The notes beneath the pieces were generated by a model. It did not search any database and was not told the DNA's origin. It saw only the letters and a program-made list of their open reading frames with translations. From NCBI GenBank assembly GCA_964406775.1, contig CAYOSW010000005.1, positions 1,362 to 65,361 of the forward strand: a DNA stretch of 64,000 bases, given 5' to 3'. Of the stretch, positions 1 to 64,000 are shown piece after piece (position 1 is the first letter of the stretch; each line of letters starts with the position of its first letter). Position numbers and translations under genes: made by a program. The stretch comes from an uncultured Gammaproteobacteria bacterium. GTDB lineage: Bacteria; Patescibacteriota; Microgenomatia; Daviesbacterales; UBA10151.

Positions 1-237
1 TGTTTGTCTGCCGCCGGCAGGTAGTATACCATCTGCTGCGTGTACCGACATAACTGCAAGTCTTGCTCCGATTTCCCTGCTCCCGGGAGTCTTTCCCGAC
101 ATTAATGCGACTGCTATTAATGCGGATTCTGCATCCGAGGAAGCTCTGCTTACTCTTGTTGCTCTCTCCAAAGCCGAACTTACCGGTTCACTACCAAACA
201 TAGTTATCGGATGAAGGTCTCCTTCAGGTGTTTTCAT
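1..237 (-). CDS. hypothetical protein, 5' end only (gene continues past window start)
   Basis: Hand translation of the reverse complement from an ATG at 235-237 gives MKTPEGDLHPITMFGSEPVSSALERATRVSRASSDAESALIAVALMSGKTPGS... with no stop. Begins 1 nt after the rpsK stop. Not recognisable as rpsD or rpoA, which normally follow rpsK. Confidence 0.3.
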   Translation of the reverse strand, partial: MKTPEGDLHPITMFGSEPVSSALERATRVSRASSDAESALIAVALMSGKTPGSREIGARLAVMSVHAADGILPAGGRQT

Positions 238-238
238 T

Positions 239-640
239 TTAAACTCTTCTCCTTTTTTCAGCTCTCGGTCCGTTATGAGGCATAGGTGTCACATCGGCAA
301 TCATCATAATATTTAATCCGGAATTTTTTAAAGCCCTTATCGAAGCGTCTCTGCCGGGTCCGGGACCTTTGATATAAACTTCTACCTGGCTCATACCTAA
401 AGATTTTCCTTTAGCTGCAACTTTTTCAACAGCCGAGATAGCTGCAAACGGAGTTGCGCGACGGGCCCCTTTAAAACCGGCGTTTCCCGAGGAACTCCAG
501 GTAAGTGCTTTTCCGGCTGAATCGGTTAAGGTAACCAAAGTATTATTAAAAGTGGCTGTAACGTAAAGTCTTCCCAAAGCGACGCTCTTGGGAGCGGTTT
601 CTTTTTTCTTATTAGATTTAAGTTGTACTTTTTTTGCCAT
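239..640 (-). CDS. rpsK: 30S ribosomal protein S11
   Basis: 133 aa ORF. Has the S11 family C-terminus (KDVTPMPHNGPRAEKRRRV) and the conserved position after rpsM. Confidence 0.95.
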   Translation of the reverse strand: MAKKVQLKSNKKKETAPKSVALGRLYVTATFNNTLVTLTDSAGKALTWSSSGNAGFKGARRATPFAAISAVEKVAAKGKSLGMSQVEVYIKGPGPGRDASIRALKNSGLNIMMIADVTPMPHNGPRAEKRRRV

Positions 641-651
641 ATATTTTTAAA

Positions 652-1047
652 TTATTTTGAGGGTGCAGTTTTTGCAACCACTTCTTTTCTGACTGTACCG
701 ACTGTCTTCCTCTTGCCTTTTCTGGTGCGGGCGTTGTGTCTGGTGTTCTGGCCTCTGGCCGGTAAACCCCTTCTGTGTCTTAAACCGCGGTAGGCGCCGA
801 TATCCTCAAGTCTTCTGATATTCTGGCTTATTTCACGGGTTAAATCTCCCTCAACTGTAATTCCCTCCAAAGCTTTGGAGAGTCTGTTAACTTCCTCTTC
901 GGTTAAATCTTTAATTCTTTTTGAGCCGTCAACTTTAGCTTTTTCAAGCATAAGTTTGACGTTACTCCGGCCGATACCGAATATTACGGTTAAACCGATG
1001 TCTGCTCTCTTTTCTGCTGGTAAATCAACTCCTACAATTCTTGCCAT
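652..1047 (-). CDS. rpsM: 30S ribosomal protein S13
   Basis: 131 aa ORF starting [10 protein letters not shown], which is a typical S13 N-terminus. Basic C-terminal tail. Conserved position. Confidence 0.95.
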
Positions 1048-1067
1048 AATTTATCCTTGTCTCTGCT

Positions 1068-1184
1068 TTAGCCCTGACGTTGCTTATGCTTTGGGTCACG
1101 GGCACAAATCACAAATAAAATCCCCTCGCGCTTAACGAATTTACAACCGGTACATCTTGTTTTAACACTTGCTTGAACTTTCAT
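1068..1184 (-). CDS. rpmJ: 50S ribosomal protein L36
   Basis: Absent from the ORF track because it is under 60 aa. Hand translation gives [38 protein letters not shown] (38 aa). This has the C-x2-C ... C ... H zinc-ribbon pattern and the conserved KHKQRQG end. It sits between infA and rpsM as expected. Confidence 0.85.
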
Positions 1185-1199
1185 TTTTTAAATCTCCGA

Positions 1200-1460
1200 T
1201 CATTTAACTCTAAACGTAATGCGCCCTTTGTCCAAATCATATTTGGCGCTCATCTCAGCCTTAACTCTGTCTCCGACCAACAGCCTGATATAATGTTTGC
1301 GCATTTTACCAGATATGTGACACAAAATCACGCGGCCTACAAGTTCCGGAATGTCCGGGCTCGATACTATCTCCACCCTGAACAAAGTATTGGGCAGAAC
1401 TTCAAGTACCTTACCTTGGATCTCAATAATATCCGGTGTATCCATTATTGCGTCAACCAA
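1200..1460 (-). CDS. infA: translation initiation factor IF-1
   Basis: 86 aa ORF with S1-like OB-fold motifs ([30 protein letters not shown]). The true start may be an internal Met. Confidence 0.9.
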
Positions 1461-1626
1461 AATTTACGCTCAAGTATTTTACCAAACTCAAGCGTAAAGC
1501 ACAACCCATAGCATAGGTTGGAATAAACCAATAGTCCAATGTCAAATAAACCAATTCTCAATAATAAAGTAAATTGAGCTTTTGTATATTGGGTTATTTG
1601 TTTATCGGGTTATTAGTTTATTAAGT

Positions 1627-2400
1627 TTATACCTTTCTCCAGTCGGTTAAGACCTCCGCTTTATCGCTCCCGATAACGACCGTCATCTCAAAAAGACCGC
1701 CCCAGGAACCGTCTTTTGAGGAGATCGTCCATCCGTCATTTTCCAGAATTACCTCGTGCCCGCCACGGTTATAAATAGCCTCAATGGCGATTGTCTGTCC
1801 TTTTTTTAAAGGTAATCCTCTCCCCGGTCTTCCGAATCCCGGAACTTCCGGGTCTTCGTGCAGTTTTTTACCGATTCCGTGACCGACGAGTGACCTTACA
1901 ACCGAATATCCGCCCCCCTCAACCTGTTTCTGCATCGCCGCTCCGATATCTCCGATCTTATTACCGCCCCGGGCTTGGGAGATACCGTTCCACATCGCCT
2001 GTTCTCCGACTTTTAAAAATTTATCTTTTTCATCGAAATCGGCAATTTTTGATTTTTGACCGACCATCACGCTCCAGGCTGCATCGGTATGCCAGCCGTT
2101 ATAAACCGCTCCGATATCGACACTGAAAATATCGCCCTCTTTAAGTTCAATCGGGCGGGGGATTCCGTGGACTACTTCGTTATTTAAGGTAAGACAGGTT
2201 GCCCAGTGATATCCGGGAACTGTTTTAAAACTGACCTGACCTCCCAATTTTAAAATTTCCGCCTCGGCGATATTATCAAGCTCGATCAGGCTTATTCCCG
2301 GTTTGACAGCCTCAAGGACCGCTTTTAACGCACCGGCGGTTATTTCGCCGCTTTTACGCATCAGTTCAATTTGGGAAGAAGTTCTCGGTGTTAGGCTCAT
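1627..2400 (-). CDS. map: methionine aminopeptidase type I
   Basis: 257 aa ORF with the metal-binding pattern of the M24A family (D...D...HGIG...E...E). Confidence 0.93.
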   Translation of the reverse strand: MSLTPRTSSQIELMRKSGEITAGALKAVLEAVKPGISLIELDNIAEAEILKLGGQVSFKTVPGYHWATCLTLNNEVVHGIPRPIELKEGDIFSVDIGAVYNGWHTDAAWSVMVGQKSKIADFDEKDKFLKVGEQAMWNGISQARGGNKIGDIGAAMQKQVEGGGYSVVRSLVGHGIGKKLHEDPEVPGFGRPGRGLPLKKGQTIAIEAIYNRGGHEVILENDGWTISSKDGSWGGLFEMTVVIGSDKAEVLTDWRKV

Positions 2401-2912
2401 TTCAAATTCTCCTCAATTTTTGCGAAAATCTCACCAATTCCGGCCGTACCGTCAACTCTCACTAATTTTTCTTTGTAAAAGTCCAGTATTTTTTCCAAAT
2501 CTTCCTGCTGGACCCTGATTCTGGTTTCAATCGCGCCTTCGGAATCATCAGCCCGGCCTCTTCCCTTCATCCTGTCTTTTAAAACCTCAATCGGCACCTC
2601 AAGATAAAAAACCTTATCGAATCCGGGGTCAAAAAGCTCAACCTGTTCGGTTGTCCTGGGGTATCCTTCCATAATAAAATCGTCCCCGACTTTCCCCGCT
2701 TCTGCTTTAATCAGCTCCGCGACCGTTGCATCGTCTACCAACTCGCCCGAAGCCATAATAGCTTTAATTTTTTGCGCCAATTCACCCTCGCCTGAGGCTA
2801 TCTCACGCAGTATATTGCCCATTCTGACGGGCTGTAAGCCGTATTTATCGGCTATTTTGTCGATTTGTGTAGTTTTACCTGAACCGGGGAGACCGACAAT
2901 GAGTATCTTCAT
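2397..2912 (-). CDS. adk: adenylate kinase (short form)
   Basis: 171 aa ORF with P-loop GLPGSGKTTQ at the N-terminus. Overlaps map by 4 nt. Conserved secY-adk-map order. Confidence 0.93.
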   Translation of the reverse strand: MKILIVGLPGSGKTTQIDKIADKYGLQPVRMGNILREIASGEGELAQKIKAIMASGELVDDATVAELIKAEAGKVGDDFIMEGYPRTTEQVELFDPGFDKVFYLEVPIEVLKDRMKGRGRADDSEGAIETRIRVQQEDLEKILDFYKEKLVRVDGTAGIGEIFAKIEENLK

Positions 2913-2914
2913 AT

Positions 2915-4243
2915 CTATGAAAGGAATTTATCGTAGTTTTTCTCAATCATTTTGCTTTCAAACTGCTTGGCAGTATCTAAAATTACCGAAACCACGATCA
3001 AAAGAGATGTTCCTCCGACAACTAAAGTTGAGATTCCGGTAAAGGAGGAGATTACCGAAGGCATAACCGCAATTGTTCCCAGGAATATCGCACCGGCCAA
3101 AGTTATCCTTACCAGGATGTAGTTTAAATACGAGGCCGTTGCACTGCCCGGTCTGATACCCGGAACAAACCCACCGTATTTTTTAATTTCGTCTGCAATC
3201 TTGGTCGGATTAAAAACTACCGCAGTATAAAAATAAGTAAATCCGATAACCAAAAGGAAATAGGTAAGGTTATATGCTATTGATTCCGGCTGGAAGTTCT
3301 GCACCAAAAATCTGCCGATATTTTGCAGAACCGGAACAGGGGACTGGGCTAAAAACTGACTCCCGAAAGAGGGGAGCAGTACTAAGGAAATTGCAAAAAT
3401 AATCGGAATAACACCGGTTTGGTTAACGCGCAGAGGCAGGTATGTTTGGACCTGGCTCATTCTCCGGCCGGCCGAAAAACGCCTGGCGTAATGAATCTGG
3501 ATTTGTCTGCGTCCTTCGTTAATAAATACAATTGCTGCGGTTACGAGCAATCCGACTGCTACAAAAATTAGAATATTTAAAAGTTGGGACTGCTCTACAA
3601 TTGATACAGTCTGGAATAAAACAACCGGCGCTCTTGCCAAAATACCGACTAAAATCAAAATGGAAATACCGTTGCCGATTCCGTACTCGGTTAAAAGCTC
3701 ACCCAGCCACATTGTAAACACCGTACCTGCAACCATAGCAACAATGATTGAAAGAATCGCCAAAGGAGTTCCGGCCTCAACCAGACCCTGATTTTTCAAA
3801 AGCGTATACATACCGACCGACTGAATAACTGCCAAAGGAATCGTCAGGAACCGGGTATATTGATTAATCTTCTGACGGCCCATCTCCCCTTCTTTGCTCA
3901 TTTCTTCAAGCTTCGGGAAAACCATAGTTAAAAGCTGCATAATAATCGAGGCGTTAATATACGGATTCAAACCGAGCGCCAAAACGGAAAAGTTAGTTAA
4001 GGTTCCTCCGGAAAAAATATCCAAAAGCCCGAGGAGCTGGTTACTGCCGAAAAGCTGACGGATGCCTTCAACATTAATACCCGCAATCGGGATCTGTGCT
4101 GACAGACGGAAAACAAAAATGATAATGGCGGTAATGATTAATTTGCGGCGGAGCTCCGGAATTTTTAAGGCATTTAATATCGGTTGAATTAAACTAGCCA
4201 ACTTTGCCTCCTGCAGTTTCGATCTTTTCTTTGACCTTCGCAC
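2915..4243 (-). CDS. secY: preprotein translocase subunit SecY
   Basis: 442 aa polytopic membrane ORF located between rplO and adk. Confidence 0.93.
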
Positions 4244-4631
4244 TTACAGGAATTTCTACGACTAATCCTTTTACATTAAGCTCTCCCTTATTTAATACTT
4301 TTACTCCTCTTTTCAGCTTGCCCCGTCCGGATACAAGTCCGGCTTCAACCAGGGTTTCGATGCTTACTGTTGAATTAGTCTTGAATTTGTTTAAATCTTC
4401 GAGTGAAATCACAACCGGTGTCGGATCGGCTTTTTTATTTCCCCAACCGCGGACAAACGGAAGTTTCTTATATAAAGGCAAGCTTCCTCCGATGAAGGCT
4501 GCAGGAATTTTTCCGCGGGCTTTTTGTCCCTTTGAACCGCGTCCCCCGGTCTTACCTTTTCCTGACCCGGTTCCCCGGCCTAAACGCTTTTTACTTCTTT
4601 CAATTGTTTTAGGTAATTCGCTTAATTTCAT
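4194..4631 (-). CDS. rplO: 50S ribosomal protein L15
   Basis: 145 aa ORF with a Gly/Arg/Lys-rich N-terminal region ([20 protein letters not shown]) typical of L15. Position upstream of secY. Confidence 0.9.
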
Positions 4632-5236
4632 TTTGTTTCCTCTTTCTTTTTAGGCTCTTCCTTTTTCTCAGCCTTTTCAGCTTTCTTTTGTTCTTTTGCT
4701 TCTTTCAATGCTTTATTTTCATCTTCCTGTTTTTTATCGGCAACCGCATATTTGGATGCGGTAATTTCTTTCAAAGCGTGCAATGTTGCATAAACATTTG
4801 AAGCTTTGTTGTTGGTTCCCAGGATTTTTGAAACGACATCGTGAATTCCTGCCGCTTCTACTACAACCCTGACCGGACCTCCCGCAATAACTCCGGTTCC
4901 CTTAGGTGCCGGTTTAAGTAAAATAATCGCTGCACCGAGTTTGACGTTAACGGAATGCAGAATTGTCCTGCCGTCTTTTAACGGAACCATAACCATATGT
5001 TTTTTCGCATAACTGGTCGCTTTCCTGACTGCCGATTGAACATCCGCTGCTTTACCCAGTCCGACTCCGACTTTGCCTTTTTTATCACCGACGACAACCA
5101 ATACCGAAAGTGATCTTTTATCTCCACCCTTGGTTTTTTTGGAAACACGGTTGACCTGGACTACCTTCTCGTAAAAATCTGAAGGTTCCTGAAGTCTTCT
5201 GTTATCTCTTCTGTTATCACGTTGTTTAAAATCCAT
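4628..5236 (-). CDS. rpsE: 30S ribosomal protein S5 with Lys/Glu-rich C-terminal extension
   Basis: 202 aa ORF. The S5 dsRBD core (VNRVSKKTKGG, GGPVRVV) is followed by a roughly 45 aa K/E-rich tail ([35 protein letters not shown]). Confidence 0.9.
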   Translation of the reverse strand: MDFKQRDNRRDNRRLQEPSDFYEKVVQVNRVSKKTKGGDKRSLSVLVVVGDKKGKVGVGLGKAADVQSAVRKATSYAKKHMVMVPLKDGRTILHSVNVKLGAAIILLKPAPKGTGVIAGGPVRVVVEAAGIHDVVSKILGTNNKASNVYATLHALKEITASKYAVADKKQEDENKALKEAKEQKKAEKAEKKEEPKKKEETK

Positions 5237-5571
5237 TAGAACTGCAAACCTCCCTTTCTTAATCCTTCAGCAACAGCCGCAACCCGGCCGTGATAGGCAA
5301 ATCCCCCTCGGTCAAAAATTATTTTGGTAATTTTTGCTTTAACTGCTTTTTGAGCCAGAGTTTCACCGACTTTTGTTGCCCTTTCGGTTTTTGTACCGCC
5401 TTTGGCGTTCAGGTCAGATTCAGAAGCCAATGTTTTACCGGCATTATCGTCAATAATTTGAGCATAAATATGCTGACCGGATTTAAATACGGCGACTCTC
5501 GGTTTTTCGGCAGTACCGAAAATATTTTTTCTGACTCTTTTATGCTTACTTACTCTTAATATTTTTTTCAT
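5236..5571 (-). CDS. rplR: 50S ribosomal protein L18
   Basis: 111 aa ORF with the L18 pattern (RVAVFKS..HIYAQIIDD, FDRGGF.YHGRV). Position between rpsE and rplF. Confidence 0.9.
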   Translation of the reverse strand: MKKILRVSKHKRVRKNIFGTAEKPRVAVFKSGQHIYAQIIDDNAGKTLASESDLNAKGGTKTERATKVGETLAQKAVKAKITKIIFDRGGFAYHGRVAAVAEGLRKGGLQF

Positions 5572-5573
5572 TT

Positions 5574-6128
5574 TTATTTAGCTCCGGTGGCCGCTTTACC
5601 TGCTTTTCCGGCCTTCTTTCTTACGTATTCTCCGGCATATCTGATACCTTTACCCTGATAAACTTCCGGCGGTTTAACTCCTCTGATATTGGCGGCGATC
5701 TGGCCTACCAAAATCTTGTTATATCCTGAAACTTTAATTTTAGTGTTGTCGGCAACCGCAAAAGTAATTCCTTCAGGTGCTTTAATAACAACCTGGTGAG
5801 AAAAACCGACGTTTAAAGTCAGACTTTCCCCTCCGCCTTGCGCTCTGTATCCGACACCGACCATTTCCAGATTTTTATCCCATCCTGCCGAAACACCGAT
5901 TACCATATTGCTGATCAGCGAGCGGGTCAGTCCGTGCATTGCAGCCGCTTTTTCATAACCTTTTTTGGCTTTAACCGTTATTACACTTCCTTCGATCTCG
6001 AGCTTGACTGCAGGATTTAACTCCATAGCCAAAGTTCCTTTTGAGCCTTTTACGGTTAAATTATCACCCTCAAGATTTACTTCTACTCCTGCAGGTATTG
6101 TTATTGGATTGTTTCCTATTCTACTCAT
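5574..6128 (-). CDS. rplF: 50S ribosomal protein L6
   Basis: 184 aa ORF with two L6 repeats (PI.IP.GV.V, GYNKILVGQIAANIR). Confidence 0.9.
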   Translation of the reverse strand: MSRIGNNPITIPAGVEVNLEGDNLTVKGSKGTLAMELNPAVKLEIEGSVITVKAKKGYEKAAAMHGLTRSLISNMVIGVSAGWDKNLEMVGVGYRAQGGGESLTLNVGFSHQVVIKAPEGITFAVADNTKIKVSGYNKILVGQIAANIRGVKPPEVYQGKGIRYAGEYVRKKAGKAGKAATGAK

Positions 6129-6179
6129 AATTAATTTCTTCTTTTGGTTAAAAGCCCTTGCAAACTAAGTTTGCTCCGG

Positions 6180-6572
6180 TTACCAAACGTGTGCGAGAAT
6201 TTCTCCGCCCACGCCCTCCTTTCTTGCTCTTTTATCGCTCATTACACCTTTAGGCGTTGAGATGATTGCCAGTCCAAAGCCGTTTAATACTCTCGGTAAA
6301 GCCTTGCTCGGTTTGTAAACCCGCAGTCCCGGCTTGGAAATCCTTTTAACATCGGTCAGTGCGGCTTTCCTGCCTAAGTATTTCAGCTCAACGGTAATTT
6401 TGCTGAAATTTTTGCCTTCTATCTTTTCTTCTTTAAAGCTCTCGATAAATCCTTCCTCTTTTAAGAGTGCACAAATTGCCAAAACAAGTTTTGAGTAAGG
6501 CAATACAATCGTATCTTTAAACGAAAGATAACCGTTTTTTATTCTTATTAATGAGTCAGCTACTATATCCAT
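6180..6572 (-). CDS. rpsH: 30S ribosomal protein S8
   Basis: 130 aa ORF starting MDIVADSLIRIKNGY, a typical S8 N-terminus. Position between the S14 gene and rplF. Confidence 0.9.
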   Translation of the reverse strand: MDIVADSLIRIKNGYLSFKDTIVLPYSKLVLAICALLKEEGFIESFKEEKIEGKNFSKITVELKYLGRKAALTDVKRISKPGLRVYKPSKALPRVLNGFGLAIISTPKGVMSDKRARKEGVGGEILAHVW

Positions 6573-6656
6573 ATTTTTACTACCAGCTCGCTTTCTTTAC
6601 GCCGGGCAAATACCCTTTTAGAGAACGAAGTTCTCGCAAAGGCTATCTATCTATAC

Positions 6657-6836
6657 CTACCATGACGCTTTCTTAACGCCTGGTAGATAGCCTTTATAAA
6701 CGAATTCTCTGAAACAAATACGGCATAAGCCGAATCTGCGGAGATATCCGTGAGGTCTTCCGCAACGGGAACAGATGTTGCGCTTTTGAACCTCAAATTT
6801 AAACTTCTTTTTTACTACATTACTTGTTTTAGCCAT
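6657..6836 (-). CDS. rpsZ: 30S ribosomal protein S14 type Z (zinc-binding)
   Basis: Absent from the ORF track because it is under 60 aa. Hand translation gives [59 protein letters not shown] (59 aa). It has the C-x2-C ... C-x2-C motif of S14 type Z and sits between rplE and rpsH. Confidence 0.85.
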
Positions 6837-6901
6837 ATTTTTATTTTAAAAAACCTTTTCTTTATCTTGAAACGAAGGATCTTCGATTCAAGCTTCATAT
6901 T

Positions 6902-7456
6902 CTAACCTGTTTGTTGTGCTTTAGCAAAGGGCATACCCAATAGCTCCAGCAATTTTTTACCTTCCTCTTTATTGCGGGCAGATGTATTTATTGTAATCTG
7001 CAAACCGCGCAAACGATCGATAGTCTTATAATCAACCTCGGGGAAAAGAATTTGCTCCCTCAGTCCCAGGTTAAAATTACCCTGTCCGTCAAACGATTTA
7101 TCCGAAACTCCCCGGAAGTCCCTGACTTTTGGCAATACGATGTTGATCAGCTTGTCCAAAAATGCAAACATTTTCTCGCCTCTTAAAGTCGCCATAACTC
7201 CGATCGGCGCACCTTCGGTCAGCTTAAAGGCCGAAATCGATTTTTTAGCTCTTGTTGTCATAGCTTTTTGTCCGGCGATTGCAGTTATGTTCGCTGCTGC
7301 TTTTTCGATTACCGATGAGTTTTCTTTACCCTCGGAAACCGCCATATTAACAACAACCTTAATCAATCTCGGGAGAGCGTGAATATTTTTAGTACCAAGC
7401 TCTTCGGTAAGTTTGACTTTAACTTCTTCGTTATATTTTTGTTTTAAACGGTTCAT
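6902..7456 (-). CDS. rplE: 50S ribosomal protein L5
   Basis: 184 aa ORF starting MNRLKQKYNEEV. Position between rplX and the S14 gene. Confidence 0.9.
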   Translation of the reverse strand: MNRLKQKYNEEVKVKLTEELGTKNIHALPRLIKVVVNMAVSEGKENSSVIEKAAANITAIAGQKAMTTRAKKSISAFKLTEGAPIGVMATLRGEKMFAFLDKLINIVLPKVRDFRGVSDKSFDGQGNFNLGLREQILFPEVDYKTIDRLRGLQITINTSARNKEEGKKLLELLGMPFAKAQQTG

Positions 7457-7779
7457 TATCCTTTAATCTCCTTTTTGCATTTTCTGCAGATTCTAACTTT
7501 GACGCCTTTTTCGATCAGGAATCCGACCCTGGTTGGCTTTTTACAATTAGGGCAAACCAAAGCCACGTTAGAAATATCAACCGGTTTTACCAGATCAACA
7601 ATTCCCCCCTGAGTGTCGTTAAACTTTTTGACACTTCTTTTGGAGATGTTAATTCCTCCGACAATTACCCGGCTCTCTTTTGTTAAGACTTTCTCAACAG
7701 AGCCCTCTCTGCCCGAGTCTTTTCCTAATAATATTTTTACTTTATCGCCTTTTTTTATCTTGTTCATAATCTTTACCAC
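7456..7779 (-). CDS. rplX: 50S ribosomal protein L24 (KOW domain plus C-terminal zinc ribbon)
   Basis: 107 aa ORF. KOW motif (KKGDKVKILLGKDSGREGSV) plus CPNCKK ... CRKCKK, a C-x2-C ... C-x2-C pattern. Confidence 0.85.
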   Translation of the reverse strand: MVKIMNKIKKGDKVKILLGKDSGREGSVEKVLTKESRVIVGGINISKRSVKKFNDTQGGIVDLVKPVDISNVALVCPNCKKPTRVGFLIEKGVKVRICRKCKKEIKG

Positions 7780-8141
7780 ACCTCTCTCGCAAGCGAGATT
7801 ATTTTCGAAAATCCTGCATCCCTGACTTCTCTTGCGATCGGTCCGAATATACGGGTTGCTCTTAAATTATTATCTTTATCAACAACAACCCCGGCATTTT
7901 CGTCAAATTTAACGTAAGAACCGTCAGCACGTCTCTGCTCTTTTCTGCATCTGACGATAACTATTCTTACTACCTCACCGTTTTTAACCTGACCGTTCGG
8001 ATCAGCGCCTTTTACGACACCGACAACCAACTCTCCGGCTTTGGCTTTTCTTTTTCCGGATCCGCCCAAAGGCTGGATTACCATCAAAGCTTTAGCGCCC
8101 GAGTTATCTGCAACTTTAAGATACGTACGATGCTGAACCAT
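7773..8141 (-). CDS. rplN: 50S ribosomal protein L14
   Basis: 122 aa ORF starting MVQHRTYLKVADNSGAK, a typical L14 N-terminus. Confidence 0.95.
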   Translation of the reverse strand: MVQHRTYLKVADNSGAKALMVIQPLGGSGKRKAKAGELVVGVVKGADPNGQVKNGEVVRIVIVRCRKEQRRADGSYVKFDENAGVVVDKDNNLRATRIFGPIAREVRDAGFSKIISLAREVW

Positions 8142-8554
8142 TATTTAACAACCTCTTTCTTTGTCTTTTTTGCAACTTTTTTCTCTTCTTTTTTAGCTTC
8201 TTTTTTTGCAACCGGTTCAACTTTAGCTTCTGCTTCCGCAACTTCTACTGCTTCTTCCTTTTCCTCAGGCATAACTTCCGCTATTGCCTCTTCTTCAACC
8301 TGCTTCATTGCAGCCTCACCGAGAGCAACTACGTCTTTTCCTAAGATTTTTATCACTTTAAAGTGCTTGTTCTTAGAAATAGGTCTGGTTTCGGTGATGC
8401 TTACAACGTCACCCTCTTTTGCACCCATCTCGTCGTGAACTAAATATTTTTTGCTCCAGACATAAGTCTTTTTATAAAGAGGATGTGTTTTTTTACCCTC
8501 TACTAAAACCGAAACTGTCTTTTGCATTTTTGCCGACACTACTCTTCCTATCAT
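8141..8554 (-). CDS. rpsQ: 30S ribosomal protein S17 with acidic/K-rich C-terminal extension
   Basis: 137 aa ORF. The S17 OB-fold core (GRVVSAKMQKTVSV ... HDE ... GDVV.I.E.RPISK.K.F) is followed by about 50 aa that are E/K/A-rich. Confidence 0.85.
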   Translation of the reverse strand: MIGRVVSAKMQKTVSVLVEGKKTHPLYKKTYVWSKKYLVHDEMGAKEGDVVSITETRPISKNKHFKVIKILGKDVVALGEAAMKQVEEEAIAEVMPEEKEEAVEVAEAEAKVEPVAKKEAKKEEKKVAKKTKKEVVK

Positions 8555-8826
8555 TTTTTCTTTGCCTCCTTTTCTTCGGATTTCTTCACTTCTGCCTTTT
8601 CTTCTTTAGGCTCAAGTTTTGCAATCATCGATTTTTGAGACAGAACAGTCTGAACTCTTGCCAGCTCTTTCTTCTTTTTAGAAATTGATTTTAAGTCTTT
8701 TAATTTGTTCATATTTTTATCCAAAACCAAATCATTAATTTCAATTTTGAGCGCTTTTGATTTTGCAACCAAAGCTGCAATATCCAAAACTTTTATTTCA
8801 TTTTTTAAATCTCTTAATTTTGTCAT
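8551..8826 (-). CDS. rpmC: 50S ribosomal protein L29 with K/E-rich C-terminal tail
   Basis: The L29 helical core starts at MTKLRDLKNEIKVL. The ORF-track start at 8850 would overlap the rplP end, so the internal Met at 8826 is preferred. This start choice is uncertain. Confidence 0.75.
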   Translation of the reverse strand: MTKLRDLKNEIKVLDIAALVAKSKALKIEINDLVLDKNMNKLKDLKSISKKKKELARVQTVLSQKSMIAKLEPKEEKAEVKKSEEKEAKKK

Positions 8827-8830
8827 TTTT

Positions 8831-9247
8831 TTAACTTTCTTTAGATACAAATCTGGTTTTCAATGCCAGTTTATGAGCGGCCAATCTGATTGCTTCTCTG
8901 GCAATATCTTCGGCAACCGCACCCATTTCAAAAATTACCGTACCGGGTTTAACCACCGCGACATATCCGATAACATCTCCTTTTCCCGAACCCATTCTGG
9001 CTTCAGCCGGATGCTTTGTGATCGGCTTGTCAGGAAAAATCCTGATCCAGATACGTCCGCCCCTTTGGGTGAACTTGGTCATAGCTCTTCTGGCCGCTTC
9101 AATTTGTCTTGAAGTAATCCAGCCTGCTTCTTCCGATTTCAAAGCGAAAGACCCGAAAGAAATAGTATTATTTCTGGTCGCAATTCCGCCTCTTTTTCCC
9201 CTGAAGGCTTTTCTGTATTTAACTCTTTTAGGAGCTAACAGTGACAT
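8831..9247 (-). CDS. rplP: 50S ribosomal protein L16
   Basis: 138 aa ORF with L16/L10e family motifs ([25 protein letters not shown]). Confidence 0.95.
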
Positions 9248-9888
9248 TAGATTTTAGCCTCCCCTTTATTGATCCAAACTTTAACTCCGACATATCCTGA
9301 TTTGGTTAAAGCAGGGTATACCGCAAAATCAATGTTTGAACGCAAAGTGTGCAAAGGAATCGATCCTAAAGCCTTCCATTCTCTTCTGGCAATTTCTGCT
9401 CCTCCGATACGTCCCGATAAAACAACTTTGACTCCTTTTGCTCCGGCCTGCATAACTCTCTCAACAGCCTGATTCATAACTCTGGCTGCCGGCATTCTTC
9501 TTACCAACTGCTCGGAGATATTCACCGCAACAAGATATGCCTGTAAATCGGGAGCTCTAACATCCATAGGTGCAATCTCCAGTTTATTTTCATCTTTGAT
9601 CTTGATCTGCTTCATTAAGAACTTTTTCAGATCCAAGAGTCCGCTTCCGCCTTTACCGATCAGAACTCCGGGGCGGGTAACGTGGATTATCACTTTAACT
9701 TTACCGACCGCGCGCTCTATTTCGATCTTAGAAATACCTGCGGGCCTTAATTTTTTCATTAAGATCTCGCGGATTTTTATGTCTTCGTGCAATAAAGCCG
9801 CATATTTTTTGCCCGGAGCAAACCACCTGGATTCCCAGGGTGCTAATATTCCAAGTCTAAAACCGATCGGATTTATCTTTTGTCCCAT
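9247..9888 (-). CDS. rpsC: 30S ribosomal protein S3
   Basis: 213 aa ORF starting [13 protein letters not shown], the S3 KH-domain N-terminus. Confidence 0.95.
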
Positions 9889-9889
9889 A

Positions 9890-10339
9890 TTATTTAGCTT
9901 CCTCTTTCTTTTCTTCTTTTCTATCTACAATTTCCGCAACTTTTATCGCCGCAGGCGGCAAGCTTTGCTTATCCTTAACTTCATTTCTCGATACCTTAAT
10001 TTTCTTCTCCAACTTAACTTCATCAGTCAAAACTATTTTGATATGACTTGTTCTCTTTTTATAAGGCCTGCCGCGTCCGCGTCCTGCAGTTCCGACTCTG
10101 TAACGGCGCATTTTCAAACCTTCGTTAATCTCAACCGACTTAAAACTTAAGCCTTCTTTTGATCCGGCGTTGGCAATAACGGTCTTAATCGCCTGAGCCA
10201 AAGGTCTGGCTGCCGCATTAGATGTAAACTGCAAAACATCCAAAGCCGCATACGGATCCATTTTTCTGACCATCGTCGCAACCAGCCGCAATTTGCGGGG
10301 CGAGTTCTGTATATTCTTTTGTATTGTTATAAATTCCAT
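9890..10339 (-). CDS. rplV: 50S ribosomal protein L22 with C-terminal extension
   Basis: 149 aa ORF. L22 core (SPRK.RLVA..VR) followed by a K/E-rich tail. Confidence 0.9.
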   Translation of the reverse strand: MEFITIQKNIQNSPRKLRLVATMVRKMDPYAALDVLQFTSNAAARPLAQAIKTVIANAGSKEGLSFKSVEINEGLKMRRYRVGTAGRGRGRPYKKRTSHIKIVLTDEVKLEKKIKVSRNEVKDKQSLPPAAIKVAEIVDRKEEKKEEAK

Positions 10340-10358
10340 ATTTTTTCCCCGCTATTCC

Positions 10359-10646
10359 TTAAGTTTTGGCTGAACTCTTCTCAGTCATTTTTCCGTGTGT
10401 TCTGAAGGTTCTGGTCGGTGCAAATTCTCCTAATTTGTGTCCTACCATAGCTTCGCTTACGTAAACCGTAATAAAGTTTTTACCCTGATGCACCAAAAAA
10501 GTGTGTCCGACGAATTCCGGCGGAATGTCGCATCTTCTTGCCCAGGTTTTGATCGGAGTCTTCGATCCGCCCGGAGCTTTTTGCGCCTGCACTTTTTTCA
10601 TCAATTTCTCGTCAATGTACGGTCCTTTATATGAACTTCTGCTCAT
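10359..10646 (-). CDS. rpsS: 30S ribosomal protein S19
   Basis: 95 aa [15 protein letters not shown]... and GHTF.VH.GK are typical S19 motifs. Confidence 0.95.
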
Positions 10647-11462
10647 TTAAGCCTTTCTCCTTTTTAATATGTATTTGTCTGTCCATTTATTTTTCTTTCT
10701 GGTATTACCTACTGCCGGCCTGCCGTATTTAGTCATAGGCTTCTTCCTTCCGACTCCTGATTTAGCTTCTCCTCCTCCGTGAGGATGGCTTCTCGGATCC
10801 TGGGCTACTCCTCTGACTGTCGGCCTGATACCCATATGTCTTGAGCGTCCGGCTTTACCTAATTCAATATTTTTCCAGTCTTCATTACCCAATGCTCCGA
10901 CAGTCGCCATACAATTTGCATCAACCATTCTTATTTCGGTAGACGGCATTTTTATGTGCACGAATCTGCCTTCTTTTGCCTGAATAATCAGGGATGTTCC
11001 GGCGCTTCTTCCCAATATTCCGCCCTTACCTGCAGTCAGTTCAACGTTGTGAACAACTGTTCCGACAGGCAAGCTTGAGAGTTTTAAAGCATTACCCAAT
11101 TTAATCTCTACTTTACCGCTGGCTACATCGTCTCCTGCTTTAAGTCCTTTCGGAGCCAAAATATATCTTCTTTCTCCGTCTTCGTATTTCAGTAATGCTA
11201 TTTCAACATTACGGTTCGGATCATACTCTAAAGCTTCCACTTTTGCGGTCATATTCACTTTGTCCCTTTTAAAATCAATCATTCTGTAATATCTCTTATG
11301 TCTTCCGCCCTGATGTCTGACTGTAACTTTTCCCCCCGAACGTCCGGCTTTTTTAGGCAATAAGCTTTTTAAACCCTTCGGTGCACCGGGATTTGTCTTA
11401 GGTTTAAGCAATCTTGACGCAAATCTGCGTGTTCTGGTTTTTTCTTTATATGCAATTAACAT
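10647..11462 (-). CDS. rplB: 50S ribosomal protein L2
   Basis: 271 aa ORF with the conserved L2 C-terminal region (GGGEG...G.R..VRG.A.NP.DHPHGGGEG). Confidence 0.95.
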   Translation of the reverse strand: MLIAYKEKTRTRRFASRLLKPKTNPGAPKGLKSLLPKKAGRSGGKVTVRHQGGRHKRYYRMIDFKRDKVNMTAKVEALEYDPNRNVEIALLKYEDGERRYILAPKGLKAGDDVASGKVEIKLGNALKLSSLPVGTVVHNVELTAGKGGILGRSAGTSLIIQAKEGRFVHIKMPSTEIRMVDANCMATVGALGNEDWKNIELGKAGRSRHMGIRPTVRGVAQDPRSHPHGGGEAKSGVGRKKPMTKYGRPAVGNTRKKNKWTDKYILKRRKA

Positions 11463-11947
11463 TAGGCTTTTCCTTTCTTCTCCGGCTTATCGCTTACTTT
11501 TGTTGAACTGGTATGATCTTCCATTCTGGCTAACTTCCTTTTATCGTCTCCGACAGAAGCTGTTTTTTCGATTTTTACCTTTGTACCTTTAAGTAAGCTC
11601 TTCTTTTCTTTGATCTGTGTTACGGGCTCTCCCTCTGCTGTCGTGACCGTGACATCTTCTTCAGGCACAGCCTGTTCAAAGATAGCGATTTTATCACCTT
11701 TTCCGACTTTAACAATGGCTTTCTTTAAATCAGCCTGTTTAAAGTAACCTTTTCTGCTTCTCTGTTGTTTAACTTTTCCGGCTCTATTTAAGGTTTTAAC
11801 CGATAAAACTGTTACTTTAAATTTCTCGGCAACCACCTTGGCGATGAGGTCTTTGTCCGCGTCTTTGTGTACCTCAAAAGTATATAAACCGGTGCGGGTA
11901 AGTCCCATTGATTTCTCGCTGATTAAAGGTCTGATAATTACAGTCAT
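11462..11947 (-). CDS. rplW: 50S ribosomal protein L23 with long C-terminal extension
   Basis: 161 aa ORF. The N-terminal roughly 95 aa form the L23 core (IIRPLISEKS). About 65 extra residues follow. Confidence 0.8.
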   Translation of the reverse strand: MTVIIRPLISEKSMGLTRTGLYTFEVHKDADKDLIAKVVAEKFKVTVLSVKTLNRAGKVKQQRSRKGYFKQADLKKAIVKVGKGDKIAIFEQAVPEEDVTVTTAEGEPVTQIKEKKSLLKGTKVKIEKTASVGDDKRKLARMEDHTSSTKVSDKPEKKGKA

Positions 11948-12720
11948 TACTTTGCCTCCTTAGCCGGTGCTTTTTCTTCTTTTTTTGCAACTTTTTTCTC
12001 AAGAGCTTCAACAGCTTCTTTAGTTAAAAATAAACTCTGAGCTTTAATCACTTCAAAAGCATTCAGGTCTGCAACCGGTATCAGATTTACGTTCTCCAGA
12101 TTGCTTGTAGCTCTTTTTGCCAAGTCGGAAACTTTATCGGTAACGATAAGAGCTGATTTTGTCTCAATATTTTTTATAAATTTGGCGAATTCGGAAGTTT
12201 TACCTGTAACTTTATCGAGACCGGAAATTGCGGAAATGCCTTTATCAAGAAGTTTTTGTGAAAGGGCGGAGACGAGAGACGCTTTTTTCATTTTCTTGGG
12301 AAGGTCAAGGGTGGCTGTTCTGGACTTCGGACCGAGCGCTATACCTCCTCCGACGAAAATAGGAGCTCTGACACCACCGTGACGTGCACGTCCCGTTCCT
12401 TTTTGGCGGTAGATTTTTCTGGTTGAACCTTCGACTTCACCGCGGGTTTTAGTGTTTGAGAAATGACCTTTTTGATTGTTTAAATAAACTCTCAAAGCCT
12501 GAGAAAGGAGAGCTTTGTTCACTTCCGCTCCAAAAACGGATTTAGGAAGATCAAGACTTCCGGATTCTTTTCCTAAAAGAGAGTAAACAGTTACAGAAAA
12601 TCCGGAAGTTTTCGCGGAAGCTTTTACCGCCGGCTTAACTGCAATTTCTGCCTCAACTTTTTCAATTTTAGCTTTGGGTGCAGCTTTTTTAACAGTGGTT
12701 TCTTTTTTTGCGATAGCCAT
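11947..12720 (-). CDS. rplD: 50S ribosomal protein L4 with K/A/E-rich N- and C-terminal extensions
   Basis: 257 aa ORF with the L4 core (SNTKTRGEV.GS.RK.YRQKGTGRAR.G). Conserved order rplC-rplD-rplW. Confidence 0.85.
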   Translation of the reverse strand: MAIAKKETTVKKAAPKAKIEKVEAEIAVKPAVKASAKTSGFSVTVYSLLGKESGSLDLPKSVFGAEVNKALLSQALRVYLNNQKGHFSNTKTRGEVEGSTRKIYRQKGTGRARHGGVRAPIFVGGGIALGPKSRTATLDLPKKMKKASLVSALSQKLLDKGISAISGLDKVTGKTSEFAKFIKNIETKSALIVTDKVSDLAKRATSNLENVNLIPVADLNAFEVIKAQSLFLTKEAVEALEKKVAKKEEKAPAKEAK

Positions 12721-13550
12721 TATTTTGTCTCCTCTTCAGCTTTTACCTCTTCGGCCGGAGCTTCATTTACTTCTTCTTTTGGTGCTTCAGCTGCGGGCTC
12801 GGATGCGGCGGCTTCTTCAGGAACCTCTGTTGTGTCTCCTGCTGCCATTTGTTCTTTATCTGAAGGTACTTCTTCCTCGTCCTCTTTCTCTTCAGGAGGA
12901 GGTGTATAACCTTTGATAACGCCGGTTTTTGTAATTAATACGAGTCCTCCGTAAGGACCGGGGATTGAGCCTTTAATACTGACTACGTTATTTGTTCTGT
13001 CAACTGCGATCACTTCAAGTCCGCGGGTTGTTGCTGTTTCCGCACCCATATGACCTGCCATTCTTTTTCCCTTTAAAACACGTCCCGGAGTTGTACCCGT
13101 ACCGATTGATCCCGGTGCGCGGTGCCTGTCCGATTGTCCGTGTGTTTTAGGTCCTCCGTGGAATCCGTGGCGTCTCACGCCTCCCTGGAAACCGCGTCCT
13201 TTTTCGGTTCCGGTTACTTTAACTTCATCGCCTTTTCTGACAACCTGATTGGCTTTAATTTCTTTACCGTTTTCCAGTCCGCTTAAATCGCTCTCCTGGA
13301 CTCTTACTTCTTTTACGAATCTTAAGTTCTCGGCAACTCCGGCTTTTTTGAAGTGTCCCTGCTGAGGCTTCTTTACGCTTTTTTTGGTGGATGCTGCGAT
13401 CTGTACGGAGTTATAGCCTTCTTTATCGGTAGTTTTAATTTGAGTCACGAAATTGGGCTCAACTAAAACTTTAGTTATAGCCACTCTGCGGCCGCGGGTA
13501 TCATAACCCGAACTCATCTCTTTTTTTATACCAAGTATTGTTTGAATCAC
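12720..13550 (-). CDS. rplC: 50S ribosomal protein L3 with acidic C-terminal extension
   Basis: 276 aa ORF with the L3 core (MIQTILGIKKEM...GKGFQGGV.RHGF). Roughly 60 aa E/P/A-rich tail. The start codon is GTG on the minus strand (plus-strand CAC at 13548..13550, reverse complement GTG). Confidence 0.9.
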   Translation of the reverse strand: MIQTILGIKKEMSSGYDTRGRRVAITKVLVEPNFVTQIKTTDKEGYNSVQIAASTKKSVKKPQQGHFKKAGVAENLRFVKEVRVQESDLSGLENGKEIKANQVVRKGDEVKVTGTEKGRGFQGGVRRHGFHGGPKTHGQSDRHRAPGSIGTGTTPGRVLKGKRMAGHMGAETATTRGLEVIAVDRTNNVVSIKGSIPGPYGGLVLITKTGVIKGYTPPPEEKEDEEEVPSDKEQMAAGDTTEVPEEAAASEPAAEAPKEEVNEAPAEEVKAEEETK

Positions 13551-13570
13551 GTTTTTTTATTTCCTTTTTT

Positions 13571-13610
13571 TAAACAAGAAAAAAGTGAGTCCGGTTGCCC
13601 GGTACTCACT
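13571..13610 (-). terminator. intrinsic-terminator-like GC hairpin followed by a U-run (on minus strand), just upstream of the rplC RBS
   Basis: The plus strand reads aaaaaagtgagtccggttgcccggtactcact. Read on the minus strand this is the stem agtgagt ... actcact with a GC-rich inner ccgg ... ccgg, then a UUUUUCUUGUUU tract. Confidence 0.5.
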
Positions 13611-13817
13611 TCAGTAAATCGCCATATTACCAATCGCCGTATCTAACCTGTCTGCTCGACGCGCGACTAACTGAAAAGTATTTCTTTTTAAATCAACAAG
13701 CTTTAAGCATGTAGTCTTGGAATTCTAGCAGACCCCGTGCGTAAATGCAAGCGACAGTGAAGCTGTCGTCCTGAACGGAGTGAAGGATCTCTAGCGTATG
13801 CGAGTTACAATAAGTTT

Positions 13818-14123
13818 ATGCCTCATTATGTATATATTCTGACCAACAAATCTTATACTTTATATGCCGGGTCATCGAAAAATCTGTTTCGCAGAGTTAA
13901 TGAACATACTCGAAAAAAATCTAAGTTTGGATTTACTGCAAAATATAATCTCAACAAATTAATTTACTTCAAAGAGGTTGAAACCTACCGTGAAGCTATA
14001 GAACTGGAGAGAAAAATTAAGGGATGGACAAGAAAAAAGAAAATAGAGCTGATAAAAAGTTTGAATCCGGAATTCAGGGATTTAGCGGATCAATCTGAAA
14101 CAAGTTCAGAGATCCTTCGCTAA
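13818..14123 (+). CDS. GIY-YIG nuclease superfamily protein, YhbQ/UPF0213-like
   Basis: 101 aa ORF starting MPHYVYILTNKSYTLYAGSSKNLFRRVNEH, the GIY-YIG N-terminal motif. Plus-strand gene lying between the minus-strand rpsJ and rplC genes. Confidence 0.75.
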   Translation: MPHYVYILTNKSYTLYAGSSKNLFRRVNEHTRKKSKFGFTAKYNLNKLIYFKEVETYREAIELERKIKGWTRKKKIELIKSLNPEFRDLADQSETSSEILR

Positions 14124-14145
14124 GAGCTCAGGATGACGCTTCTCG

Positions 14146-14454
14146 TCACATCTTAACTTCGATATCAACGCCTGCAGGTAATTCCAAGTGCATTAAGGAA
14201 TCGATTGTCTTATCTGTCGGTTCAATAATCTCAACAATTCTTTTGTGAACTTTAATTTCGAAAGCTTCCTGGGAATTTTTATCGGTAAATGTGGATTTCG
14301 GGACTGTAATAACGGATCTTTTTGTGGGTAAAGGGATCGGGCCGGCAATTTTTGCACCTGTTCGCAAAGCAGTATCAAGCAACTGCTCGCAAGTGCTGTC
14401 TAAAACTCTATAATCAAATGATTTAAGTCTGACTCTAATTCTGCCTTTTGCCAT
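14146..14454 (-). CDS. rpsJ: 30S ribosomal protein S10
   Basis: 102 aa ORF with a typical S10 N-terminus (MAKGRIRVRLKSFD...L...KRSVITVPKS). Confidence 0.95.
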   Translation of the reverse strand: MAKGRIRVRLKSFDYRVLDSTCEQLLDTALRTGAKIAGPIPLPTKRSVITVPKSTFTDKNSQEAFEIKVHKRIVEIIEPTDKTIDSLMHLELPAGVDIEVKM

Positions 14455-14493
14455 ATTTCCCTTTCAACGTGCCAATTATACACCCTATATACC

Positions 14494-14514
14494 AAAAAAG
14501 AGCCTTTTGGGCTC
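14494..14514 (-). terminator. rho-independent terminator downstream of tuf
   Basis: Plus strand aaaaaag agccttttgggctc. On the minus strand this is the hairpin gagcccaaaaggctc followed by a UUUUUU run. It lies 25 to 45 nt after the tuf stop. Confidence 0.6.
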
Positions 14515-14538
14515 ATTTTGTATGAGATTTCATCTCAT

Positions 14539-15717
14539 TTAGGAGATAATTTTAGTAATAACTCCTGCTCCAACGGTTTTACCACCTTCGCGGATAGCAA
14601 ACCTTAAGCCTTCTTCCATAGCAACCGGAGTAATAAGTTTTACGTTAATTTTAGTTGTATCTCCGGGCATAGCCATTTCAACACCTTCAGGAAGTATAAC
14701 TTCTCCGGTCACGTCAGTTGTTCTGACATAAAACTGAGGTCTGTATCCTTTAAAGAAAGGTGTGTGTCTTCCGCCTTCGTCTTTACCCAAGATATAGATT
14801 TCAGCTTCAAATTCTGCGTGAGGTTTAATGGATCCCGGTTTTGCGAGAACTTGTCCGCGCTCTACATCGTCTTTTTCAATTCCGCGGAGCAATACTCCGG
14901 CGTTGTCTCCGGCTTCTCCCTGATCAAGTAATTTGTGGAACATTTCGATACCTGTTACAACTGATTTAGTTGTAGGTCTGATTCCGACAATTTCGATTTC
15001 CTCGTTGATCTTAACAACTCCTCTTTCGATTCTTCCTGTTACAACGGTTCCGCGTCCTTTAATTGAGAAAACGTCTTCAACAGCCATAAGGAAAGGCTTG
15101 TCTTTTTCGCGTACAGGGGTCGGAATCCATTCGTCTACCGCATTCATTAAGTCTTCTATTTCTTTTACTGCTTCTGCATCGCCTTCAAGAGCTTTTTTAG
15201 CAGATCCGCGGATAATAGGTGAATTTGAATCAAATTCATATTTCTTAAGTAAGTCGCGAACTTCTTCTTCAACAAGCTCAAGAAGTTCAGGATCGTCAAC
15301 CATATCGCATTTGTTAAGGAAAACAACAATAGCCGGAACTCCAACTTGTTTTGCAAGCAGTAAGTGCTCTCTTGTCTGAGGCATAGGTCCGTCCGGAGCG
15401 GAAACAACGAGGATTGCACCGTCAGTCTGAGCTGCACCGGTAATCATATTCTTGATGTAGTCTGCGTGACCAGGCATATCGATGTGTGCGTAGTGTCTTT
15501 TTTCTGTTTGATATTCCTGGTGAGAAATGTTGATTGTGATTCCGCGGGCTCTTTCTTCAGGAGCTGAATCGATTTGGTCGTATGCTCTGAATTCTGCCAT
15601 TCCTTTGTCTGCGAGGACTTTGGTAATAGCTGCGGTTAAGGTTGTCTTCCCGTGGTCAACGTGACCCATTGTTCCGACGTTTACGTGTGGTTTTGATCTG
15701 TCAAATGTTCCTGCCAT
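14539..15717 (-). CDS. tuf: elongation factor Tu
   Basis: 392 aa ORF with [23 protein letters not shown] and NKCD GTPase motifs. Confidence 0.97.
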
Positions 15718-15878
15718 TTTAGTTTATTTATTTTACTTTAACTAATTTAATTTTTCAATGCCTAGCCCAATAAGTCGAATTCTTCGACTTGCGCCTATCG
15801 GCATAAAAAACCAGCCGTAAAGTCAAGCTGGATTTGAGAATCATACACAATGTGTTTAAAAAATGCAAGGGGTGTATT

Positions 15879-15898
15879 TTGAGGCTAATTAGCCTCAA
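15879..15898. promoter_or_regulatory. perfect 20-nt palindrome in the divergent tuf / ORF208 promoter region (possible operator)
   Basis: ttgaggctaattagcctcaa equals its own reverse complement. It lies 18 to 37 nt upstream of the ATG at 15916. No U-run follows it on either strand. Confidence 0.35.
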
Positions 15899-15915
15899 AA
15901 ACAACGGTCGGGTTA

Positions 15916-16542
15916 GTGTCAAAGTTTCGTCCAGCAAGCCGGTCAGGGTTCATCTATAGTTTCCGTATGTCAGCCCAACCGGAAGCAGCAGTCGGCTATA
16001 GCCGTTTATTTCAATACTCCGCTACGGCAGAAGAGAGAGGTATAGTTGCAGACCAACCTGCACCGGAAATAAATCCGTCAGCACTTTCGGAGCTTTTAAG
16101 AGATGCTCTCCCCATCGGCCGGCCCGGTGAACTGGAACTCAGACACCCTTTCAGAGTTATTATTACGGCCTTATCGGTGACGGGAGACGATTACGCTGCC
16201 TACTTACCCGATGTTGAATCCGCACTCGATAAAACAGATACCGGACAGGTTACCGAAATTGGCGTCAGCGTTACTTTAGCCGGATCCGATATTCAGCCTG
16301 ACCGCGAAGCAGGACCTTTTATTAATCCGCTTCGTCTTTATGACGGAAAAACCGGATCCCTGGGTTTAAGCACAGTTACAGCTAACTTCCTCCTGGCTGC
16401 CGGAATAAGAAGACAGGCCGGAAGGATAAGAACGGGGTTTTCCCAGCCTCACGATACCCGGGATATGTACGGCTTTGCAAAACAAAGGACCGACCGGATG
16501 ATTGCCGGGCAGATTGAACCGGTTATCAGACTTAATACTTGA
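15916..16542 (+). CDS. hypothetical protein (A/G/R/P-rich, no recognisable domain), GC-richer than its surroundings
   Basis: 208 aa uninterrupted ORF in a segment that is visibly GC-richer than the flanking genes. No motif recognised. Inserted between tuf and fusA, on the strand opposite to both. Confidence 0.45.
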   Translation: MSKFRPASRSGFIYSFRMSAQPEAAVGYSRLFQYSATAEERGIVADQPAPEINPSALSELLRDALPIGRPGELELRHPFRVIITALSVTGDDYAAYLPDVESALDKTDTGQVTEIGVSVTLAGSDIQPDREAGPFINPLRLYDGKTGSLGLSTVTANFLLAAGIRRQAGRIRTGFSQPHDTRDMYGFAKQRTDRMIAGQIEPVIRLNT

Positions 16543-16574
16543 TAATCTTCTTATATATTTATATGGTTAAGTAA

Positions 16575-16952
16575 GTGAAGCATCAGTCAGGAATTGCCCA
16601 GGTTTATTTTCTTTTGATTATTCTTGCCGGAATTGCGATTTCTGTTTTCCTTGTTCAATATACTCAGGTTTTTAAACCCAAAGCTTATTCAGACGATGAG
16701 CTTGCCGCTTATTGCCAGGAAATTACCCAAAACAATACACCTAAAGGAGCCGGTCTTATCAGAATACCTGCCACGGCTCTGGACGGAAGATTTCAGGTCA
16801 TTGATGACTCGGTGGTTGACACCCAAAGCGGAGCGGCATTCTTTTACCTTGATTCATCAGACGGAACTCTGCGGGTACGGCGGAATCTTGATAATACCAA
16901 CGATAACGAAGAGAATAACCAGTTTATTGAAGTTTATATAGATAACCCTTAG
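16575..16952 (+). CDS. small membrane-anchored or secreted protein
   Basis: 125 aa ORF with an N-terminal hydrophobic helix (VYFLLIILAGIAISVFLV) and a polar, Asn/Asp-rich C-terminus. Ends 6 nt before the fusA stop, so the two genes are convergent. Confidence 0.45.
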   Translation: MKHQSGIAQVYFLLIILAGIAISVFLVQYTQVFKPKAYSDDELAAYCQEITQNNTPKGAGLIRIPATALDGRFQVIDDSVVDTQSGAAFFYLDSSDGTLRVRRNLDNTNDNEENNQFIEVYIDNP

Positions 16953-16957
16953 AAGAT

Positions 16958-19099
16958 TTAACTTTCAACTCTTCCGGTAAATCCGGAATCAGCAATAACT
17001 TTTTGAGTGATATTTGAAGGAACGGGCTCGTAATGTGATGGTTCAATATATGCTGTTGCTCTTCCCTGGGACATTGAACGGATAGCGGTAATATAGCCAG
17101 AAAGTTCAGCCAAAGGAACGAAGGCGTTGATAACAGTTGCATTTCCCCTCTTTTCGGTTCCCTGGATCTGGGCTCTTTTTGAGGATAAGTCTCCGATTAA
17201 ATCTCCCATAAATTCATCAGGAGTTGAAACCTCAACCTTCATTATCGGCTCAAGGAGAATCAAACCTGCTTTTTTGGCAGCTTCGGAAAGTCCTAAGGAA
17301 CCGGCAATCTTAAAGGCCATTTCCGAAGAATCAACATCGTGGAATGATCCGTCGTAAACCGTAACTTTAATATCCACAACCGGGAATCCTGCAAGCAGTC
17401 CGGTATCTTCTTTTTCTTCAACACCCTTACCGATAGGCGCAATGAATTCTTTCGGAATAGCTCCTCCGACGATTTCGGAAACGAATTCACGTCCGGTTCC
17501 TCTCGGGAGAGGCTCAATTCTGAGTAAACAGTGACCGTACTGACCGCGTCCTCCGGTTTGGCGCACATACTTACCTTCTCCTGTTGCCGGAAGAGTTATT
17601 GTTTCTTTATAGGCAACCTGAGGATCTCCGACGTTGGCTTCAACTTTAAATTCCCTCTTCATACGGTCAACGATAATTTCCAAATGAAGCTCACCCATTC
17701 CGGAAATTATTGTCTGTCCGGTTTCAGGGTTGGCTTTAACTCTGAAAGTCGGATCTTCTTCTGCCAGTCTTTGCAGAGCGAGTCCTAATTTTTCCTGATC
17801 GGATTTGGTTTTAGGCTCTATTGCAAGTGAGATAACGGGTTCTGCAAAGTTGATCGATTCCAAAACTAACGGATTTCCTTCATCAACAATTGAATCTCCG
17901 GTAATTGTATCTTTAAGACCCACAACCGCAACGATTTCTCCAGCATATGCTTCATCAATTTCTTCACGGTCGTTGGCGTGCATTAAAAGCACCCGGCCAA
18001 TACGTTCTTTGATTTGTTTTGTAGAATTGTAAATAGTTGATCCGGCTTTTAATGTTCCGGAATAAACTCTGACATAAGTTAAACGGCCGACGTGAGGATC
18101 AATCTGAATTTTAAAAGCGAGAGCCCCGAGAGGTGCATCTTTTGTGTTTGACTGAGTTACTTCTTCTCCTGTTTGGGAATTTTTACCCTTAACGTTCGGG
18201 ATATCAAGAGGTGAAGGTAAAAATTCCATAACCGCATCGAGCATTGGTTGCACACCTTTATTGCGCAGTGATGAGCCTGCCATAACCGGAACGATCTTTT
18301 TAGCGATAACTGCAGCTCTTAACGCTTTTTTAAGCTCATCGATTGAGATCTCTTCACCGTTTAAGTATTTCTCGAGCAGAACCTCGTCAGTTGAGGCAAT
18401 CTCCTCAACTAATTTCTCGCGGTGTTTTTTAACTTCATCAACCATATCGGCCGGAATGGGCTGTTCCTCAAATTTAGCGCCGGTCTGATCACCGAGCCAA
18501 ATCCAAGCCTTTTCGGTTAAAAGATCAACTATCCCTTTGAAATCGTTTTCAACACCAATAGGTAAGTTATAAGGAAGAGCATTCGCACCCAGGCGGTCAC
18601 GGGCGGATTGGATAGTTCCCAAAAAGTCAGCGCCTAAAACATCCATTTTATTGGAGAAGGCAATCAAAGGTACACCGTATTTATCTGCCTGTCTCCAGAC
18701 AGTTTCGGTTTGGGACTGAACACCTGAAGCCGAATCAAGAACTATGACTCCCCCGTCAAGCACACGAAGCGAACGCTCAACCTCAACTGTAAAGTCAACG
18801 TGACCGGGAGTATCGATTAAGTTAATCCGGAATTCTTCATCTTTGAAAGGACCGGATTTGGGAGTCCAGAAAGTGGTAACAGCTGCGGATACGATAGTAA
18901 TACCGCGCTCGCGCTCCTGTTCCATCCAATCGGTGGTGGTTGTACCTTCATCAATATCACCGATCTTATAAGTACGTCCGGTATAAAAAAGAATACGTTC
19001 GGTGGTAGTAGTTTTTCCCGCATCAATGTGGGCAATGATCCCGATATTTCTGATACGGTCTAACGGAAAATCGCGTTTTGTTTTCGTTGTAACTGCCAT
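16958..19099 (-). CDS. fusA: elongation factor G
   Basis: 713 aa ORF with [20 protein letters not shown] and NKMD motifs and the EF-G domain IV/V region. Confidence 0.97.
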
Positions 19100-19138
19100 A
19101 GCGAGATATTCTACCTTGAAGCGGAGATAAAAACAAGG

Positions 19139-19399
19139 CTAAGATTGATGAGCTGTAGAATTCTCCGGATTACCCTCAAGATCTTTGAGTATTTTCTTGG
19201 TTTCGCCGATACGGGCGGATAGAACTTCCCCCTGTTCCGTCAGCATCTGATAGGCTGCATTCTCGCTATTATCGCCCATATCCGTAGCGTCGCCTCTTTG
19301 TTCCATAATTGAGGCATACTCCTTCTCAAGAGTTGCGAGCTTCTCGCTCCACATTTTTACTTTTTCTTGCTTTATCTTATTGTTTGCCATAAAACACAA
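19139..19399 (-). CDS. stand-alone GreA/GreB N-terminal coiled-coil domain protein (mini-Gre)
   Basis: 86 aa ORF carrying the Gre finger-tip motif GDNSENAAY (compare canonical GDLSENAEY) within a predicted coiled coil. There is no C-terminal FKBP-like domain. The true start is probably MANNKIKQ. Confidence 0.6.
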   Translation of the reverse strand: MCFMANNKIKQEKVKMWSEKLATLEKEYASIMEQRGDATDMGDNSENAAYQMLTEQGEVLSARIGETKKILKDLEGNPENSTAHQS

Positions 19400-19527
19400 A
19401 GCCCCCTTGAGATTAATTCTTGGGGGTATTTGATGGTTACATACTAAAAAAGATTTCCGGAAATGTCAAACCTTAAGAGAACGATTGAATCCCTCTATAT
19501 CTGCTGTGCGTGTGGTAAAATTGCCGA

Positions 19528-20826
19528 ATGGAATTTGAGGTAATTGAACAAACTTATCCTGAAAACTTCCGCTCGGACATAACGCGCGAGCTCGGCGACC
19601 ATATTAACAAACGCCACAGCATCGTCTTTATAGGTATGCGCAGGGTCGGCATATCTAATTTCTTAAGGTTTTTTCTGTATCACAAACAACTCCGCCAAAA
19701 AACTTCGGCAGACAAACACCTCCTTATCGCCATCGATTTAAACGATCTTATCGAACGGACTATTCCTTCTTTTTGGGTATTAACGTTAAAGAGAGTTCTT
19801 GATACCGTCGAAGGGTCCGATTTTGCCCCTAAAACTAAAAAATATATCGAGAATCTATTTCTTGACGGTATCCAGTCCAAAAATACTTTTCTTCTTATAG
19901 AAAATATTAAAAAAGCTCTAAGTAAAATTATTTCCGAAGGTGTTTTCCCGACAATTTTTTTCATCCGGTTTGACAGGATTTCCGAATCCGCAACAGCCGA
20001 TTTTCTGGCAAATCTCGAAGGACTTAAAAGCTCAACCCACGGCAAGTTAAGCTATGTGTTCACAACTTCGCGCGGATTAAACTCCATCTCGCCAAAAGTC
20101 TTCTCGCACACTTCTCTTTCTCTTGCCGAAACGGAGATATTTTTAAAACCGGCAAGCCCGGAAGATCTTCAGGTAATTTGCGATGCCTATATCAAGAGAT
20201 TCGGGCTCCGGATTTCCGCGGAAACGGAGAAAGAATTAATTAAGCTTACCGGAGGCTACGTCCAATACCTCCAGCTGGCTCTAATTACCTTAAACGAGCC
20301 TGAGGTGAATAATAAAAAAATCAGTAATCTGTCCGAACTCTTAGAAAACGACGAGCGGATCAAACTTCAATCGGAAGAACTTTGGGAAGGCCTTACCGGA
20401 GATGAACAGGAAATCCTGCTTAAAGTTGTTGAGGGTGAAAAACTTACGGAAAAAGATTTAAAAGACAATAAATATTTATCAGACAGCGGATTTATGGTTA
20501 AACTCAAAAACGGCTTCAATATTTTCAGTCCGCTTTTTGAAAAGTTCCTGAAGAAAAAAGCCGAAAAAGGGGAGGGGAGTAACGGGAAAATCGATCTCTC
20601 CAAAAAAGAGCATCTGCTATTTTCCTTCCTTAAAGACAATTTAGGTGAGATTTGTGAGCGGGAAGCCATAATTGAGGCCGTCTGGCCGGAAGAGGAGGCT
20701 TTAGGGGTCTCTGATTGGGCAATTGACCGCCTTGTCGCCCGCCTGCGCAAAAAGATTAAGGATGAAGGCGAATTTGAAATAGTAACAATAAAAACCCGGG
20801 GATTTAAATTAATAGGAAAAAATTAA
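19528..20826 (+). CDS. STAND/AAA-like NTPase with degenerate P-loop fused to a C-terminal OmpR/PhoB-type winged-helix DNA-binding domain
   Basis: 432 aa ORF. The N-terminal region has IVFIGMRRVGISNF, which fits GxxxxGxS with Ile in the Lys position, and a Walker B-like LLIAIDLND. The C-terminus (EREAIIEAVWPEE...DWAIDRLVARLRKKIKDEG.FEIVTIKTRGFKLIG) matches the trans_reg_C wHTH. Confidence 0.55.
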   Translation: MEFEVIEQTYPENFRSDITRELGDHINKRHSIVFIGMRRVGISNFLRFFLYHKQLRQKTSADKHLLIAIDLNDLIERTIPSFWVLTLKRVLDTVEGSDFAPKTKKYIENLFLDGIQSKNTFLLIENIKKALSKIISEGVFPTIFFIRFDRISESATADFLANLEGLKSSTHGKLSYVFTTSRGLNSISPKVFSHTSLSLAETEIFLKPASPEDLQVICDAYIKRFGLRISAETEKELIKLTGGYVQYLQLALITLNEPEVNNKKISNLSELLENDERIKLQSEELWEGLTGDEQEILLKVVEGEKLTEKDLKDNKYLSDSGFMVKLKNGFNIFSPLFEKFLKKKAEKGEGSNGKIDLSKKEHLLFSFLKDNLGEICEREAIIEAVWPEEEALGVSDWAIDRLVARLRKKIKDEGEFEIVTIKTRGFKLIGKN

Positions 20827-21161
20827 CTGTAATTTCTGGTTCTGTCCAGATATGGCGCTTCTTTCCAATCGTGACTTATTCTTCTTCCTGAAAAGCTGGA
20901 GTCTGTAGCTACAGATAAACTTCTGAAATGGTGGCCGTCAGCACCGTGCTCACGTTCTATACCATCTTCATCAGGATATTTGTCTCCATAGTCAGCCCAA
21001 ACAGTCACGGCAGTTTTAGCCAGTTCCGCCGGCTCATCCCAATTTATTTTCGCTCCGTAGGGTAAAACCTCAAAACCTAAACCTTTAGGCTTCAAATGGT
21101 GAAACCTTTCTCTTGTAGTTCTTCGTTCTGTCCCGGGTCTGCCTGCGATATGTTCTTTCAT
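20823..21161 (-). CDS. hypothetical protein (His/Asp/Gly-rich)
   Basis: 112 aa ORF in a relatively GC-rich segment. No recognisable motif. First gene after the rpsG 3' remnant. Confidence 0.35.
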   Translation of the reverse strand: MKEHIAGRPGTERRTTRERFHHLKPKGLGFEVLPYGAKINWDEPAELAKTAVTVWADYGDKYPDEDGIEREHGADGHHFRSLSVATDSSFSGRRISHDWKEAPYLDRTRNYS

Positions 21162-21197
21162 AAGAATTTTGGGTTTTTGTTGGCGGAAGTTTCTGCA

Positions 21198-21225
21198 CCT
21201 ACCATCTAAAGTGGGCGCAGGCCTT
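21198..21225 (-). repeat. diverged duplicate of the rpsG 3' terminus (last 8 codons plus stop)
   Basis: The minus strand reads AAG GCC TGC GCC CAC TTT AGA TGG TAG, encoding KACAHFRW*. The true rpsG end at 21291-21317 reads AAG GCT TTT GCG CAT TTT AGA TGG TAA, encoding KAFAHFRW*. That is 19 of 27 nt identical, and most of the differences fall at third-codon positions. Confidence 0.5.
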
Positions 21226-21290
21226 AAAAGATTGTAGTTCTACAAGACGACGATCATTGTAGAAGCGAAAATCTCGCAAGGCTTTGCGCT

Positions 21291-21764
21291 TTACCATCTA
21301 AAATGCGCAAAAGCCTTATTGGCTTCAGCCATTCTGAGAGTATCTTCTTTCTTCTTTGCTGCGTACCCCTTGCCTTCTGCAGCGTCCATCAATTCCTGGG
21401 CTAATTTTAAGTGGAATCCGTGGAATTCTTTATTTGATTTAGCGCGGGCACCGGCGATTATCCAGCGGATCGCCAAAGATTCTTTTCTTTCTCCTCTGAC
21501 TTCAACGGGAACCTGGTAAGAGGCTCCTCCAACCCTTCTCGGACGGACTTCCATCTTCGGAGCAACGGTTGCAAGAGCGGTATCCAAAACAACCAAAGGT
21601 TTTTTGCCTGTTTTTTCGATTTGTTCGAGTGCATCATAAACCAATCTTTGTGCGGTAGTTTTTTTACCGTCACGCATTATTCTATTGATAATTTTGGTTA
21701 TAATTTTGGATCCGTAAATCGGATCTGCCTGAATTATTCTTTTCGGTGCTTTACCTGATCTCAT
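21291..21764 (-). CDS. rpsG: 30S ribosomal protein S7
   Basis: 157 aa ORF with S7 family motifs (PVVEVRPRRVGGASYQVPVEV). Immediately downstream of rpsL. Confidence 0.95.
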   Translation of the reverse strand: MRSGKAPKRIIQADPIYGSKIITKIINRIMRDGKKTTAQRLVYDALEQIEKTGKKPLVVLDTALATVAPKMEVRPRRVGGASYQVPVEVRGERKESLAIRWIIAGARAKSNKEFHGFHLKLAQELMDAAEGKGYAAKKKEDTLRMAEANKAFAHFRW

Positions 21765-22207
21765 TAGCTTGCAGCTGCGGTCTTAGGACCTGCGACTGCT
21801 CCCCCTTTCTTCTGGCCGTATTTGCTTCTGGATGTCTTTCTCTTTGCAACTCCGGACAAATCGAACTTACCGCGGATTAAATGATATTTAACTCCGGGCA
21901 AATCCTTAACTCTTCCTCCACGGACCAAAACGATACCGTGCTCTGCTAAATCGTGACCTTCACCCATAATATAAGCTGTAACTTCGGTTCTGTTGGACAA
22001 TCTGACCCTCGCTACTTTACGTAAAGCCGAATTAGGTTTTTTCGGAGTCATTGTTCTAACCAAAGTAACAACTCCCCTTTTCTGAGGGTTAAAGTTAGTA
22101 ACATATTTACGGTCTTTTGCATTATAAGAGCGTCTCAGGGCTGTCGCCTTGATTTTTCTTGCTGACGTCTTACGTCCTTTTCGTACTAATTGATTAATTG
22201 TTGGCAT
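21764..22207 (-). CDS. rpsL: 30S ribosomal protein S12
   Basis: 147 aa [16 protein letters not shown]-terminus, the [10 protein letters not shown] loop and the [13 protein letters not shown] motif. Confidence 0.95.
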
Positions 22208-22318
22208 CTCTGTTTTTTTATATTCCGGGAGAAAGAATCAAAAGATTACACGAAGTAAAATTTAAATTCCTTCATCCCTAACCGGGATTACTCTAATCCG
22301 GAAATCCGGACCAGTAAT

Positions 22319-25300
22319 TTAGGATGGTTCCATTGCGGCCCGTTCAGGGCTTGTTGGAATCAACCGGCCAATAATAACATTTTCTTTCAGTCCAATCAAC
22401 TTGTCGATCTTACCTGAAGCTGCTGCTTCCGAAAGAACTGTTGTTGTTTCAACGAATGAAGCTGCTGACAGGAAGCTTTCGGTCTGGAGTGAAGCTCTGG
22501 TTATACCCAAAACGATTACTCCTGCAGTTGCCGGCTCTCCGCCCTCTGCCAAGACTCTGGTGTTCTCTTCTTCGAATCTGGTTTTATTTACAACTTCTCC
22601 GGGCAATAATACTGTATCGCCTTGAGATTCGATTCTGACTTTATCACTCATCTTGCGGACGATAATTTCAAAGTGCTTTTCATTAATATGCACACCCTGG
22701 GATTCGTAAACTTCTTTAGCTGCGTCAACAATGTATCTTTGAGCTTCTTTAAGTCCTTTTACTCTTAAGACTTCTTTAATATCCAAATGTCCTGCGGCAA
22801 GTTGAGTTCCTGCGGAAATCAACTGACCGTCTTCAACCAAGAGATCTGCTGTGATCGGAATTGCATATTCCCTTTCTTCGTGAGGCTTGGTTGTGGTTCT
22901 GACCCTGATAACTCTTCCTGTTTCGGTGTTAGAGATAGTAACTTTTCCGGCAATTTCCGAAATCGGGCTGGTTGATTTTGGAGTTCTGGCCTCAAAAAGT
23001 TCTTCAACACGGGGCAAACCTTGTGTAATATCGATACCGACAACTCCTCCTGAGTGGAAAGTACGCATTGTGAGCTGTGTACCGGGCTCTCCGATAGCCT
23101 GAGCTGCAACAACTCCGACAGGTGTTCCGAGACCTACCGGTTTTCTGGATGACAGATCAAGACCATAGCAGGCTGCACAAATTCCATATCTTGCTTCGCA
23201 GGTAAGAGGAGCGCGCACTAAAACTTCAGTAACTTCACTCTTGTAAATTGCTTCTACTTCCGGCTCTTCAAGATAAATTCCATCCGGAAGAAGCTGTTTT
23301 TTAGTTTTCGGATCTACAACTTTTCCGAGCAACTTGCGTCCCAGGAATCTGGTTGAATTTGATGCCGGATTATCGTGAATAACTTCAACAGGGAATCCGT
23401 TTTGGGTTCCGCAGTCCTCAATTCTGACGATCATATCGTGGGATACATCTACCAATCTTCTGGTCAGATATCCTGCATCGGCGGTTCTGATAGCACGGTC
23501 TGCAACTCCCTTTCTCGCTCCTCTACAGGAAGTGAAGTACTCGAACACTCCGAGTCCTTCACGGTAGTTGGATTTTGTAGGAAGTTCCACGATTTTACCT
23601 GTCGGATCAACTGAGAATCCTCTCATTCCGGCAGTTTGCGCGATCTGAGCTGTAGTTGCACGGGCTCCTCCGGACTGCATAATGATCTGGATAGGATTAT
23701 CAGGATCGATTGCCGCAAATGTTTTTCTGACAATTTCGTCTCCAATTCTGGTCCAGACTTCCTGGGAAAGAGCGCGTTTTTCTTCGCTGGTAATGATTTC
23801 CTTTTTAAAGTTATCTTCAATATCGGCAATTTCTTTATCACCCTTAGCAATTAAGGATTTCTTCTCAGGGATAATTTTGTTGTCAAAAATACCGACTGAA
23901 AGTCCGGAAATTGTTGCGCCCCAGAAACCGAATTCTTTAATATCGTCAATCAGTTGAGCAACTTCATCTTTGGTGAAGGCTTTAAATGCCTGCATTATGA
24001 TTCTTGAGATAACTCCGGCGTTAATTGTTTCGTTGATAAAGCGGAGTGATTCAGGCAGGAAGTTGTTAAAAATAATTCTTCCGACTGTTGTTTCGATAAT
24101 TGCATCGCCGATTTTAGCTTTAATCGGAGCTCTTAAATCAAGATTTGCTGTTTGGAATGCAAATTCGGCTTCTTCTCTTGAGTAAACCTTATCGGTAAGC
24201 ACTTTTGTCTTATCAATCGAAGTTACGAAGTAAGAACCCAATGCCATTTCACGGTTAGGAACGTTGATAGGTGATGAATTCGCAGGGCGCAGAATGTTTT
24301 CTTTTGCCATCATCAGATTTTTAGCTTCTTCTTTGGCTTTTTCGGACAAAGGTACGTGAACAGCCATTTGGTCTCCGTCAAAGTCGGCATTAAATCCGGC
24401 ACAGATACAAGGGTGAATCTGGATTGCGTTTCCGTCAATTAAGATCGGGAAGAATGCCTGAATACCTAATCTGTGCAGGGTAGGCGCACGGTTGATCAGA
24501 ACCGGGTGATCTTTGATAACTTCTTCCAAAATATCCCAAACCTCCGGAGGTCTGAATTCCAAAACATTTTTAGCTCCTTTTACGTTTGAAGCCAGGCCTC
24601 TTGAGATAACTTCGCGCAGTACGAAAGGCTTAAACATCTCAAGCGCCATTTCTTTAGGAAGTCCGACCTGAGCCAATTTAAGTTTAGGACCGACGATAAT
24701 AACCGAACGTCCTGAGTAATCTACCCTTTTTCCGAGCAAATTCTGTCTGAATCTTCCCTGTTTTCCTCTCAACATCTCGGAAAGTGATCTTAACTGGTGG
24801 GTTCCGGCTCTTCTGGTTGTTCTGGATGAAGAATCGATTAATGAATCGACTGCTTCCTGAAGCATTCTTTTCTCGTTTCTTAAAATAATTTCAGGAGCAC
24901 CGAGATCAATAAGTCTTTTCAAACGGTTATTTCTGTTGATAACTCTTCTGTAGAGATCGTTTAAGTCCGAAGTTGCAAATCTTCCTCCCGGTAATTGCAC
25001 CATAGGGCGCAAGTCAGGCGGGAGAACAGGCAATATTGTCAAAACCATTGAAGCCGGAGAAATTGTTGATTTTCTCATTCCTTCAACGAGTCTTAATCTT
25101 TTAGTGGCTTTGATATGGCGCTGACCTGAAGATTTTGAAACCTCGACTCTAAGCTCTGAAGCTAATTTATCCAGATCAATCTTATTTAATACCTCAAGCA
25201 ATGCTTCAGCTCCCATCTTAACTTCAAGGAAGTCTGCAACTCCGTACTCATCAAGTTTGAAGTATTCATCCTCCGAAAGAAGTTTCATCGGATTAATATT

Positions 25301-26005
25301 TTTAACCAATTCGGAAACTGTTTTGTAAATTTCCTCAAGCTGAGCGAGCTCTACCTGGTTTTGTTCTTTGAGCTGAGCAATTTTTCTTCTTGCTTCGATT
25401 TGGAATTCGGCAGCCTGGAGCTCGAATTTCTCGTCATTGCCGATTTTCTTCTTAAGTTCTTTTAATTCTCCGGTAGTTACGTCTTCCGCTTCCTTGATTG
25501 TTTTTTCCAAAGCTTCTTTTGAAGCGTCCTGTTTTTCGCCGAGCTGTTTTTCAAGTTTTTCGATAGCTTCAGCTTTTTTATCAGTATCAATTCCGGTAAC
25601 CAGGTATGAAGCAAAGTAAATTATTGCCTCAAGATTCTTCATAGTTAAATCAAGAATCAGGGATAATTTGCTCGGCGCACCTTTAACAAACCAGATATGG
25701 GCCACAGGCGAAGCTAAAGTAATATGACCCATTCTCTCGCGTCTTACTTTGGATTGTGTGACCTCAACTCCGCACTTGTCGCAGATAACACCACGGTAAC
25801 GGATTCTTTTATATTTTCCGCAGTAACATTCCCAATCCTTTGTCGGGCCGAAAATATTTTCAGCAAATAATCCGTCTTTTTCAGCTTTCAAAGTCCGGTA
25901 ATTAATTGTTTCCGGGCGTGTAACCTCACCGAATGACCAGCTTCTGATAATATCGGGTGAAGCGATAGCTACTTTAAGTTGATCAAAATCGAGTAAATTA
26001 TTCAT
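22319..26005 (-). CDS. rpoC: DNA-directed RNA polymerase subunit beta'
   Basis: 1228 aa ORF with the N-terminal zinc finger (CYCGKYKRIRYRGVICDKCGVEV), the NADFDGDQM catalytic loop and the trigger-loop region. Confidence 0.97.
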   Translation of the reverse strand: MNNLLDFDQLKVAIASPDIIRSWSFGEVTRPETINYRTLKAEKDGLFAENIFGPTKDWECYCGKYKRIRYRGVICDKCGVEVTQSKVRRERMGHITLASPVAHIWFVKGAPSKLSLILDLTMKNLEAIIYFASYLVTGIDTDKKAEAIEKLEKQLGEKQDASKEALEKTIKEAEDVTTGELKELKKKIGNDEKFELQAAEFQIEARRKIAQLKEQNQVELAQLEEIYKTVSELVKNINPMKLLSEDEYFKLDEYGVADFLEVKMGAEALLEVLNKIDLDKLASELRVEVSKSSGQRHIKATKRLRLVEGMRKSTISPASMVLTILPVLPPDLRPMVQLPGGRFATSDLNDLYRRVINRNNRLKRLIDLGAPEIILRNEKRMLQEAVDSLIDSSSRTTRRAGTHQLRSLSEMLRGKQGRFRQNLLGKRVDYSGRSVIIVGPKLKLAQVGLPKEMALEMFKPFVLREVISRGLASNVKGAKNVLEFRPPEVWDILEEVIKDHPVLINRAPTLHRLGIQAFFPILIDGNAIQIHPCICAGFNADFDGDQMAVHVPLSEKAKEEAKNLMMAKENILRPANSSPINVPNREMALGSYFVTSIDKTKVLTDKVYSREEAEFAFQTANLDLRAPIKAKIGDAIIETTVGRIIFNNFLPESLRFINETINAGVISRIIMQAFKAFTKDEVAQLIDDIKEFGFWGATISGLSVGIFDNKIIPEKKSLIAKGDKEIADIEDNFKKEIITSEEKRALSQEVWTRIGDEIVRKTFAAIDPDNPIQIIMQSGGARATTAQIAQTAGMRGFSVDPTGKIVELPTKSNYREGLGVFEYFTSCRGARKGVADRAIRTADAGYLTRRLVDVSHDMIVRIEDCGTQNGFPVEVIHDNPASNSTRFLGRKLLGKVVDPKTKKQLLPDGIYLEEPEVEAIYKSEVTEVLVRAPLTCEARYGICAACYGLDLSSRKPVGLGTPVGVVAAQAIGEPGTQLTMRTFHSGGVVGIDITQGLPRVEELFEARTPKSTSPISEIAGKVTISNTETGRVIRVRTTTKPHEEREYAIPITADLLVEDGQLISAGTQLAAGHLDIKEVLRVKGLKEAQRYIVDAAKEVYESQGVHINEKHFEIIVRKMSDKVRIESQGDTVLLPGEVVNKTRFEEENTRVLAEGGEPATAGVIVLGITRASLQTESFLSAASFVETTTVLSEAAASGKIDKLIGLKENVIIGRLIPTSPERAAMEPS

Positions 26006-29000
26006 CTTCTCCTCCTTCTTTTTCCATTGCCTGCGCAGCTAAATCTGCCGCTTGAGCTTCAGAATTATCGTCGTTTTCAGCGTCCGCGTCAACCAGTCCT
26101 GCATCTTCTTCCTGCGCCTCAACTGCTTCCTTCTTAGTTTCAGGTTCACCCTGCGCATCAAGTACTTCCATAGGGCCTGTTTCAGCGTTCAATTCCGAAT
26201 CAACTCCGACTTCTCCGACGCCCAAAGCTTCTTTTGCAGCCTCAATCGCAGCGGTTTCTGTAGATGACTCTTCTTTAACCTCTTCTTCATTAACTTCCTT
26301 GACACCCATCGGGATAACTTCAATACCCAAGCTCTGAAGTTCTTTTACAAGCACTTTAAACGATTCAGGAATTAAGGCTTGTGGAATTTCAGTTCCTTTA
26401 ATTATTGCCTCGAATGCTTTAGCACGTCCGACAACATCATCGGATTTTAAGGTCAACATTTCCTGAAGTACATTCGCAGCTCCGTATGCTTCCAGTGCCC
26501 AAACTTCCATTTCTCCGAGTCTTTGTCCTCCCATTTGGGCTTTTCCTCCCAAAGGCTGTTGTGTAACGAGTGAGTAAGGTCCAGTCGAACGGGCGTGAGT
26601 TTTATCCTCAACCATATGGATAAGCTTCAGGAAGTAAGCAATACCCACAACAACATCCTGTTTGAAGTATTCGCCGGTTCTTCCGTCAATCAACTTTGAT
26701 TTACCTGAAACAGGCAAGTTAGCTTTTTGGAGCTGTTCGATTAAAACTTCTTCGGGGATTTTCTCAAAAACCGGAGCTGCAACTTTAAATCCGAGTTTTT
26801 TAGCCGCAAGTCCTAAATGCGCCTCAAGAAGCTGTCCCAAGTTCATACGGGAAAGCACTGTAACCGAAGAAATAATGATATCCAAAGGTGTACCGTCTTC
26901 CAAATGAGGCATATCGGCAGCGGCAACGATTTTTGAGATAACACCTTTGTTTCCGTGTCTACCTGCGAGCTTGTCTCCGGCTGTAACTTTACGCAGTTGT
27001 GCTACTTTTACTTTGATTCTTTGTAAAACTCCGGCTCCAAGATCATCTCCTGCTTCGCGGGAAAGGATTTCGATACCGATAACTGTTCCTTTTTCTCCGT
27101 GAGGCATTCTTAAAGAGGTATCGCGGACTTCTTTAGCTTTTTCTCCGAAGATCGCACGGAGCAACCTCTCTTCTGCTGTAAGCTCGGTCTCTCCTTTGGG
27201 CTGAACTTTACCGACTAAAATATCACCGGGAGCTACTTCCGCACCGATTCTGACGATACCTGTCTCATCAAGATTTGCCAAAGCTTCTTCGGAAACGTTA
27301 GGAATATCAGGAGTTACTTCATCCGGACCGAGTTTTGTTTCAACAACGTCGGTGTTATATTCTTCGATGTGGATCGAAGACAAAACATCCTGTTTAACTA
27401 ATCTATCGGAAATAACGATAGCGTCTTCGTAACCGAGTCCGTCATAGCTCATATAACCGATCAGTAAATTAGTTCCGAGGGATAATTCTCCGTTGTCTGT
27501 TGAGGTTCCTTCAATCAAAAGATCGTCGGTTTTGATTTTCTGACCGGGAACAACTGCCGGCTTTTGTGAATAACAAGTCATAGAAGGGGAGTTGACGAAT
27601 TTTTTAACTTTAAATTCCTGCTTCTGTCCTTTTCCGGAAAGCATAATTTTTTCTCCGTCAGCGTAAGTGATCTCTCCGTCAAAAGGAGCTCTGACTGTTC
27701 TTGCCATAGTGTCCGCAATCATTGTTTCCATTCCCGTTCCGATAACCGGAGCCTGAGGCAAAAGAAGCGGTACGGCCTGACACTGCATATGAGTACCCAT
27801 CAAAGCACGGTTTGCATCATCGTGAGCCAAAAACGGAATTAAGGAAGCTGAAGTTCCGACGATTTGCTGAGGTGAGATATCGATTAAATTAACTTTTTCA
27901 ACTTCGGTTTCAAAAAAGCTTCCGAGGTAACGTACCGGAACTCTGGGCTGGTTAATAAAACCTTTATCGTCCATCTCAACAGTTGCTTCGGTAATATAAA
28001 GATCTTCCTCATCATCTGCAGTAAGATAGATTATTTCATCTGTTGCGCGGGGCTTACCTTTTTCGAGAACTACTTTTCTGTAAGGAGTTTCCAAAAATCC
28101 GTATTCGTTAATTCTTGCGTACAAAGCTAAATATGTAACCAAACCGATGTTCGGTCCTTCAGGAGATCTGATAGGATCGATTCTTCCGTACTGGGAATGG
28201 TTAATATCACGGATTGAGAAGCTGGCTCTGTCTCTTGAGATACCGCCGGTACCTGTAACTGACAATCTTCTCAAATGGTCAATTTCGGAGAGGGGATTGG
28301 TCTGATCTAAAATCTGGGAAAGCTGTGAACTTCTGAAGAATTCGTTGATAGCCGCAATTACCGGGCGGGCATTAACTAATCCTGCAGCTGTAATCTCCTG
28401 GTCAAGAGATAAAAGACTCATTCTCTCTTTGATTACTCTTTCGAGTCTTTGCAGACCAATCCAGAAAGCATTTTGAGCAACTAATTCTCCTACCATTCTG
28501 ACCCTGCGGTTGCCTAAATGATCGATATCGTCGGTTTTTCCGTTGCCGTTAGCTAAATTGATCAGGTATTTGAGAGTTGCAACAATATCTTCCTTGGTTA
28601 AAATCCAATTTTCAGGAGAATTAGGAATATCCAAACCCAATCTCTTGTTGATTTTGAATCTTCCGACACGGGTTAAATTATATCTTCTGGCGTTAAAGAA
28701 CATGTTTTGAAGTAAAGACTTTGCAGTTTCCAAAACAACAGGGTCTCCGGGACGCATTTTGCGGAAGATCTCAAGAAGGGCTTCGTTTTGATCCTTGGTC
28801 GGATCTTTTGCCATTGTTGATTCGATATAGCGGTGTTCGCCGTTATTATCAACGCTTTCAAAATTGGTTCTGATTTCATCTTCGGAAAGACCCAAAGCGC
28901 GGAGCAAGGTTGTTGCGGCAAATTTTCTTCTACGGTCGATCTTAACGGTTAGAACATCCGAGCGGGAAACTCCGAATTCAAGCCAGGAACCGTGCTGAGG

Positions 29001-29486
29001 TCTGATTTCAGCACCGTAAAGTCTGCGTCCGGTAATAGGATCATCTGAGGCAGAAAAAAACGCTCCGGGGGAGCGTACTATCTGATTGATTATTACCCTT
29101 TCGACTCCGTTAATAATAAATGTACCTTTTTCGGTCATTTGCGGAATGTCGCCGAGGAATGCTTCCTGTTTATATGTATCGTTGTTTTGAAGGTTTGTTA
29201 AAACTACGCGGACTTTTAAAGGCGCATCATATGACATTCCCTTAACTTTGCACTGATCAGGGGTAAATCTGGGCTTGCCGAAGAAGTATTCTCCGAATTC
29301 AAGCTTCCAGTTTTTTCCGGTAAAATCCGAAACGGGAGTTATTTCATTAAGTAGTGTTCCGATTCCTTCATCGAGGAATTTTTGGTAAGAATCGCGTTGC
29401 AGGCGTGTAAGGTCTAGTTTTTTGACTTGTGTGGGTCTTTTTCCCCAGTAAAGTCTGCCGTTAATAGTATTAGACGCTGTTTGCAT
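25998..29486 (-). CDS. rpoB: DNA-directed RNA polymerase subunit beta, with roughly 100 aa acidic C-terminal tail
   Basis: 1162 aa ORF with conserved beta motifs (RFGEMEVWALEAYGAA..LQE.LT.KSDD). The family normally ends near IPESFKVLVKELQSLGIEV. Here it is followed by an E/D/A-rich tail and overlaps rpoC by 8 nt. Confidence 0.97.
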   Translation of the reverse strand: MQTASNTINGRLYWGKRPTQVKKLDLTRLQRDSYQKFLDEGIGTLLNEITPVSDFTGKNWKLEFGEYFFGKPRFTPDQCKVKGMSYDAPLKVRVVLTNLQNNDTYKQEAFLGDIPQMTEKGTFIINGVERVIINQIVRSPGAFFSASDDPITGRRLYGAEIRPQHGSWLEFGVSRSDVLTVKIDRRRKFAATTLLRALGLSEDEIRTNFESVDNNGEHRYIESTMAKDPTKDQNEALLEIFRKMRPGDPVVLETAKSLLQNMFFNARRYNLTRVGRFKINKRLGLDIPNSPENWILTKEDIVATLKYLINLANGNGKTDDIDHLGNRRVRMVGELVAQNAFWIGLQRLERVIKERMSLLSLDQEITAAGLVNARPVIAAINEFFRSSQLSQILDQTNPLSEIDHLRRLSVTGTGGISRDRASFSIRDINHSQYGRIDPIRSPEGPNIGLVTYLALYARINEYGFLETPYRKVVLEKGKPRATDEIIYLTADDEEDLYITEATVEMDDKGFINQPRVPVRYLGSFFETEVEKVNLIDISPQQIVGTSASLIPFLAHDDANRALMGTHMQCQAVPLLLPQAPVIGTGMETMIADTMARTVRAPFDGEITYADGEKIMLSGKGQKQEFKVKKFVNSPSMTCYSQKPAVVPGQKIKTDDLLIEGTSTDNGELSLGTNLLIGYMSYDGLGYEDAIVISDRLVKQDVLSSIHIEEYNTDVVETKLGPDEVTPDIPNVSEEALANLDETGIVRIGAEVAPGDILVGKVQPKGETELTAEERLLRAIFGEKAKEVRDTSLRMPHGEKGTVIGIEILSREAGDDLGAGVLQRIKVKVAQLRKVTAGDKLAGRHGNKGVISKIVAAADMPHLEDGTPLDIIISSVTVLSRMNLGQLLEAHLGLAAKKLGFKVAAPVFEKIPEEVLIEQLQKANLPVSGKSKLIDGRTGEYFKQDVVVGIAYFLKLIHMVEDKTHARSTGPYSLVTQQPLGGKAQMGGQRLGEMEVWALEAYGAANVLQEMLTLKSDDVVGRAKAFEAIIKGTEIPQALIPESFKVLVKELQSLGIEVIPMGVKEVNEEEVKEESSTETAAIEAAKEALGVGEVGVDSELNAETGPMEVLDAQGEPETKKEAVEAQEEDAGLVDADAENDDNSEAQAADLAAQAMEKEGGEDE

Positions 29487-29658
29487 AAGTAGATGGTTAC
29501 TCTTGGCGAAGCTAAGCTCCGTTTAATACACCAAAAAGGTACGCATACCTCACTAGTAGTATGCCTACCATATTTTCCAATATTTAGGTTAAGGGGTAAT
29601 ATACTATAAATCTTATAGCAATTGCAAGCAGTAACTTTCCGGTAATCCGTAAGCTGAT

Positions 29659-29856
29659 TTACTTATCTACATAAGTGTTCGGAGCAGCCGGCCCGCCCGG
29701 AACATATTCGGTTTGGACCGCAGGCTGATAACTCTCCTGGGCGCTCGGGAAAAAGCCCGTTCCGTTAACCAGCAGATAGATACCTACTGCTATACCGGCA
29801 ACCACCAGAACTATCACTGCCATAGGAACCGATCCTTTTTGAGTTAATTCATTCAT
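29659..29856 (-). CDS. small single-pass membrane protein
   Basis: 65 aa ORF with one hydrophobic helix (MAVIVLVVAGIAVGIYLLV) and a Pro/Gly-rich tail. Confidence 0.35.
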   Translation of the reverse strand: MNELTQKGSVPMAVIVLVVAGIAVGIYLLVNGTGFFPSAQESYQPAVQTEYVPGGPAAPNTYVDK

Positions 29857-29901
29857 ATATACATAATTCCTGTTTTGTAAAATTTTGTCAATGCGCAGGA
29901 G

Positions 29902-30777
29902 TTATTTTGCGCTGATGATCTTGAAAGTTGCGGCAATATCCTCGTCCCCCCAACCCTCATCCATTGTTTTTTTATAGATACCTTCTGTCGTTTTTAAAAT
30001 CGGCAGGGGAGTGGTGGACGCTTTTTCAGTTAAACCTAATTTTAGATCTTTGCGCATATTGGCAACCGAAAACATCACCGGATATTTTCCCTCAACAATC
30101 ATCGGCATTTTATTTTTCATATTGGGGGAGATGGAAAAGGTATTTTTAAGAGCTTCGTAAATTTGTTTTTTCGTGAGTCCTAATGATTGCCCCAGCAGAA
30201 AAGCCTCACCCAAAACTGCGATAGTTTCCCCGCCTATTAGATTATTCACAAGCTTAATGGCCTGACCCGAACCGACCGGACCCATATATGGCAACTCGAT
30301 ACCCATTGCCATAAGTACGGGTTTCACTTTTTCAAATATCTTTTTGTCTCCCCCGACAAAAATAACCAGCTCGCCCGATTTTGCCCGGTCGGTGCTTCCG
30401 GTTACCGGCGCATCGATAAAATCAACTCCTTTTTTAGCGAGACCCTTTGCTACCTCTTTTGCCATCGAAGGGCCGATCGTACTCATATCGATATGGATTA
30501 AGCCGGAATGAGCACCCTCAATAATTCCATTTTTCCCTAAAGCCACTTCTTTAACATCTTTGGGTGCGGTAATCATCGTTATTACTACGTCCGAATTTGC
30601 CGCAAGTTCGGCAGGGGAGGAGTAAACGGAAATTCCCATTTTCTTAAATTCGGCAGCTTTGGCGGGGGTGCGGTTATAAACGGATAATTCAAACCCTTTT
30701 TTATGAATGTTTAAAGCCATAGGTTTCCCCATAAGCCCTAAACCAATAAAACCTACTTTGAGTTTTGACATAGGCAA
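29902..30777 (-). CDS. NAD(P)-dependent 3-hydroxyisobutyrate dehydrogenase family oxidoreductase (MmsB/GarR-like)
   Basis: 291 aa ORF. N-terminal Rossmann motif GFIGLGLMGKPMA and a 6-phosphogluconate-dehydrogenase-like C-terminal half. Confidence 0.85.
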   Translation of the reverse strand: MPMSKLKVGFIGLGLMGKPMALNIHKKGFELSVYNRTPAKAAEFKKMGISVYSSPAELAANSDVVITMITAPKDVKEVALGKNGIIEGAHSGLIHIDMSTIGPSMAKEVAKGLAKKGVDFIDAPVTGSTDRAKSGELVIFVGGDKKIFEKVKPVLMAMGIELPYMGPVGSGQAIKLVNNLIGGETIAVLGEAFLLGQSLGLTKKQIYEALKNTFSISPNMKNKMPMIVEGKYPVMFSVANMRKDLKLGLTEKASTTPLPILKTTEGIYKKTMDEGWGDEDIAATFKIISAK

Positions 30778-30955
30778 AATTTATCACAACATCTATTAAA
30801 ATGCGAGTCTAAATATTGAGCCTTGCATTGAACGCAGCAGCGTTAAAAACTTGAGTGAGGCTACCAGGGGAAAAGCGGACCTTGTGTGCGAAGGGGTGAA
30901 TCCCCGGTTAGCCGAGCGAAAGTTTAGCTGACCGTTCACTGCAAGCGGCTTTTGT

Positions 30956-31000
30956 GTCGCTTTTGCCGGCAAAAGCGACAGAGACTTTGCTTGCAAAGTC
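30956..31000. repeat. two adjacent perfect palindromic hairpins just downstream of tgt
   Basis: gtcgcttttgccggcaaaagcgac (30956-30979) is a 24-nt perfect palindrome. gactttg-cttg-caaagtc (30983-31000) is a 7-bp stem. Neither is followed by a U-run on either strand. Confidence 0.5.
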
Positions 31001-31008
31001 GTATAAAA

Positions 31009-32370
31009 TTAACCCAACCATTGTTTCTTCAACTTTTTAAACTGTTTATCAATTATCGACTGTCTTATTTTTTTTACCAGATTGACCATAAAATATAAAT
31101 TGTGAATCGAAGCCAGACGGAAATAGAGGAGTTCTCGGGCAATGAATAAGTGACGAAGATAACTTTTTGAGAAATTTTGACAGGTATAGCAGCCGCATCC
31201 GGGATCAATAGGTTTGCTGTCATATATAAATTCGGAATTGCCGATATTTAAGACAAATTTATTCTTGAACTTTCCTCCGTTTTCCGGGGAAATATATAGC
31301 GAACCGTTGCGGGCGCGGCGGGTGGGGGCGACACAGTCAAACATATCGACTCCTTTTTCGATACATAGAAAAAAATCAACAACTTCGCCGATCCCTAAAG
31401 CGTGTCTGGGCCAGGAGTCGGGGAGGAGGGGAGTAACCCAACTCATTGTCTGCTCAATTGAACGGGTCGAAGCCCATTCAACTTCCGCAAACTCGGGATT
31501 TTTTGTAAGAGATTCCGACCAGAGAGGAGAGGTGCCGAAAGACCCGCCGATCGAAACCCCGTCAAAATCCTGTTTAGCAATCCATTTGGCTTCCTGCTCA
31601 CGGATCCTTCTGTCATCAACTCCTTGTAAAATGCCAAACAGACTTCCCTTTTTTTCACGGTTTTTTTTCACAATAGTCTTATAATATTTCTGACTGCGGA
31701 GTTCCCAACGGTGCGTGCGCTCTAAAGATTGTGCGACATAGGATTCCGAATGGAGTGGAGAAATCAGTTCGTCCAATACTAAAATGATATCCGCTCCTAG
31801 ATTGAATTGAATCTCAATACTCCGCTCCGGAGTCAGAAGGTGCTTTCCCCCATCAAGATGAGATTTGAACTCGACCCCCTCCTCCGTAATCTTGGATAAA
31901 GCTTTTACCGCTTCGGGCTTCACCTCAACGGTTACCCTTCTGTGGATCGTCTTGTTTTTAGTGTCATAAACTTTTCCGCTTTTCCTGACTTTTGGTTCCT
32001 CCTGATTCAGGATTCCTGATTTATGATTTAGCGGCTGACTCACTTTTTTTATTCCGTGTTCTATCATCGCGCCAAGCGAAAAAGCCTGGAATCCTCCCGA
32101 ATCCGTCAGGATCGGGCCGTCCCAACCCATAAATTTATGTAAACCGCCCATTTTCTTAATAAGTTCGGATGTAGGCCTTAAGTTTAAATGATAGGTATTT
32201 CCCAAAATTATCTCCGCTCCTAAAGTTTTCAAATCATCCGGAGTCAGAGACTTAACAGTGCCTTGAGTTCCGACAGGCATATAAACAGGTGTTTGCACCT
32301 TACCGTGGGGAGTAGAAAGAATTCCCGCTCTGGCCTGTCCGTCTTTTGCAATAGTTTTAAAAACCGCCAT
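31009..32370 (-). CDS. tgt: queuine tRNA-ribosyltransferase (with insertions)
   Basis: 453 aa ORF with Tgt motifs (LTDSGGFQ catalytic Asp region, and C-terminal zinc site CGCYTCQNFSKSYLRHL). Confidence 0.88.
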   Translation of the reverse strand: MAVFKTIAKDGQARAGILSTPHGKVQTPVYMPVGTQGTVKSLTPDDLKTLGAEIILGNTYHLNLRPTSELIKKMGGLHKFMGWDGPILTDSGGFQAFSLGAMIEHGIKKVSQPLNHKSGILNQEEPKVRKSGKVYDTKNKTIHRRVTVEVKPEAVKALSKITEEGVEFKSHLDGGKHLLTPERSIEIQFNLGADIILVLDELISPLHSESYVAQSLERTHRWELRSQKYYKTIVKKNREKKGSLFGILQGVDDRRIREQEAKWIAKQDFDGVSIGGSFGTSPLWSESLTKNPEFAEVEWASTRSIEQTMSWVTPLLPDSWPRHALGIGEVVDFFLCIEKGVDMFDCVAPTRRARNGSLYISPENGGKFKNKFVLNIGNSEFIYDSKPIDPGCGCYTCQNFSKSYLRHLFIARELLYFRLASIHNLYFMVNLVKKIRQSIIDKQFKKLKKQWLG

Positions 32371-32412
32371 AACGGCTAATTCTAAAAATTATTAAACCAA
32401 ATAGCAAATCAG

Positions 32413-33204
32413 ATGAAATACTATAAGCTTGATTTACTCTTTCAGTACTGCTATACTTCCCCGATGCTTATTGAGGCCAAACAACACAGACAGGATGCTC
32501 TTGCGGTACACGATGCGCAGACACTGCGCGGATTTATGGAGAAATATTTTACCAGAGTATTTGTTGCCGACTATCCGGGAGAGGTCATTAAATCTATCAG
32601 GGAATCCAATCCGGACAGACTCAGTAACCCGGATTATTTCAGATTCTACGCACTTGTTATTTCAGGCACAGCTGAATTCGGTTTTAAATCTGCCGAGGGT
32701 CAAAGATTCCGTCACGATAAAAGAGGTTTTACCCGCGATTATACCGATCCGAGGCATCTTCTGGCTTTAGGCTGTTATTTGGCTGATTTAAATATCCAAG
32801 CCTATGATCAAAAAATGAAAATGCTCCGCCTTCAAAGGAGCGCCGGAGGAGGACTTACCCCGGAACAGGAAGAAGCGATATGGGCGGCGACCGATTTATT
32901 TGTCCAGTCAGGTAAAGTTTCCATAAATTTTACCGAAACAAGAAGAAAGAGGAAAAATTTTGACGCCCGTACTCTCGTTTGCCTGCCCGATATAGACCGT
33001 CACAGAAGAGTCAGCCTTATCGGTTTTACCGGAAGAGATGCTGACAGGATGGACCGCGAGACTTTTACTAGGACTAAATTACCTCTTGTCGAGGCGGCTT
33101 ACGGCGACTGTTTAGATATTAGAGGAATTTTTTTGAACGGATCGGAAAAATGGATATCGTCTCCCGACAGACCTTCTCAATCATCTTACGCATTCGGAGC
33201 TTAA
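32413..33204 (+). CDS. hypothetical protein
   Basis: 263 aa ORF on the strand opposite to both neighbours. No recognisable motif. Confidence 0.4.
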   Translation: MKYYKLDLLFQYCYTSPMLIEAKQHRQDALAVHDAQTLRGFMEKYFTRVFVADYPGEVIKSIRESNPDRLSNPDYFRFYALVISGTAEFGFKSAEGQRFRHDKRGFTRDYTDPRHLLALGCYLADLNIQAYDQKMKMLRLQRSAGGGLTPEQEEAIWAATDLFVQSGKVSINFTETRRKRKNFDARTLVCLPDIDRHRRVSLIGFTGRDADRMDRETFTRTKLPLVEAAYGDCLDIRGIFLNGSEKWISSPDRPSQSSYAFGA

Positions 33205-34625
33205 TGCCCCGGAGACTCATCAAAATCCGCGTGCTGTTTAATCAGCTCAATCAGTTTTTCGTGTCTTCCCTGGTAATTCTCAATCTCTTCCTCAACATTC
33301 AACCTGAGCAGAGGTTCGGTATTGCTCATCCTTAAAGAGAATCTCCATTCAGGATACTGGACTGCTACCCCGTCAATTTCGGAAATCTCACCGTCTGCGT
33401 GGAGCTCTTTTAATTTTTCGATTATTTCTTTGGCATTTTTAACCCGGAAATTCATCTCACCCGACTCGCGGGAACGCTTAACATCTGATGCAAGTTCGGA
33501 AAGTTTTTTGCCCGTTTTAGTCATAGCATTTAAAACGTGAAGCAAAACAAGGAGAGGCCCTTCGGCATTTCCTGTGGCTTTAAAGAAATAATGCGCCGAT
33601 GATTCCCCAGCAAAAATCCCACCGCCTTTATTCATCATTTCGGTAATAAAAGCGTGGCCGACTTTCGTAATTACGGCTTCCCCACCCTCCTCTTCCGTAA
33701 CTCTTTTGGGAGTCATAATATATCTGATATCAAATAATATCTTTTCCCCTTTGTGTTCCCGGAGGAGTTCTCGGGCAACGATAGCCGTAATCTTAGAAGG
33801 GGATACCACCTCTCCCCTCTCGTCAATAAAAAATATTCTGTCGCCGTCTCCGTCCAACGCCAATCCCAAGTCAGCTTTCTCCTCTACTACTTTCTTTTGA
33901 ACATCTTCGTTGTTTTTAGGATCCAGGGGGTCTGCCGCGTGGTTCGGGAAAGTTCCGTCAAGTTCAAAATAGAGTTTTACCAATTCCCCCGGAATATGCT
34001 TGTATAGATGATCAATATATAAAGCCCCCATCGCATTTGCCGCATCGGCTACTACTTTATAGGAATTAATTTTCGGATGATCCATTATCTTTAAGGCATT
34101 CTGAACTTCGTTCTCCGTGACATTTTCAATTTGAGTTATCTTACCGCTACCTCTCGGCTCAACTTCAACACCTTCCGCCGCCATCTTCTTAATATCCTCC
34201 ATACCGGTCGGCTTCCCTACTTTAATAAGTCCCCCGTTTTTAGGATTAACGACAATCTTTAATCCGTTGTAATTTTTAGGATTATGGGAAGCAGTGATCT
34301 GGATTCCGGTGTCATATCCGCCTGAAAAAACCGCGTAATAAAAAGTCGGAGTCGAAACAAGTCCGGGGTCAATGACGTGAGCCCCTAAATTTACAAGAGT
34401 TTCGGTTACTGATTTAAATATTGCCGGGCTTGAAGCGCGCATATCCCGGCCGACGACGACCGTTAATTGTTCTTTATCGGGAAATTGTTTCAGGAAAAAA
34501 GAGTAAATTGCTTTTGCGGCAATGACAACATTGTCTTCATTGAGCTGATCAGGATATGTCCCCCTAATGTCGTAACTTTTAAAAATGCTTTCAGGAATAT
34601 TCATCTTTTTCTTTGAACTGCGCAT
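33201..34625 (-). CDS. phosphoglucomutase/phosphomannomutase (alpha-D-phosphohexomutase)
   Basis: 474 aa ORF with the active-site phosphoserine motif TASHNP, the metal loop DGDGDR and sugar-binding loops. Confidence 0.9.
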   Translation of the reverse strand: MRSSKKKMNIPESIFKSYDIRGTYPDQLNEDNVVIAAKAIYSFFLKQFPDKEQLTVVVGRDMRASSPAIFKSVTETLVNLGAHVIDPGLVSTPTFYYAVFSGGYDTGIQITASHNPKNYNGLKIVVNPKNGGLIKVGKPTGMEDIKKMAAEGVEVEPRGSGKITQIENVTENEVQNALKIMDHPKINSYKVVADAANAMGALYIDHLYKHIPGELVKLYFELDGTFPNHAADPLDPKNNEDVQKKVVEEKADLGLALDGDGDRIFFIDERGEVVSPSKITAIVARELLREHKGEKILFDIRYIMTPKRVTEEEGGEAVITKVGHAFITEMMNKGGGIFAGESSAHYFFKATGNAEGPLLVLLHVLNAMTKTGKKLSELASDVKRSRESGEMNFRVKNAKEIIEKLKELHADGEISEIDGVAVQYPEWRFSLRMSNTEPLLRLNVEEEIENYQGRHEKLIELIKQHADFDESPGH

Positions 34626-34784
34626 TTACTCAGTGCTGATGAAACTGCGTGATGCAGCAAAAGCGCCATAGCTTTCGTGCCGGCAATGGCTATACTTCTC
34701 GTTTCTCTGCTTTCGGTCGGGCGTCCGCTAACCATAATAAATCCCTGATTTTCTCTTCTCTGTTCCGCTGCCATAAAAATGATT

Positions 34785-35318
34785 CTATTCCTTCTCCGCT
34801 AATTTTTCCAGTACCTTTTGCAGTACTTTTTCAGGCTTTAACTCTGTTGTATCAATAACCAGATCAAAGTATTTGGGATCCAAAAAATCCGAAACCCCGT
34901 ACAATTTATTGAATTTATCAACCAAGTCTTTGGCTCTTTGGACTGATAAATTTTTTGCTTCTTCTTCTGTTACCGAATCCCTCTTGGCCACTCTTTTATA
35001 TGCCTCACTATCTTCTACCGTGCAAAGAACTTTTAAAGTTTCCGCGTAATCTTTAGCCAGCCATCCTGCCAAACGGGATTCAAAAACAACACCGGATTTT
35101 TCCGCCATCTCCTTTTTAAAATCGGCTTCCATTTTCCTGTCTTCCTCTTCGGGGATTCCGTAAACTTTTGACACATCCATCCCCTGACCCGCATACCACT
35201 CGCGGAAATAATTTCCGGCACTGATATATTCCCAATCCAGTTTTTCGGACAAAAGTCTGGCTAAAGTCGATTTGCCTGTGCCGATATCTCCGGAGATTGC
35301 AACGTTTTTGAATTTCAT
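34785..35318 (-). CDS. cytidylate kinase-like P-loop NMP kinase
   Basis: 177 aa ORF with P-loop AISGDIGTGKST. Small NMP-kinase fold. Confidence 0.65.
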   Translation of the reverse strand: MKFKNVAISGDIGTGKSTLARLLSEKLDWEYISAGNYFREWYAGQGMDVSKVYGIPEEEDRKMEADFKKEMAEKSGVVFESRLAGWLAKDYAETLKVLCTVEDSEAYKRVAKRDSVTEEEAKNLSVQRAKDLVDKFNKLYGVSDFLDPKYFDLVIDTTELKPEKVLQKVLEKLAEKE

Positions 35319-35415
35319 TTTGTTTCTAATATGCCTTTCTTCAAAAAGGCAAGGTTCTGAGAGCGATGTGTTACTTAAACACAGCGCGAGCAGGTCCTTA
35401 TATTCTTGAATTTCA

Positions 35416-36282
35416 TTAGCCTAAACTATACCCCATATTCTCAAGCTCTGCCACAAAGTCATCACTCTTTTCGCTGTTACAGGCTTCACAAAACGGCATC
35501 ATACAGAAAGTAATTTCTTTATTCGTTAATATTTGACGGATCTTTTGACGGAAGACTTCTTCGACTTCCGATAAATTTTCCAGATCAAAATCTCGGGTAA
35601 AACTTTCATCTTTCGGATCCTGCCAAAAAACTACCCTGAATTTAGCTTTCTTATACCCTCGCTTCAGAAGATCTTCCGCGAGCAATAAGGTATAAAGTTT
35701 CGGCATCAAATCCATATCCATATTCATCTTTCCCTTGGCAATATCCTGGCGCGATTTATAATCAATGACTTCCGGAATTCCGTCTTGTCCTATCTCAAGC
35801 GTGTCCGGTCCTCCCCAAAGTTTATATTTTTCACCGTCTATCTCTATTACTTTTTGATAAAAACCGATATCCGTAATTTTCTTTTTAAATCTGCCTTCTA
35901 TTTGCCCGTAATAATTTTGGAGCACCTGTTCGGCAGCTAAAATCACTTCCTCTGTTAAAAATTCAACCGTTGCGGTGTTAAAATTCGGCCTCGGCTTACT
36001 CTTCTCTTCTTCTTTGATTTCTTCAGCGCTAAACCGCACTCCTTTCAGCAATCTTTTTAGTGGGTAATCATAAGCTGGGCGTTTGTGTATGTTTTTAATC
36101 GTCTTGTCCAGCAAAACCCCTAAGGCCATCTGAGGACTCCCCTTGCCGATTTCATATTTTTTGTCCAACTCGTGCTTGACCAGAAATTTGAATACACAAG
36201 TATCAAAATCGTGGAGATCTGAGAGTGAATAACCTCGGATTTTCGGTATGAAGTCAGAAGCCATAGGTTTGTATTGAAACAT
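35416..36282 (-). CDS. PD-(D/E)xK nuclease, Cas4/RecB-like, with 1+3 cysteine Fe-S pattern
   Basis: 288 aa ORF with EVIDYKS, which matches the (I/V)DYK(T/S) motif III of RecB-family nucleases. One N-terminal Cys (DTCVF) plus C-terminal C-x5-C-x2-C (FCMMPFCEAC). No CRISPR array nearby. Confidence 0.5.
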   Translation of the reverse strand: MFQYKPMASDFIPKIRGYSLSDLHDFDTCVFKFLVKHELDKKYEIGKGSPQMALGVLLDKTIKNIHKRPAYDYPLKRLLKGVRFSAEEIKEEEKSKPRPNFNTATVEFLTEEVILAAEQVLQNYYGQIEGRFKKKITDIGFYQKVIEIDGEKYKLWGGPDTLEIGQDGIPEVIDYKSRQDIAKGKMNMDMDLMPKLYTLLLAEDLLKRGYKKAKFRVVFWQDPKDESFTRDFDLENLSEVEEVFRQKIRQILTNKEITFCMMPFCEACNSEKSDDFVAELENMGYSLG

Positions 36283-36295
36283 ATTTTATGGTATT

Positions 36296-36832
36296 TTGCA
36301 TAAAATGCCAAAACTACCCGGTATACTTTTACTCCTTTTGTTATTAGTTATCTCCACACCAGCCGTTTATGCCCGGATTACTCCTGAGGATATTTATAAT
36401 GAAAAAAGGCAGGCTTACGAAAGTAAAAGACAAACCTATTCGCTTGAAAACCAGAAAAAACTCGATGCTTATGAAAAAGAGATAAAAAGCTTAAACAGCT
36501 TTATTACTTCCGAACTTGAAAACAATACCTTAAGACAGGGCGAAATTCTGGACGAATACATTATCAGGAATAATATTCCCACAGTTCCCGAGACTGACGG
36601 TATAAAAAGAAATCTCGATGATCCGGTCGAGAATGCCAGGTATTGGATCACTTATGCGCACGAGGCAATCGCGTTTCAGGCTGCAAAAAATTATTTATTC
36701 GGATTGACCGGCGAAACAAGTATTAACAAGGATATTATTATTCAGATTCAGGCTCTTCAGGCTGACACAGGAGTTCTTAAAGGCAAGGTCGAGAAATCCA
36801 AACAAGCACTGATTAAACTTTTAAATAAGTAA
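36296..36832 (+). CDS. secreted coiled-coil protein
   Basis: 178 aa ORF with a signal-peptide-like N-terminus (LLLLLLLVISTPAVYA) followed by a charged, helix-prone region. Confidence 0.45.
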   Translation: MHKMPKLPGILLLLLLLVISTPAVYARITPEDIYNEKRQAYESKRQTYSLENQKKLDAYEKEIKSLNSFITSELENNTLRQGEILDEYIIRNNIPTVPETDGIKRNLDDPVENARYWITYAHEAIAFQAAKNYLFGLTGETSINKDIIIQIQALQADTGVLKGKVEKSKQALIKLLNK

Positions 36833-37125
36833 TGAACACTAAAGCCGTCATTGCAGTAATAATAGTTGCGGTCCTCATAGGAGTTCTTTACGTAATGTTT
36901 GAAAAAAGCTTTACGGCCTCAGGCGACCTGAGTCAGGCACCAACCACTTCAGAACAGGTGGCAACAAAACTTCCCGATCAGCCCGATACAACAGTGTTGC
37001 CCACACCTGAACCTACACTCCCGCCCATCGATAAAAACTCTAACCTTGCTGAGGAAGCCGCAGCTCTGCAAATGCGGGATTATTCGGGGATGTTTGAAGA
37101 TTTAAAAAGCAAAGTCAGCAAATGA
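36832..37125 (+). CDS. small membrane protein with Pro/Thr-rich tail
   Basis: 97 aa ORF with one TM helix and a PT-rich linker. Start overlaps the stop of the upstream gene (ATGA). Confidence 0.4.
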   Translation: MNTKAVIAVIIVAVLIGVLYVMFEKSFTASGDLSQAPTTSEQVATKLPDQPDTTVLPTPEPTLPPIDKNSNLAEEAAALQMRDYSGMFEDLKSKVSK

Positions 37126-37850
37126 GAATCCTCCTTTTCGGAAAAAACTCCGATTCAATCCGCCACCTTTTACCTATACACGGTCTGGAAGCAGTTGAAG
37201 ACAAGCCTGATGTGATTATTTCCTACGGCGGAGACGGTACACTACTGTCGGCTGAGAGAAAATTTCCGGGAATTCCCAAACTACCCATCAGAGATAGCAA
37301 GGTTTGCAAAAAATGTTCCCTGCATACTACTGAAACCCTGCTTGAGACTCTATCTAAAAATATTCTGCGCTTTAAATTATATCCTAAGTTAGAAGCTAAA
37401 TCAGGCTCAAGCACCGATATTTTGGCCATTAACGATATTGTCATCCGCAACAGCACGCCAATGCACGCTTTAAGATTCAGCGTTTTTTTAAACGGGGTGC
37501 AAGTTGAACCTAAAATAATAATCGGCGACGGCATTGTCGTTACAACACCTTTCGGCTCAACCGGCTACTATAAAAGCATTACGAGAGATACAATAACTTC
37601 CGGATTCGCCTTTGCTTTTAACAACACCACAAAACCGATCAAGCCTGTCAAATTTACGGCGATTCAGGATGTTAAGGTCTTAATTATCCGTGGACCCGGA
37701 TCGCTATCATCTGATAACAACCCGAAGATTTATCCTCTGAAGGAGCAGGACTGGGTAAAAATTTTTGCTTCCCCGCATAAAGCCCATATTTTTATGGATA
37801 CTCTCCGTTGTGAAGATTGCGTAGTTTTGCGCGACAAGAGACTGCGCTAG
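37122..37850 (+). CDS. nadK: NAD+ kinase
   Basis: 242 aa ORF with the GGDGT motif (VIISYGGDGTLLSA), NE/D and the conserved C-terminal beta region. Confidence 0.85.
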   Translation: MRILLFGKNSDSIRHLLPIHGLEAVEDKPDVIISYGGDGTLLSAERKFPGIPKLPIRDSKVCKKCSLHTTETLLETLSKNILRFKLYPKLEAKSGSSTDILAINDIVIRNSTPMHALRFSVFLNGVQVEPKIIIGDGIVVTTPFGSTGYYKSITRDTITSGFAFAFNNTTKPIKPVKFTAIQDVKVLIIRGPGSLSSDNNPKIYPLKEQDWVKIFASPHKAHIFMDTLRCEDCVVLRDKRLR

Positions 37851-38845
37851 CGGTGAGCCGCCACATTGGCATTATGTTCTTCTAAAGTCTTAGCGTAATA
37901 CGAATTACCCTGAAGGTCGTGATAATAATAGAGATAAGGTGTCTCTGCATCCGCATCGGCAACTGCCTGAAGCGACATCAGTGAAGGATTGGCTATCGGA
38001 CCTGGAGGGAAGCCGTTGTTGGTATATGTATTGTAGGGCGAGACCACAGCCTGATAATCCGAAACAAGTACCGGCTGCCAAAACTTCTCAAGATTTCCGT
38101 TTTTTAACTTTTGAGTATCTTTAGCGTATTGAACTGTTGCATCAGCATCCAGCTTCATCCCCATCTTGAAACGCTTTAAAAGTATCCCGGCAATCTTTGT
38201 ACGGACTTCCTTACTCCTACCTTCTCTTTCAACAATGGACGCTAAAATTACGCCCTGCTCCGGAGTTAAACCGCGCGCTTTAATTTTCTGCTGAAGCTCG
38301 GCTGTATACTTCCGGTCAAAAGTAGCACGGAGAGTTTGAATGATGGTATCGATGCTTGCATCGGGATGAAAAAAATAGGTGTCGGGAAAAAGATATCCTT
38401 CCTCGTCTTTCGCTTTTTGTAAAAATTCCTCGCCGTCTATTTTCATCACCTCACTTAAAGCCCTTGAAACCTGCTCTACTCTCCACCCTTCAATTAAAGT
38501 AACCCTTATGTCCGCAGAACCGCCTTCGAATGTTTCAATAATCTGCGAATTATTCATAGCCGGCGAAACTATAAAATCTCCCGCATTTATACCCGTAAGT
38601 CCTGCATCTTTGGCATTCATTTTAAAATACCAGGCAGACCGGATAACCCCTGCTTTTTCCAGATTGGAAGCTACATCCGAAACCGTTTCCCCCGGATCTA
38701 CAACAAAAGCAATCTCCTTTCCTTTAGGATCAACCGGACCCTGTAAGTAGCCCAAAAACCCTTTGACAGCAAAAAAACCGATAATAATCAAAACAATCAG
38801 AGACAATACTGCCCGGCCTGCGCCGGATTTTCGTTTTCTTTCCAT
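37847..38845 (-). CDS. mltG: endolytic murein transglycosylase MltG (YceG family)
   Basis: 332 aa ORF with an N-terminal TM anchor and YceG motifs (EGYLFPDTYFF, LASIVEREG, SPYNTYTNNGFPPGPIANPS). Confidence 0.88.
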   Translation of the reverse strand: MERKRKSGAGRAVLSLIVLIIIGFFAVKGFLGYLQGPVDPKGKEIAFVVDPGETVSDVASNLEKAGVIRSAWYFKMNAKDAGLTGINAGDFIVSPAMNNSQIIETFEGGSADIRVTLIEGWRVEQVSRALSEVMKIDGEEFLQKAKDEEGYLFPDTYFFHPDASIDTIIQTLRATFDRKYTAELQQKIKARGLTPEQGVILASIVEREGRSKEVRTKIAGILLKRFKMGMKLDADATVQYAKDTQKLKNGNLEKFWQPVLVSDYQAVVSPYNTYTNNGFPPGPIANPSLMSLQAVADADAETPYLYYYHDLQGNSYYAKTLEEHNANVAAHR

Positions 38846-38863
38846 ATAAATTATTATTAACTC

Positions 38864-39259
38864 TTAAGCTACAGAGTCTAAAAAATTTTGCAGAATGATA
38901 ACTGCCGAATAAGCGTCTTCTTTTTTCCGGGACTTCTCACTCATTCCCAGATCAATCATCATATCCTTTGCCGAACTTGAACTTAAAGTTTCATCAACTT
39001 CAATTACCGAAACCTGCTTTTCTCCGAGATCTGTTTTGAGTTTTGCGATAAATTTTTTGACCGCGCTCCTTGACTCCCCGCTTTCGGCCACACCGATAAT
39101 AACCCGGCCGATTTCCTCCTTTTGAATAACGCTTAAGATTTTATTTACGGCATCGGCAAGTCCCGAAATTTCAATAACCTTAAGCGGCGAAGCAATCTGT
39201 CCTTCCGAAAGAGCAAGACCTATTTTCTTCAAACCGTAATCGATCCCGAGATAACGCAT
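38864..39259 (-). CDS. ruvX: Holliday junction resolvase-like protein RuvX/YqgF
   Basis: 131 aa ORF starting MRYLGIDYGLKKIGLALSEG, which is the RNase H-fold YqgF signature. Confidence 0.9.
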   Translation of the reverse strand: MRYLGIDYGLKKIGLALSEGQIASPLKVIEISGLADAVNKILSVIQKEEIGRVIIGVAESGESRSAVKKFIAKLKTDLGEKQVSVIEVDETLSSSSAKDMMIDLGMSEKSRKKEDAYSAVIILQNFLDSVA

Positions 39260-39269
39260 TTAGAAGAAA

Positions 39270-39521
39270 TTATACATTAATTTCCAGTTTTAATACCTGA
39301 ATTTTAGTCTCCCGTTTCCAACTTTTTATTTCCGCTTCCCTTTTTAAGGCCTCGGACTTACTTTCAAGTTCTTCCGAATATATTATTTTTACCGGAGGAT
39401 GGGAGCGGGTATAGCTTCCGCCTTTGCCCCTTTCGTGATCTTTAAATCTCTTTTCCAGGTTATTTGTTAATCCTGTATAAAGACTTTGATCCGAGCATAA
39501 GAGTATATAGACAAACCACAT
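39270..39521 (-). CDS. GIY-YIG nuclease superfamily protein, YhbQ/UPF0213-like
   Basis: 83 aa ORF starting MWFVYILLCSDQSLYTGLTNNLEKRFKDHERGKG. Second YhbQ-like paralog in the window. Confidence 0.8.
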   Translation of the reverse strand: MWFVYILLCSDQSLYTGLTNNLEKRFKDHERGKGGSYTRSHPPVKIIYSEELESKSEALKREAEIKSWKRETKIQVLKLEINV

Positions 39522-39522
39522 A

Positions 39523-40560
39523 TTAACGCAATAATTTTCCTGCGGCAGTATCGACCGACTTTAGGCAATATTCTTTATCTGAATCTGATAATTGACTGCA
39601 AACATTTAACGCCCCGTCTTTATCGTACACCGTTACCACCGCAATCACTCCGTTGATGCAATTTTTACGGTCATCTTCAGTCCCGGTACACAGCAGATCC
39701 GGCTTTATCTCTCCTCTTCGGACCGGCTGGGCAAAAGCAAACCCCAGGCCGTTAAAACATCCGCTCCTCTCTGTCCCATCGGCTATCAATGAGCAGGAGT
39801 GACTCACCTCTTTATACGGCACGCGGCTGTAGTTATATAGAAGCTTGTACCGGTAACACGCAGCGGGAGAGCCGAGACCGGCACAGGGCTCCTCAAACTG
39901 CGGATTTTTATCCGTATTTTCGGTAAAATACTGCATAAATACACCGTTGTCACAGTCAAAAACCTGCTCAGGATCTTTGAAATCATCACAATAAGAAAGC
40001 GCTTTCTTTAAATTATTTTCGGACAATGCGAAAAGCGCGTGACCTATACCGTGAGGACAAATCCCGCTACCGCCTTTTACCGATTTCCCGCTTTTAGAGC
40101 AGACATCCCTAATTATTCCTCCCAGCTGATCAATTGCGATATGCCCGTCCGCTGATGTTCCTTTTTTGCCTATCTCTGCAGTAAACGCCCCGGATATTAC
40201 TCCGTGCAGACAACCATAGGTGCATTTATCCGAGCAAATAAGCATTGCCTGCTCGATATCATTTGTTTTCTGATAAATTACCCGGCCGATGTTATGACCT
40301 TTAATATGGCATTGGGATTCACTGCCGACCGCCTCCAGCATTTTTTCCGGACCCAGCAAATCATAATATTCATCAATAATCTTAACCGGAATCTCCTGCC
40401 TGCCTGCCTTTGAGCTGATTTGCTTAAAAGCGATAAGAGCTTCCTCAGTATCTTTCCCTTTTCCGGGGATTAACTTATTTAAAATAAAAAACACCCCTGC
40501 CAGGCTCAAAAAAACTATCGCAAAAACTAAAACTGCCGGTTTATATCCGATCTTCTTCAC
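39523..40560 (-). CDS. membrane-anchored extracytoplasmic cysteine/histidine-rich protein
   Basis: 345 aa ORF with one N-terminal TM helix followed by about 20 cysteines and several CxxxC/HG patterns (CTYGCLHG, GICPHGIGHA). Confidence 0.45.
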   Translation of the reverse strand: MKKIGYKPAVLVFAIVFLSLAGVFFILNKLIPGKGKDTEEALIAFKQISSKAGRQEIPVKIIDEYYDLLGPEKMLEAVGSESQCHIKGHNIGRVIYQKTNDIEQAMLICSDKCTYGCLHGVISGAFTAEIGKKGTSADGHIAIDQLGGIIRDVCSKSGKSVKGGSGICPHGIGHALFALSENNLKKALSYCDDFKDPEQVFDCDNGVFMQYFTENTDKNPQFEEPCAGLGSPAACYRYKLLYNYSRVPYKEVSHSCSLIADGTERSGCFNGLGFAFAQPVRRGEIKPDLLCTGTEDDRKNCINGVIAVVTVYDKDGALNVCSQLSDSDKEYCLKSVDTAAGKLLR

Positions 40561-40607
40561 AAAGCTATCATAGGGGAAAACTTCGAAGCGATCAAAGAGG
40601 GCTGCAC

Positions 40608-41096
40608 TTACGGAGTATAAGAATTCAAAGGATCAATTTTAGGTACAAGCTCCGTTATCGCCCGGATTGTATCTCTTGGCCTATAAATACTGCCTTCCTC
40701 GGGGAGCTGTAGGCCTTTTCGGGATAAGTTTTGCGTAGTCCAAATCGTATACGCACCTATCTCATTTCCCGCCCTGATTTCCTCCTCCAGATTATCACCA
40801 ACCACTGCACTCCCCTGAGGCTCCACACCCATTCCCACCAAAAGAGCTCCGAAATCCTTCCTCGGTCTGCCTGATCTGAAATCTAAGATCTCCACTGTCG
40901 AGAAAAAACGGGTTAAACCAAAAGCGGCTAATTCATCTTCCCTGGAACTTGCATACCGGGCAATAGTAACTAAAGCCAGTCTGATTTCACGGTCTCTTAA
41001 CTGCTGGAGCACATCAACAACCCCTGGAAAGAGTTGTTTTGTGTCAGGATTGCCTAAAGTTCTGCCGAAATCAAACACCACCGCTTCAATTTTCAT
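40608..41096 (-). CDS. HAD-superfamily hydrolase
   Basis: 162 aa ORF with HAD motif I DFGRT (VVFDFGRTLG) at the N-terminus and a motif IV-like GDN. Confidence 0.7.
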   Translation of the reverse strand: MKIEAVVFDFGRTLGNPDTKQLFPGVVDVLQQLRDREIRLALVTIARYASSREDELAAFGLTRFFSTVEILDFRSGRPRKDFGALLVGMGVEPQGSAVVGDNLEEEIRAGNEIGAYTIWTTQNLSRKGLQLPEEGSIYRPRDTIRAITELVPKIDPLNSYTP

Positions 41097-41228
41097 CGGA
41101 GGATTATACTAAAGAGGATCAATAGAGTCGCAGTTTACGGTTGCGGGGAGTGGAACAGATTAGGAATTGTTTTCTTGCATAGTATAATTTGCCGTTAGTA
41201 ATCATTAATATATTCGGATAATAATTAG

Positions 41229-42215
41229 ATGAAAGAACCTGGATCTGGTAAGCAAATTAATTTTTTAGATGGCTATCAACTAGTATCAGTTAGAAGTGGA
41301 TACAATAACGAAATTGGTATTTGGGAACAACCAGAAAAACCACGAATTGTTACCCGGAAGCTCAGAGAAATGGGTTCTGAATATGCTGATTTATCTGTAC
41401 TATCCCCCTCTTTAAGTCCCGATAAGCTAGAGAAAGAATTCGTATTACTCAGATTCCTTGAAGGTCGACACCTGCCGATAGCAAGGTGTCTCTATCATGA
41501 GCCGTCCATATCAGTATATGAGTGGGCCGCTGGGAAAGAACTTGATTTTGAAGAGTTTAAACAACACCCTATCAAACAAAGGGTAACAATGGGAACTAAC
41601 TTGGGCGGATTTTTAGGAAAATTTCATAACTCACAGAAAAGTAGCGAAGGCCAGAAATTGATCAATCAGGTTCCGGGTCAATTTGGCCATACTACTCTTA
41701 GAGAAAAACATCTGTGGAGGCTTGATTCAAGTATTAGGTATTTAGAACAACAAGGGGCAATCGATGGAGATACGGCAAAAAGAGTTAGGACCCTAGGAAC
41801 AAGTCGGATCAATCAAGTTCCAGAAACTTCATTTAGAGTTATCCATGGAGATTTATATTCACGAAACATATTTATAGATCCTAATAATTTCGACATTACT
41901 GCTGTTATAGACTGGATTGATGCATCAGAGGTAGATGATCCTTACGCAGATTTACTCTTAACGGCAAGGTGGTATGGTTTTAATGATGATTTAACAGATC
42001 TTGATCTCCAATCGAATAGAGATTCTTTCTATAGTGTTATTCGAGGATATGAAGACCTAACCCACACTAAGGTAGAACAGGATCCACTAGAATTGTTTAA
42101 AACTTATGATTTATTGTGGCATATGAGGGTTTTGGTTGCGGAACAAGCTAAGAGAAATAATCAAATCGTAAAACAGTTTGGAGCAACACTACATAACCTT
42201 CTAAAACAAATGTAA
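41229..42215 (+). CDS. aminoglycoside/choline-kinase-family phosphotransferase (APH fold)
   Basis: 328 aa ORF with the Brenner motif HGDLYSRNIFID and IDWIDASEVDDPYADL (the D of DFG-equivalent). Markedly AT-richer than its neighbours. Confidence 0.7.
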   Translation: MKEPGSGKQINFLDGYQLVSVRSGYNNEIGIWEQPEKPRIVTRKLREMGSEYADLSVLSPSLSPDKLEKEFVLLRFLEGRHLPIARCLYHEPSISVYEWAAGKELDFEEFKQHPIKQRVTMGTNLGGFLGKFHNSQKSSEGQKLINQVPGQFGHTTLREKHLWRLDSSIRYLEQQGAIDGDTAKRVRTLGTSRINQVPETSFRVIHGDLYSRNIFIDPNNFDITAVIDWIDASEVDDPYADLLLTARWYGFNDDLTDLDLQSNRDSFYSVIRGYEDLTHTKVEQDPLELFKTYDLLWHMRVLVAEQAKRNNQIVKQFGATLHNLLKQM

Positions 42216-42287
42216 TAGTATTTCTCAAAGATCGTTCGTTGAATGCCTAACCTACTATTTTACTGTAATAATTGAAGCTAAAATACT

Positions 42288-42305
42288 TGGTTGCGGGGAA
42301 TGGAT
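42288..42305 (-). repeat. partial direct duplicate of the tRNA-Met 3' end (att-like)
   Basis: ttgcggggaatggat (15 nt exact, 42291-42305) repeats the 3' acceptor/T-arm end of tRNA-Met at 42416-42430, about 110 bp away and in the same orientation. Confidence 0.5.
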
Positions 42306-42370
42306 GAATACGAATTTGCTGCGCAAATTTCCGAACCAAATCAGAGATTTGCTTGAATCCACCGTCCCAG

Positions 42371-42412
42371 AAAAAAAGAAAAATCCCGCAAATGCGGGAT
42401 GGGTTTTCTTTT
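42371..42412. terminator. bidirectional intrinsic terminator
   Basis: aaaaaaagaaaa-atcccgcaaatgcgggat-gggttttctttttg. This is an 8-bp GC stem flanked by an A-tract upstream and a T-tract downstream, so it works on both strands. Serves the APH gene on the plus strand and tRNA-Met on the minus strand. Confidence 0.6.
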
Positions 42413-42414
42413 TG

Positions 42415-42486
42415 TTGCGGGGAATGGATTCGAACCATTGACCTTGAGATTATGAGCCTCACGAGCTACCACTGCTCTACCCCGCG
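42415..42486 (-). tRNA. tRNA-Met (anticodon CAU), initiator-like
   Basis: The reverse complement folds as a cloverleaf CGCGGGG-TA-GAGC-AGTGGTA-GCTC-G-TGAGG-CTCATAA-TCTCA-AGGTC-AATGG-TTCGAAT-CCATT-CCCCGCA-A. It has a C1:A72 mismatch as in initiator tRNA. CCA is not encoded. Confidence 0.85.
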
Positions 42487-42505
42487 AGTGAATTATACTC
42501 CTAAG

Positions 42506-42859
42506 CTAGTGAAGAAACAACCTTAGCCAGCCTTGCCAGTTCGGAATTTTAATTTCAGGGGGTTTAACATCGGGGGTCAGAACCTTATCCACCATTTCCT
42601 GGGGAATAATTACAACTGTTTCGTTCGGAAGCGACATATTTAAGTCGTTCCGGGCAATTTCCTCTACGGAATCATAGCTTTCAGCCTGGGCCAGCTCTTT
42701 TTTTAGCTGTTTATTGTCCCTTTCAAGGCTTCCGACATCCTCCAGTAACTGGTTCAAACGTTTGTCACTGCCCAAAGCAAACGAGATCTGCTTGACCAAT
42801 CCGATCAAGATGACAATAGCCACAATAATAATAACTATGACAGACAATTTTTTATACAT
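42506..42859 (-). CDS. FtsB/DivIC-like septum formation initiator
   Basis: 117 aa ORF with an N-terminal TM helix, a coiled coil (LLEDVGSLERDNKQLKKELAQAE) and an ARNDLNM motif as seen in FtsB/DivIC. Confidence 0.6.
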   Translation of the reverse strand: MYKKLSVIVIIIVAIVILIGLVKQISFALGSDKRLNQLLEDVGSLERDNKQLKKELAQAESYDSVEEIARNDLNMSLPNETVVIIPQEMVDKVLTPDVKPPEIKIPNWQGWLRLFLH

Positions 42860-43017
42860 TTGGATTACTATTGCGTTATGAACTCATCATTTAATGCGTA
42901 TTTCCCAAAACCTGCTTTCAGATCAAAAAAATCCCTTTTCACCGCTTCAATTTAATCCTATAATTATTATTCATTACTTGACATTCGGTTTGCTAAATTA
43001 TAATATTATGGGACATT

Positions 43018-43887
43018 ATGATTAGCCTTAAAGACGCACATCAGCAGTTCGTTGGCCATTTAAAGGGCAGAAACCGGGCTGCAGCTACAATTCTAGCTTA
43101 CGGTAAAGACATTGAGCAACTCATTAACTTTTTAGTTTCAAACGGAAGAGAGATGTCTGAGAGTGTTTTGACCGAAGATTTAAAGCTTTTTATGGATAAA
43201 TTGAGCAAGGAAAACTACACTCCTAAATCAATTTCCAGAAAAACCAATTCGACAAAAACTTTCTTTAAATTCTTAAAAACTTCAAATTTGATCCCGGATG
43301 ATCCGGCCAGATCCTTAGAACACCCTAAATTTGAGAATAAACCGCCGAGAATCTTATCCGAACTTGAATACCGGGCGTTAAGGGACGCTTCCCGCTCCGA
43401 TTTAAGAATGTTTGCGATCATCGAACTTTTCCTGCAAACCGGAATCAGAATCGGAGAACTTGCCAAACTTCAGGTTGGTGATGCGGATCTTGATTCCAGT
43501 TCACCTTCCCTGCACATCCGCCCGGAAGAAGGAACAGTCGAAAGAACCATTCCCTTGAATAAACCTGCAGTTGAATCCATCAGAAAATACTTACAGGTCA
43601 GACCTCAAACAGCAAACCTGGCACTGTTTGTCACCAAAACCGGAAAACCTTTACTTATAAGAAACATCAGAACCGCAATCGACAGATATTTCCGCCTTGC
43701 AGGTATTAAAGAGGCCAAAGTTAATGATTTAAGACACACCTGGATTGCTCATCACTTAAAGGCAGGAACTTCTCTGCTCTTAATTTCTAAATTGGCCGGA
43801 CATAAAAGAGTTTCTACTACCGAAAGATATTTACAATTCATTCAGGGAAAAACTACCGAAGGTAAAATCACCCTCGACGAACTCTAA
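43018..43887 (+). CDS. tyrosine recombinase, XerC/XerD-like
   Basis: 289 aa ORF with the catalytic signature R (GIRIGEL), LRHTWIAHHL (the H-x-x-R box) and TTERY (the Tyr nucleophile). Its size and N-terminal core-binding domain are typical of Xer recombinases. Confidence 0.85.
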   Translation: MISLKDAHQQFVGHLKGRNRAAATILAYGKDIEQLINFLVSNGREMSESVLTEDLKLFMDKLSKENYTPKSISRKTNSTKTFFKFLKTSNLIPDDPARSLEHPKFENKPPRILSELEYRALRDASRSDLRMFAIIELFLQTGIRIGELAKLQVGDADLDSSSPSLHIRPEEGTVERTIPLNKPAVESIRKYLQVRPQTANLALFVTKTGKPLLIRNIRTAIDRYFRLAGIKEAKVNDLRHTWIAHHLKAGTSLLLISKLAGHKRVSTTERYLQFIQGKTTEGKITLDEL

Positions 43888-43899
43888 ACCCACAAACTT

Positions 43900-44403
43900 A
43901 TGTCCAAAGATATAATCAGGCCTCCGATGCCGGAAAGAAGTGTTATTGTACCTGTAGAAAGCTTTGGTATGCTACGAAGAGAAGATTTGACACCAGCTTT
44001 CCACCTCTTTGAATACAGGTTTGCGCAACTTACTAGATATATCATTGGGCGTGACTACAAGGGACCTGCATTACCTGAAGGAGTTCAAGAAGTACACAGC
44101 AGAATCCTGGCAGCAGAGGATTCACTGACTCCTGATGGACAGCTCGTAGGATATGCAAAAGTAGGTTATCAAACTCATAATCCAAATGACAAATATTTAG
44201 GCATTGCTTTCGATGGCAAAAGGGGTGTTTTTGCTCAAGCTGAACCTCGATATACCCATCCTGATTTACCATCCGGAATAGATGCATATCATCCTGGATT
44301 TGAGTATTTAGAAATGAATTACTATCCAACCGGAAGTGAAGTTGATTTAGGTAAATTATTAGGAATCCAAGAGAGATTCCAGTGTTTTGTACCTAATCAA
44401 TGA
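43900..44403 (+). CDS. hypothetical protein
   Basis: 167 aa ORF directly downstream of the recombinase. No motif recognised. Confidence 0.4.
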   Translation: MSKDIIRPPMPERSVIVPVESFGMLRREDLTPAFHLFEYRFAQLTRYIIGRDYKGPALPEGVQEVHSRILAAEDSLTPDGQLVGYAKVGYQTHNPNDKYLGIAFDGKRGVFAQAEPRYTHPDLPSGIDAYHPGFEYLEMNYYPTGSEVDLGKLLGIQERFQCFVPNQ

Positions 44404-44894
44404 TTCAAGGTCATTAAAAGTTTATTGTATTCCTTGCTTATTTCCAGATCTTCAAATCCTAATTTTCTATAAAGGGCAACGGCCGGCTCGTTCTCAGGCG
44501 AAACCGAAAGCCAGAATTTCGGATGAGGGTGTTTTTTATATTCTTCCGAATCTTTAAAATCAGCCATAACCTCTTCCGTAAACGGAAGCGCCAATCCTTT
44601 TCCGCGCGCCTTACCGTACAAACGGATAGCAAATGAGATTCCGTATTCTGAAGGGCTCTCCCGGTTTAAATAAAGATCCAAGTCGTGGAACCAGATTATT
44701 CCCAGCAGATTATCTTCATCATCAACCAGAGTATAGTAACTAAGAATTTCTTTTGAGAATTCGTCGAAGCTTTCCCTATTTTTAAATCTCTTCGGATCGG
44801 ATGTATATTTTAATCCTTCGTCAGTTGCCGCGTAATTTATGAGTTGGGAAATCTGCTTATCGGTAATGCCTTTTTTAATTTTGTAATCTTCCAT
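44397..44894 (-). CDS. GNAT-family N-acetyltransferase
   Basis: 165 aa ORF with an acetyl-CoA-binding motif-A-like segment (RLYGKARGKGLA) and the C-terminal YRKLGF motif typical of GNATs. Confidence 0.6.
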   Translation of the reverse strand: MEDYKIKKGITDKQISQLINYAATDEGLKYTSDPKRFKNRESFDEFSKEILSYYTLVDDEDNLLGIIWFHDLDLYLNRESPSEYGISFAIRLYGKARGKGLALPFTEEVMADFKDSEEYKKHPHPKFWLSVSPENEPAVALYRKLGFEDLEISKEYNKLLMTLNH

Positions 44895-44953
44895 AAGATC
44901 TCCCCTCCATAACTTGTTTTGATATCACGCTTGCCGTAAAATATCAACATTCT

Positions 44954-45028
44954 GCGCGGATAGCTCAGCGGTAGAGCGGTTGTCTTATACACAATTGGTC
45001 CCAGGTTCAAATCCTGGTCCGCGCACCA
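44954..45028 (+). tRNA. tRNA-Ile with anticodon UAU
   Basis: Cloverleaf GCGCGGA-TA-GCTC-AGCGGTA-GAGC-G-GTTGT-CTTATAC-ACAAT-TGGTC-CCAGG-TTCAAAT-CCTGG-TCCGCGC-A-CCA. It has a 7-bp acceptor stem, U33 and A37 flanking anticodon TAT, and an encoded CCA. Confidence 0.8.
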
Positions 45029-45031
45029 AAT

Positions 45032-47398
45032 TTAAAGTCGTGCCCGTTCTGAAATATTTGCCTCAACCGCGGCCCGGTCTCTCCCGTATGTCAGCCTGGA
45101 TAGTTCGCGTATCGCCCGCCCGACTTCAGGACGGCGCATTTTTTGCCATTCCTCATAGGACGGGAATGTCGTGTCTACGGAGAAAGGATGAACGGGCTCT
45201 CCCTGCACCTGGGTTTTTACATAGATGTGGCGCGCTTCAATATTAACCAGATCCTGCTCATTAAAAGTAGGCGCAAACTCGTGCTGGAGGAAGTTGGCAT
45301 CGGTGACACCGACACGGAAAGCGATCACCGTACCGACGTTACCGAAAACGGCATTTTTTAACTCCTCGCCTATCTGACCTATAAATTGGTTAGCGACGGT
45401 TAAATTCAGCTTATATTTACGCGCCTCGGCCAAAATTTCAGCAAAAGTGTCGGTTGCGAAGTTTTGGAACTCATCAACGTACAGGAAAAAGTCGCGTCTT
45501 TGTTCCTGAGGAATATCGGTTCGGCTCATTGCAGCGGCTAAAATCTTCGGAACCAGAACCAGCCCTAAAAAGTTTGAATATTCATCCCCGATCCTCCCTT
45601 TTGATAAATTCACAATCAGAATCTTTCCCTGGTCCATAACCTGACGCAGATTGAACGAAGAGACAGATTGGCCGATGATATTTCTCATCATCATATTGGT
45701 AACAAACCGCCCGAACTTTGATACGTTATAATCCAAAATTTCCGATTTATGGAATTCTGCAGTTTGGGCAATCTGGTCGGTCCAATACCTGCGGACAACC
45801 GGATCCTGAACGTAGGGCAAAAGCTCCTTTACGAATTCCGGATCAGTCAAAACACGTACCACCTCAAGAAAAGTATTGCCGGGTTTACTCATACAGGTCA
45901 GCATCGCATTACGGACGTTATGCTCAAACCTCGGCCCGATAATACCGGTTTTATGAGGATCATAAAGCTTGTACATCAGTCCGATGATTGAAGCAACCAC
46001 AAAGTGTTTTTGCTCCTCGGTTGTGGCTTCAAGCATATTCAAACCGAAGGGGCGGGCAGAATCAGAGGGGTCAAAATAAATTACATCCTGGGCGCGGTTG
46101 GGCGGAATCCTCTCCAACATATCTTCCGCCGCATCTCCGTGGGGATCAATAAAACAAATACCCCGACCGGCATAAATATCCTGAATCATCATAGACTTTA
46201 AAAGCTCGGTTTTTCCGGTACCGGTTCTTCCGATGATATACATATGCCTTTGACGGTCAAAATCGGAAATAAACACCGGCCGTTCCTGACCCCGGAATTT
46301 CGATTTACCGATATAAAGACCTTTTGTCGGAATTTTTTCAGGAGGAGGGGCCGATTTGGCGGGAAGCCACTGAATATGCGGAGTTTCAACTTGTTTATTC
46401 GGTAAGTGGAAAAGCGAGGAAATCTCGTCCGCAGTTAAAACGGAAAGTTTATCAAATCTGGGTAGATATCTGTAAACAAAATCTCTGATAAAGCCTTTTT
46501 GTGAAGGAATTTTGGCTCCAGTAAAGCCGTTATACGGCCCGTTAAACTGCTCAAAAGCCGCTTTAATGTTGCCTAAATGAGCCTTAGCGGCTTCCTCCGA
46601 AGTCGAGGATGTAACAATCCGAACTATGGTTGAAAATCCGGCTTTAGTTATCTTTCCCTCGACTGCCTCAAGCTGTTTCTGATCCGGAGGAGCTTTCGGC
46701 TTCTCACCGTCTCCCGGATCGCGCTCCTTTTTCAGGAATTTCTTTCCCGAATTCTTAAAGTCATCGCCTGCAGGAGCTATAAGTAATTGAATTACCGCCC
46801 CTTCTCCCTGCTGCATTTTTCCGAGTGCTGAGGTAATACCTGATAACGGATCTGTCGGAAGCTCCTTATAAGTTTTTATCGGAAAATAATCGGAAGATTT
46901 AAGTTTGTAAGCGGTATAGGCAACCTTGCCGGTTTCCGAAAAAATATTATATTCAGGAACTTCTTTTACCGATGCGTCCGGATATGCTCCGTTGATTTGT
47001 TTTTCAATTAAATCCTGGTATTTTTTATGGCAGGCGACGTAAAATCTGATCGATTCCGGCAGCGCCACAATCTCAAAGGCAATATGAGGTTGGGGCTTTA
47101 AGTCCTTAAACATCCCCAAAAATCCTCCCGCTCCGATTTTTATGGAATACAGAGCTGAGATAAACTGCTCGGCCGCGTCAATTTTTACTTCATTGGCCTT
47201 AGGAACGGTAATTTGCAGCAGTACAAACCCCAATGAATATTTCTCCCGCTCCCGGTATTTATACAGATTCTTAAAATATGGATAAAAATATATCAAAAAA
47301 CCAATCAGAATGAGTGTTCCGAACAGGGCGACTAAAACCAAAACTGCAAAAAACAATAAGTCCGGTCCCTGAGCAACAGTAGTTTGAGTAACTTCCAT
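45032..47398 (-). CDS. membrane-anchored FtsK/HerA/TraD-superfamily P-loop ATPase (type IV coupling-protein-like)
   Basis: 788 aa ORF. Two N-terminal TM helices, Walker A HMYIIGRTGTGKTE and Walker B FFLYVDEFQNF. The architecture resembles VirD4/TraG/TraD coupling proteins. Family assignment is tentative. Confidence 0.5.
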   Translation of the reverse strand: MEVTQTTVAQGPDLLFFAVLVLVALFGTLILIGFLIYFYPYFKNLYKYREREKYSLGFVLLQITVPKANEVKIDAAEQFISALYSIKIGAGGFLGMFKDLKPQPHIAFEIVALPESIRFYVACHKKYQDLIEKQINGAYPDASVKEVPEYNIFSETGKVAYTAYKLKSSDYFPIKTYKELPTDPLSGITSALGKMQQGEGAVIQLLIAPAGDDFKNSGKKFLKKERDPGDGEKPKAPPDQKQLEAVEGKITKAGFSTIVRIVTSSTSEEAAKAHLGNIKAAFEQFNGPYNGFTGAKIPSQKGFIRDFVYRYLPRFDKLSVLTADEISSLFHLPNKQVETPHIQWLPAKSAPPPEKIPTKGLYIGKSKFRGQERPVFISDFDRQRHMYIIGRTGTGKTELLKSMMIQDIYAGRGICFIDPHGDAAEDMLERIPPNRAQDVIYFDPSDSARPFGLNMLEATTEEQKHFVVASIIGLMYKLYDPHKTGIIGPRFEHNVRNAMLTCMSKPGNTFLEVVRVLTDPEFVKELLPYVQDPVVRRYWTDQIAQTAEFHKSEILDYNVSKFGRFVTNMMMRNIIGQSVSSFNLRQVMDQGKILIVNLSKGRIGDEYSNFLGLVLVPKILAAAMSRTDIPQEQRRDFFLYVDEFQNFATDTFAEILAEARKYKLNLTVANQFIGQIGEELKNAVFGNVGTVIAFRVGVTDANFLQHEFAPTFNEQDLVNIEARHIYVKTQVQGEPVHPFSVDTTFPSYEEWQKMRRPEVGRAIRELSRLTYGRDRAAVEANISERARL

Positions 47399-47427
47399 AG
47401 TGAATTTAGTATTTTATCATCAAGCCG

Positions 47428-47859
47428 TCAGTTGTGTAGCCAATCGACAAATTTTTTAACGGGTCCACGGTTATCTTTTTTCGGCTCAGTTGCAAACTGC
47501 ATCCTCCTGTCCTCTTTCTCAGCTCTTTGGGTCGTAAAGTGATGCGCCTCGCCCACAACGTGGGTCCGGCCGGTGACCAGTTGGTCGGCATAATCTAAAT
47601 GCTCAGAGAGAGTTTTCAGAGGAGACAGCGCTGTTTCCGGCGATCTAAAACTCCCCGGAATTTTGTTTTCCATATCGATTTTACCCTGATCTATAATATT
47701 TTCGGCAGGCTGATCAGGGACGTGCACAGGCTTGACCGCTTCGTATGTCACCGGAACTCCCGCATTTTGCAAATTCCCGGCTACGGATTTCTGGAGATCA
47801 TTAAGACGGGTTTCCGTATATGTAATTTGGGCACTAGGCTGGGCAGGTACTTCGGCCAT
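47428..47859 (-). CDS. hypothetical protein
   Basis: 143 aa ORF immediately downstream of the ATPase gene. No motif recognised. Confidence 0.35.
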   Translation of the reverse strand: MAEVPAQPSAQITYTETRLNDLQKSVAGNLQNAGVPVTYEAVKPVHVPDQPAENIIDQGKIDMENKIPGSFRSPETALSPLKTLSEHLDYADQLVTGRTHVVGEAHHFTTQRAEKEDRRMQFATEPKKDNRGPVKKFVDWLHN

Positions 47860-47892
47860 AAGATCATTATAAACAAAGCTGAGTGTTAAAGT

Positions 47893-48183
47893 CTAAGCAA
47901 GGTTAGGTAAAACACACACAACTCTTCCTAATATTCTTTTTCTTTCAATCCAGGGGTAAGACTTGGAGTCATTACTGTTATCCCCCTTTACTAAAATAAG
48001 CTTATTCTTAGCCTCCGCAACTCTTTTAACAATCACTTTATCCCCGTCTCTGAAGGCAATCAGGTGTCCTTTTTTTGGATTCAAAAATAAATAAGGCAAC
48101 CCCGTTACCAATATTTCCTGACCCGGATTTAGCACGGGCTGCATACTGTGACCGGAAACTTTAAAACGGGACAGAACGATCAT
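47893..48183 (-). CDS. sodX: S26-family signal-peptidase-like maturation protease for Ni-SOD (SodX-like)
   Basis: 96 aa ORF with SGHSMQP (the Ser nucleophile box) and VKRV (the Lys box) of the Ser/Lys dyad. Lies directly downstream of sodN, overlapping it by 4 nt. Confidence 0.65.
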   Translation of the reverse strand: MIVLSRFKVSGHSMQPVLNPGQEILVTGLPYLFLNPKKGHLIAFRDGDKVIVKRVAEAKNKLILVKGDNSNDSKSYPWIERKRILGRVVCVLPNLA

Positions 48184-48689
48184 TCACTTTCGTAAGTAAC
48201 AATCTCGCCCTCTGTGGGGTAGAGTGATTTAATTCTCTTTGGCGTTACTCCCTTGGATTTGTAAAATATTTCAGCAAATTCCTGCACTTTAGAAAGGAGC
48301 TGTCCTGCCGATTCTCTATCTATGTCCTGTTTGGCTTTTGACGCCAGTTTCATTATTTCAAAAACCAGTTGATGAAGTTCCGGGAACTTCTCCAGGTGTT
48401 CAGGCTTAAAGTAGTCGCCCCAGATTACCCTTACCTCGTATTTAATTTTTTCAGCGTGATCTTCTTTAGTCCGGGTAAGTCTGGCTATCTTATGCACATC
48501 TTCGCCGGCCTCGGACAATAAATCCGTCATTCTTATAACCGTATGTGCCGAAAGTTGAGCTTCGTGGGGGTCATATATTCCGCAGGGAATATCACAATGA
48601 GCGTAAATAGTACCTAACGGAAGAAATTTTATAATAAGACTTACAATCCGCATAGTTAAAAATATAACACTTCGCATCACATTAACCAA
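48180..48689 (-). CDS. sodN: nickel superoxide dismutase precursor
   Basis: 169 aa ORF. Leader peptide followed by HCDIPCGIYDP, the Ni-hook (His-Cys-x-x-Pro-Cys-Gly-x-Tyr). Also has conserved GDYFKPEHLEKFPELHQLV. Confidence 0.85.
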   Translation of the reverse strand: MVNVMRSVIFLTMRIVSLIIKFLPLGTIYAHCDIPCGIYDPHEAQLSAHTVIRMTDLLSEAGEDVHKIARLTRTKEDHAEKIKYEVRVIWGDYFKPEHLEKFPELHQLVFEIMKLASKAKQDIDRESAGQLLSKVQEFAEIFYKSKGVTPKRIKSLYPTEGEIVTYESE

Positions 48690-48694
48690 GGATG

Positions 48695-49639
48695 TTATTG
48701 AGTCTTATCCGTAACAGACTGGTTCTCGAGATAATGCTCGACCTCAAAAGTCGCTTTTGTTCCCGCACCGGCAGCTGTCACCGCCTGACGGTATTTAAAG
48801 TCGGATACATCACCCGCTATAAATATCCCGGGGACCGAACTGAGTACTTCATCGCGGACCTTTACGTAGCCTTTTTCATCCAAATCCAAATGTCCTTTCA
48901 GAAAATCCGTTGAAGGTTTGTGCCCGATGGCGATAAATACCGCATCAATCGGCATCTCGGAGACCTGCCCCGAAACCGTATCTTTAAGCTTTACACCCTT
49001 CACCATATCCTCCCCCAATACCTCCTCTATAACTTTATTGAAAAGGATTTCCACATTGGGCTTTGATTTAACCAGATCCACAAGGGCTTTTTGAGCACGG
49101 AACTGATCTCTACGGTGAACTACATAAAGTTTTCCGGCAATCTTCGAAAGATGCTGAGCCTCCCTCATCGCGGTATCACCCCCACCGACGACGATAATAT
49201 TTTTTCCTTTGAAGAAAAATCCGTCACAAACCGCGCAAGCTGAAACACCCCTACCGATTAATTTTTGTTCTGACGGAATCCCCAACCACATAGCACTTGC
49301 ACCTGTGGCAATAATCACGGTTTGGGTTTTTATCTGCTGGGTTTCAGTCTGAATTAGATATGGCTGTTTGGAGAAATCCACAGAAACAACATCCTCATTA
49401 ATAAATCTTGTGGCAAATCTTTCAGCCTGGGCGCGCATTTTTGTCATCAGCTCCGGACCCTGAATTCCATCGGGAAATCCGGGGAAATCATCAACATCCG
49501 TTGTTAACATAAGCTGTCCTCCGGCCGCTCTTCCGGCAACAACCAGCGGATTTAAACCGCCCCGCGCTGCATAAATTGAGGCTGTTAAACCTGCAGGGCC
49601 CGATCCGACAATAACAAGTTTTTCCACTCCCTCACTCAT
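48695..49639 (-). CDS. trxB: thioredoxin reductase
   Basis: 314 aa ORF with FAD motif VIVGSGPAGLTA, the redox-active CAVC, and NADPH motif VVGGGDTA. Confidence 0.93.
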   Translation of the reverse strand: MSEGVEKLVIVGSGPAGLTASIYAARGGLNPLVVAGRAAGGQLMLTTDVDDFPGFPDGIQGPELMTKMRAQAERFATRFINEDVVSVDFSKQPYLIQTETQQIKTQTVIIATGASAMWLGIPSEQKLIGRGVSACAVCDGFFFKGKNIIVVGGGDTAMREAQHLSKIAGKLYVVHRRDQFRAQKALVDLVKSKPNVEILFNKVIEEVLGEDMVKGVKLKDTVSGQVSEMPIDAVFIAIGHKPSTDFLKGHLDLDEKGYVKVRDEVLSSVPGIFIAGDVSDFKYRQAVTAAGAGTKATFEVEHYLENQSVTDKTQ

Positions 49640-49690
49640 AGGATATTAAAAATACAGGATTATACTTACTTTCTCAAGTACTTACCGGTT

Positions 49691-49951
49691 TTACCGTTTA
49701 GTCTTTGCGGAAGGCGAGGCCTGTTTAGAACTTCCGGATTTGGTCGCTTCTTTTGGATTGGCAGACGCAGACGCTACAACTGAAGGACTTGGCTGTAAAG
49801 AGGGCGAAGGAGCGATAGACGGCGCCATTACTACCTCAGGCGATGGTGTCGGTGCCGGTGTTGAAGCCACTTTGTCCCGAAGCCAAACTAAATAGGTGCC
49901 CAAAAGAATGATGATTAATATTATTACTACTATTGTGATGTTCCTACTCAT
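49691..49951 (-). CDS. small membrane-anchored Pro/Ser-rich protein
   Basis: 86 aa ORF with an N-terminal TM helix and a PS-rich low-complexity tail. Confidence 0.3.
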   Translation of the reverse strand: MSRNITIVVIILIIILLGTYLVWLRDKVASTPAPTPSPEVVMAPSIAPSPSLQPSPSVVASASANPKEATKSGSSKQASPSAKTKR

Positions 49952-50045
49952 ACAGTTCCCCTCCTCCCGGCAGCTTTGGGGCTAGTATAGACTTACACCT
50001 CCCTCTTTGACAAGGATCAAAAATCACGTATATTGAGTATCTAAA

Positions 50046-50603
50046 ATGGACAAAAAAGATGTTTATTTCGAACCCGGTTTTAAACAGTATTTAATTTTTT
50101 TTGAGCAGGCAGTCATAGATCCCGCATTGTTTGCATCAAACCTAAAGAATTTAAATCTGAGAAAAAGTTTTGCCTTTTTTCTTGTCAATGCACTTTGCTG
50201 GCTTATCCTTTCTTCCTTAATAAAAACTTTTTTCCTCAATAAATATTCACTATTTTTTGCAGTTTTATCTGAAACACTTGTATTACTTTTCCCGCTTCTT
50301 ATCACAGCCGTCTCTTTCGGTATTTTACTGCACATAATAGCCAGATTTTTCGGAAGCAGAGCTAAAATAACCAGTAATCTTAAATCGGTTTTTTTCTCTT
50401 CTATTCTATTACCTTTTTTTGCCGTACCCGTTTTTAAAACGCTGGCAGTGATAATCAGTATATTTATATTGATTTATTGTTTTAAGAATGTGAACCGGTT
50501 TGACCGCTTAAGGGCATCTCTTTCGGTACTGATACCCGCAGTACTGATACTGCTGGTTCTATATTCGACAGGAATATTAAATTCCAACCTGATTACCCGA
50601 TGA
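50046..50603 (+). CDS. polytopic membrane protein (Yip1-like?)
   Basis: 185 aa ORF with 4 to 5 predicted hydrophobic helices. Its stop overlaps the start of the downstream oxidoreductase (ATGA). Confidence 0.45.
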   Translation: MDKKDVYFEPGFKQYLIFFEQAVIDPALFASNLKNLNLRKSFAFFLVNALCWLILSSLIKTFFLNKYSLFFAVLSETLVLLFPLLITAVSFGILLHIIARFFGSRAKITSNLKSVFFSSILLPFFAVPVFKTLAVIISIFILIYCFKNVNRFDRLRASLSVLIPAVLILLVLYSTGILNSNLITR

Positions 50604-51328
50604 AACTGAGACTTATTGAAAAAAAACAGGAAAATAGCGATACGATTAGTTTCTTATTTAAACCTGAGGAAAGTTTAATATACAAAGCCGGGCAATATCT
50701 CCGCTATCATATTGCAAATCCTCATCCTGATGAACGGGGCGAAAACCGTTTTTTTTCTATTTCTTCTGCGCCTTTTGAAAATATCATCCGCCTCTCTACA
50801 AAATTTGCCCTGAACGGATCGACATTCAAAAAGGATCTTCAGGCTCTTTCCAGGGGCGATACGGTTGAGGTTTCCGGTCCCTACGGTAAATTCTCAGCAG
50901 AAAATACGGATAAGGAATACGTATTTATTGCCGGAGGAATCGGAATAACTCCATTCCGGTCAATACTGTTTGATTGGGATCACAATAATCTGCCGATTAA
51001 GGCGACGTTAATTTATGCAACAAGGAATCAGGAGACTCTCTTTAAAGAGGAATTATTAAATCTTGTGAAGAGACATCACGGTTTTAAAATCTATCAAATT
51101 ATTTCCGGGAATATTGAAAAACAGGCAAAGAAAACAAATCTTACACTATTAAAAGGAAGGGTCGATGGGAATCTTATTAAGAAACTCATCCCGGAAATGC
51201 AAGATAAACTTTATTACATCTCGGGACCTGAAGAAATGGTTATGGAACTTGAACAGGTTATTTGGAATTTAGGAGTCCCCGAGGAAAATACCAAACGCGA
51301 TTATTTCCCGGGTTACGGCAACTACTGA
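50600..51328 (+). CDS. ferredoxin-NADP reductase-like FAD/NAD(P)-binding oxidoreductase
   Basis: 242 aa ORF with FAD-binding RFFSISS (R-x-Y/F-S), GPYG, and the NAD-binding GGIGITP motif. Confidence 0.75.
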   Translation: MKLRLIEKKQENSDTISFLFKPEESLIYKAGQYLRYHIANPHPDERGENRFFSISSAPFENIIRLSTKFALNGSTFKKDLQALSRGDTVEVSGPYGKFSAENTDKEYVFIAGGIGITPFRSILFDWDHNNLPIKATLIYATRNQETLFKEELLNLVKRHHGFKIYQIISGNIEKQAKKTNLTLLKGRVDGNLIKKLIPEMQDKLYYISGPEEMVMELEQVIWNLGVPEENTKRDYFPGYGNY

Positions 51329-52218
51329 TTCAACAATTTCAGGATTATTTCCCGGGCTAACTTTACAGTTTTTTCGCCCCCGGGTTTTTTAGGATTGATC
51401 TCAACCATATCCATAGAAACTTCCGGTCTTTTAAAAATCAGATCGAGAATTGCAAACACTTCATCTTTAAACCACCTTCCGTCCTCCGGTAACCCTGTTG
51501 CTTCAGAAACCGATCTGTCGAAGACATCGACGTCAAAATTAACGTGGATATGTCCGAAACGACCCAAGAAAGCATCTATCTCTTCAAGCCGTCCTTGCTT
51601 ATCTTCATTGAACTCCTCCCTGTTTATATTCCTGATATTATTTTCCCTATAGAAACGCTCTTCTTCCGTATTTTCCCCGTCAAAAATTATATCCCCAATC
51701 GCAAGTATCTGACCGGTCTGCATTTTACCCGGAACAAGCGAGTCAATATCAGGCTGATCAAATTTATCAAAAAAAGGACGCATATACATTCCGTGAAAGT
51801 TTTTTGATATGGATGTTTCCGATTGATGCATCTCACCGTGGGAATCAAATTGCACATATCCGACTTTACCGGGATCACCCATCCTTTCTATTACTGCCTC
51901 GAGGGAAGATAAAGTTACGGTGTTGTCTCCTCCTAAAACTATCTGTATCCCGCCTGCCCCCATATTTGCGTTGATCAAATCTTTAAGATCCTTTAATTCA
52001 CCGGCAATTATTTCCCAATATTTTTCGTGAGGTATTTTTTCAGGTTCGGTAAAAATAAAGTTATTTACCTGAGGATTTTGTACTTCTTTTAAAAATTCTT
52101 CAGTCAGTACTGCGTCAGATGCTTCTTCGACACCGAAATTAAATTCACTGTGCCTTATCGGAGGATGCGTTAAACCGATTCTGGATTTAACCTTAAAAAA
52201 ATACGGAGTTTTACCCAC
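51322..52218 (-). CDS. arginase/agmatinase/formiminoglutamase-family ureohydrolase
   Basis: 298 aa ORF with Mn-binding motifs (GGDNTVT, DSHGEM, VNFDVDVFD, SMDMVEINP). Confidence 0.8.
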   Translation of the reverse strand: MGKTPYFFKVKSRIGLTHPPIRHSEFNFGVEEASDAVLTEEFLKEVQNPQVNNFIFTEPEKIPHEKYWEIIAGELKDLKDLINANMGAGGIQIVLGGDNTVTLSSLEAVIERMGDPGKVGYVQFDSHGEMHQSETSISKNFHGMYMRPFFDKFDQPDIDSLVPGKMQTGQILAIGDIIFDGENTEEERFYRENNIRNINREEFNEDKQGRLEEIDAFLGRFGHIHVNFDVDVFDRSVSEATGLPEDGRWFKDEVFAILDLIFKRPEVSMDMVEINPKKPGGEKTVKLAREIILKLLNQ

Positions 52219-52237
52219 TTAGTGATAATATTGGAAT

Positions 52238-52411
52238 ATGTTAAGTCCCGCAACTCCCCAAAGCACTTCAAATTACTCACATCAAAATAAACAAAACCCG
52301 CGTCCGGATCAGCAACTTTGTCCCGGCTGCGGTTATATAATGGGAAGTCTTGCCGGAAGCCAAGATGCCGTCTGTAGAAATTGCGGTTTTAAGGATCCCT
52401 GTTGCGAATAA
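52238..52411 (+). CDS. small zinc-ribbon peptide (C-x2-C ... C-x2-C)
   Basis: Not in the ORF track because it is under 60 aa. Hand translation gives MLSPATPQSTSNYSHQNKQNPRPDQQLCPGCGYIMGSLAGSQDAVCRNCGFKDPCCE. Confidence 0.3.
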   Translation: MLSPATPQSTSNYSHQNKQNPRPDQQLCPGCGYIMGSLAGSQDAVCRNCGFKDPCCE

Positions 52412-52473
52412 CTGCCGATTGTCATTATTCTGTCAAGAAATACATCCATCTTTACAGATAATTAACCAAATTA

Positions 52474-53493
52474 ATGGATAAAAATATTTTTGAGAACTTT
52501 GTAAAAACTTTTAATACTTCAACCCGGAAAGCGGCCATCGCAGCTTATAAGGAGATTCAAAAACTCCATAAGGAACAACCTGATCCGCAATCTAGAGATA
52601 ATAAAGCGCTCGGAAGATTAATTGATAAAGCCGCAGTTGAAGCAATGCAGGAAGTTTTTGAGACTCAGCCTCATTTTTATATAGAAATAAGAGGCAGTGA
52701 GGGCAGAAAAGATACCCGCAGAGACGGAATAGAGAGTCCGGATTTATACGGGTCTTACGGTCCTGAAAAAGGAGCCGTTGTAGAAATTGTTAATGATGCT
52801 GTTGAAGGAACAGCTTTTGCTTCAAGAAATGTTCCCGGAGCCGGTTCGGTTTTAACCGCTGCACTGAATCAACAAAACGGTTTAATTCAAACCGGTAATT
52901 TTGATTATATGAATAAACTTTTCGGACCTGCGCCTCTCAAAGGAAAAATCTCGCTCGAATTAAGTCCTTCGGAAAATATTAAGATCGCCTTAAAGGAATT
53001 AAAGATCCGTAACCCTGCAGATTTAGCCGTCGTTATTCTTGACCGCCCAAGAAATCAATTTGAAATTCAATCGGCAGAAAGTTTAGGAACGACTGTTATT
53101 CTCATTCCGGGAGGAGATCTGACTCCAGGACTTTTGGCTGTATCGGATCCGGGAATAATTTCCAAACTTAAAAACAGCAAGATTCCTCGGTTAGCTAAAG
53201 GAGTCCTTGTTATGGGCAGCGGCGGTTGGGAAGAAGGAATTATCGTTGCTGCGGCAGCTAAAGCTTCGGGAGGATTTGCCCAGGGGAAAATTTATTCCGA
53301 AGACAAAGAAGCGGTTGAACAGGCTAAAATTCTGGAGGTCAGTGATTTAGTTCCGGCAGAACCCGAATCTCTACTGGTAAGTCTTACCCCGATTACTGGC
53401 GATCCCTGGTTCGGCATTTCAGGCATATCAACTGAACTTAAATCTCATACAATTAACATAACTCATAAGGGCCTTGATATCTCGGAGAATTAG
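52474..53493 (+). CDS. glpX: fructose-1,6-bisphosphatase class II (GlpX-like)
   Basis: 339 aa ORF with GlpX-family motifs (ILDRPR, GTAF, GSGGWEEGIIVAAAAKASGG). Confidence 0.75.
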   Translation: MDKNIFENFVKTFNTSTRKAAIAAYKEIQKLHKEQPDPQSRDNKALGRLIDKAAVEAMQEVFETQPHFYIEIRGSEGRKDTRRDGIESPDLYGSYGPEKGAVVEIVNDAVEGTAFASRNVPGAGSVLTAALNQQNGLIQTGNFDYMNKLFGPAPLKGKISLELSPSENIKIALKELKIRNPADLAVVILDRPRNQFEIQSAESLGTTVILIPGGDLTPGLLAVSDPGIISKLKNSKIPRLAKGVLVMGSGGWEEGIIVAAAAKASGGFAQGKIYSEDKEAVEQAKILEVSDLVPAEPESLLVSLTPITGDPWFGISGISTELKSHTINITHKGLDISEN

Positions 53494-53542
53494 TCAGAAT
53501 GGTGTCTAGCAAATTAGTTATTTCTTTAGCATAATACTTTTT

Positions 53543-54517
53543 ATGGATGTTTCAGAAATTGCAAAAAAATTATCATCTCCCCCGGGAGTAATCGTCGCAG
53601 CAGATGAGTCACCTTCAACAATGAAGGCCCGCTTGGATGCAGTCGGTATACCCGATTCATTTGAAATGAGGGCTAAGTGGCGGGAATTAATTACCGGGGC
53701 CGATATCGCAGAGGCCGGCGCCACTGGAATAATCTTACACCCCGAGATGCTCGATGTGCCGGAGGTGATAAGCAACTTAAAAAAACATAATATTGTCATC
53801 ATCGTTAAAATAGACGGTGGGCTTTCCGATTTTAACGACCGGGGCGAACAGGTTACGAAATATGCTGAAAATTTGACGGAACTTTTGCAAAAATGGAAAG
53901 ATTTAGGAGCTTCCGCCACAAAGTTCAGAAGTGTTTTTAAAATAACCGATTCAACCCCTTCAGATGAATTAATTGCCGCAAATGCTAAGGTCCAGGCAAC
54001 GCTGGCAAAGATGACTCAGGATGCGGGTATGGTACCTATGATCGAGCCTGAGGTTTTAAGAGCCGGAGGCCACTCTCTGCAAAAAGATGCCGAAGTAACA
54101 AGTAAGGTTTTAGATACCGTATTCGAAGAAGTAAAAAAAGCCGGGGTTGATCTAACAACCTCAATACTTAAACCGAATATGATTACCCCCGGAGAAGATT
54201 CTCAAGATCAAGCGGATGCAGAGGATGTGGCAAAAGCCACGCTGAATGTATTAAATAATCACGCACCCAAGGAGCTTGCAGGTATTAACTTCCTGTCCGG
54301 AGGAATCAGCGATGAATTATCAGAACAATACTTGAATAAGATTTGCCAGCTGGCAAAAGAACAAGGCCAGGAAAATATAAGCGCTTCTTTCGGAAGAGCG
54401 ATAGTCGGGGCTCCACTTAAAATTTGGCTCGGAAAAGAAGAAAATATTGAAAAAGCCAGGGAATCTTTGGTGCAAAGAATTCAAAAAAGCAGCCTCGCCC
54501 GCCAGGGAAAACTCTAA
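53543..54517 (+). CDS. fructose-bisphosphate aldolase class I
   Basis: 324 aa ORF with GVIVAADESPSTMKARL, which matches the class I aldolase ILAADES motif. Also has the Schiff-base Lys region and a TIM-barrel length. Confidence 0.8.
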   Translation: MDVSEIAKKLSSPPGVIVAADESPSTMKARLDAVGIPDSFEMRAKWRELITGADIAEAGATGIILHPEMLDVPEVISNLKKHNIVIIVKIDGGLSDFNDRGEQVTKYAENLTELLQKWKDLGASATKFRSVFKITDSTPSDELIAANAKVQATLAKMTQDAGMVPMIEPEVLRAGGHSLQKDAEVTSKVLDTVFEEVKKAGVDLTTSILKPNMITPGEDSQDQADAEDVAKATLNVLNNHAPKELAGINFLSGGISDELSEQYLNKICQLAKEQGQENISASFGRAIVGAPLKIWLGKEENIEKARESLVQRIQKSSLARQGKL

Positions 54518-54987
54518 AAATAACCCAAAAGTTTAGTCGTCGAGTGTTCGGGAATCTTCTTTAAAACTACCTTAACTATACCGCCTGCCTCTCGGGCCTG
54601 AATTTTCTTTACTGACACATTAGGATCTCCTGCAGTTACCGCTATAATATCGGGAGAGATTTTTCTTACGATATCGTTATAATCTTCGCTCTTAAAAGGC
54701 CCCGGTAATGGCACCACAAAATCCACAAATTCAATCGCCGACAAAACTTTTGCCCTATCCCTGAGACTATTAACGGGCCTTTCTTTGCCCTTTAAAAGTT
54801 TAATCGCCTGATCTGATTCCAAAAGCAAAACCAGAACACCTCCTGAGCTTTTGGCTTTTTCCAAAAAGGAAATATGTCCGATATGTAAAATATCAAAACA
54901 TCCGCCTGCCAGAACTATTTTCTCGCCTTGAGCTCGATACTTTTCCAAAATAGAGACAATCCGCGAAACGCTGACAATTTTTTTCAT
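54514..54987 (-). CDS. cytidylyltransferase-like nucleotidyltransferase (RfaE domain II / HldE-C-like)
   Basis: 157 aa ORF with the HxGH motif GGCFDILHIGH and SD....LKGKERPV, as in heptose-1-phosphate adenylyltransferase. Confidence 0.7.
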   Translation of the reverse strand: MKKIVSVSRIVSILEKYRAQGEKIVLAGGCFDILHIGHISFLEKAKSSGGVLVLLLESDQAIKLLKGKERPVNSLRDRAKVLSAIEFVDFVVPLPGPFKSEDYNDIVRKISPDIIAVTAGDPNVSVKKIQAREAGGIVKVVLKKIPEHSTTKLLGYF

Positions 54988-55023
54988 GCCTCAAATTCTA
55001 GATTTATTTGAGCCATTTTGCAA

Positions 55024-55359
55024 TCACGCCTGCTTCTTCTTCGGTTTTGCTTTCGTCTTAGTTTTTTTTGAACTCTCAGATTTACCGGCCTCTAATCTAT
55101 TCTTTACCGTCGCAGCCTCTTTTTGAACTATATCCAAAACATCAAATCCCTGTTTTTTCAAGCCCTCAAGCGCCTGTTCCAATTTTTTACGGTTTTTCTT
55201 ATTGGATAAGATTATCGCTCCCGCACCTACCGCTGCACCTAAAGCAGCTCCTGCAAGCGATGCAATCACGGGATTCACCTGACCTTTATCATTATTATTA
55301 TCTTCCGCCATTTTCTTCACCTCCGATCTTTTTACTATCTTACCAGATAGCGTCAACAA
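55024..55359 (-). CDS. small membrane protein with Lys-rich tail
   Basis: 111 aa ORF with one Gly/Ala-rich TM helix and a K-rich C-terminus. Confidence 0.3.
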   Translation of the reverse strand: MLTLSGKIVKRSEVKKMAEDNNNDKGQVNPVIASLAGAALGAAVGAGAIILSNKKNRKKLEQALEGLKKQGFDVLDIVQKEAATVKNRLEAGKSESSKKTKTKAKPKKKQA

Positions 55360-55425
55360 TAATTGACAGTATCAGCCGCTAGATTATAATCAACTAATGT
55401 TACAAATCATAAGGGGTTCAGAGTA

Positions 55426-55962
55426 ATGGAAATTGCTGTTTTTGCAGGAGGATGCTTTTGGTGCACCGAAGCGGTATTTAAAAGACTTAAAGGCGTTGAG
55501 GAAGTTGAATCCGGTTATTCAGGTGGACGGACGGAAAATCCTACTTACGAAGAAGTCTCATCAGGGGAAACAGGTCACGCTGAAGCGATACGGGTTAAGT
55601 TTGATCCCGAAATTATAACGTACGGACAACTTGTCGAAATTTTTCTTAAACTTCACGACCCTACAACACTAAATCAGCAAGGAGCCGATACCGGAGAACA
55701 GTACCGCTCAGCAATTTTCTATCTGAATGAAGCCCAAAAAGAAATTGCCGAAGAAACTGTGGATAAATTCAGCAAAGAAAAAATATATCCCGATCCGATC
55801 GTAACGGAAATCGTGCCTTTTGAAAAATTTTATAAAGCCGAAGGCTATCATCAGGATTACTACGAACAAAACCGGAATTCAAACGCTTACTGCAGAATAG
55901 TTATCGATCCGAAGATACAAAAACTTTACCGGGATTTTAAAGATCAAGTCCGCGAATTTTAA
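55426..55962 (+). CDS. msrA: peptide methionine-S-sulfoxide reductase
   Basis: 178 aa ORF with the catalytic GCFWC motif (FAGGCFWCTEAVF) and GYSGG...NPTYEEV..G.TGHAE. Confidence 0.9.
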   Translation: MEIAVFAGGCFWCTEAVFKRLKGVEEVESGYSGGRTENPTYEEVSSGETGHAEAIRVKFDPEIITYGQLVEIFLKLHDPTTLNQQGADTGEQYRSAIFYLNEAQKEIAEETVDKFSKEKIYPDPIVTEIVPFEKFYKAEGYHQDYYEQNRNSNAYCRIVIDPKIQKLYRDFKDQVREF

Positions 55963-57986
55963 AGATCGAGCACAACACCGGACTTTGCGGGATCCGCTTT
56001 TAAAATATAGACTTTCTCTCCGTTATTCTCAAAGTAGACATCCGTATTCACATAGAACAGCTCCGGTCTGCTTTTATAAACGTTATAAATAAGCTCTCCG
56101 ATATCTTTTTTTGACACTCCCGGCTCCGGCAGGAGATATCTAAATCTGCGGATCTTTACGCCTTTAATATCCTCCGCCTTTTTCTCTATTCCCTCTTCAA
56201 AATCTTTCAGTACTCCAACATATCTGGGATAATCATCCGGCACTGACTGCCTTACGGAATCTCCCACCTGCAATGAAGAATTCTTAATAGTTACATTTTC
56301 CAATTCATTCAGAGTTTTCGGCCACTCAATATGTCTGGTTATCATATAAACCGCTTTACCGTCTCCCGGTTTTGCAACAGCCACACCCCCCCGTCTAATC
56401 ATCGATAAAGGGATCTCTCCCTTTTCTATGATTATTTTTTTATCCGGGCTGTAGCCAGGCCATAAATAATCCCATTTCCAAACCAACATTGTTTGGTTAT
56501 TTACCTCCTTAAATTCAAAAACAGGGGCAAACCCCAATTCACCATACTGGGAATCGTATTTAATTCCATATCCGACATCGGTCAAGTCCCCTTTCCGTTT
56601 AATATCATTTATTTTGACTTCAATTTTTTTCACTCCCAAAGTTTCATAGAAACTTTCAAGGTCTGAAATAAATTTTTGTTCGGGAATTGTTTTTCTCTGA
56701 TCCGGATCTATGCTTCTGTAAAGTTCGCGGTAAGCTCTTTTTGCAATAAAGCTCCCCACTGCCTCAGAGTTTGAGTAATAATTTTTGGATGCCATACTGT
56801 TTGTTAAAAAAGGAAGGTTCAATAGTGCGATTATTACCAAGATAAACCAGTATTTTTCCCACCGTGAATTTTTTCCAAAAAAATAGGAGGCTGATAAAAC
56901 AAAACCCGGAATTGCCGGCATTAAATACCTGGGCCAAAATGAAAGGAAAGTGTTGACGATTAAAAATATTAAAGTCACACCCGAAATATAAATCCACATT
57001 TTCTCCTTCTTTTTTAAAGCCAAAATTAAAACTATTACTGTCGCTAGAACTCCTATAGGTAAAAGAGGAGACCAGTCTCCTAATGTAATTTTTCCTATAT
57101 CCCACCAGCCCTGATAACTGTTCATAAATATGCCTCTCCATTGATTCAGATGATCGATATTACTGTCGGGGCTTAAGTAAAAATCCAGCTGTTTTTGATG
57201 TAGTTTAACCCAAGGTATCGGATTCGGGTGTCTCGAGAAGTAAGCGATATACGAAAGACAGTAGCCGGCAAAAACAGAGCCTGCATAAAAGACAGGATTA
57301 AAAAGCTTATTTACTATTTTTTTACCGTCCCAGACAAGCAGCAATAATCCGAGTAAAAGTATCGGTGGAGTGTAAACTCCGATTTTTGTACCAGTCGCCA
57401 AACCCAAAAAAATTCCCCCTATAGCTAGCGAGAAAAGTTTTTTGTTCTTCAAGTGTTTTACAAAAAAATAAGCATTTGCCAAGAAGAAGCAGGTAACAGG
57501 CAAATCCAGCATCGTATCCCTGATCTGGGTCGCGATGAATGGCGTGGTTACAAATATGAGCTGTGCGGCCAGAACTGTCTTCTCACTCTTAATAAGCAGT
57601 TTTAAGAAGATATAGAAGATCCCAATCGTTGATAGATAAATTACCAAACTTATCAGATACGGATTCGAAAAATAATATTCTGCCAATCCGTACAGATATT
57701 TACCGAAAGGAGGAACTTCGTAGTTCAGATAAAAAGTATTCTCACCCTGAACCAATCGGTATCCGACAAACTTGTAAAGCATCCCGTCCGATATACCTCT
57801 TGTACTTCCGGGTATATTCCACTGGGAATGATAGTAAAGATTTTCATAATATTCCGGTTCATAAACAAAAAAGAAAATCTGTCTTGAGAAAAAAATCACA
57901 TAGGCAACAGTTATTAAAACCGCTGTTACAAGCAATATATGAATTGTTTTTGCGGAGTGGTTAAAAAATTTTTGAAGCGGAAACAT
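55959..57986 (-). CDS. GT-C fold glycosyltransferase (PMT/ArnT, GT39/GT83-like) with C-terminal extracytoplasmic domain
   Basis: 675 aa ORF with about 11 N-terminal TM helices and a roughly 250 aa soluble C-terminal domain. Family assignment rests on architecture only. Confidence 0.5.
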   Translation of the reverse strand: MFPLQKFFNHSAKTIHILLVTAVLITVAYVIFFSRQIFFFVYEPEYYENLYYHSQWNIPGSTRGISDGMLYKFVGYRLVQGENTFYLNYEVPPFGKYLYGLAEYYFSNPYLISLVIYLSTIGIFYIFLKLLIKSEKTVLAAQLIFVTTPFIATQIRDTMLDLPVTCFFLANAYFFVKHLKNKKLFSLAIGGIFLGLATGTKIGVYTPPILLLGLLLLVWDGKKIVNKLFNPVFYAGSVFAGYCLSYIAYFSRHPNPIPWVKLHQKQLDFYLSPDSNIDHLNQWRGIFMNSYQGWWDIGKITLGDWSPLLPIGVLATVIVLILALKKKEKMWIYISGVTLIFLIVNTFLSFWPRYLMPAIPGFVLSASYFFGKNSRWEKYWFILVIIALLNLPFLTNSMASKNYYSNSEAVGSFIAKRAYRELYRSIDPDQRKTIPEQKFISDLESFYETLGVKKIEVKINDIKRKGDLTDVGYGIKYDSQYGELGFAPVFEFKEVNNQTMLVWKWDYLWPGYSPDKKIIIEKGEIPLSMIRRGGVAVAKPGDGKAVYMITRHIEWPKTLNELENVTIKNSSLQVGDSVRQSVPDDYPRYVGVLKDFEEGIEKKAEDIKGVKIRRFRYLLPEPGVSKKDIGELIYNVYKSRPELFYVNTDVYFENNGEKVYILKADPAKSGVVLDL

Positions 57987-57995
57987 CCTTAAGAT

Positions 57996-60155
57996 TTAAT
58001 TCGAGTTTATCTCAAGAGTTATATTTTGGGGTAGTATTGGAAGTCTTAAAAACGGACTCGGCAAATGAGGTGTCACTTTTATATCCGCTCCTATTACGCT
58101 TTCATTTGACTTCAGAATTTCTTCGACTTTATCTGGTGTCTTAAATGTGATTTGAGATTTTAATTTATTAAGGTCAAGCTTAGGCATTAGCTTGGCCTTA
58201 AATTTAGCGGTAAATATTATTTTTCCGTCTTTTTCTACTTTAGAGACCGTCGCCTGAGTCTCGGTTCTTTGCAGATCTAAATCATAACCATCGGGAATAG
58301 TGGTCACAACAAGTTTTCCGACAATACTCTTCAGATCGGTGTCTGAATACGCTGTTCCTTTAAGATTCAAATTCAGAGTTAAAGAAAACTCGGATGCCTG
58401 GTCACCTGGATTTTTCGAGAATGATTGTTTTAAAACTTTTTCTATAAAAGTTTCTTCCAAAATCTTCATATCATCAGTAAGCTTTCCCTGCACTTCTTCC
58501 TGAGCTCTTTTTTTAAGATCTGAGGTTAAAGTTGCCAAAAGCTTCTTCTGATCTTCTGCAGTCACGACAGTTACATCTTTAGATATTCCTCCGGAAAAAG
58601 CCGTATCAACTTTCGCCGAATACTGGTCGGTTCCGAAACCTTTTATGGTCATCTCCTTTCCAGCAGCCAAATTCCCGTCAGGTCCTATGGTTGACGCAGT
58701 GGCACTCGCGGTTCCTTTACCGAAGGAGATCCCACCATCAACTGCGGATTGAGATGCGATATTAACACTAGTATCCAGAACAAAATTAAGATTACCGGGA
58801 CCGATAAGTACAGTCCCCTGAGAGAATGTCTTCGGTGATGCGGTTTTATTATAAATCACAACAGTTCCTTTGGCCGGATCACCGATTTGTTTTTTACCCG
58901 TAGCGGCGGCCTTACTGGTACCGTCTACTGTCGTTTCAACAACTCTGCCCGGGATTTGCTTATTAGCCTCATCCATTGCGGTAATTTTAGGATCAGCAAC
59001 TATCTGGGTCTCTTTTTCAAGGATTTTCGGATCAACAAACATTACTACTGTTGCTTTCGGCAGAAAAACATAGGCCCCGACCAGTACGATGAGAATTATA
59101 AGAGGCACTAAAAGAGTGAAACCGAACCCGCCTGCCAGCCTTAACGGATTAGGGAACCGGGAGAAAAAACCGCCGGTTGAAAACCCGTTTTTTATAGCTC
59201 CACCCATCTTTCTCGGCATATTCGTCTGATAGGCCTCAAGTTCAGTCCGGGCCGTCTGATCTTTTTGCATCTGCTCAATATCACCTTCAGCAAAAGCAGT
59301 CTCATATTTTTCCTCAACAGGAATATGCTTAACCGGCTGAGGCGTGTGTGGAACAGTCGGTGCAATTGGTACAGTCTGGTGATCAAGATGAATATGCGGA
59401 TTAATTTCGGATGCTCCGGCAAAACTCAAGCTTTTTATTTCAATATCTTTCTCGAGCTCCTCAACCTTAGGTAAATGAAGAAAAGGCAACTGTCCCATCC
59501 AATTAAAGGACACCATTTCCTCTCTATAGTGAGACAGCTCACCGCTACCAAAAATTAATATCTTCGCCGGCAATACTTCTATATCTCCGAAGGACAGGAG
59601 GGCTTTCTCTATATCTCTCGGAAGGTTATTCCCCCGGGGCTGGTCTTTTGTGCCTAAAATTTTCCCGGCCTTAACTACTGATATCGAAATCGGATCTCCG
59701 ACTTCGACGATTATCGCGGTCACCGGAACACCGTCCTGACGCTGAAGGTAGTGGCATACTGCGTGCATTGTCGCCACATAAGCCATCGGGACAACATCCA
59801 ACTCTTTGACAAGCTGTTTCAGGACTTTTGAATATTTAGGCTTTAGATCCTCATCCGCCAGCCAGGAATCCGGTACCCCGAAGAGTATCTTTTCAGGTTC
59901 AGGCTGAAAGTCTGCCAGGGCTTCATCAAGGGCTATATTGGCGGCTTCAATTAGGCTGTGGGGGCTTTCCGAAATATCTTCAGGCTCGTGAAATTTTCTT
60001 CTGGCTACGGAAACAATCTTCACTTTACCGCCTTGTATTCCCCAGACGCAACCTTCGGCAATTCCTGGTTTAATATTTAAGCCAAAGTAATATTCTTCCG
60101 GTACGCTTGATTTAGAAGCAGGCAAAAATTTAGACAGACTATCGAGTATAGACAT
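57996..60155 (-). CDS. FtsA/PilM-like actin-fold domain fused via a TM helix to a large extracytoplasmic domain
   Basis: 719 aa ORF. The N-terminus (YFGLNIKPGIAEGCVWGIQGGKVKIVSVARRK) resembles the first beta-hairpin of the FtsA/PilM ASKHA fold. A TM helix (GFGFTLLVPLIILIVLVGAYVFL) follows, then about 340 aa that are Thr/Lys/Gly-rich and beta-rich. Confidence 0.45.
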   Translation of the reverse strand: MSILDSLSKFLPASKSSVPEEYYFGLNIKPGIAEGCVWGIQGGKVKIVSVARRKFHEPEDISESPHSLIEAANIALDEALADFQPEPEKILFGVPDSWLADEDLKPKYSKVLKQLVKELDVVPMAYVATMHAVCHYLQRQDGVPVTAIIVEVGDPISISVVKAGKILGTKDQPRGNNLPRDIEKALLSFGDIEVLPAKILIFGSGELSHYREEMVSFNWMGQLPFLHLPKVEELEKDIEIKSLSFAGASEINPHIHLDHQTVPIAPTVPHTPQPVKHIPVEEKYETAFAEGDIEQMQKDQTARTELEAYQTNMPRKMGGAIKNGFSTGGFFSRFPNPLRLAGGFGFTLLVPLIILIVLVGAYVFLPKATVVMFVDPKILEKETQIVADPKITAMDEANKQIPGRVVETTVDGTSKAAATGKKQIGDPAKGTVVIYNKTASPKTFSQGTVLIGPGNLNFVLDTSVNIASQSAVDGGISFGKGTASATASTIGPDGNLAAGKEMTIKGFGTDQYSAKVDTAFSGGISKDVTVVTAEDQKKLLATLTSDLKKRAQEEVQGKLTDDMKILEETFIEKVLKQSFSKNPGDQASEFSLTLNLNLKGTAYSDTDLKSIVGKLVVTTIPDGYDLDLQRTETQATVSKVEKDGKIIFTAKFKAKLMPKLDLNKLKSQITFKTPDKVEEILKSNESVIGADIKVTPHLPSPFLRLPILPQNITLEINSN

Positions 60156-60209
60156 GGGACAACTACAATCTTAACACACCATGCAAAGCTGAAAAAGCCT
60201 TTTTAAGAT

Positions 60210-62066
60210 TTAAGCCAGCTCTGCCCTGATTCTGCGGATACCCGCCGAAATAGCCTCCTCTTTCGTGATTTTCAGACCTTTAATGATTCCTGTCTTCTCA
60301 ACGTGTGGACCGCCGCAAAATTCCAGAGAATAATAACTCCCCCTTTCGCGCTTATCTTTACTTGTCGGTTCCACAGCATAGTCAGGACCGATACAGTAAA
60401 TAGAGACATTAGACTTATCGTATTTTTCATCAAATAGTCCTATGGCATTCATAGATTTCGCTTCCTCAAAGGTCATATATTTGCGCTCAACCTTTAAATC
60501 TTCCGCAATTTTTTCGTTTACCAGCTCCTCCACCTCCCTTAACTCCTCATCAGTCATTTTTCTGTCGAATGAGAAATCAAACCTCAATCTTTCCGTTGTA
60601 ATATTCGAGCCTTTCTGAAAGACCTCAGGTCCCAGAACGTCACGCAGGGCCTGATGTAGGAGGTGAGTCGCCGTGTGGTATTTTGTTTCTATTTCGGAAT
60701 GCCCGGCTAATCCTCCGGCAAATTTTCCCACGGAAGCAGTCCGTGAAAGATCCCTGTGTTTTTTAAATTCATCCTCAAAATCAGCCTTATTGAGGGTCTG
60801 TCCTTTTTGACGTACCAACTCAATCGTCAGCTCGAGAGGAAATCCAAAGGTTTGATATAAATCAAATGCGGCTTTCCCGTCAATATTTTTAAGTTTGCCT
60901 ACCTCTTTTAGTCCTTTATCAAGCGATTTTCCGAATTTTTCCATCTCTTCAACAATCACTCTGACAACCAGTTCCCTTTGGGACTTTTCATTAATGCCGA
61001 ATAAGCCGTCATAAATTAATAAAACAGCATCTGCGCAGGCCGCTTCAAAAGCATCAGTAGGAATTTCTCCTTTATTAACCTTCCCGCGCAATTCGTGCAT
61101 CTTCACCGCTACGCGTCTTATAAGGCGGCGCAATACATAACCCTGCATCTTATTGGAAGGGAGGACCCCGGAAACAATTAAAAATGTTGCCGCTTTCAAG
61201 TGATCCGCAATAATCCGGATATTCGGCTTTGATTCATTCTGTGAATAATTTTTGCCTGAGTATTTTTCAATAAGCTTAATTACTGGCAGATATAAATCGG
61301 TATTAAAAATATCGGGATCGTCATTTGCTGCAGCCGCAAGGCGTTCGAGCCCTCCACCGAAGTCCACATTTTTTTGAGACAATTCCTCAAATTCCCCATC
61401 TCCGGTTTTTTTATACTGAATAAAAACTGAATTAGCAATTTCAGAGAATCTTCCGCACTCACAGTTGGGATGACATTTTTCTCCAAAAGCTGGGTCGTGT
61501 TTGACGGATTCGAACTCATAAAAAACCTCAGAATCCGGACCCCCAATTTCACCCACAGGCATTTTATCGGGCGTTCCCGACTTTGACCACCAGTTTTTTG
61601 AAACCCCGTATTCAAAAATCCGCTCTTCCGGAATCCCCAAACTTTTCCAAATCTCCCGACTCTCCTCGTCCTTCGGAACGAACTCATTTCCTTCAAAAAC
61701 AGTCACATACATTCTCTCTTTAATTAGCCCGAGCTCTTCCGTTAAAAATTCCCATATCCAGGATAATTGTTCTTTTTTAAAGTAGTCGCCCAGTGACCAG
61801 TTTCCGAGCATTTCAAAAGCAGTGGTATGACGGTTATCACCGACTTCTTCAATATCCTCGGCGCGGAAAGATGGTTGCGAGTTTACCAGGCGCACACCCC
61901 CTGGATGCTTCTCCCCCAACAAAAACGGCACTAGAGGCTGCATTCCTGATGAAGTAAAAAGCGTCGTCGGGTCATTCTCCAAAACCAGTTTTGCCGGTTC
62001 AATTTCTTGATGTCCCCGTTTAACGAAAAATGAAATGTATTTTTGGCGGATATCCCTGCTTGTCAT
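60210..62066 (-). CDS. alaS: alanine--tRNA ligase, compact form lacking the C-Ala domain
   Basis: 618 aa ORF with class II motifs (RHTTAFEMLGNWSLGDYFK), the editing-domain HTATHLLH and CGGPHV. No C-terminal C-Ala domain. Confidence 0.85.
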   Translation of the reverse strand: MTSRDIRQKYISFFVKRGHQEIEPAKLVLENDPTTLFTSSGMQPLVPFLLGEKHPGGVRLVNSQPSFRAEDIEEVGDNRHTTAFEMLGNWSLGDYFKKEQLSWIWEFLTEELGLIKERMYVTVFEGNEFVPKDEESREIWKSLGIPEERIFEYGVSKNWWSKSGTPDKMPVGEIGGPDSEVFYEFESVKHDPAFGEKCHPNCECGRFSEIANSVFIQYKKTGDGEFEELSQKNVDFGGGLERLAAAANDDPDIFNTDLYLPVIKLIEKYSGKNYSQNESKPNIRIIADHLKAATFLIVSGVLPSNKMQGYVLRRLIRRVAVKMHELRGKVNKGEIPTDAFEAACADAVLLIYDGLFGINEKSQRELVVRVIVEEMEKFGKSLDKGLKEVGKLKNIDGKAAFDLYQTFGFPLELTIELVRQKGQTLNKADFEDEFKKHRDLSRTASVGKFAGGLAGHSEIETKYHTATHLLHQALRDVLGPEVFQKGSNITTERLRFDFSFDRKMTDEELREVEELVNEKIAEDLKVERKYMTFEEAKSMNAIGLFDEKYDKSNVSIYCIGPDYAVEPTSKDKRERGSYYSLEFCGGPHVEKTGIIKGLKITKEEAISAGIRRIRAELA

Positions 62067-62142
62067 GGCTAGAATGATATCAAAGCGTGGCTCTTTTTAG
62101 AAGTTTGAGTTTACCAAGAAGTTCTTGCGATTCAAAAAAACC

Positions 62143-62412
62143 TTATTTTTTAGAAGACATAATCCCACTGATAATGTTCTTTATTGATCCTATTGAATTT
62201 TTCGCCATAAAGGCCACGATTGAAGCCATTACAACTTTTGAGGGAAGGTCGACCTTATCGGCTACGGCTTCAGTTTTATCCAGGATATCATTAGCTTTGG
62301 TAATTGCCCTTTTGATTGCCAAAAAGATCATTACCAGCGCAATTCCGATGATAAGGAAGATTACCGACCAAATTACAACTAATATAATTAAGGCTGCTTC
62401 AAGCGCGGTCAT
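62143..62412 (-). CDS. small two-helix membrane protein
   Basis: 89 aa ORF. Preferred over the overlapping plus-strand 110 aa ORF because both flanking genes are minus-strand and its hydrophobic helices are cleaner. Confidence 0.35.
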   Translation of the reverse strand: MTALEAALIILVVIWSVIFLIIGIALVMIFLAIKRAITKANDILDKTEAVADKVDLPSKVVMASIVAFMAKNSIGSIKNIISGIMSSKK

Positions 62413-62436
62413 AAGATGATTATAACATTGTACCGA

Positions 62437-63075
62437 TTATTTTTTGATATAAACAGTTCTGTCTATTTTGGTTGACTGTCCGAATTTTGAGGTCGCAACA
62501 ACGGAGATATTGTTTACGGAGGAAGAAAGCTTAACTTCTTCCTTAAAATTCCCCGCCGTATCTGTACCTATTTCCTGATCATTTACAAAAACTTTGGTTT
62601 CAGGATCAGTTGAACCCTCAATAAGGACAGACGTTGCTTCCACAGTTTGGCCTTGCGACGGGCTGGAAAGATCTAGTTTAGGAGAGCCAACGAACTGTCT
62701 ATATTCAAACCAAAGATAGGCAAAAAAAACCAATACTACCACAGCAATAACAACCCCCACTAACCGCGAAGGAGTTATCAGAATCCTTTTCCTGCTCATC
62801 GGTTTTGATAAGCTTTCCAAAATTACAGGAGGATGCTTTTTAGACTCAAAATCCCGTCTTAGAATCGCCATCAGTTTACCGGCTTCCAGCCCTAAAAACT
62901 TACCGTAATTTTTGACAAACCCCTGAATAAAAGTTAAGGGCGGCAGCTTAGCGTAATCATCTTCCTCAAGAGCTTTAAGCAACTCCTTCCTGATCTTGGT
63001 GTGTTTTTCCACCTCTTCCAGAGTATATAGCTTCGCTTCTCTTGTTTCTTTAAGTAGTTGACCGATTGTCCTCAT
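62437..63075 (-). CDS. RodZ-like cytoskeleton protein (XRE HTH, TM, C-terminal domain)
   Basis: 212 aa ORF with an N-terminal HTH (TIGQLLKETREAKLYTLEEVEKHTKIRKELLKALE), one TM helix and a periplasmic C-terminal domain. Confidence 0.6.
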   Translation of the reverse strand: MRTIGQLLKETREAKLYTLEEVEKHTKIRKELLKALEEDDYAKLPPLTFIQGFVKNYGKFLGLEAGKLMAILRRDFESKKHPPVILESLSKPMSRKRILITPSRLVGVVIAVVVLVFFAYLWFEYRQFVGSPKLDLSSPSQGQTVEATSVLIEGSTDPETKVFVNDQEIGTDTAGNFKEEVKLSSSVNNISVVATSKFGQSTKIDRTVYIKK

Positions 63076-63102
63076 GATGCATTATTATACCCTTAAGCTT
63101 AG

Positions 63103-63660
63103 TTGCTTGCCAAAGGCTATCTGAATATAATATGGCCAATGTCCGATACGAATCAAACTAACCCTCCCAAAGGGGATTTCGATAAAGCCGATAAGTATAT
63201 TAACCAGCTTGCAGAGCTGATAAATCAAAAAAGAATTGAGGTTTTTCATACCGACTTAAAAAAATTTGATCCTACAACACTCCAGGACCACTATACGATA
63301 AAACTCCAAGATTACCAGATAGAAATCAGTCATAGTAAACAGCCGAATACCGGTAAAGACTCATTTGTAATGATTTTTAACAACTTTAAAAACTTAAGCG
63401 ATGGTAATGGTGCGAAGGCAATTTTAGCTTATATATATCTTGCCGACTCCCATTTCTCCAAGTTTAAAATCGTTGCAGACAGGCAGATTGAAGACAGAAG
63501 AAGGGCAGAAGAAGAAAAAAGATTTAAAGAAGCTTTGGCCCCTATCGATAATTTACTAAGTCAGGCCCAGACACTGCCAGATTCCTCAGCGACTCAAAAA
63601 ACTGCCCCTGCCTCCCCCCAGCTTCTTTCCTTTGACAACCAATCCACACTGCTCGACTAA
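63103..63660 (+). CDS. hypothetical protein
   Basis: 185 aa ORF with no recognisable motif. Charged, helix-prone C-terminal half. Confidence 0.35.
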   Translation: MLAKGYLNIIWPMSDTNQTNPPKGDFDKADKYINQLAELINQKRIEVFHTDLKKFDPTTLQDHYTIKLQDYQIEISHSKQPNTGKDSFVMIFNNFKNLSDGNGAKAILAYIYLADSHFSKFKIVADRQIEDRRRAEEEKRFKEALAPIDNLLSQAQTLPDSSATQKTAPASPQLLSFDNQSTLLD

Positions 63661-63890
63661 GCAACCAGCTTGTGTTGAGCAAAACAGCTCTGGGGTGATA
63701 TACAAGTAAGCTCATTTGAAGGGATGCTCGGTTTTGTGACAATTTCCAGTAGGTTGATTTTATTCCAGGTACTCATTTCAATAGCAGCCTTTAGGAGTTC
63801 ATCGCGGGTTGAGAATAAATGCTTACGTTCGGTACCCGGGCTCTGAGCAGTTGACCCTCTTGTTTCTGCGGATTTTTCAACTAAAGACAT
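63657..63890 (-). CDS. hypothetical small protein
   Basis: 77 aa ORF, convergent with the previous gene and overlapping it by 4 nt. Weak call. Confidence 0.2.
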   Translation of the reverse strand: MSLVEKSAETRGSTAQSPGTERKHLFSTRDELLKAAIEMSTWNKINLLEIVTKPSIPSNELTCISPQSCFAQHKLVA

Positions 63891-64000
63891 TGATCCTCCT
63901 TATTTGTACAATAAGTCTAACATTATTACTTCAAAAAATAAAGTACCTTTATATATTGAATTATATCGTATTTTTAACGGCAACGAATTTAGGGTGGACA

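Follow-up and report, generated by a model that had tools for sequence, protein, structure and literature searches.

GspL and PilM-PilN combine a cytoplasmic actin-like domain, one transmembrane (TM) helix, and an outer domain. FtsA has two subdomains, 1C and 2B, which are its contacts for late divisome proteins and FtsZ. The baseplate wedge J proteins oligomerize into ring or platform assemblies in phages and in related injection machines. Here we describe a large family of bacterial proteins that resembles each of these in part: a small actin-like (ASKHA) domain in the cytoplasm is joined by a TM helix to an ectodomain related to baseplate wedge J proteins, and the gene is usually followed by a sortase gene.

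A large family in Microgenomates

The window (the whole stretch of 64,000 nucleotides that we analyzed) encodes a 719-residue protein and a 675-residue protein on the same strand, with 9 nucleotides between their open reading frames (Table 1). Both are in the ORF list at the positions given by an earlier, sequence-only reading of this DNA.

We found 562 homologs of the 719-residue protein, and all of the named ones are annotated as "hypothetical." A profile search gave 1,936 clusters (at 50% identity) with E ≤ 1e-30 and 8,534 representatives with E ≤ 1e-3. The family is present in at least six Microgenomates lineages (Daviesbacteria, Shapirobacteria, Gottesmanbacteria, Amesbacteria, Chisholmbacteria, and Beckwithbacteria). 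No relative was found among the 2.9 million viral contigs in IMG/VR, and PADLOC gave no match. Overall, this is a large, uncharacterized, housekeeping family that is vertically inherited in Microgenomates.

As judged from the AF2 model (mean pLDDT 80), which we used to set the domain limits, and from hydropathy, the 719-residue protein consists of an N-terminal peptide, a minimal ASKHA domain, a linker of about 90 residues, one TM helix, and an ectodomain of 354 residues. The N-terminal peptide is modeled as a low-confidence helix (pLDDT of about 50). Across the family, the linker varies in sequence and in length (34 to 189 residues, with a median of 107), and it is rich in glutamate, lysine, and proline. 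It contains a short linear motif whose phenylalanine (Phe288) is kept in 95% of 331 sequences; the flanking parts of the linker are not conserved. The single membrane crossing that was proposed earlier is borne out: AF2 predicts a helix at residues 346-364, and, apart from the folded core, the sole strongly hydrophobic segment is at residues 347-365 (with a Kyte-Doolittle score of 2.83). The protein ends in ...RLPILPQNITLEINSN, without a hydrophobic tail or an LPXTG-like sorting signal.

There had been a concern that the reading frame might be an artificial fusion of two genes. The same order of N-domain, TM helix, and ectodomain recurs in over 300 non-identical sequences from independent assemblies, with identities down to about 27%, so the fusion is not an assembly artifact.

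Table 1. Features of the locus, with positions in the window.
Feature	Residues	Position	Strand	Basis
Family gene (719-aa ASKHA-TM-baseplate-J-like protein)		57996..60155	(-)	ORF list, ATG start
Conserved N-terminal short peptide, MSxLDxLxKxLPF	1-19	60099..60155	(-)	Family alignment and conservation profile
Cytoplasmic minimal ASKHA domain	20-255	59391..60098	(-)	AF2 pLDDT >90
Most conserved family motif, W219-x5-F-L-H227-x-P229-K230, in a lobe II loop		59466..59501	(-)	331-sequence alignment
Disordered cytoplasmic linker	256-345	59121..59390	(-)	AF2 pLDDT <50 for residues 268-345
Linear motif AFAEGDI (family consensus GFxxGD) in linker	287-293	59277..59297	(-)	Conservation profile
Single TM helix	346-365	59061..59120	(-)	AF2 helix 346-364 and Kyte-Doolittle
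Extracytoplasmic baseplate-wedge (gpJ/gp6/gp47)-like domain	366-719	57999..59060	(-)	Foldseek PDB and BFVD
Core barrel segment with Baseplate_J sequence similarity	423-523	58587..58889	(-)	Pfam PF04865, PHROG 6
Gene for 675-aa protein		55959..57986	(-)	ORF list, ATG start
GT-C (PMT_2/GT39-type) polytopic glycosyltransferase domain	1-400	56787..57986	(-)	Pfam PMT_2, PMT
PBP2a-type N-terminal module (MecA_N NTF2-like and pedestal/allosteric domain)	401-675	55962..56786	(-)	Profile match, Foldseek
alaS, upstream neighbor of family gene		60210..62066	(-)	Pfam tRNA-synt_2c
rodZ-like gene (HTH_25, TM, Ig-like domain), upstream		62437..63075	(-)	Pfam and NCBIfam RodZ N-terminal region
ruvX		38864..39259	(-)	tblastn, Pfam RuvX
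mltG/YceG		37847..38845	(-)	tblastn, Pfam YceG

A minimal actin-like domain that is probably a scaffold

The sequence-only reading had described the N-terminal domain as FtsA/PilM-like. The actin-like fold is confirmed. In the AF2 model, about 236 residues form two beta-beta-beta-alpha-beta-alpha-beta-alpha lobes around an RNase-H-like core, and in a Foldseek search of the PDB the best match is PilM (5eoy; E = 1.6e-7, probability 1.0). The closer kinship to PilM or FtsA did not hold up. After PilM come ROK kinases, PPX/GppA, CoaX, and FtsA; FtsA and other ASKHA proteins likewise reach a probability of 1.0, and as fold matches, the ROK kinases, PPX, and CoaX are statistically indistinguishable from PilM. 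The model has no 1C/SHS2 insert between beta3 and alpha1 and no 2B in lobe II. No Pfam or NCBIfam model, including those for PilM and FtsA, matches this domain at E ≤ 1, nor does any match the N-domains of 37 relatives at E ≤ 0.1. The only PDB match of the N-domain profile at the sequence level is to the phosphate-1 strand of FtsA from S. aureus, and it is marginal (E = 0.007).

We then examined the nucleotide-binding motifs in 331 sequences. (The equivalent positions were taken from the marginal FtsA HMM alignment and from the positions of the strands in the model, not from a structural superposition.) At the position equivalent to phosphate-1 (residue 27), the family has Asn in 146 sequences, Glu in 70, Gln in 17, and Leu in 17; Asp is found in only 15 of the 331. 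The position equivalent to phosphate-2 (residue 151) is Gly in 125 sequences, Glu in 82, and another residue, such as Asn or Lys, in the rest. The glycine-rich loops, or the glycine positions that follow, are variable as well. Because neither the acidic nor the glycine-rich motifs are conserved, the N-domain is probably a scaffold rather than an ATPase, as far as its sequence indicates. The proposal that it is an actin-like ATPase is therefore unlikely, although it may bind nucleotides in a non-canonical way.

The strongest conservation in the family is elsewhere, in a loop of lobe II (Table 1). His227 and Pro229 are present in all 331 sequences, Phe225 in 330, and Trp219 in 328. Used as a peptide pattern, this motif retrieved 154 loci from GTDB.

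The ectodomain is related to baseplate wedge J proteins

The ectodomain is, as had been noted from its sequence, large, rich in threonine, lysine, and glycine (10.5%, 11.6%, and 7.3%, respectively), and rich in beta strands (AF2 pLDDT of 80-93). The suggestion that it resembles the outer part of PilM-PilN or FtsA-FtsQ-like chimeras has to be replaced. Pfam's PilN, PilO, and T2SSL models do not match the 719-residue protein or any of 37 relatives. Instead, Foldseek matches the ectodomain to baseplate proteins in the PDB from phage XM1 (7kh1_A5, E = 4e-7), cyanophage A-1(L) (8kea), and the diffocin triplex (8v3w). These matches (E of about 1e-7, probability 1.0) extend over about 340-360 columns, which is nearly the whole length of minimal J proteins. 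In BFVD, about 20 predicted viral "Baseplate J like" proteins match over about 350 columns. The TM-scores of the baseplate matches are low (0.17-0.23, with an rmsd of 24-40 Å) because the relative arrangement of the domains differs.

For the core barrel, there is similarity in sequence as well, at varying strength. Baseplate_J (PF04865) matches 31 of 37 family members weakly (E ≤ 0.1), and three of them (P0113, P0149, and P0220) exceed its gathering cutoff of 21.1 bits. The 719-residue protein itself falls below Pfam's reporting level for PF04865 and matches PHROG 6, "baseplate wedge subunit," with E = 8e-5; the best PHROG 6 score in the family is E = 4.6e-8. We conclude that the ectodomain is a relative of phage baseplate wedge J proteins and is not PilN/PilO/FtsQ-like. 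An ancient phage origin of the ectodomain is likely.

The present-day gene as a part of a phage or tailocin is a separate question, and this idea is essentially refuted by the housekeeping context, the lack of viral relatives, and the fusion to an ASKHA domain.

The adjacent GT-C protein

That the next gene encodes a GT-C glycosyltransferase with about 11 TM helices was predicted correctly. The 675-residue protein exceeds the Pfam gathering cutoffs for PMT_2 (30.4 versus 26.1 bits) and PMT (29.3 versus 22.7 bits), its AF2 model (pTM 0.85) has about 11-13 TM helices, and NCBI names the homologs "glycosyltransferase family 39 protein." Two loop residues, Asp67 and Asp161, are invariant.

The C-terminal 290 or so residues are a PBP2a-type module, which the sequence-only reading had missed. 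The family profile matches PBP2a (E = 6e-16), PBP3 from B. subtilis (E = 7e-15), and PBP5 from E. faecium (E = 7e-11). The profile aligns only with the N-terminal 180-265 residues of the PBP chains, and the matches as a whole reach no further than about residues 265-320. The best 50 PDB matches of the model in Foldseek are PBPs only, all on the C-terminal module over about 310 columns, and none are GT-C proteins; B. subtilis PBP3 matches this module with E = 8e-11. The transpeptidase domain (SxxK) is absent: nothing follows the module, and residue 675 is the last of the chain.

One suggested check was whether the GT-C gene and the family gene co-occur across genomes, and its outcome was negative. 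Of 87 loci, just 3 have the GT-C gene directly 3' of the family gene, and these are from the window's own subclade; a sortase takes this place in 64 of 77 loci. More distant GT-C homologs in Microgenomates are found within GT2/GT4/PMT_2 glycan clusters, away from the family gene. The GT-C gene is thus a late arrival beside the family gene, in a small clade of Daviesbacteria only. To judge by sequence, its product is a separate cell-envelope glycosyltransferase.

A conserved array with a sortase

The family gene (X) lies in a conserved array, rnj-ftsK...rodZ-like-small TM-alaS-X-sortase-ruvX-mltG...rpoBC. The gene immediately upstream (position -1) is alaS in 68 of 83 loci, and the rodZ-like cluster is found in 62 of 87 loci. 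Both ftsK and the rodZ-like gene are several genes upstream of the family gene, with alaS in between. In other lineages, the family gene is followed directly by the sortase, ruvX, and mltG. In the window, these ancestral downstream neighbors ruvX and mltG are displaced by about 18.7 kb, and the intervening DNA holds an integrase, a VirD4-like gene, and two tRNAs.

The sortase gene is the most tightly coupled neighbor. Among 70 junctions between the family gene and the sortase gene, 46 are 3 nucleotides or less, including 22 ATGA and 6 GTGA overlaps. Because this adjacency is seen in all deep clades, it is ancestral. The neighboring sortase retains the catalytic His, Cys, and Arg and passes the TIGR01076 model. 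In two clades, one of 10 loci and the window's own, the family gene has no sortase next to it, and no sortase was detected within the 64-kb window. So, any dependence on a sortase is not mirrored in gene order everywhere. A caveat is that the adjacency could be a frozen ancestral order inside a housekeeping array. Also, a search for LPXTG-like cell-wall sorting signals in the window and among the ORFs of 88 loci gave only 6 matches, all implausible.

The statement that the locus has no pilus or division genes around it was correct in part. None of the 87 family neighborhoods contain pil, gsp, or ftsQAZ genes. But a rodZ-like gene is in the window, and ftsK and mltG belong to the ancestral array. 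There are also no tail or baseplate genes (gpW/gp25, gpI/gp7, spike, tube, or sheath) in these 87 neighborhoods.

Possible functions

The reading that we favor, tentatively and at a little under an even chance, is that the 719-residue protein is a housekeeping, bitopic, trans-envelope scaffold that works with the sortase. The outer domain, whose likely ancestors are the wedge J proteins of phage baseplates, would oligomerize into a platform at the membrane's outer surface. This platform could position or organize the co-translated sortase and, through it, the anchoring of surface proteins to the wall. On the inside, the long disordered linker, with its short conserved motif, would tether the actin-fold domain to the membrane, and the actin-fold hub and the linker motif might bring in or detect a partner in the cytoplasm where the envelope is growing. 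In the small Daviesbacteria clade, where sortase-ruvX-mltG was displaced by about 18.7 kb, the GT-C gene was moved beside the family gene.

A related alternative is that the protein is an adaptor for the divisome or elongasome, that is, an FtsA/ZipA-like tether that links an FtsZ or MreB filament directly to peptidoglycan remodeling, with the sortase as a mere neighbor. Its membrane anchor would have turned into a TM helix that runs on to a wall-facing domain. The order of actin fold, flexible linker, and membrane anchor is that of FtsA, which is also the sole sequence-level match in the PDB. The conserved motif in the linker and the presence of ftsK, the rodZ-like gene, and mltG in the conserved neighborhood fit this idea as well. 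However, the protein lacks 1C and 2B, which are FtsA's sites for late divisome proteins and FtsZ, and its nucleotide motifs are gone. Furthermore, ftsK and the rodZ-like gene are several genes away, beyond alaS, and the tightest coupling, with overlapping start and stop codons, is to the sortase. We consider an adaptor role unlikely. It is very unlikely that the protein is a GspL/PilM-PilN-type alignment component of a type IV pilus, a competence system, or a type II secretion-like machine, even though PilM is the top structural match and the architecture matches GspL and the PilM-PilN fusion. Type IV pili are widespread in the CPR (PMC6744442), which also counts in favor. But one complete genome from Microgenomates carries a PilM of its own within a single type IV pilus locus (PMC7143001). 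Moreover, pil or gsp genes are in 0 of 87 neighborhoods, the ectodomain is baseplate-J-like with no match to PilN, PilO, or T2SSL in Pfam, and PilM does no better than ROK kinases, PPX, or CoaX in the fold search.

The original proposal was that an actin-like ATPase, a surface domain, and a glycosyltransferase form a module that assembles or glycosylates a surface structure. The actin fold, the TM helix, the ectodomain, and the GT-C neighbor all stand, while the ATPase motifs and the co-occurrence do not. The two genes share a strand, lie 9 nucleotides apart, and have no terminator-like site between them; both products act in the envelope; the pair persists in the nearest relatives (with identities of 97%, 70%, and 66%); and in that clade, several contigs are apparently common to the family's matches and the GT-C matches. 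On the other hand, one relative at 70% identity (L005) lacks the adjacency, which is a derived state found in 3 of 87 loci, and other GT-C homologs from Microgenomates belong to GT2/GT4/PMT_2 clusters at a great distance from the family gene. With the ATPase motifs unconserved, we view such a module as very unlikely. Finally, the relationship of the ectodomain to baseplate wedge J proteins might suggest a remnant or component of the baseplate of a prophage, a tailocin, or a contractile injection system. This is exceedingly improbable, as other tail or baseplate genes are absent nearby, the gene has a fixed chromosomal site amid housekeeping genes in several candidate phyla, there is no relative in IMG/VR, and the protein carries a membrane anchor and a fused ASKHA domain.

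A bolder form of the sortase-linked scaffold is that Microgenomates have a lineage-defining trans-envelope machine, in which a domesticated baseplate-wedge ring or platform at the surface, an actin-fold hub that is free of nucleotide and tethered by the linker and TM helix, and a dedicated sortase together build or position a surface structure, such as a wall-anchored fiber, an S-layer, or a host-contact site. This is possible but rather unlikely. Such a machine, if real, would represent a new type of assembly platform associated with a sortase, with the first housekeeping baseplate J domain in cells outside of phage-tail-like systems.

Comparison with known systems

The fold of the ectodomain is like that of baseplate J proteins (P2 gpJ, Mu gp47, T4 gp6, and XkdT; PF04865 and PHROG 6) over nearly the full length of minimal J proteins, and the barrel is similar to theirs in sequence, above the Pfam cutoff in some family members. 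Unlike them, the family's domain is cellular, chromosomal, housekeeping, membrane-anchored, and outside the cell. It also lacks their partners (gpI/gp7, gpW/gp25, spike, tube, and sheath) and is absent from viral contigs.

The 675-residue protein shares the PMT_2/PMT match and the polytopic layout of PMT/ArnT-type GT-C proteins, and it shares the MecA_N and pedestal/allosteric region of class B PBPs of the PBP2a subclass, but without a transpeptidase. We found this combination of a GT-C domain and a PBP2a-type module in no solved or named protein. By analogy only, a GT-C domain with a bPBP pedestal may resemble the SEDS-bPBP pairs.

The family shares an ASKHA core of two RNase-H-like lobes with PilM and FtsA. 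A flexible linker and a membrane anchor come after the actin fold, an order that FtsA also has, but in the family the anchor is a genuine TM helix leading into the 354-residue ectodomain. The N-domain is about 110-150 residues smaller than PilM or FtsA, without 1C/SHS2 and 2B. Also, its nucleotide motifs are not conserved, the HMMs for those families are silent, and there is no pil or dcw gene context.

With GspL and PilM-PilN, the family shares the logic of a trans-membrane scaffold, with an actin-like domain in the cytoplasm that is probably non-catalytic, one TM helix, and an outer domain. However, its linker is long and disordered, its outer domain is baseplate-J-like rather than ferredoxin-like as in PilN, PilO, or GspL, and its genomic partner is a sortase instead of a secretion ATPase or pilins.

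Architecture of the 719-aa protein

We found that the 719-aa protein (ASKHA-J, encoded by what we call the family gene) is bitopic, with a degenerate actin-fold hub inside the cell and a baseplate-wedge-like domain outside. The sequence-only reading had described a 719-aa protein and a downstream GT-C gene here, and both open reading frames (719 and 675 aa) are present. An AF2 model from a 37-sequence alignment has a mean pLDDT of 80. In this model, a conserved yet poorly ordered N-terminal peptide (residues 1-19) is followed by an alpha/beta domain (residues 20-255, pLDDT >90) made of two consecutive beta-beta-beta-alpha-beta-alpha-beta-alpha units, and then by a disordered stretch (residues 268-345). 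A single helix (residues 346-364) is the sole strong hydrophobic segment of the protein (KD 2.83), and it leads into a beta-rich domain (residues 366-719, pLDDT 80-93). By composition, this ectodomain is rich in Lys and Thr, as previously noted. A signal peptide is absent, and a folded region of 345 residues at the N-terminus precedes the membrane segment; we therefore infer an N-in/C-out topology. A PDB search with the 719-aa protein as a single sequence gave no match.

Features of the window discussed in the text (window positions)
Feature	Position	Strand	Remark
mltG	37847..38845		18.7 kb from the family gene
ruvX	38864..39259		18.7 kb from the family gene
345-aa ORF	39523..40560	-	immediately upstream of ruvX; no Pfam match
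tRNA-Met(CAU)	42414..42486		inside the 18.7-kb stretch
Tyrosine integrase	43018..43887		inside the 18.7-kb stretch
tRNA-Ile(UAU)	44954..45028	+	inside the 18.7-kb stretch
VirD4/TraG-like coupling protein	45032..47398		inside the 18.7-kb stretch
Nickel superoxide dismutase (Sod_Ni) and adjoining thioredoxin-reductase-like flavoprotein	48180..49639	-	
GT-C ORF, 675 aa	55959..57986	-	9 nt downstream of the family gene
PBP2a-type module of the GT-C protein	55962..56786	-	aa 401-675
Family gene, 719 aa	57996..60155	-	ATG start
Linker motif GFxxGD	59277..59297	-	
N-terminal peptide LDxLxKxLPF	60099..60155	-	
alaS	60210..62066	-	upstream of the family gene
Small TM protein, 89 aa	62143..62412	-	beside the rodZ-like gene; cluster in 46/87 loci
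rodZ-like HTH_25/TM gene	62437..63075	-	upstream of the family gene
185-aa protein	63103..63660	+	beside the rodZ-like gene; in 21 loci

The N-terminal domain

Foldseek comparison of the N-terminal domain to the PDB returned ASKHA proteins with a probability of 1.0. PilM from P. aeruginosa was the top match (E = 1.6e-7), followed at near-equal E-values by N-acetylmannosamine and ROK kinases, PPX/GppA, the type III pantothenate kinase CoaX, and FtsA. (By target-normalised TM-score, the small CoaX comes out best, at 0.51-0.53.) Neither in the window protein nor in 37 relatives is this domain matched by a Pfam or NCBIfam model. A profile built from 22 diverse N-terminal domains gave one marginal PDB sequence match, to S. 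aureus FtsA (E = 0.007), and in that alignment the first beta-hairpin corresponds to the phosphate-1 strand. The AF2 model shows a minimal core, about 236 aa long, in which the 1C/SHS2 and 2B subdomains are missing. The ASKHA superfamily can be assigned with confidence; the narrower "FtsA/PilM" label of the sequence-only reading cannot.

That reading also proposed an actin-like ATPase. Among 331 non-identical family sequences, the equivalent of the phosphate-1 Asp is Asn in 146, Glu in 70, Gln in 17, Leu in 17, and Asp in just 15; the equivalent of the phosphate-2 Asp is Gly in 125, Glu in 82, Asn in 25, or another residue; and the neighbouring Gly positions vary. This lack of conservation argues against ATPase activity. 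Essentially invariant, on the other hand, is a loop in lobe II, W219-x5-F-L-H227-x-P229-K230, with H227 and P229 present in 331/331 sequences. Most probably, the domain serves as an interaction hub that does not depend on nucleotide, instead of acting as an ATPase. (We infer this, because the correspondence of the motifs is alignment-based.)

Two short conserved motifs lie outside the folded domains. The disordered linker differs in length across the family, at 34 to 189 aa (median 107), and its GFxxGD motif includes F288, which is 95% conserved. The other is the N-terminal peptide, LDxLxKxLPF. The N-terminal "INLLP" peptide of PilN binds PilM, and the family's peptide may loosely resemble it.

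The ectodomain

The ectodomain had been likened to PilN or FtsQ, and instead it resembles baseplate J. The Pfam family Baseplate_J is matched weakly by 31 of 37 relatives; when eight relatives were tested singly, three exceeded the gathering cut-off of 21.1 bits, over the stretch equivalent to residues 423-523. The PHROG 6 profile ("baseplate wedge subunit") matches the window protein with E = 8e-5 and relatives with E-values down to 4.6e-8. Foldseek matched the ectodomain to solved baseplate wedge proteins from phage XM1 (7kh1_A5), cyanophage A-1(L) (8kea), and the diffocin triplex (8v3w). In BFVD, about 20 matches are named Baseplate J-like, XkdT/gp47-like, or baseplate wedge, and they align over about 340-360 columns, which is almost the full length of minimal J proteins. 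The baseplate matches have low TM-scores and high rmsd, as expected of elongated multidomain proteins whose domain angles differ. We saw no PilN, PilO, GspL, or POTRA signal in the window protein or in 37 relatives (Pfam).

A core gene of Microgenomates

A profile search of 1.84 billion representatives found 8,534 family members at E <= 1e-3 and 1,936 at E <= 1e-30. Among the best 150 matches, most span the whole profile, and the alignments to the window protein cover both domains, down to about 27% identity. All of the named members are called "hypothetical protein". Candidatus Daviesbacteria and further Microgenomates (CPR) are the source of the homologues. By scanning GTDB species genomes with the FLHxPK motif, we confirmed 154 loci and kept 80, which carry Davies-, Shapiro-, Gottesman-, Ames-, Chisholmbacteria, or Microgenomates labels; there is also one family member from Beckwithbacteria.

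We tabulated gene order for 87 loci, in which ORFs were called and then clustered by BLAST. Relative to the family gene, alaS is at position -1 (68/83 loci), a sortase at +1 (66/84), ruvX at +2 (56/81), and mltG/YceG at +3 (45/77). Further upstream are the rodZ-like gene, the small TM protein, ftsK, and RNase J, and further downstream are rpoB and rpoC. The genes for the 89-aa and 185-aa proteins belong to the same conserved array, and neither has a family match. The family occupies a fixed housekeeping position in at least six Microgenomates candidate phyla, and it is a core, vertically inherited gene there. We rejected prophage and defence roles, as a scan of IMG/VR viral contigs for relatives and PADLOC on the family were both negative.

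Many GTDB TPA MAGs with the array are titled "uncultured Gammaproteobacteria bacterium" (loci L010, L011, and L013, among others), and one record with this Microgenomates-specific array is titled "Bathyarchaeia archaeon". These titles are evidently placeholders or wrong.

Coupling to a sortase

Where the sequence continues for 1.5 kb or more downstream, a sortase directly follows the family gene in 64 of 77 loci. The junction is 3 nt or less in 46/70, including 22 ATGA and 6 GTGA overlaps. The adjacent sortase retains the catalytic His, Cys, and Arg and passes TIGR01076, with classes C and E the nearest. Distance clustering of the family proteins places sortase adjacency in every deep clade. 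It is lost in two groups only: ten Daviesbacteria loci, in which ruvX directly follows the family gene, and the window's own clade. These gene arrangements show that translational coupling to the sortase is ancestral, in an array where genes for the envelope and for division are found as well. Sortases were reported to be near-ubiquitous in Microgenomates and patchy in other CPR (PMC6744442), which matches the distribution of our family.

Could the family protein or a neighbour be a sortase substrate? We rejected this, as canonical sorting signals in the window and all loci gave only six matches, all implausible. No sortase is detectable in the 64-kb window by tblastn or six-frame HMM search. 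The 345-aa ORF lies where most relatives have the sortase, and by HMM it is not one. In close relatives, the family gene is followed by one (cluster 30) whose product is a secreted GDSL-like hydrolase rather than a degenerate sortase.

Broken synteny and the GT-C gene

The DNA between ruvX and the family gene in the window includes metabolic and redox genes. The segment at 42414..47398 is possibly a mobile element whose integration disrupted the shared gene order of the family gene, ruvX, and mltG. (In most bacteria, AUA is read by a lysidine-modified CAU tRNA, not by a UAU tRNA-Ile.) The Sod_Ni region looks like an oxidative-stress island in a CPR genome; in a relative with 97% identity, a signal-peptidase-like gene follows the pair and is possibly the SodN maturation protease. 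Locus L089 (97% identity) keeps the ancestral upstream side (rnj-ftsK-...-rodZ-like-small TM-alaS), with the GT-C gene after the family gene.

The GT-C assignment itself stands: the protein scores above the Pfam PMT_2 and PMT cut-offs, NCBI names its homologues "glycosyltransferase family 39 protein", and a 65.5-kb NCBI contig has a match with 100% identity. Its structural model is confident (pLDDT 89, pTM 0.85). The C-terminal 290 residues are homologous to the non-penicillin-binding N-terminal half of PBP2a, B. subtilis PBP3, and E. faecium PBP5 (profile E = 6e-16; Foldseek E = 8e-11). This half comprises the MecA_N NTF2-like domain and the pedestal/allosteric domain, and there is no transpeptidase domain. 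The GT-C/PBP-N architecture forms a Microgenomates family of its own (about 600-700 aa), whose genes usually lie within GT2/GT4/PMT_2 clusters. By analogy, it resembles a SEDS-bPBP pair joined in one chain.

The GT-C gene had been proposed as a partner of the actin-like protein in a surface-assembly module. Of the 87 clustered loci, only the window, L007, and L008 have this gene after the family gene, and L089 has it there as well; the two genes therefore came together recently and in one clade, and they are not a conserved module. At L005 (70% identity), a different PMT_2 gene lies on the opposite strand. More distant GT-C/PBP-N members are found in GT2, GT4, and further PMT_2 clusters, away from the ASKHA-J gene. 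In the window, the two genes are probably co-transcribed. (A promoter/terminator scan did no better than on shuffled sequence.)

Possible role of the family

A large part of bacterial diversity belongs to the CPR/Patescibacteria, whose envelopes and structures for host contact are not well understood. With about 2,000 clusters at 50% identity, annotated solely as "hypothetical", this family is very large, and it is unusual in joining an actin fold to a phage baseplate domain across the membrane, in its sortase coupling, and in its fixed housekeeping position. We found no description of it in the literature searched. The proteins of the CPR "Pam" pilus preprint (10.64898/2026.03.03.709456) are unrelated. 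Each domain is from a known superfamily; what is new is the baseplate-J ectodomain, the sortase partnership, and the housekeeping synteny. That the family is a truly new envelope machine strikes us as rather unlikely. The GT-C/PBP-N fusion is a second unusual envelope enzyme and is worth study.

Because J/gp6-type proteins oligomerise into rings and platforms in phage baseplates, the ectodomain may assemble into a platform on the cell surface and so organise both the sortase and the attachment of surface proteins. Inside the cell, the hub and the linker motif may tie this platform to a cytoplasmic partner. If so, the family would offer a concrete handle on surface-protein anchoring in monoderm ultrasmall bacteria, and it would clearly exemplify how a structural domain of phages can be domesticated for core cell biology.

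The main rival to this scaffold is that the protein is an FtsA/ZipA-like tether of the divisome or elongasome. These two readings are not mutually exclusive. A component of the GspL/PilMN type is disfavoured, because none of the 87 neighbourhoods contains a pilus gene, the ectodomain differs, and a complete Microgenomates genome has a separate PilM, which sits inside its T4P locus (PMC7143001). Overall, the actin-like fold, the topology, and the glycosyltransferase of the sequence-only reading survive, and the ATPase activity, the PilN/FtsQ-like ectodomain, and the GT-C module do not. As for the scaffold we propose, its plan is a familiar one: GspL and PilM-PilN have the same logic of an actin-like domain, a transmembrane segment, and an outer domain.
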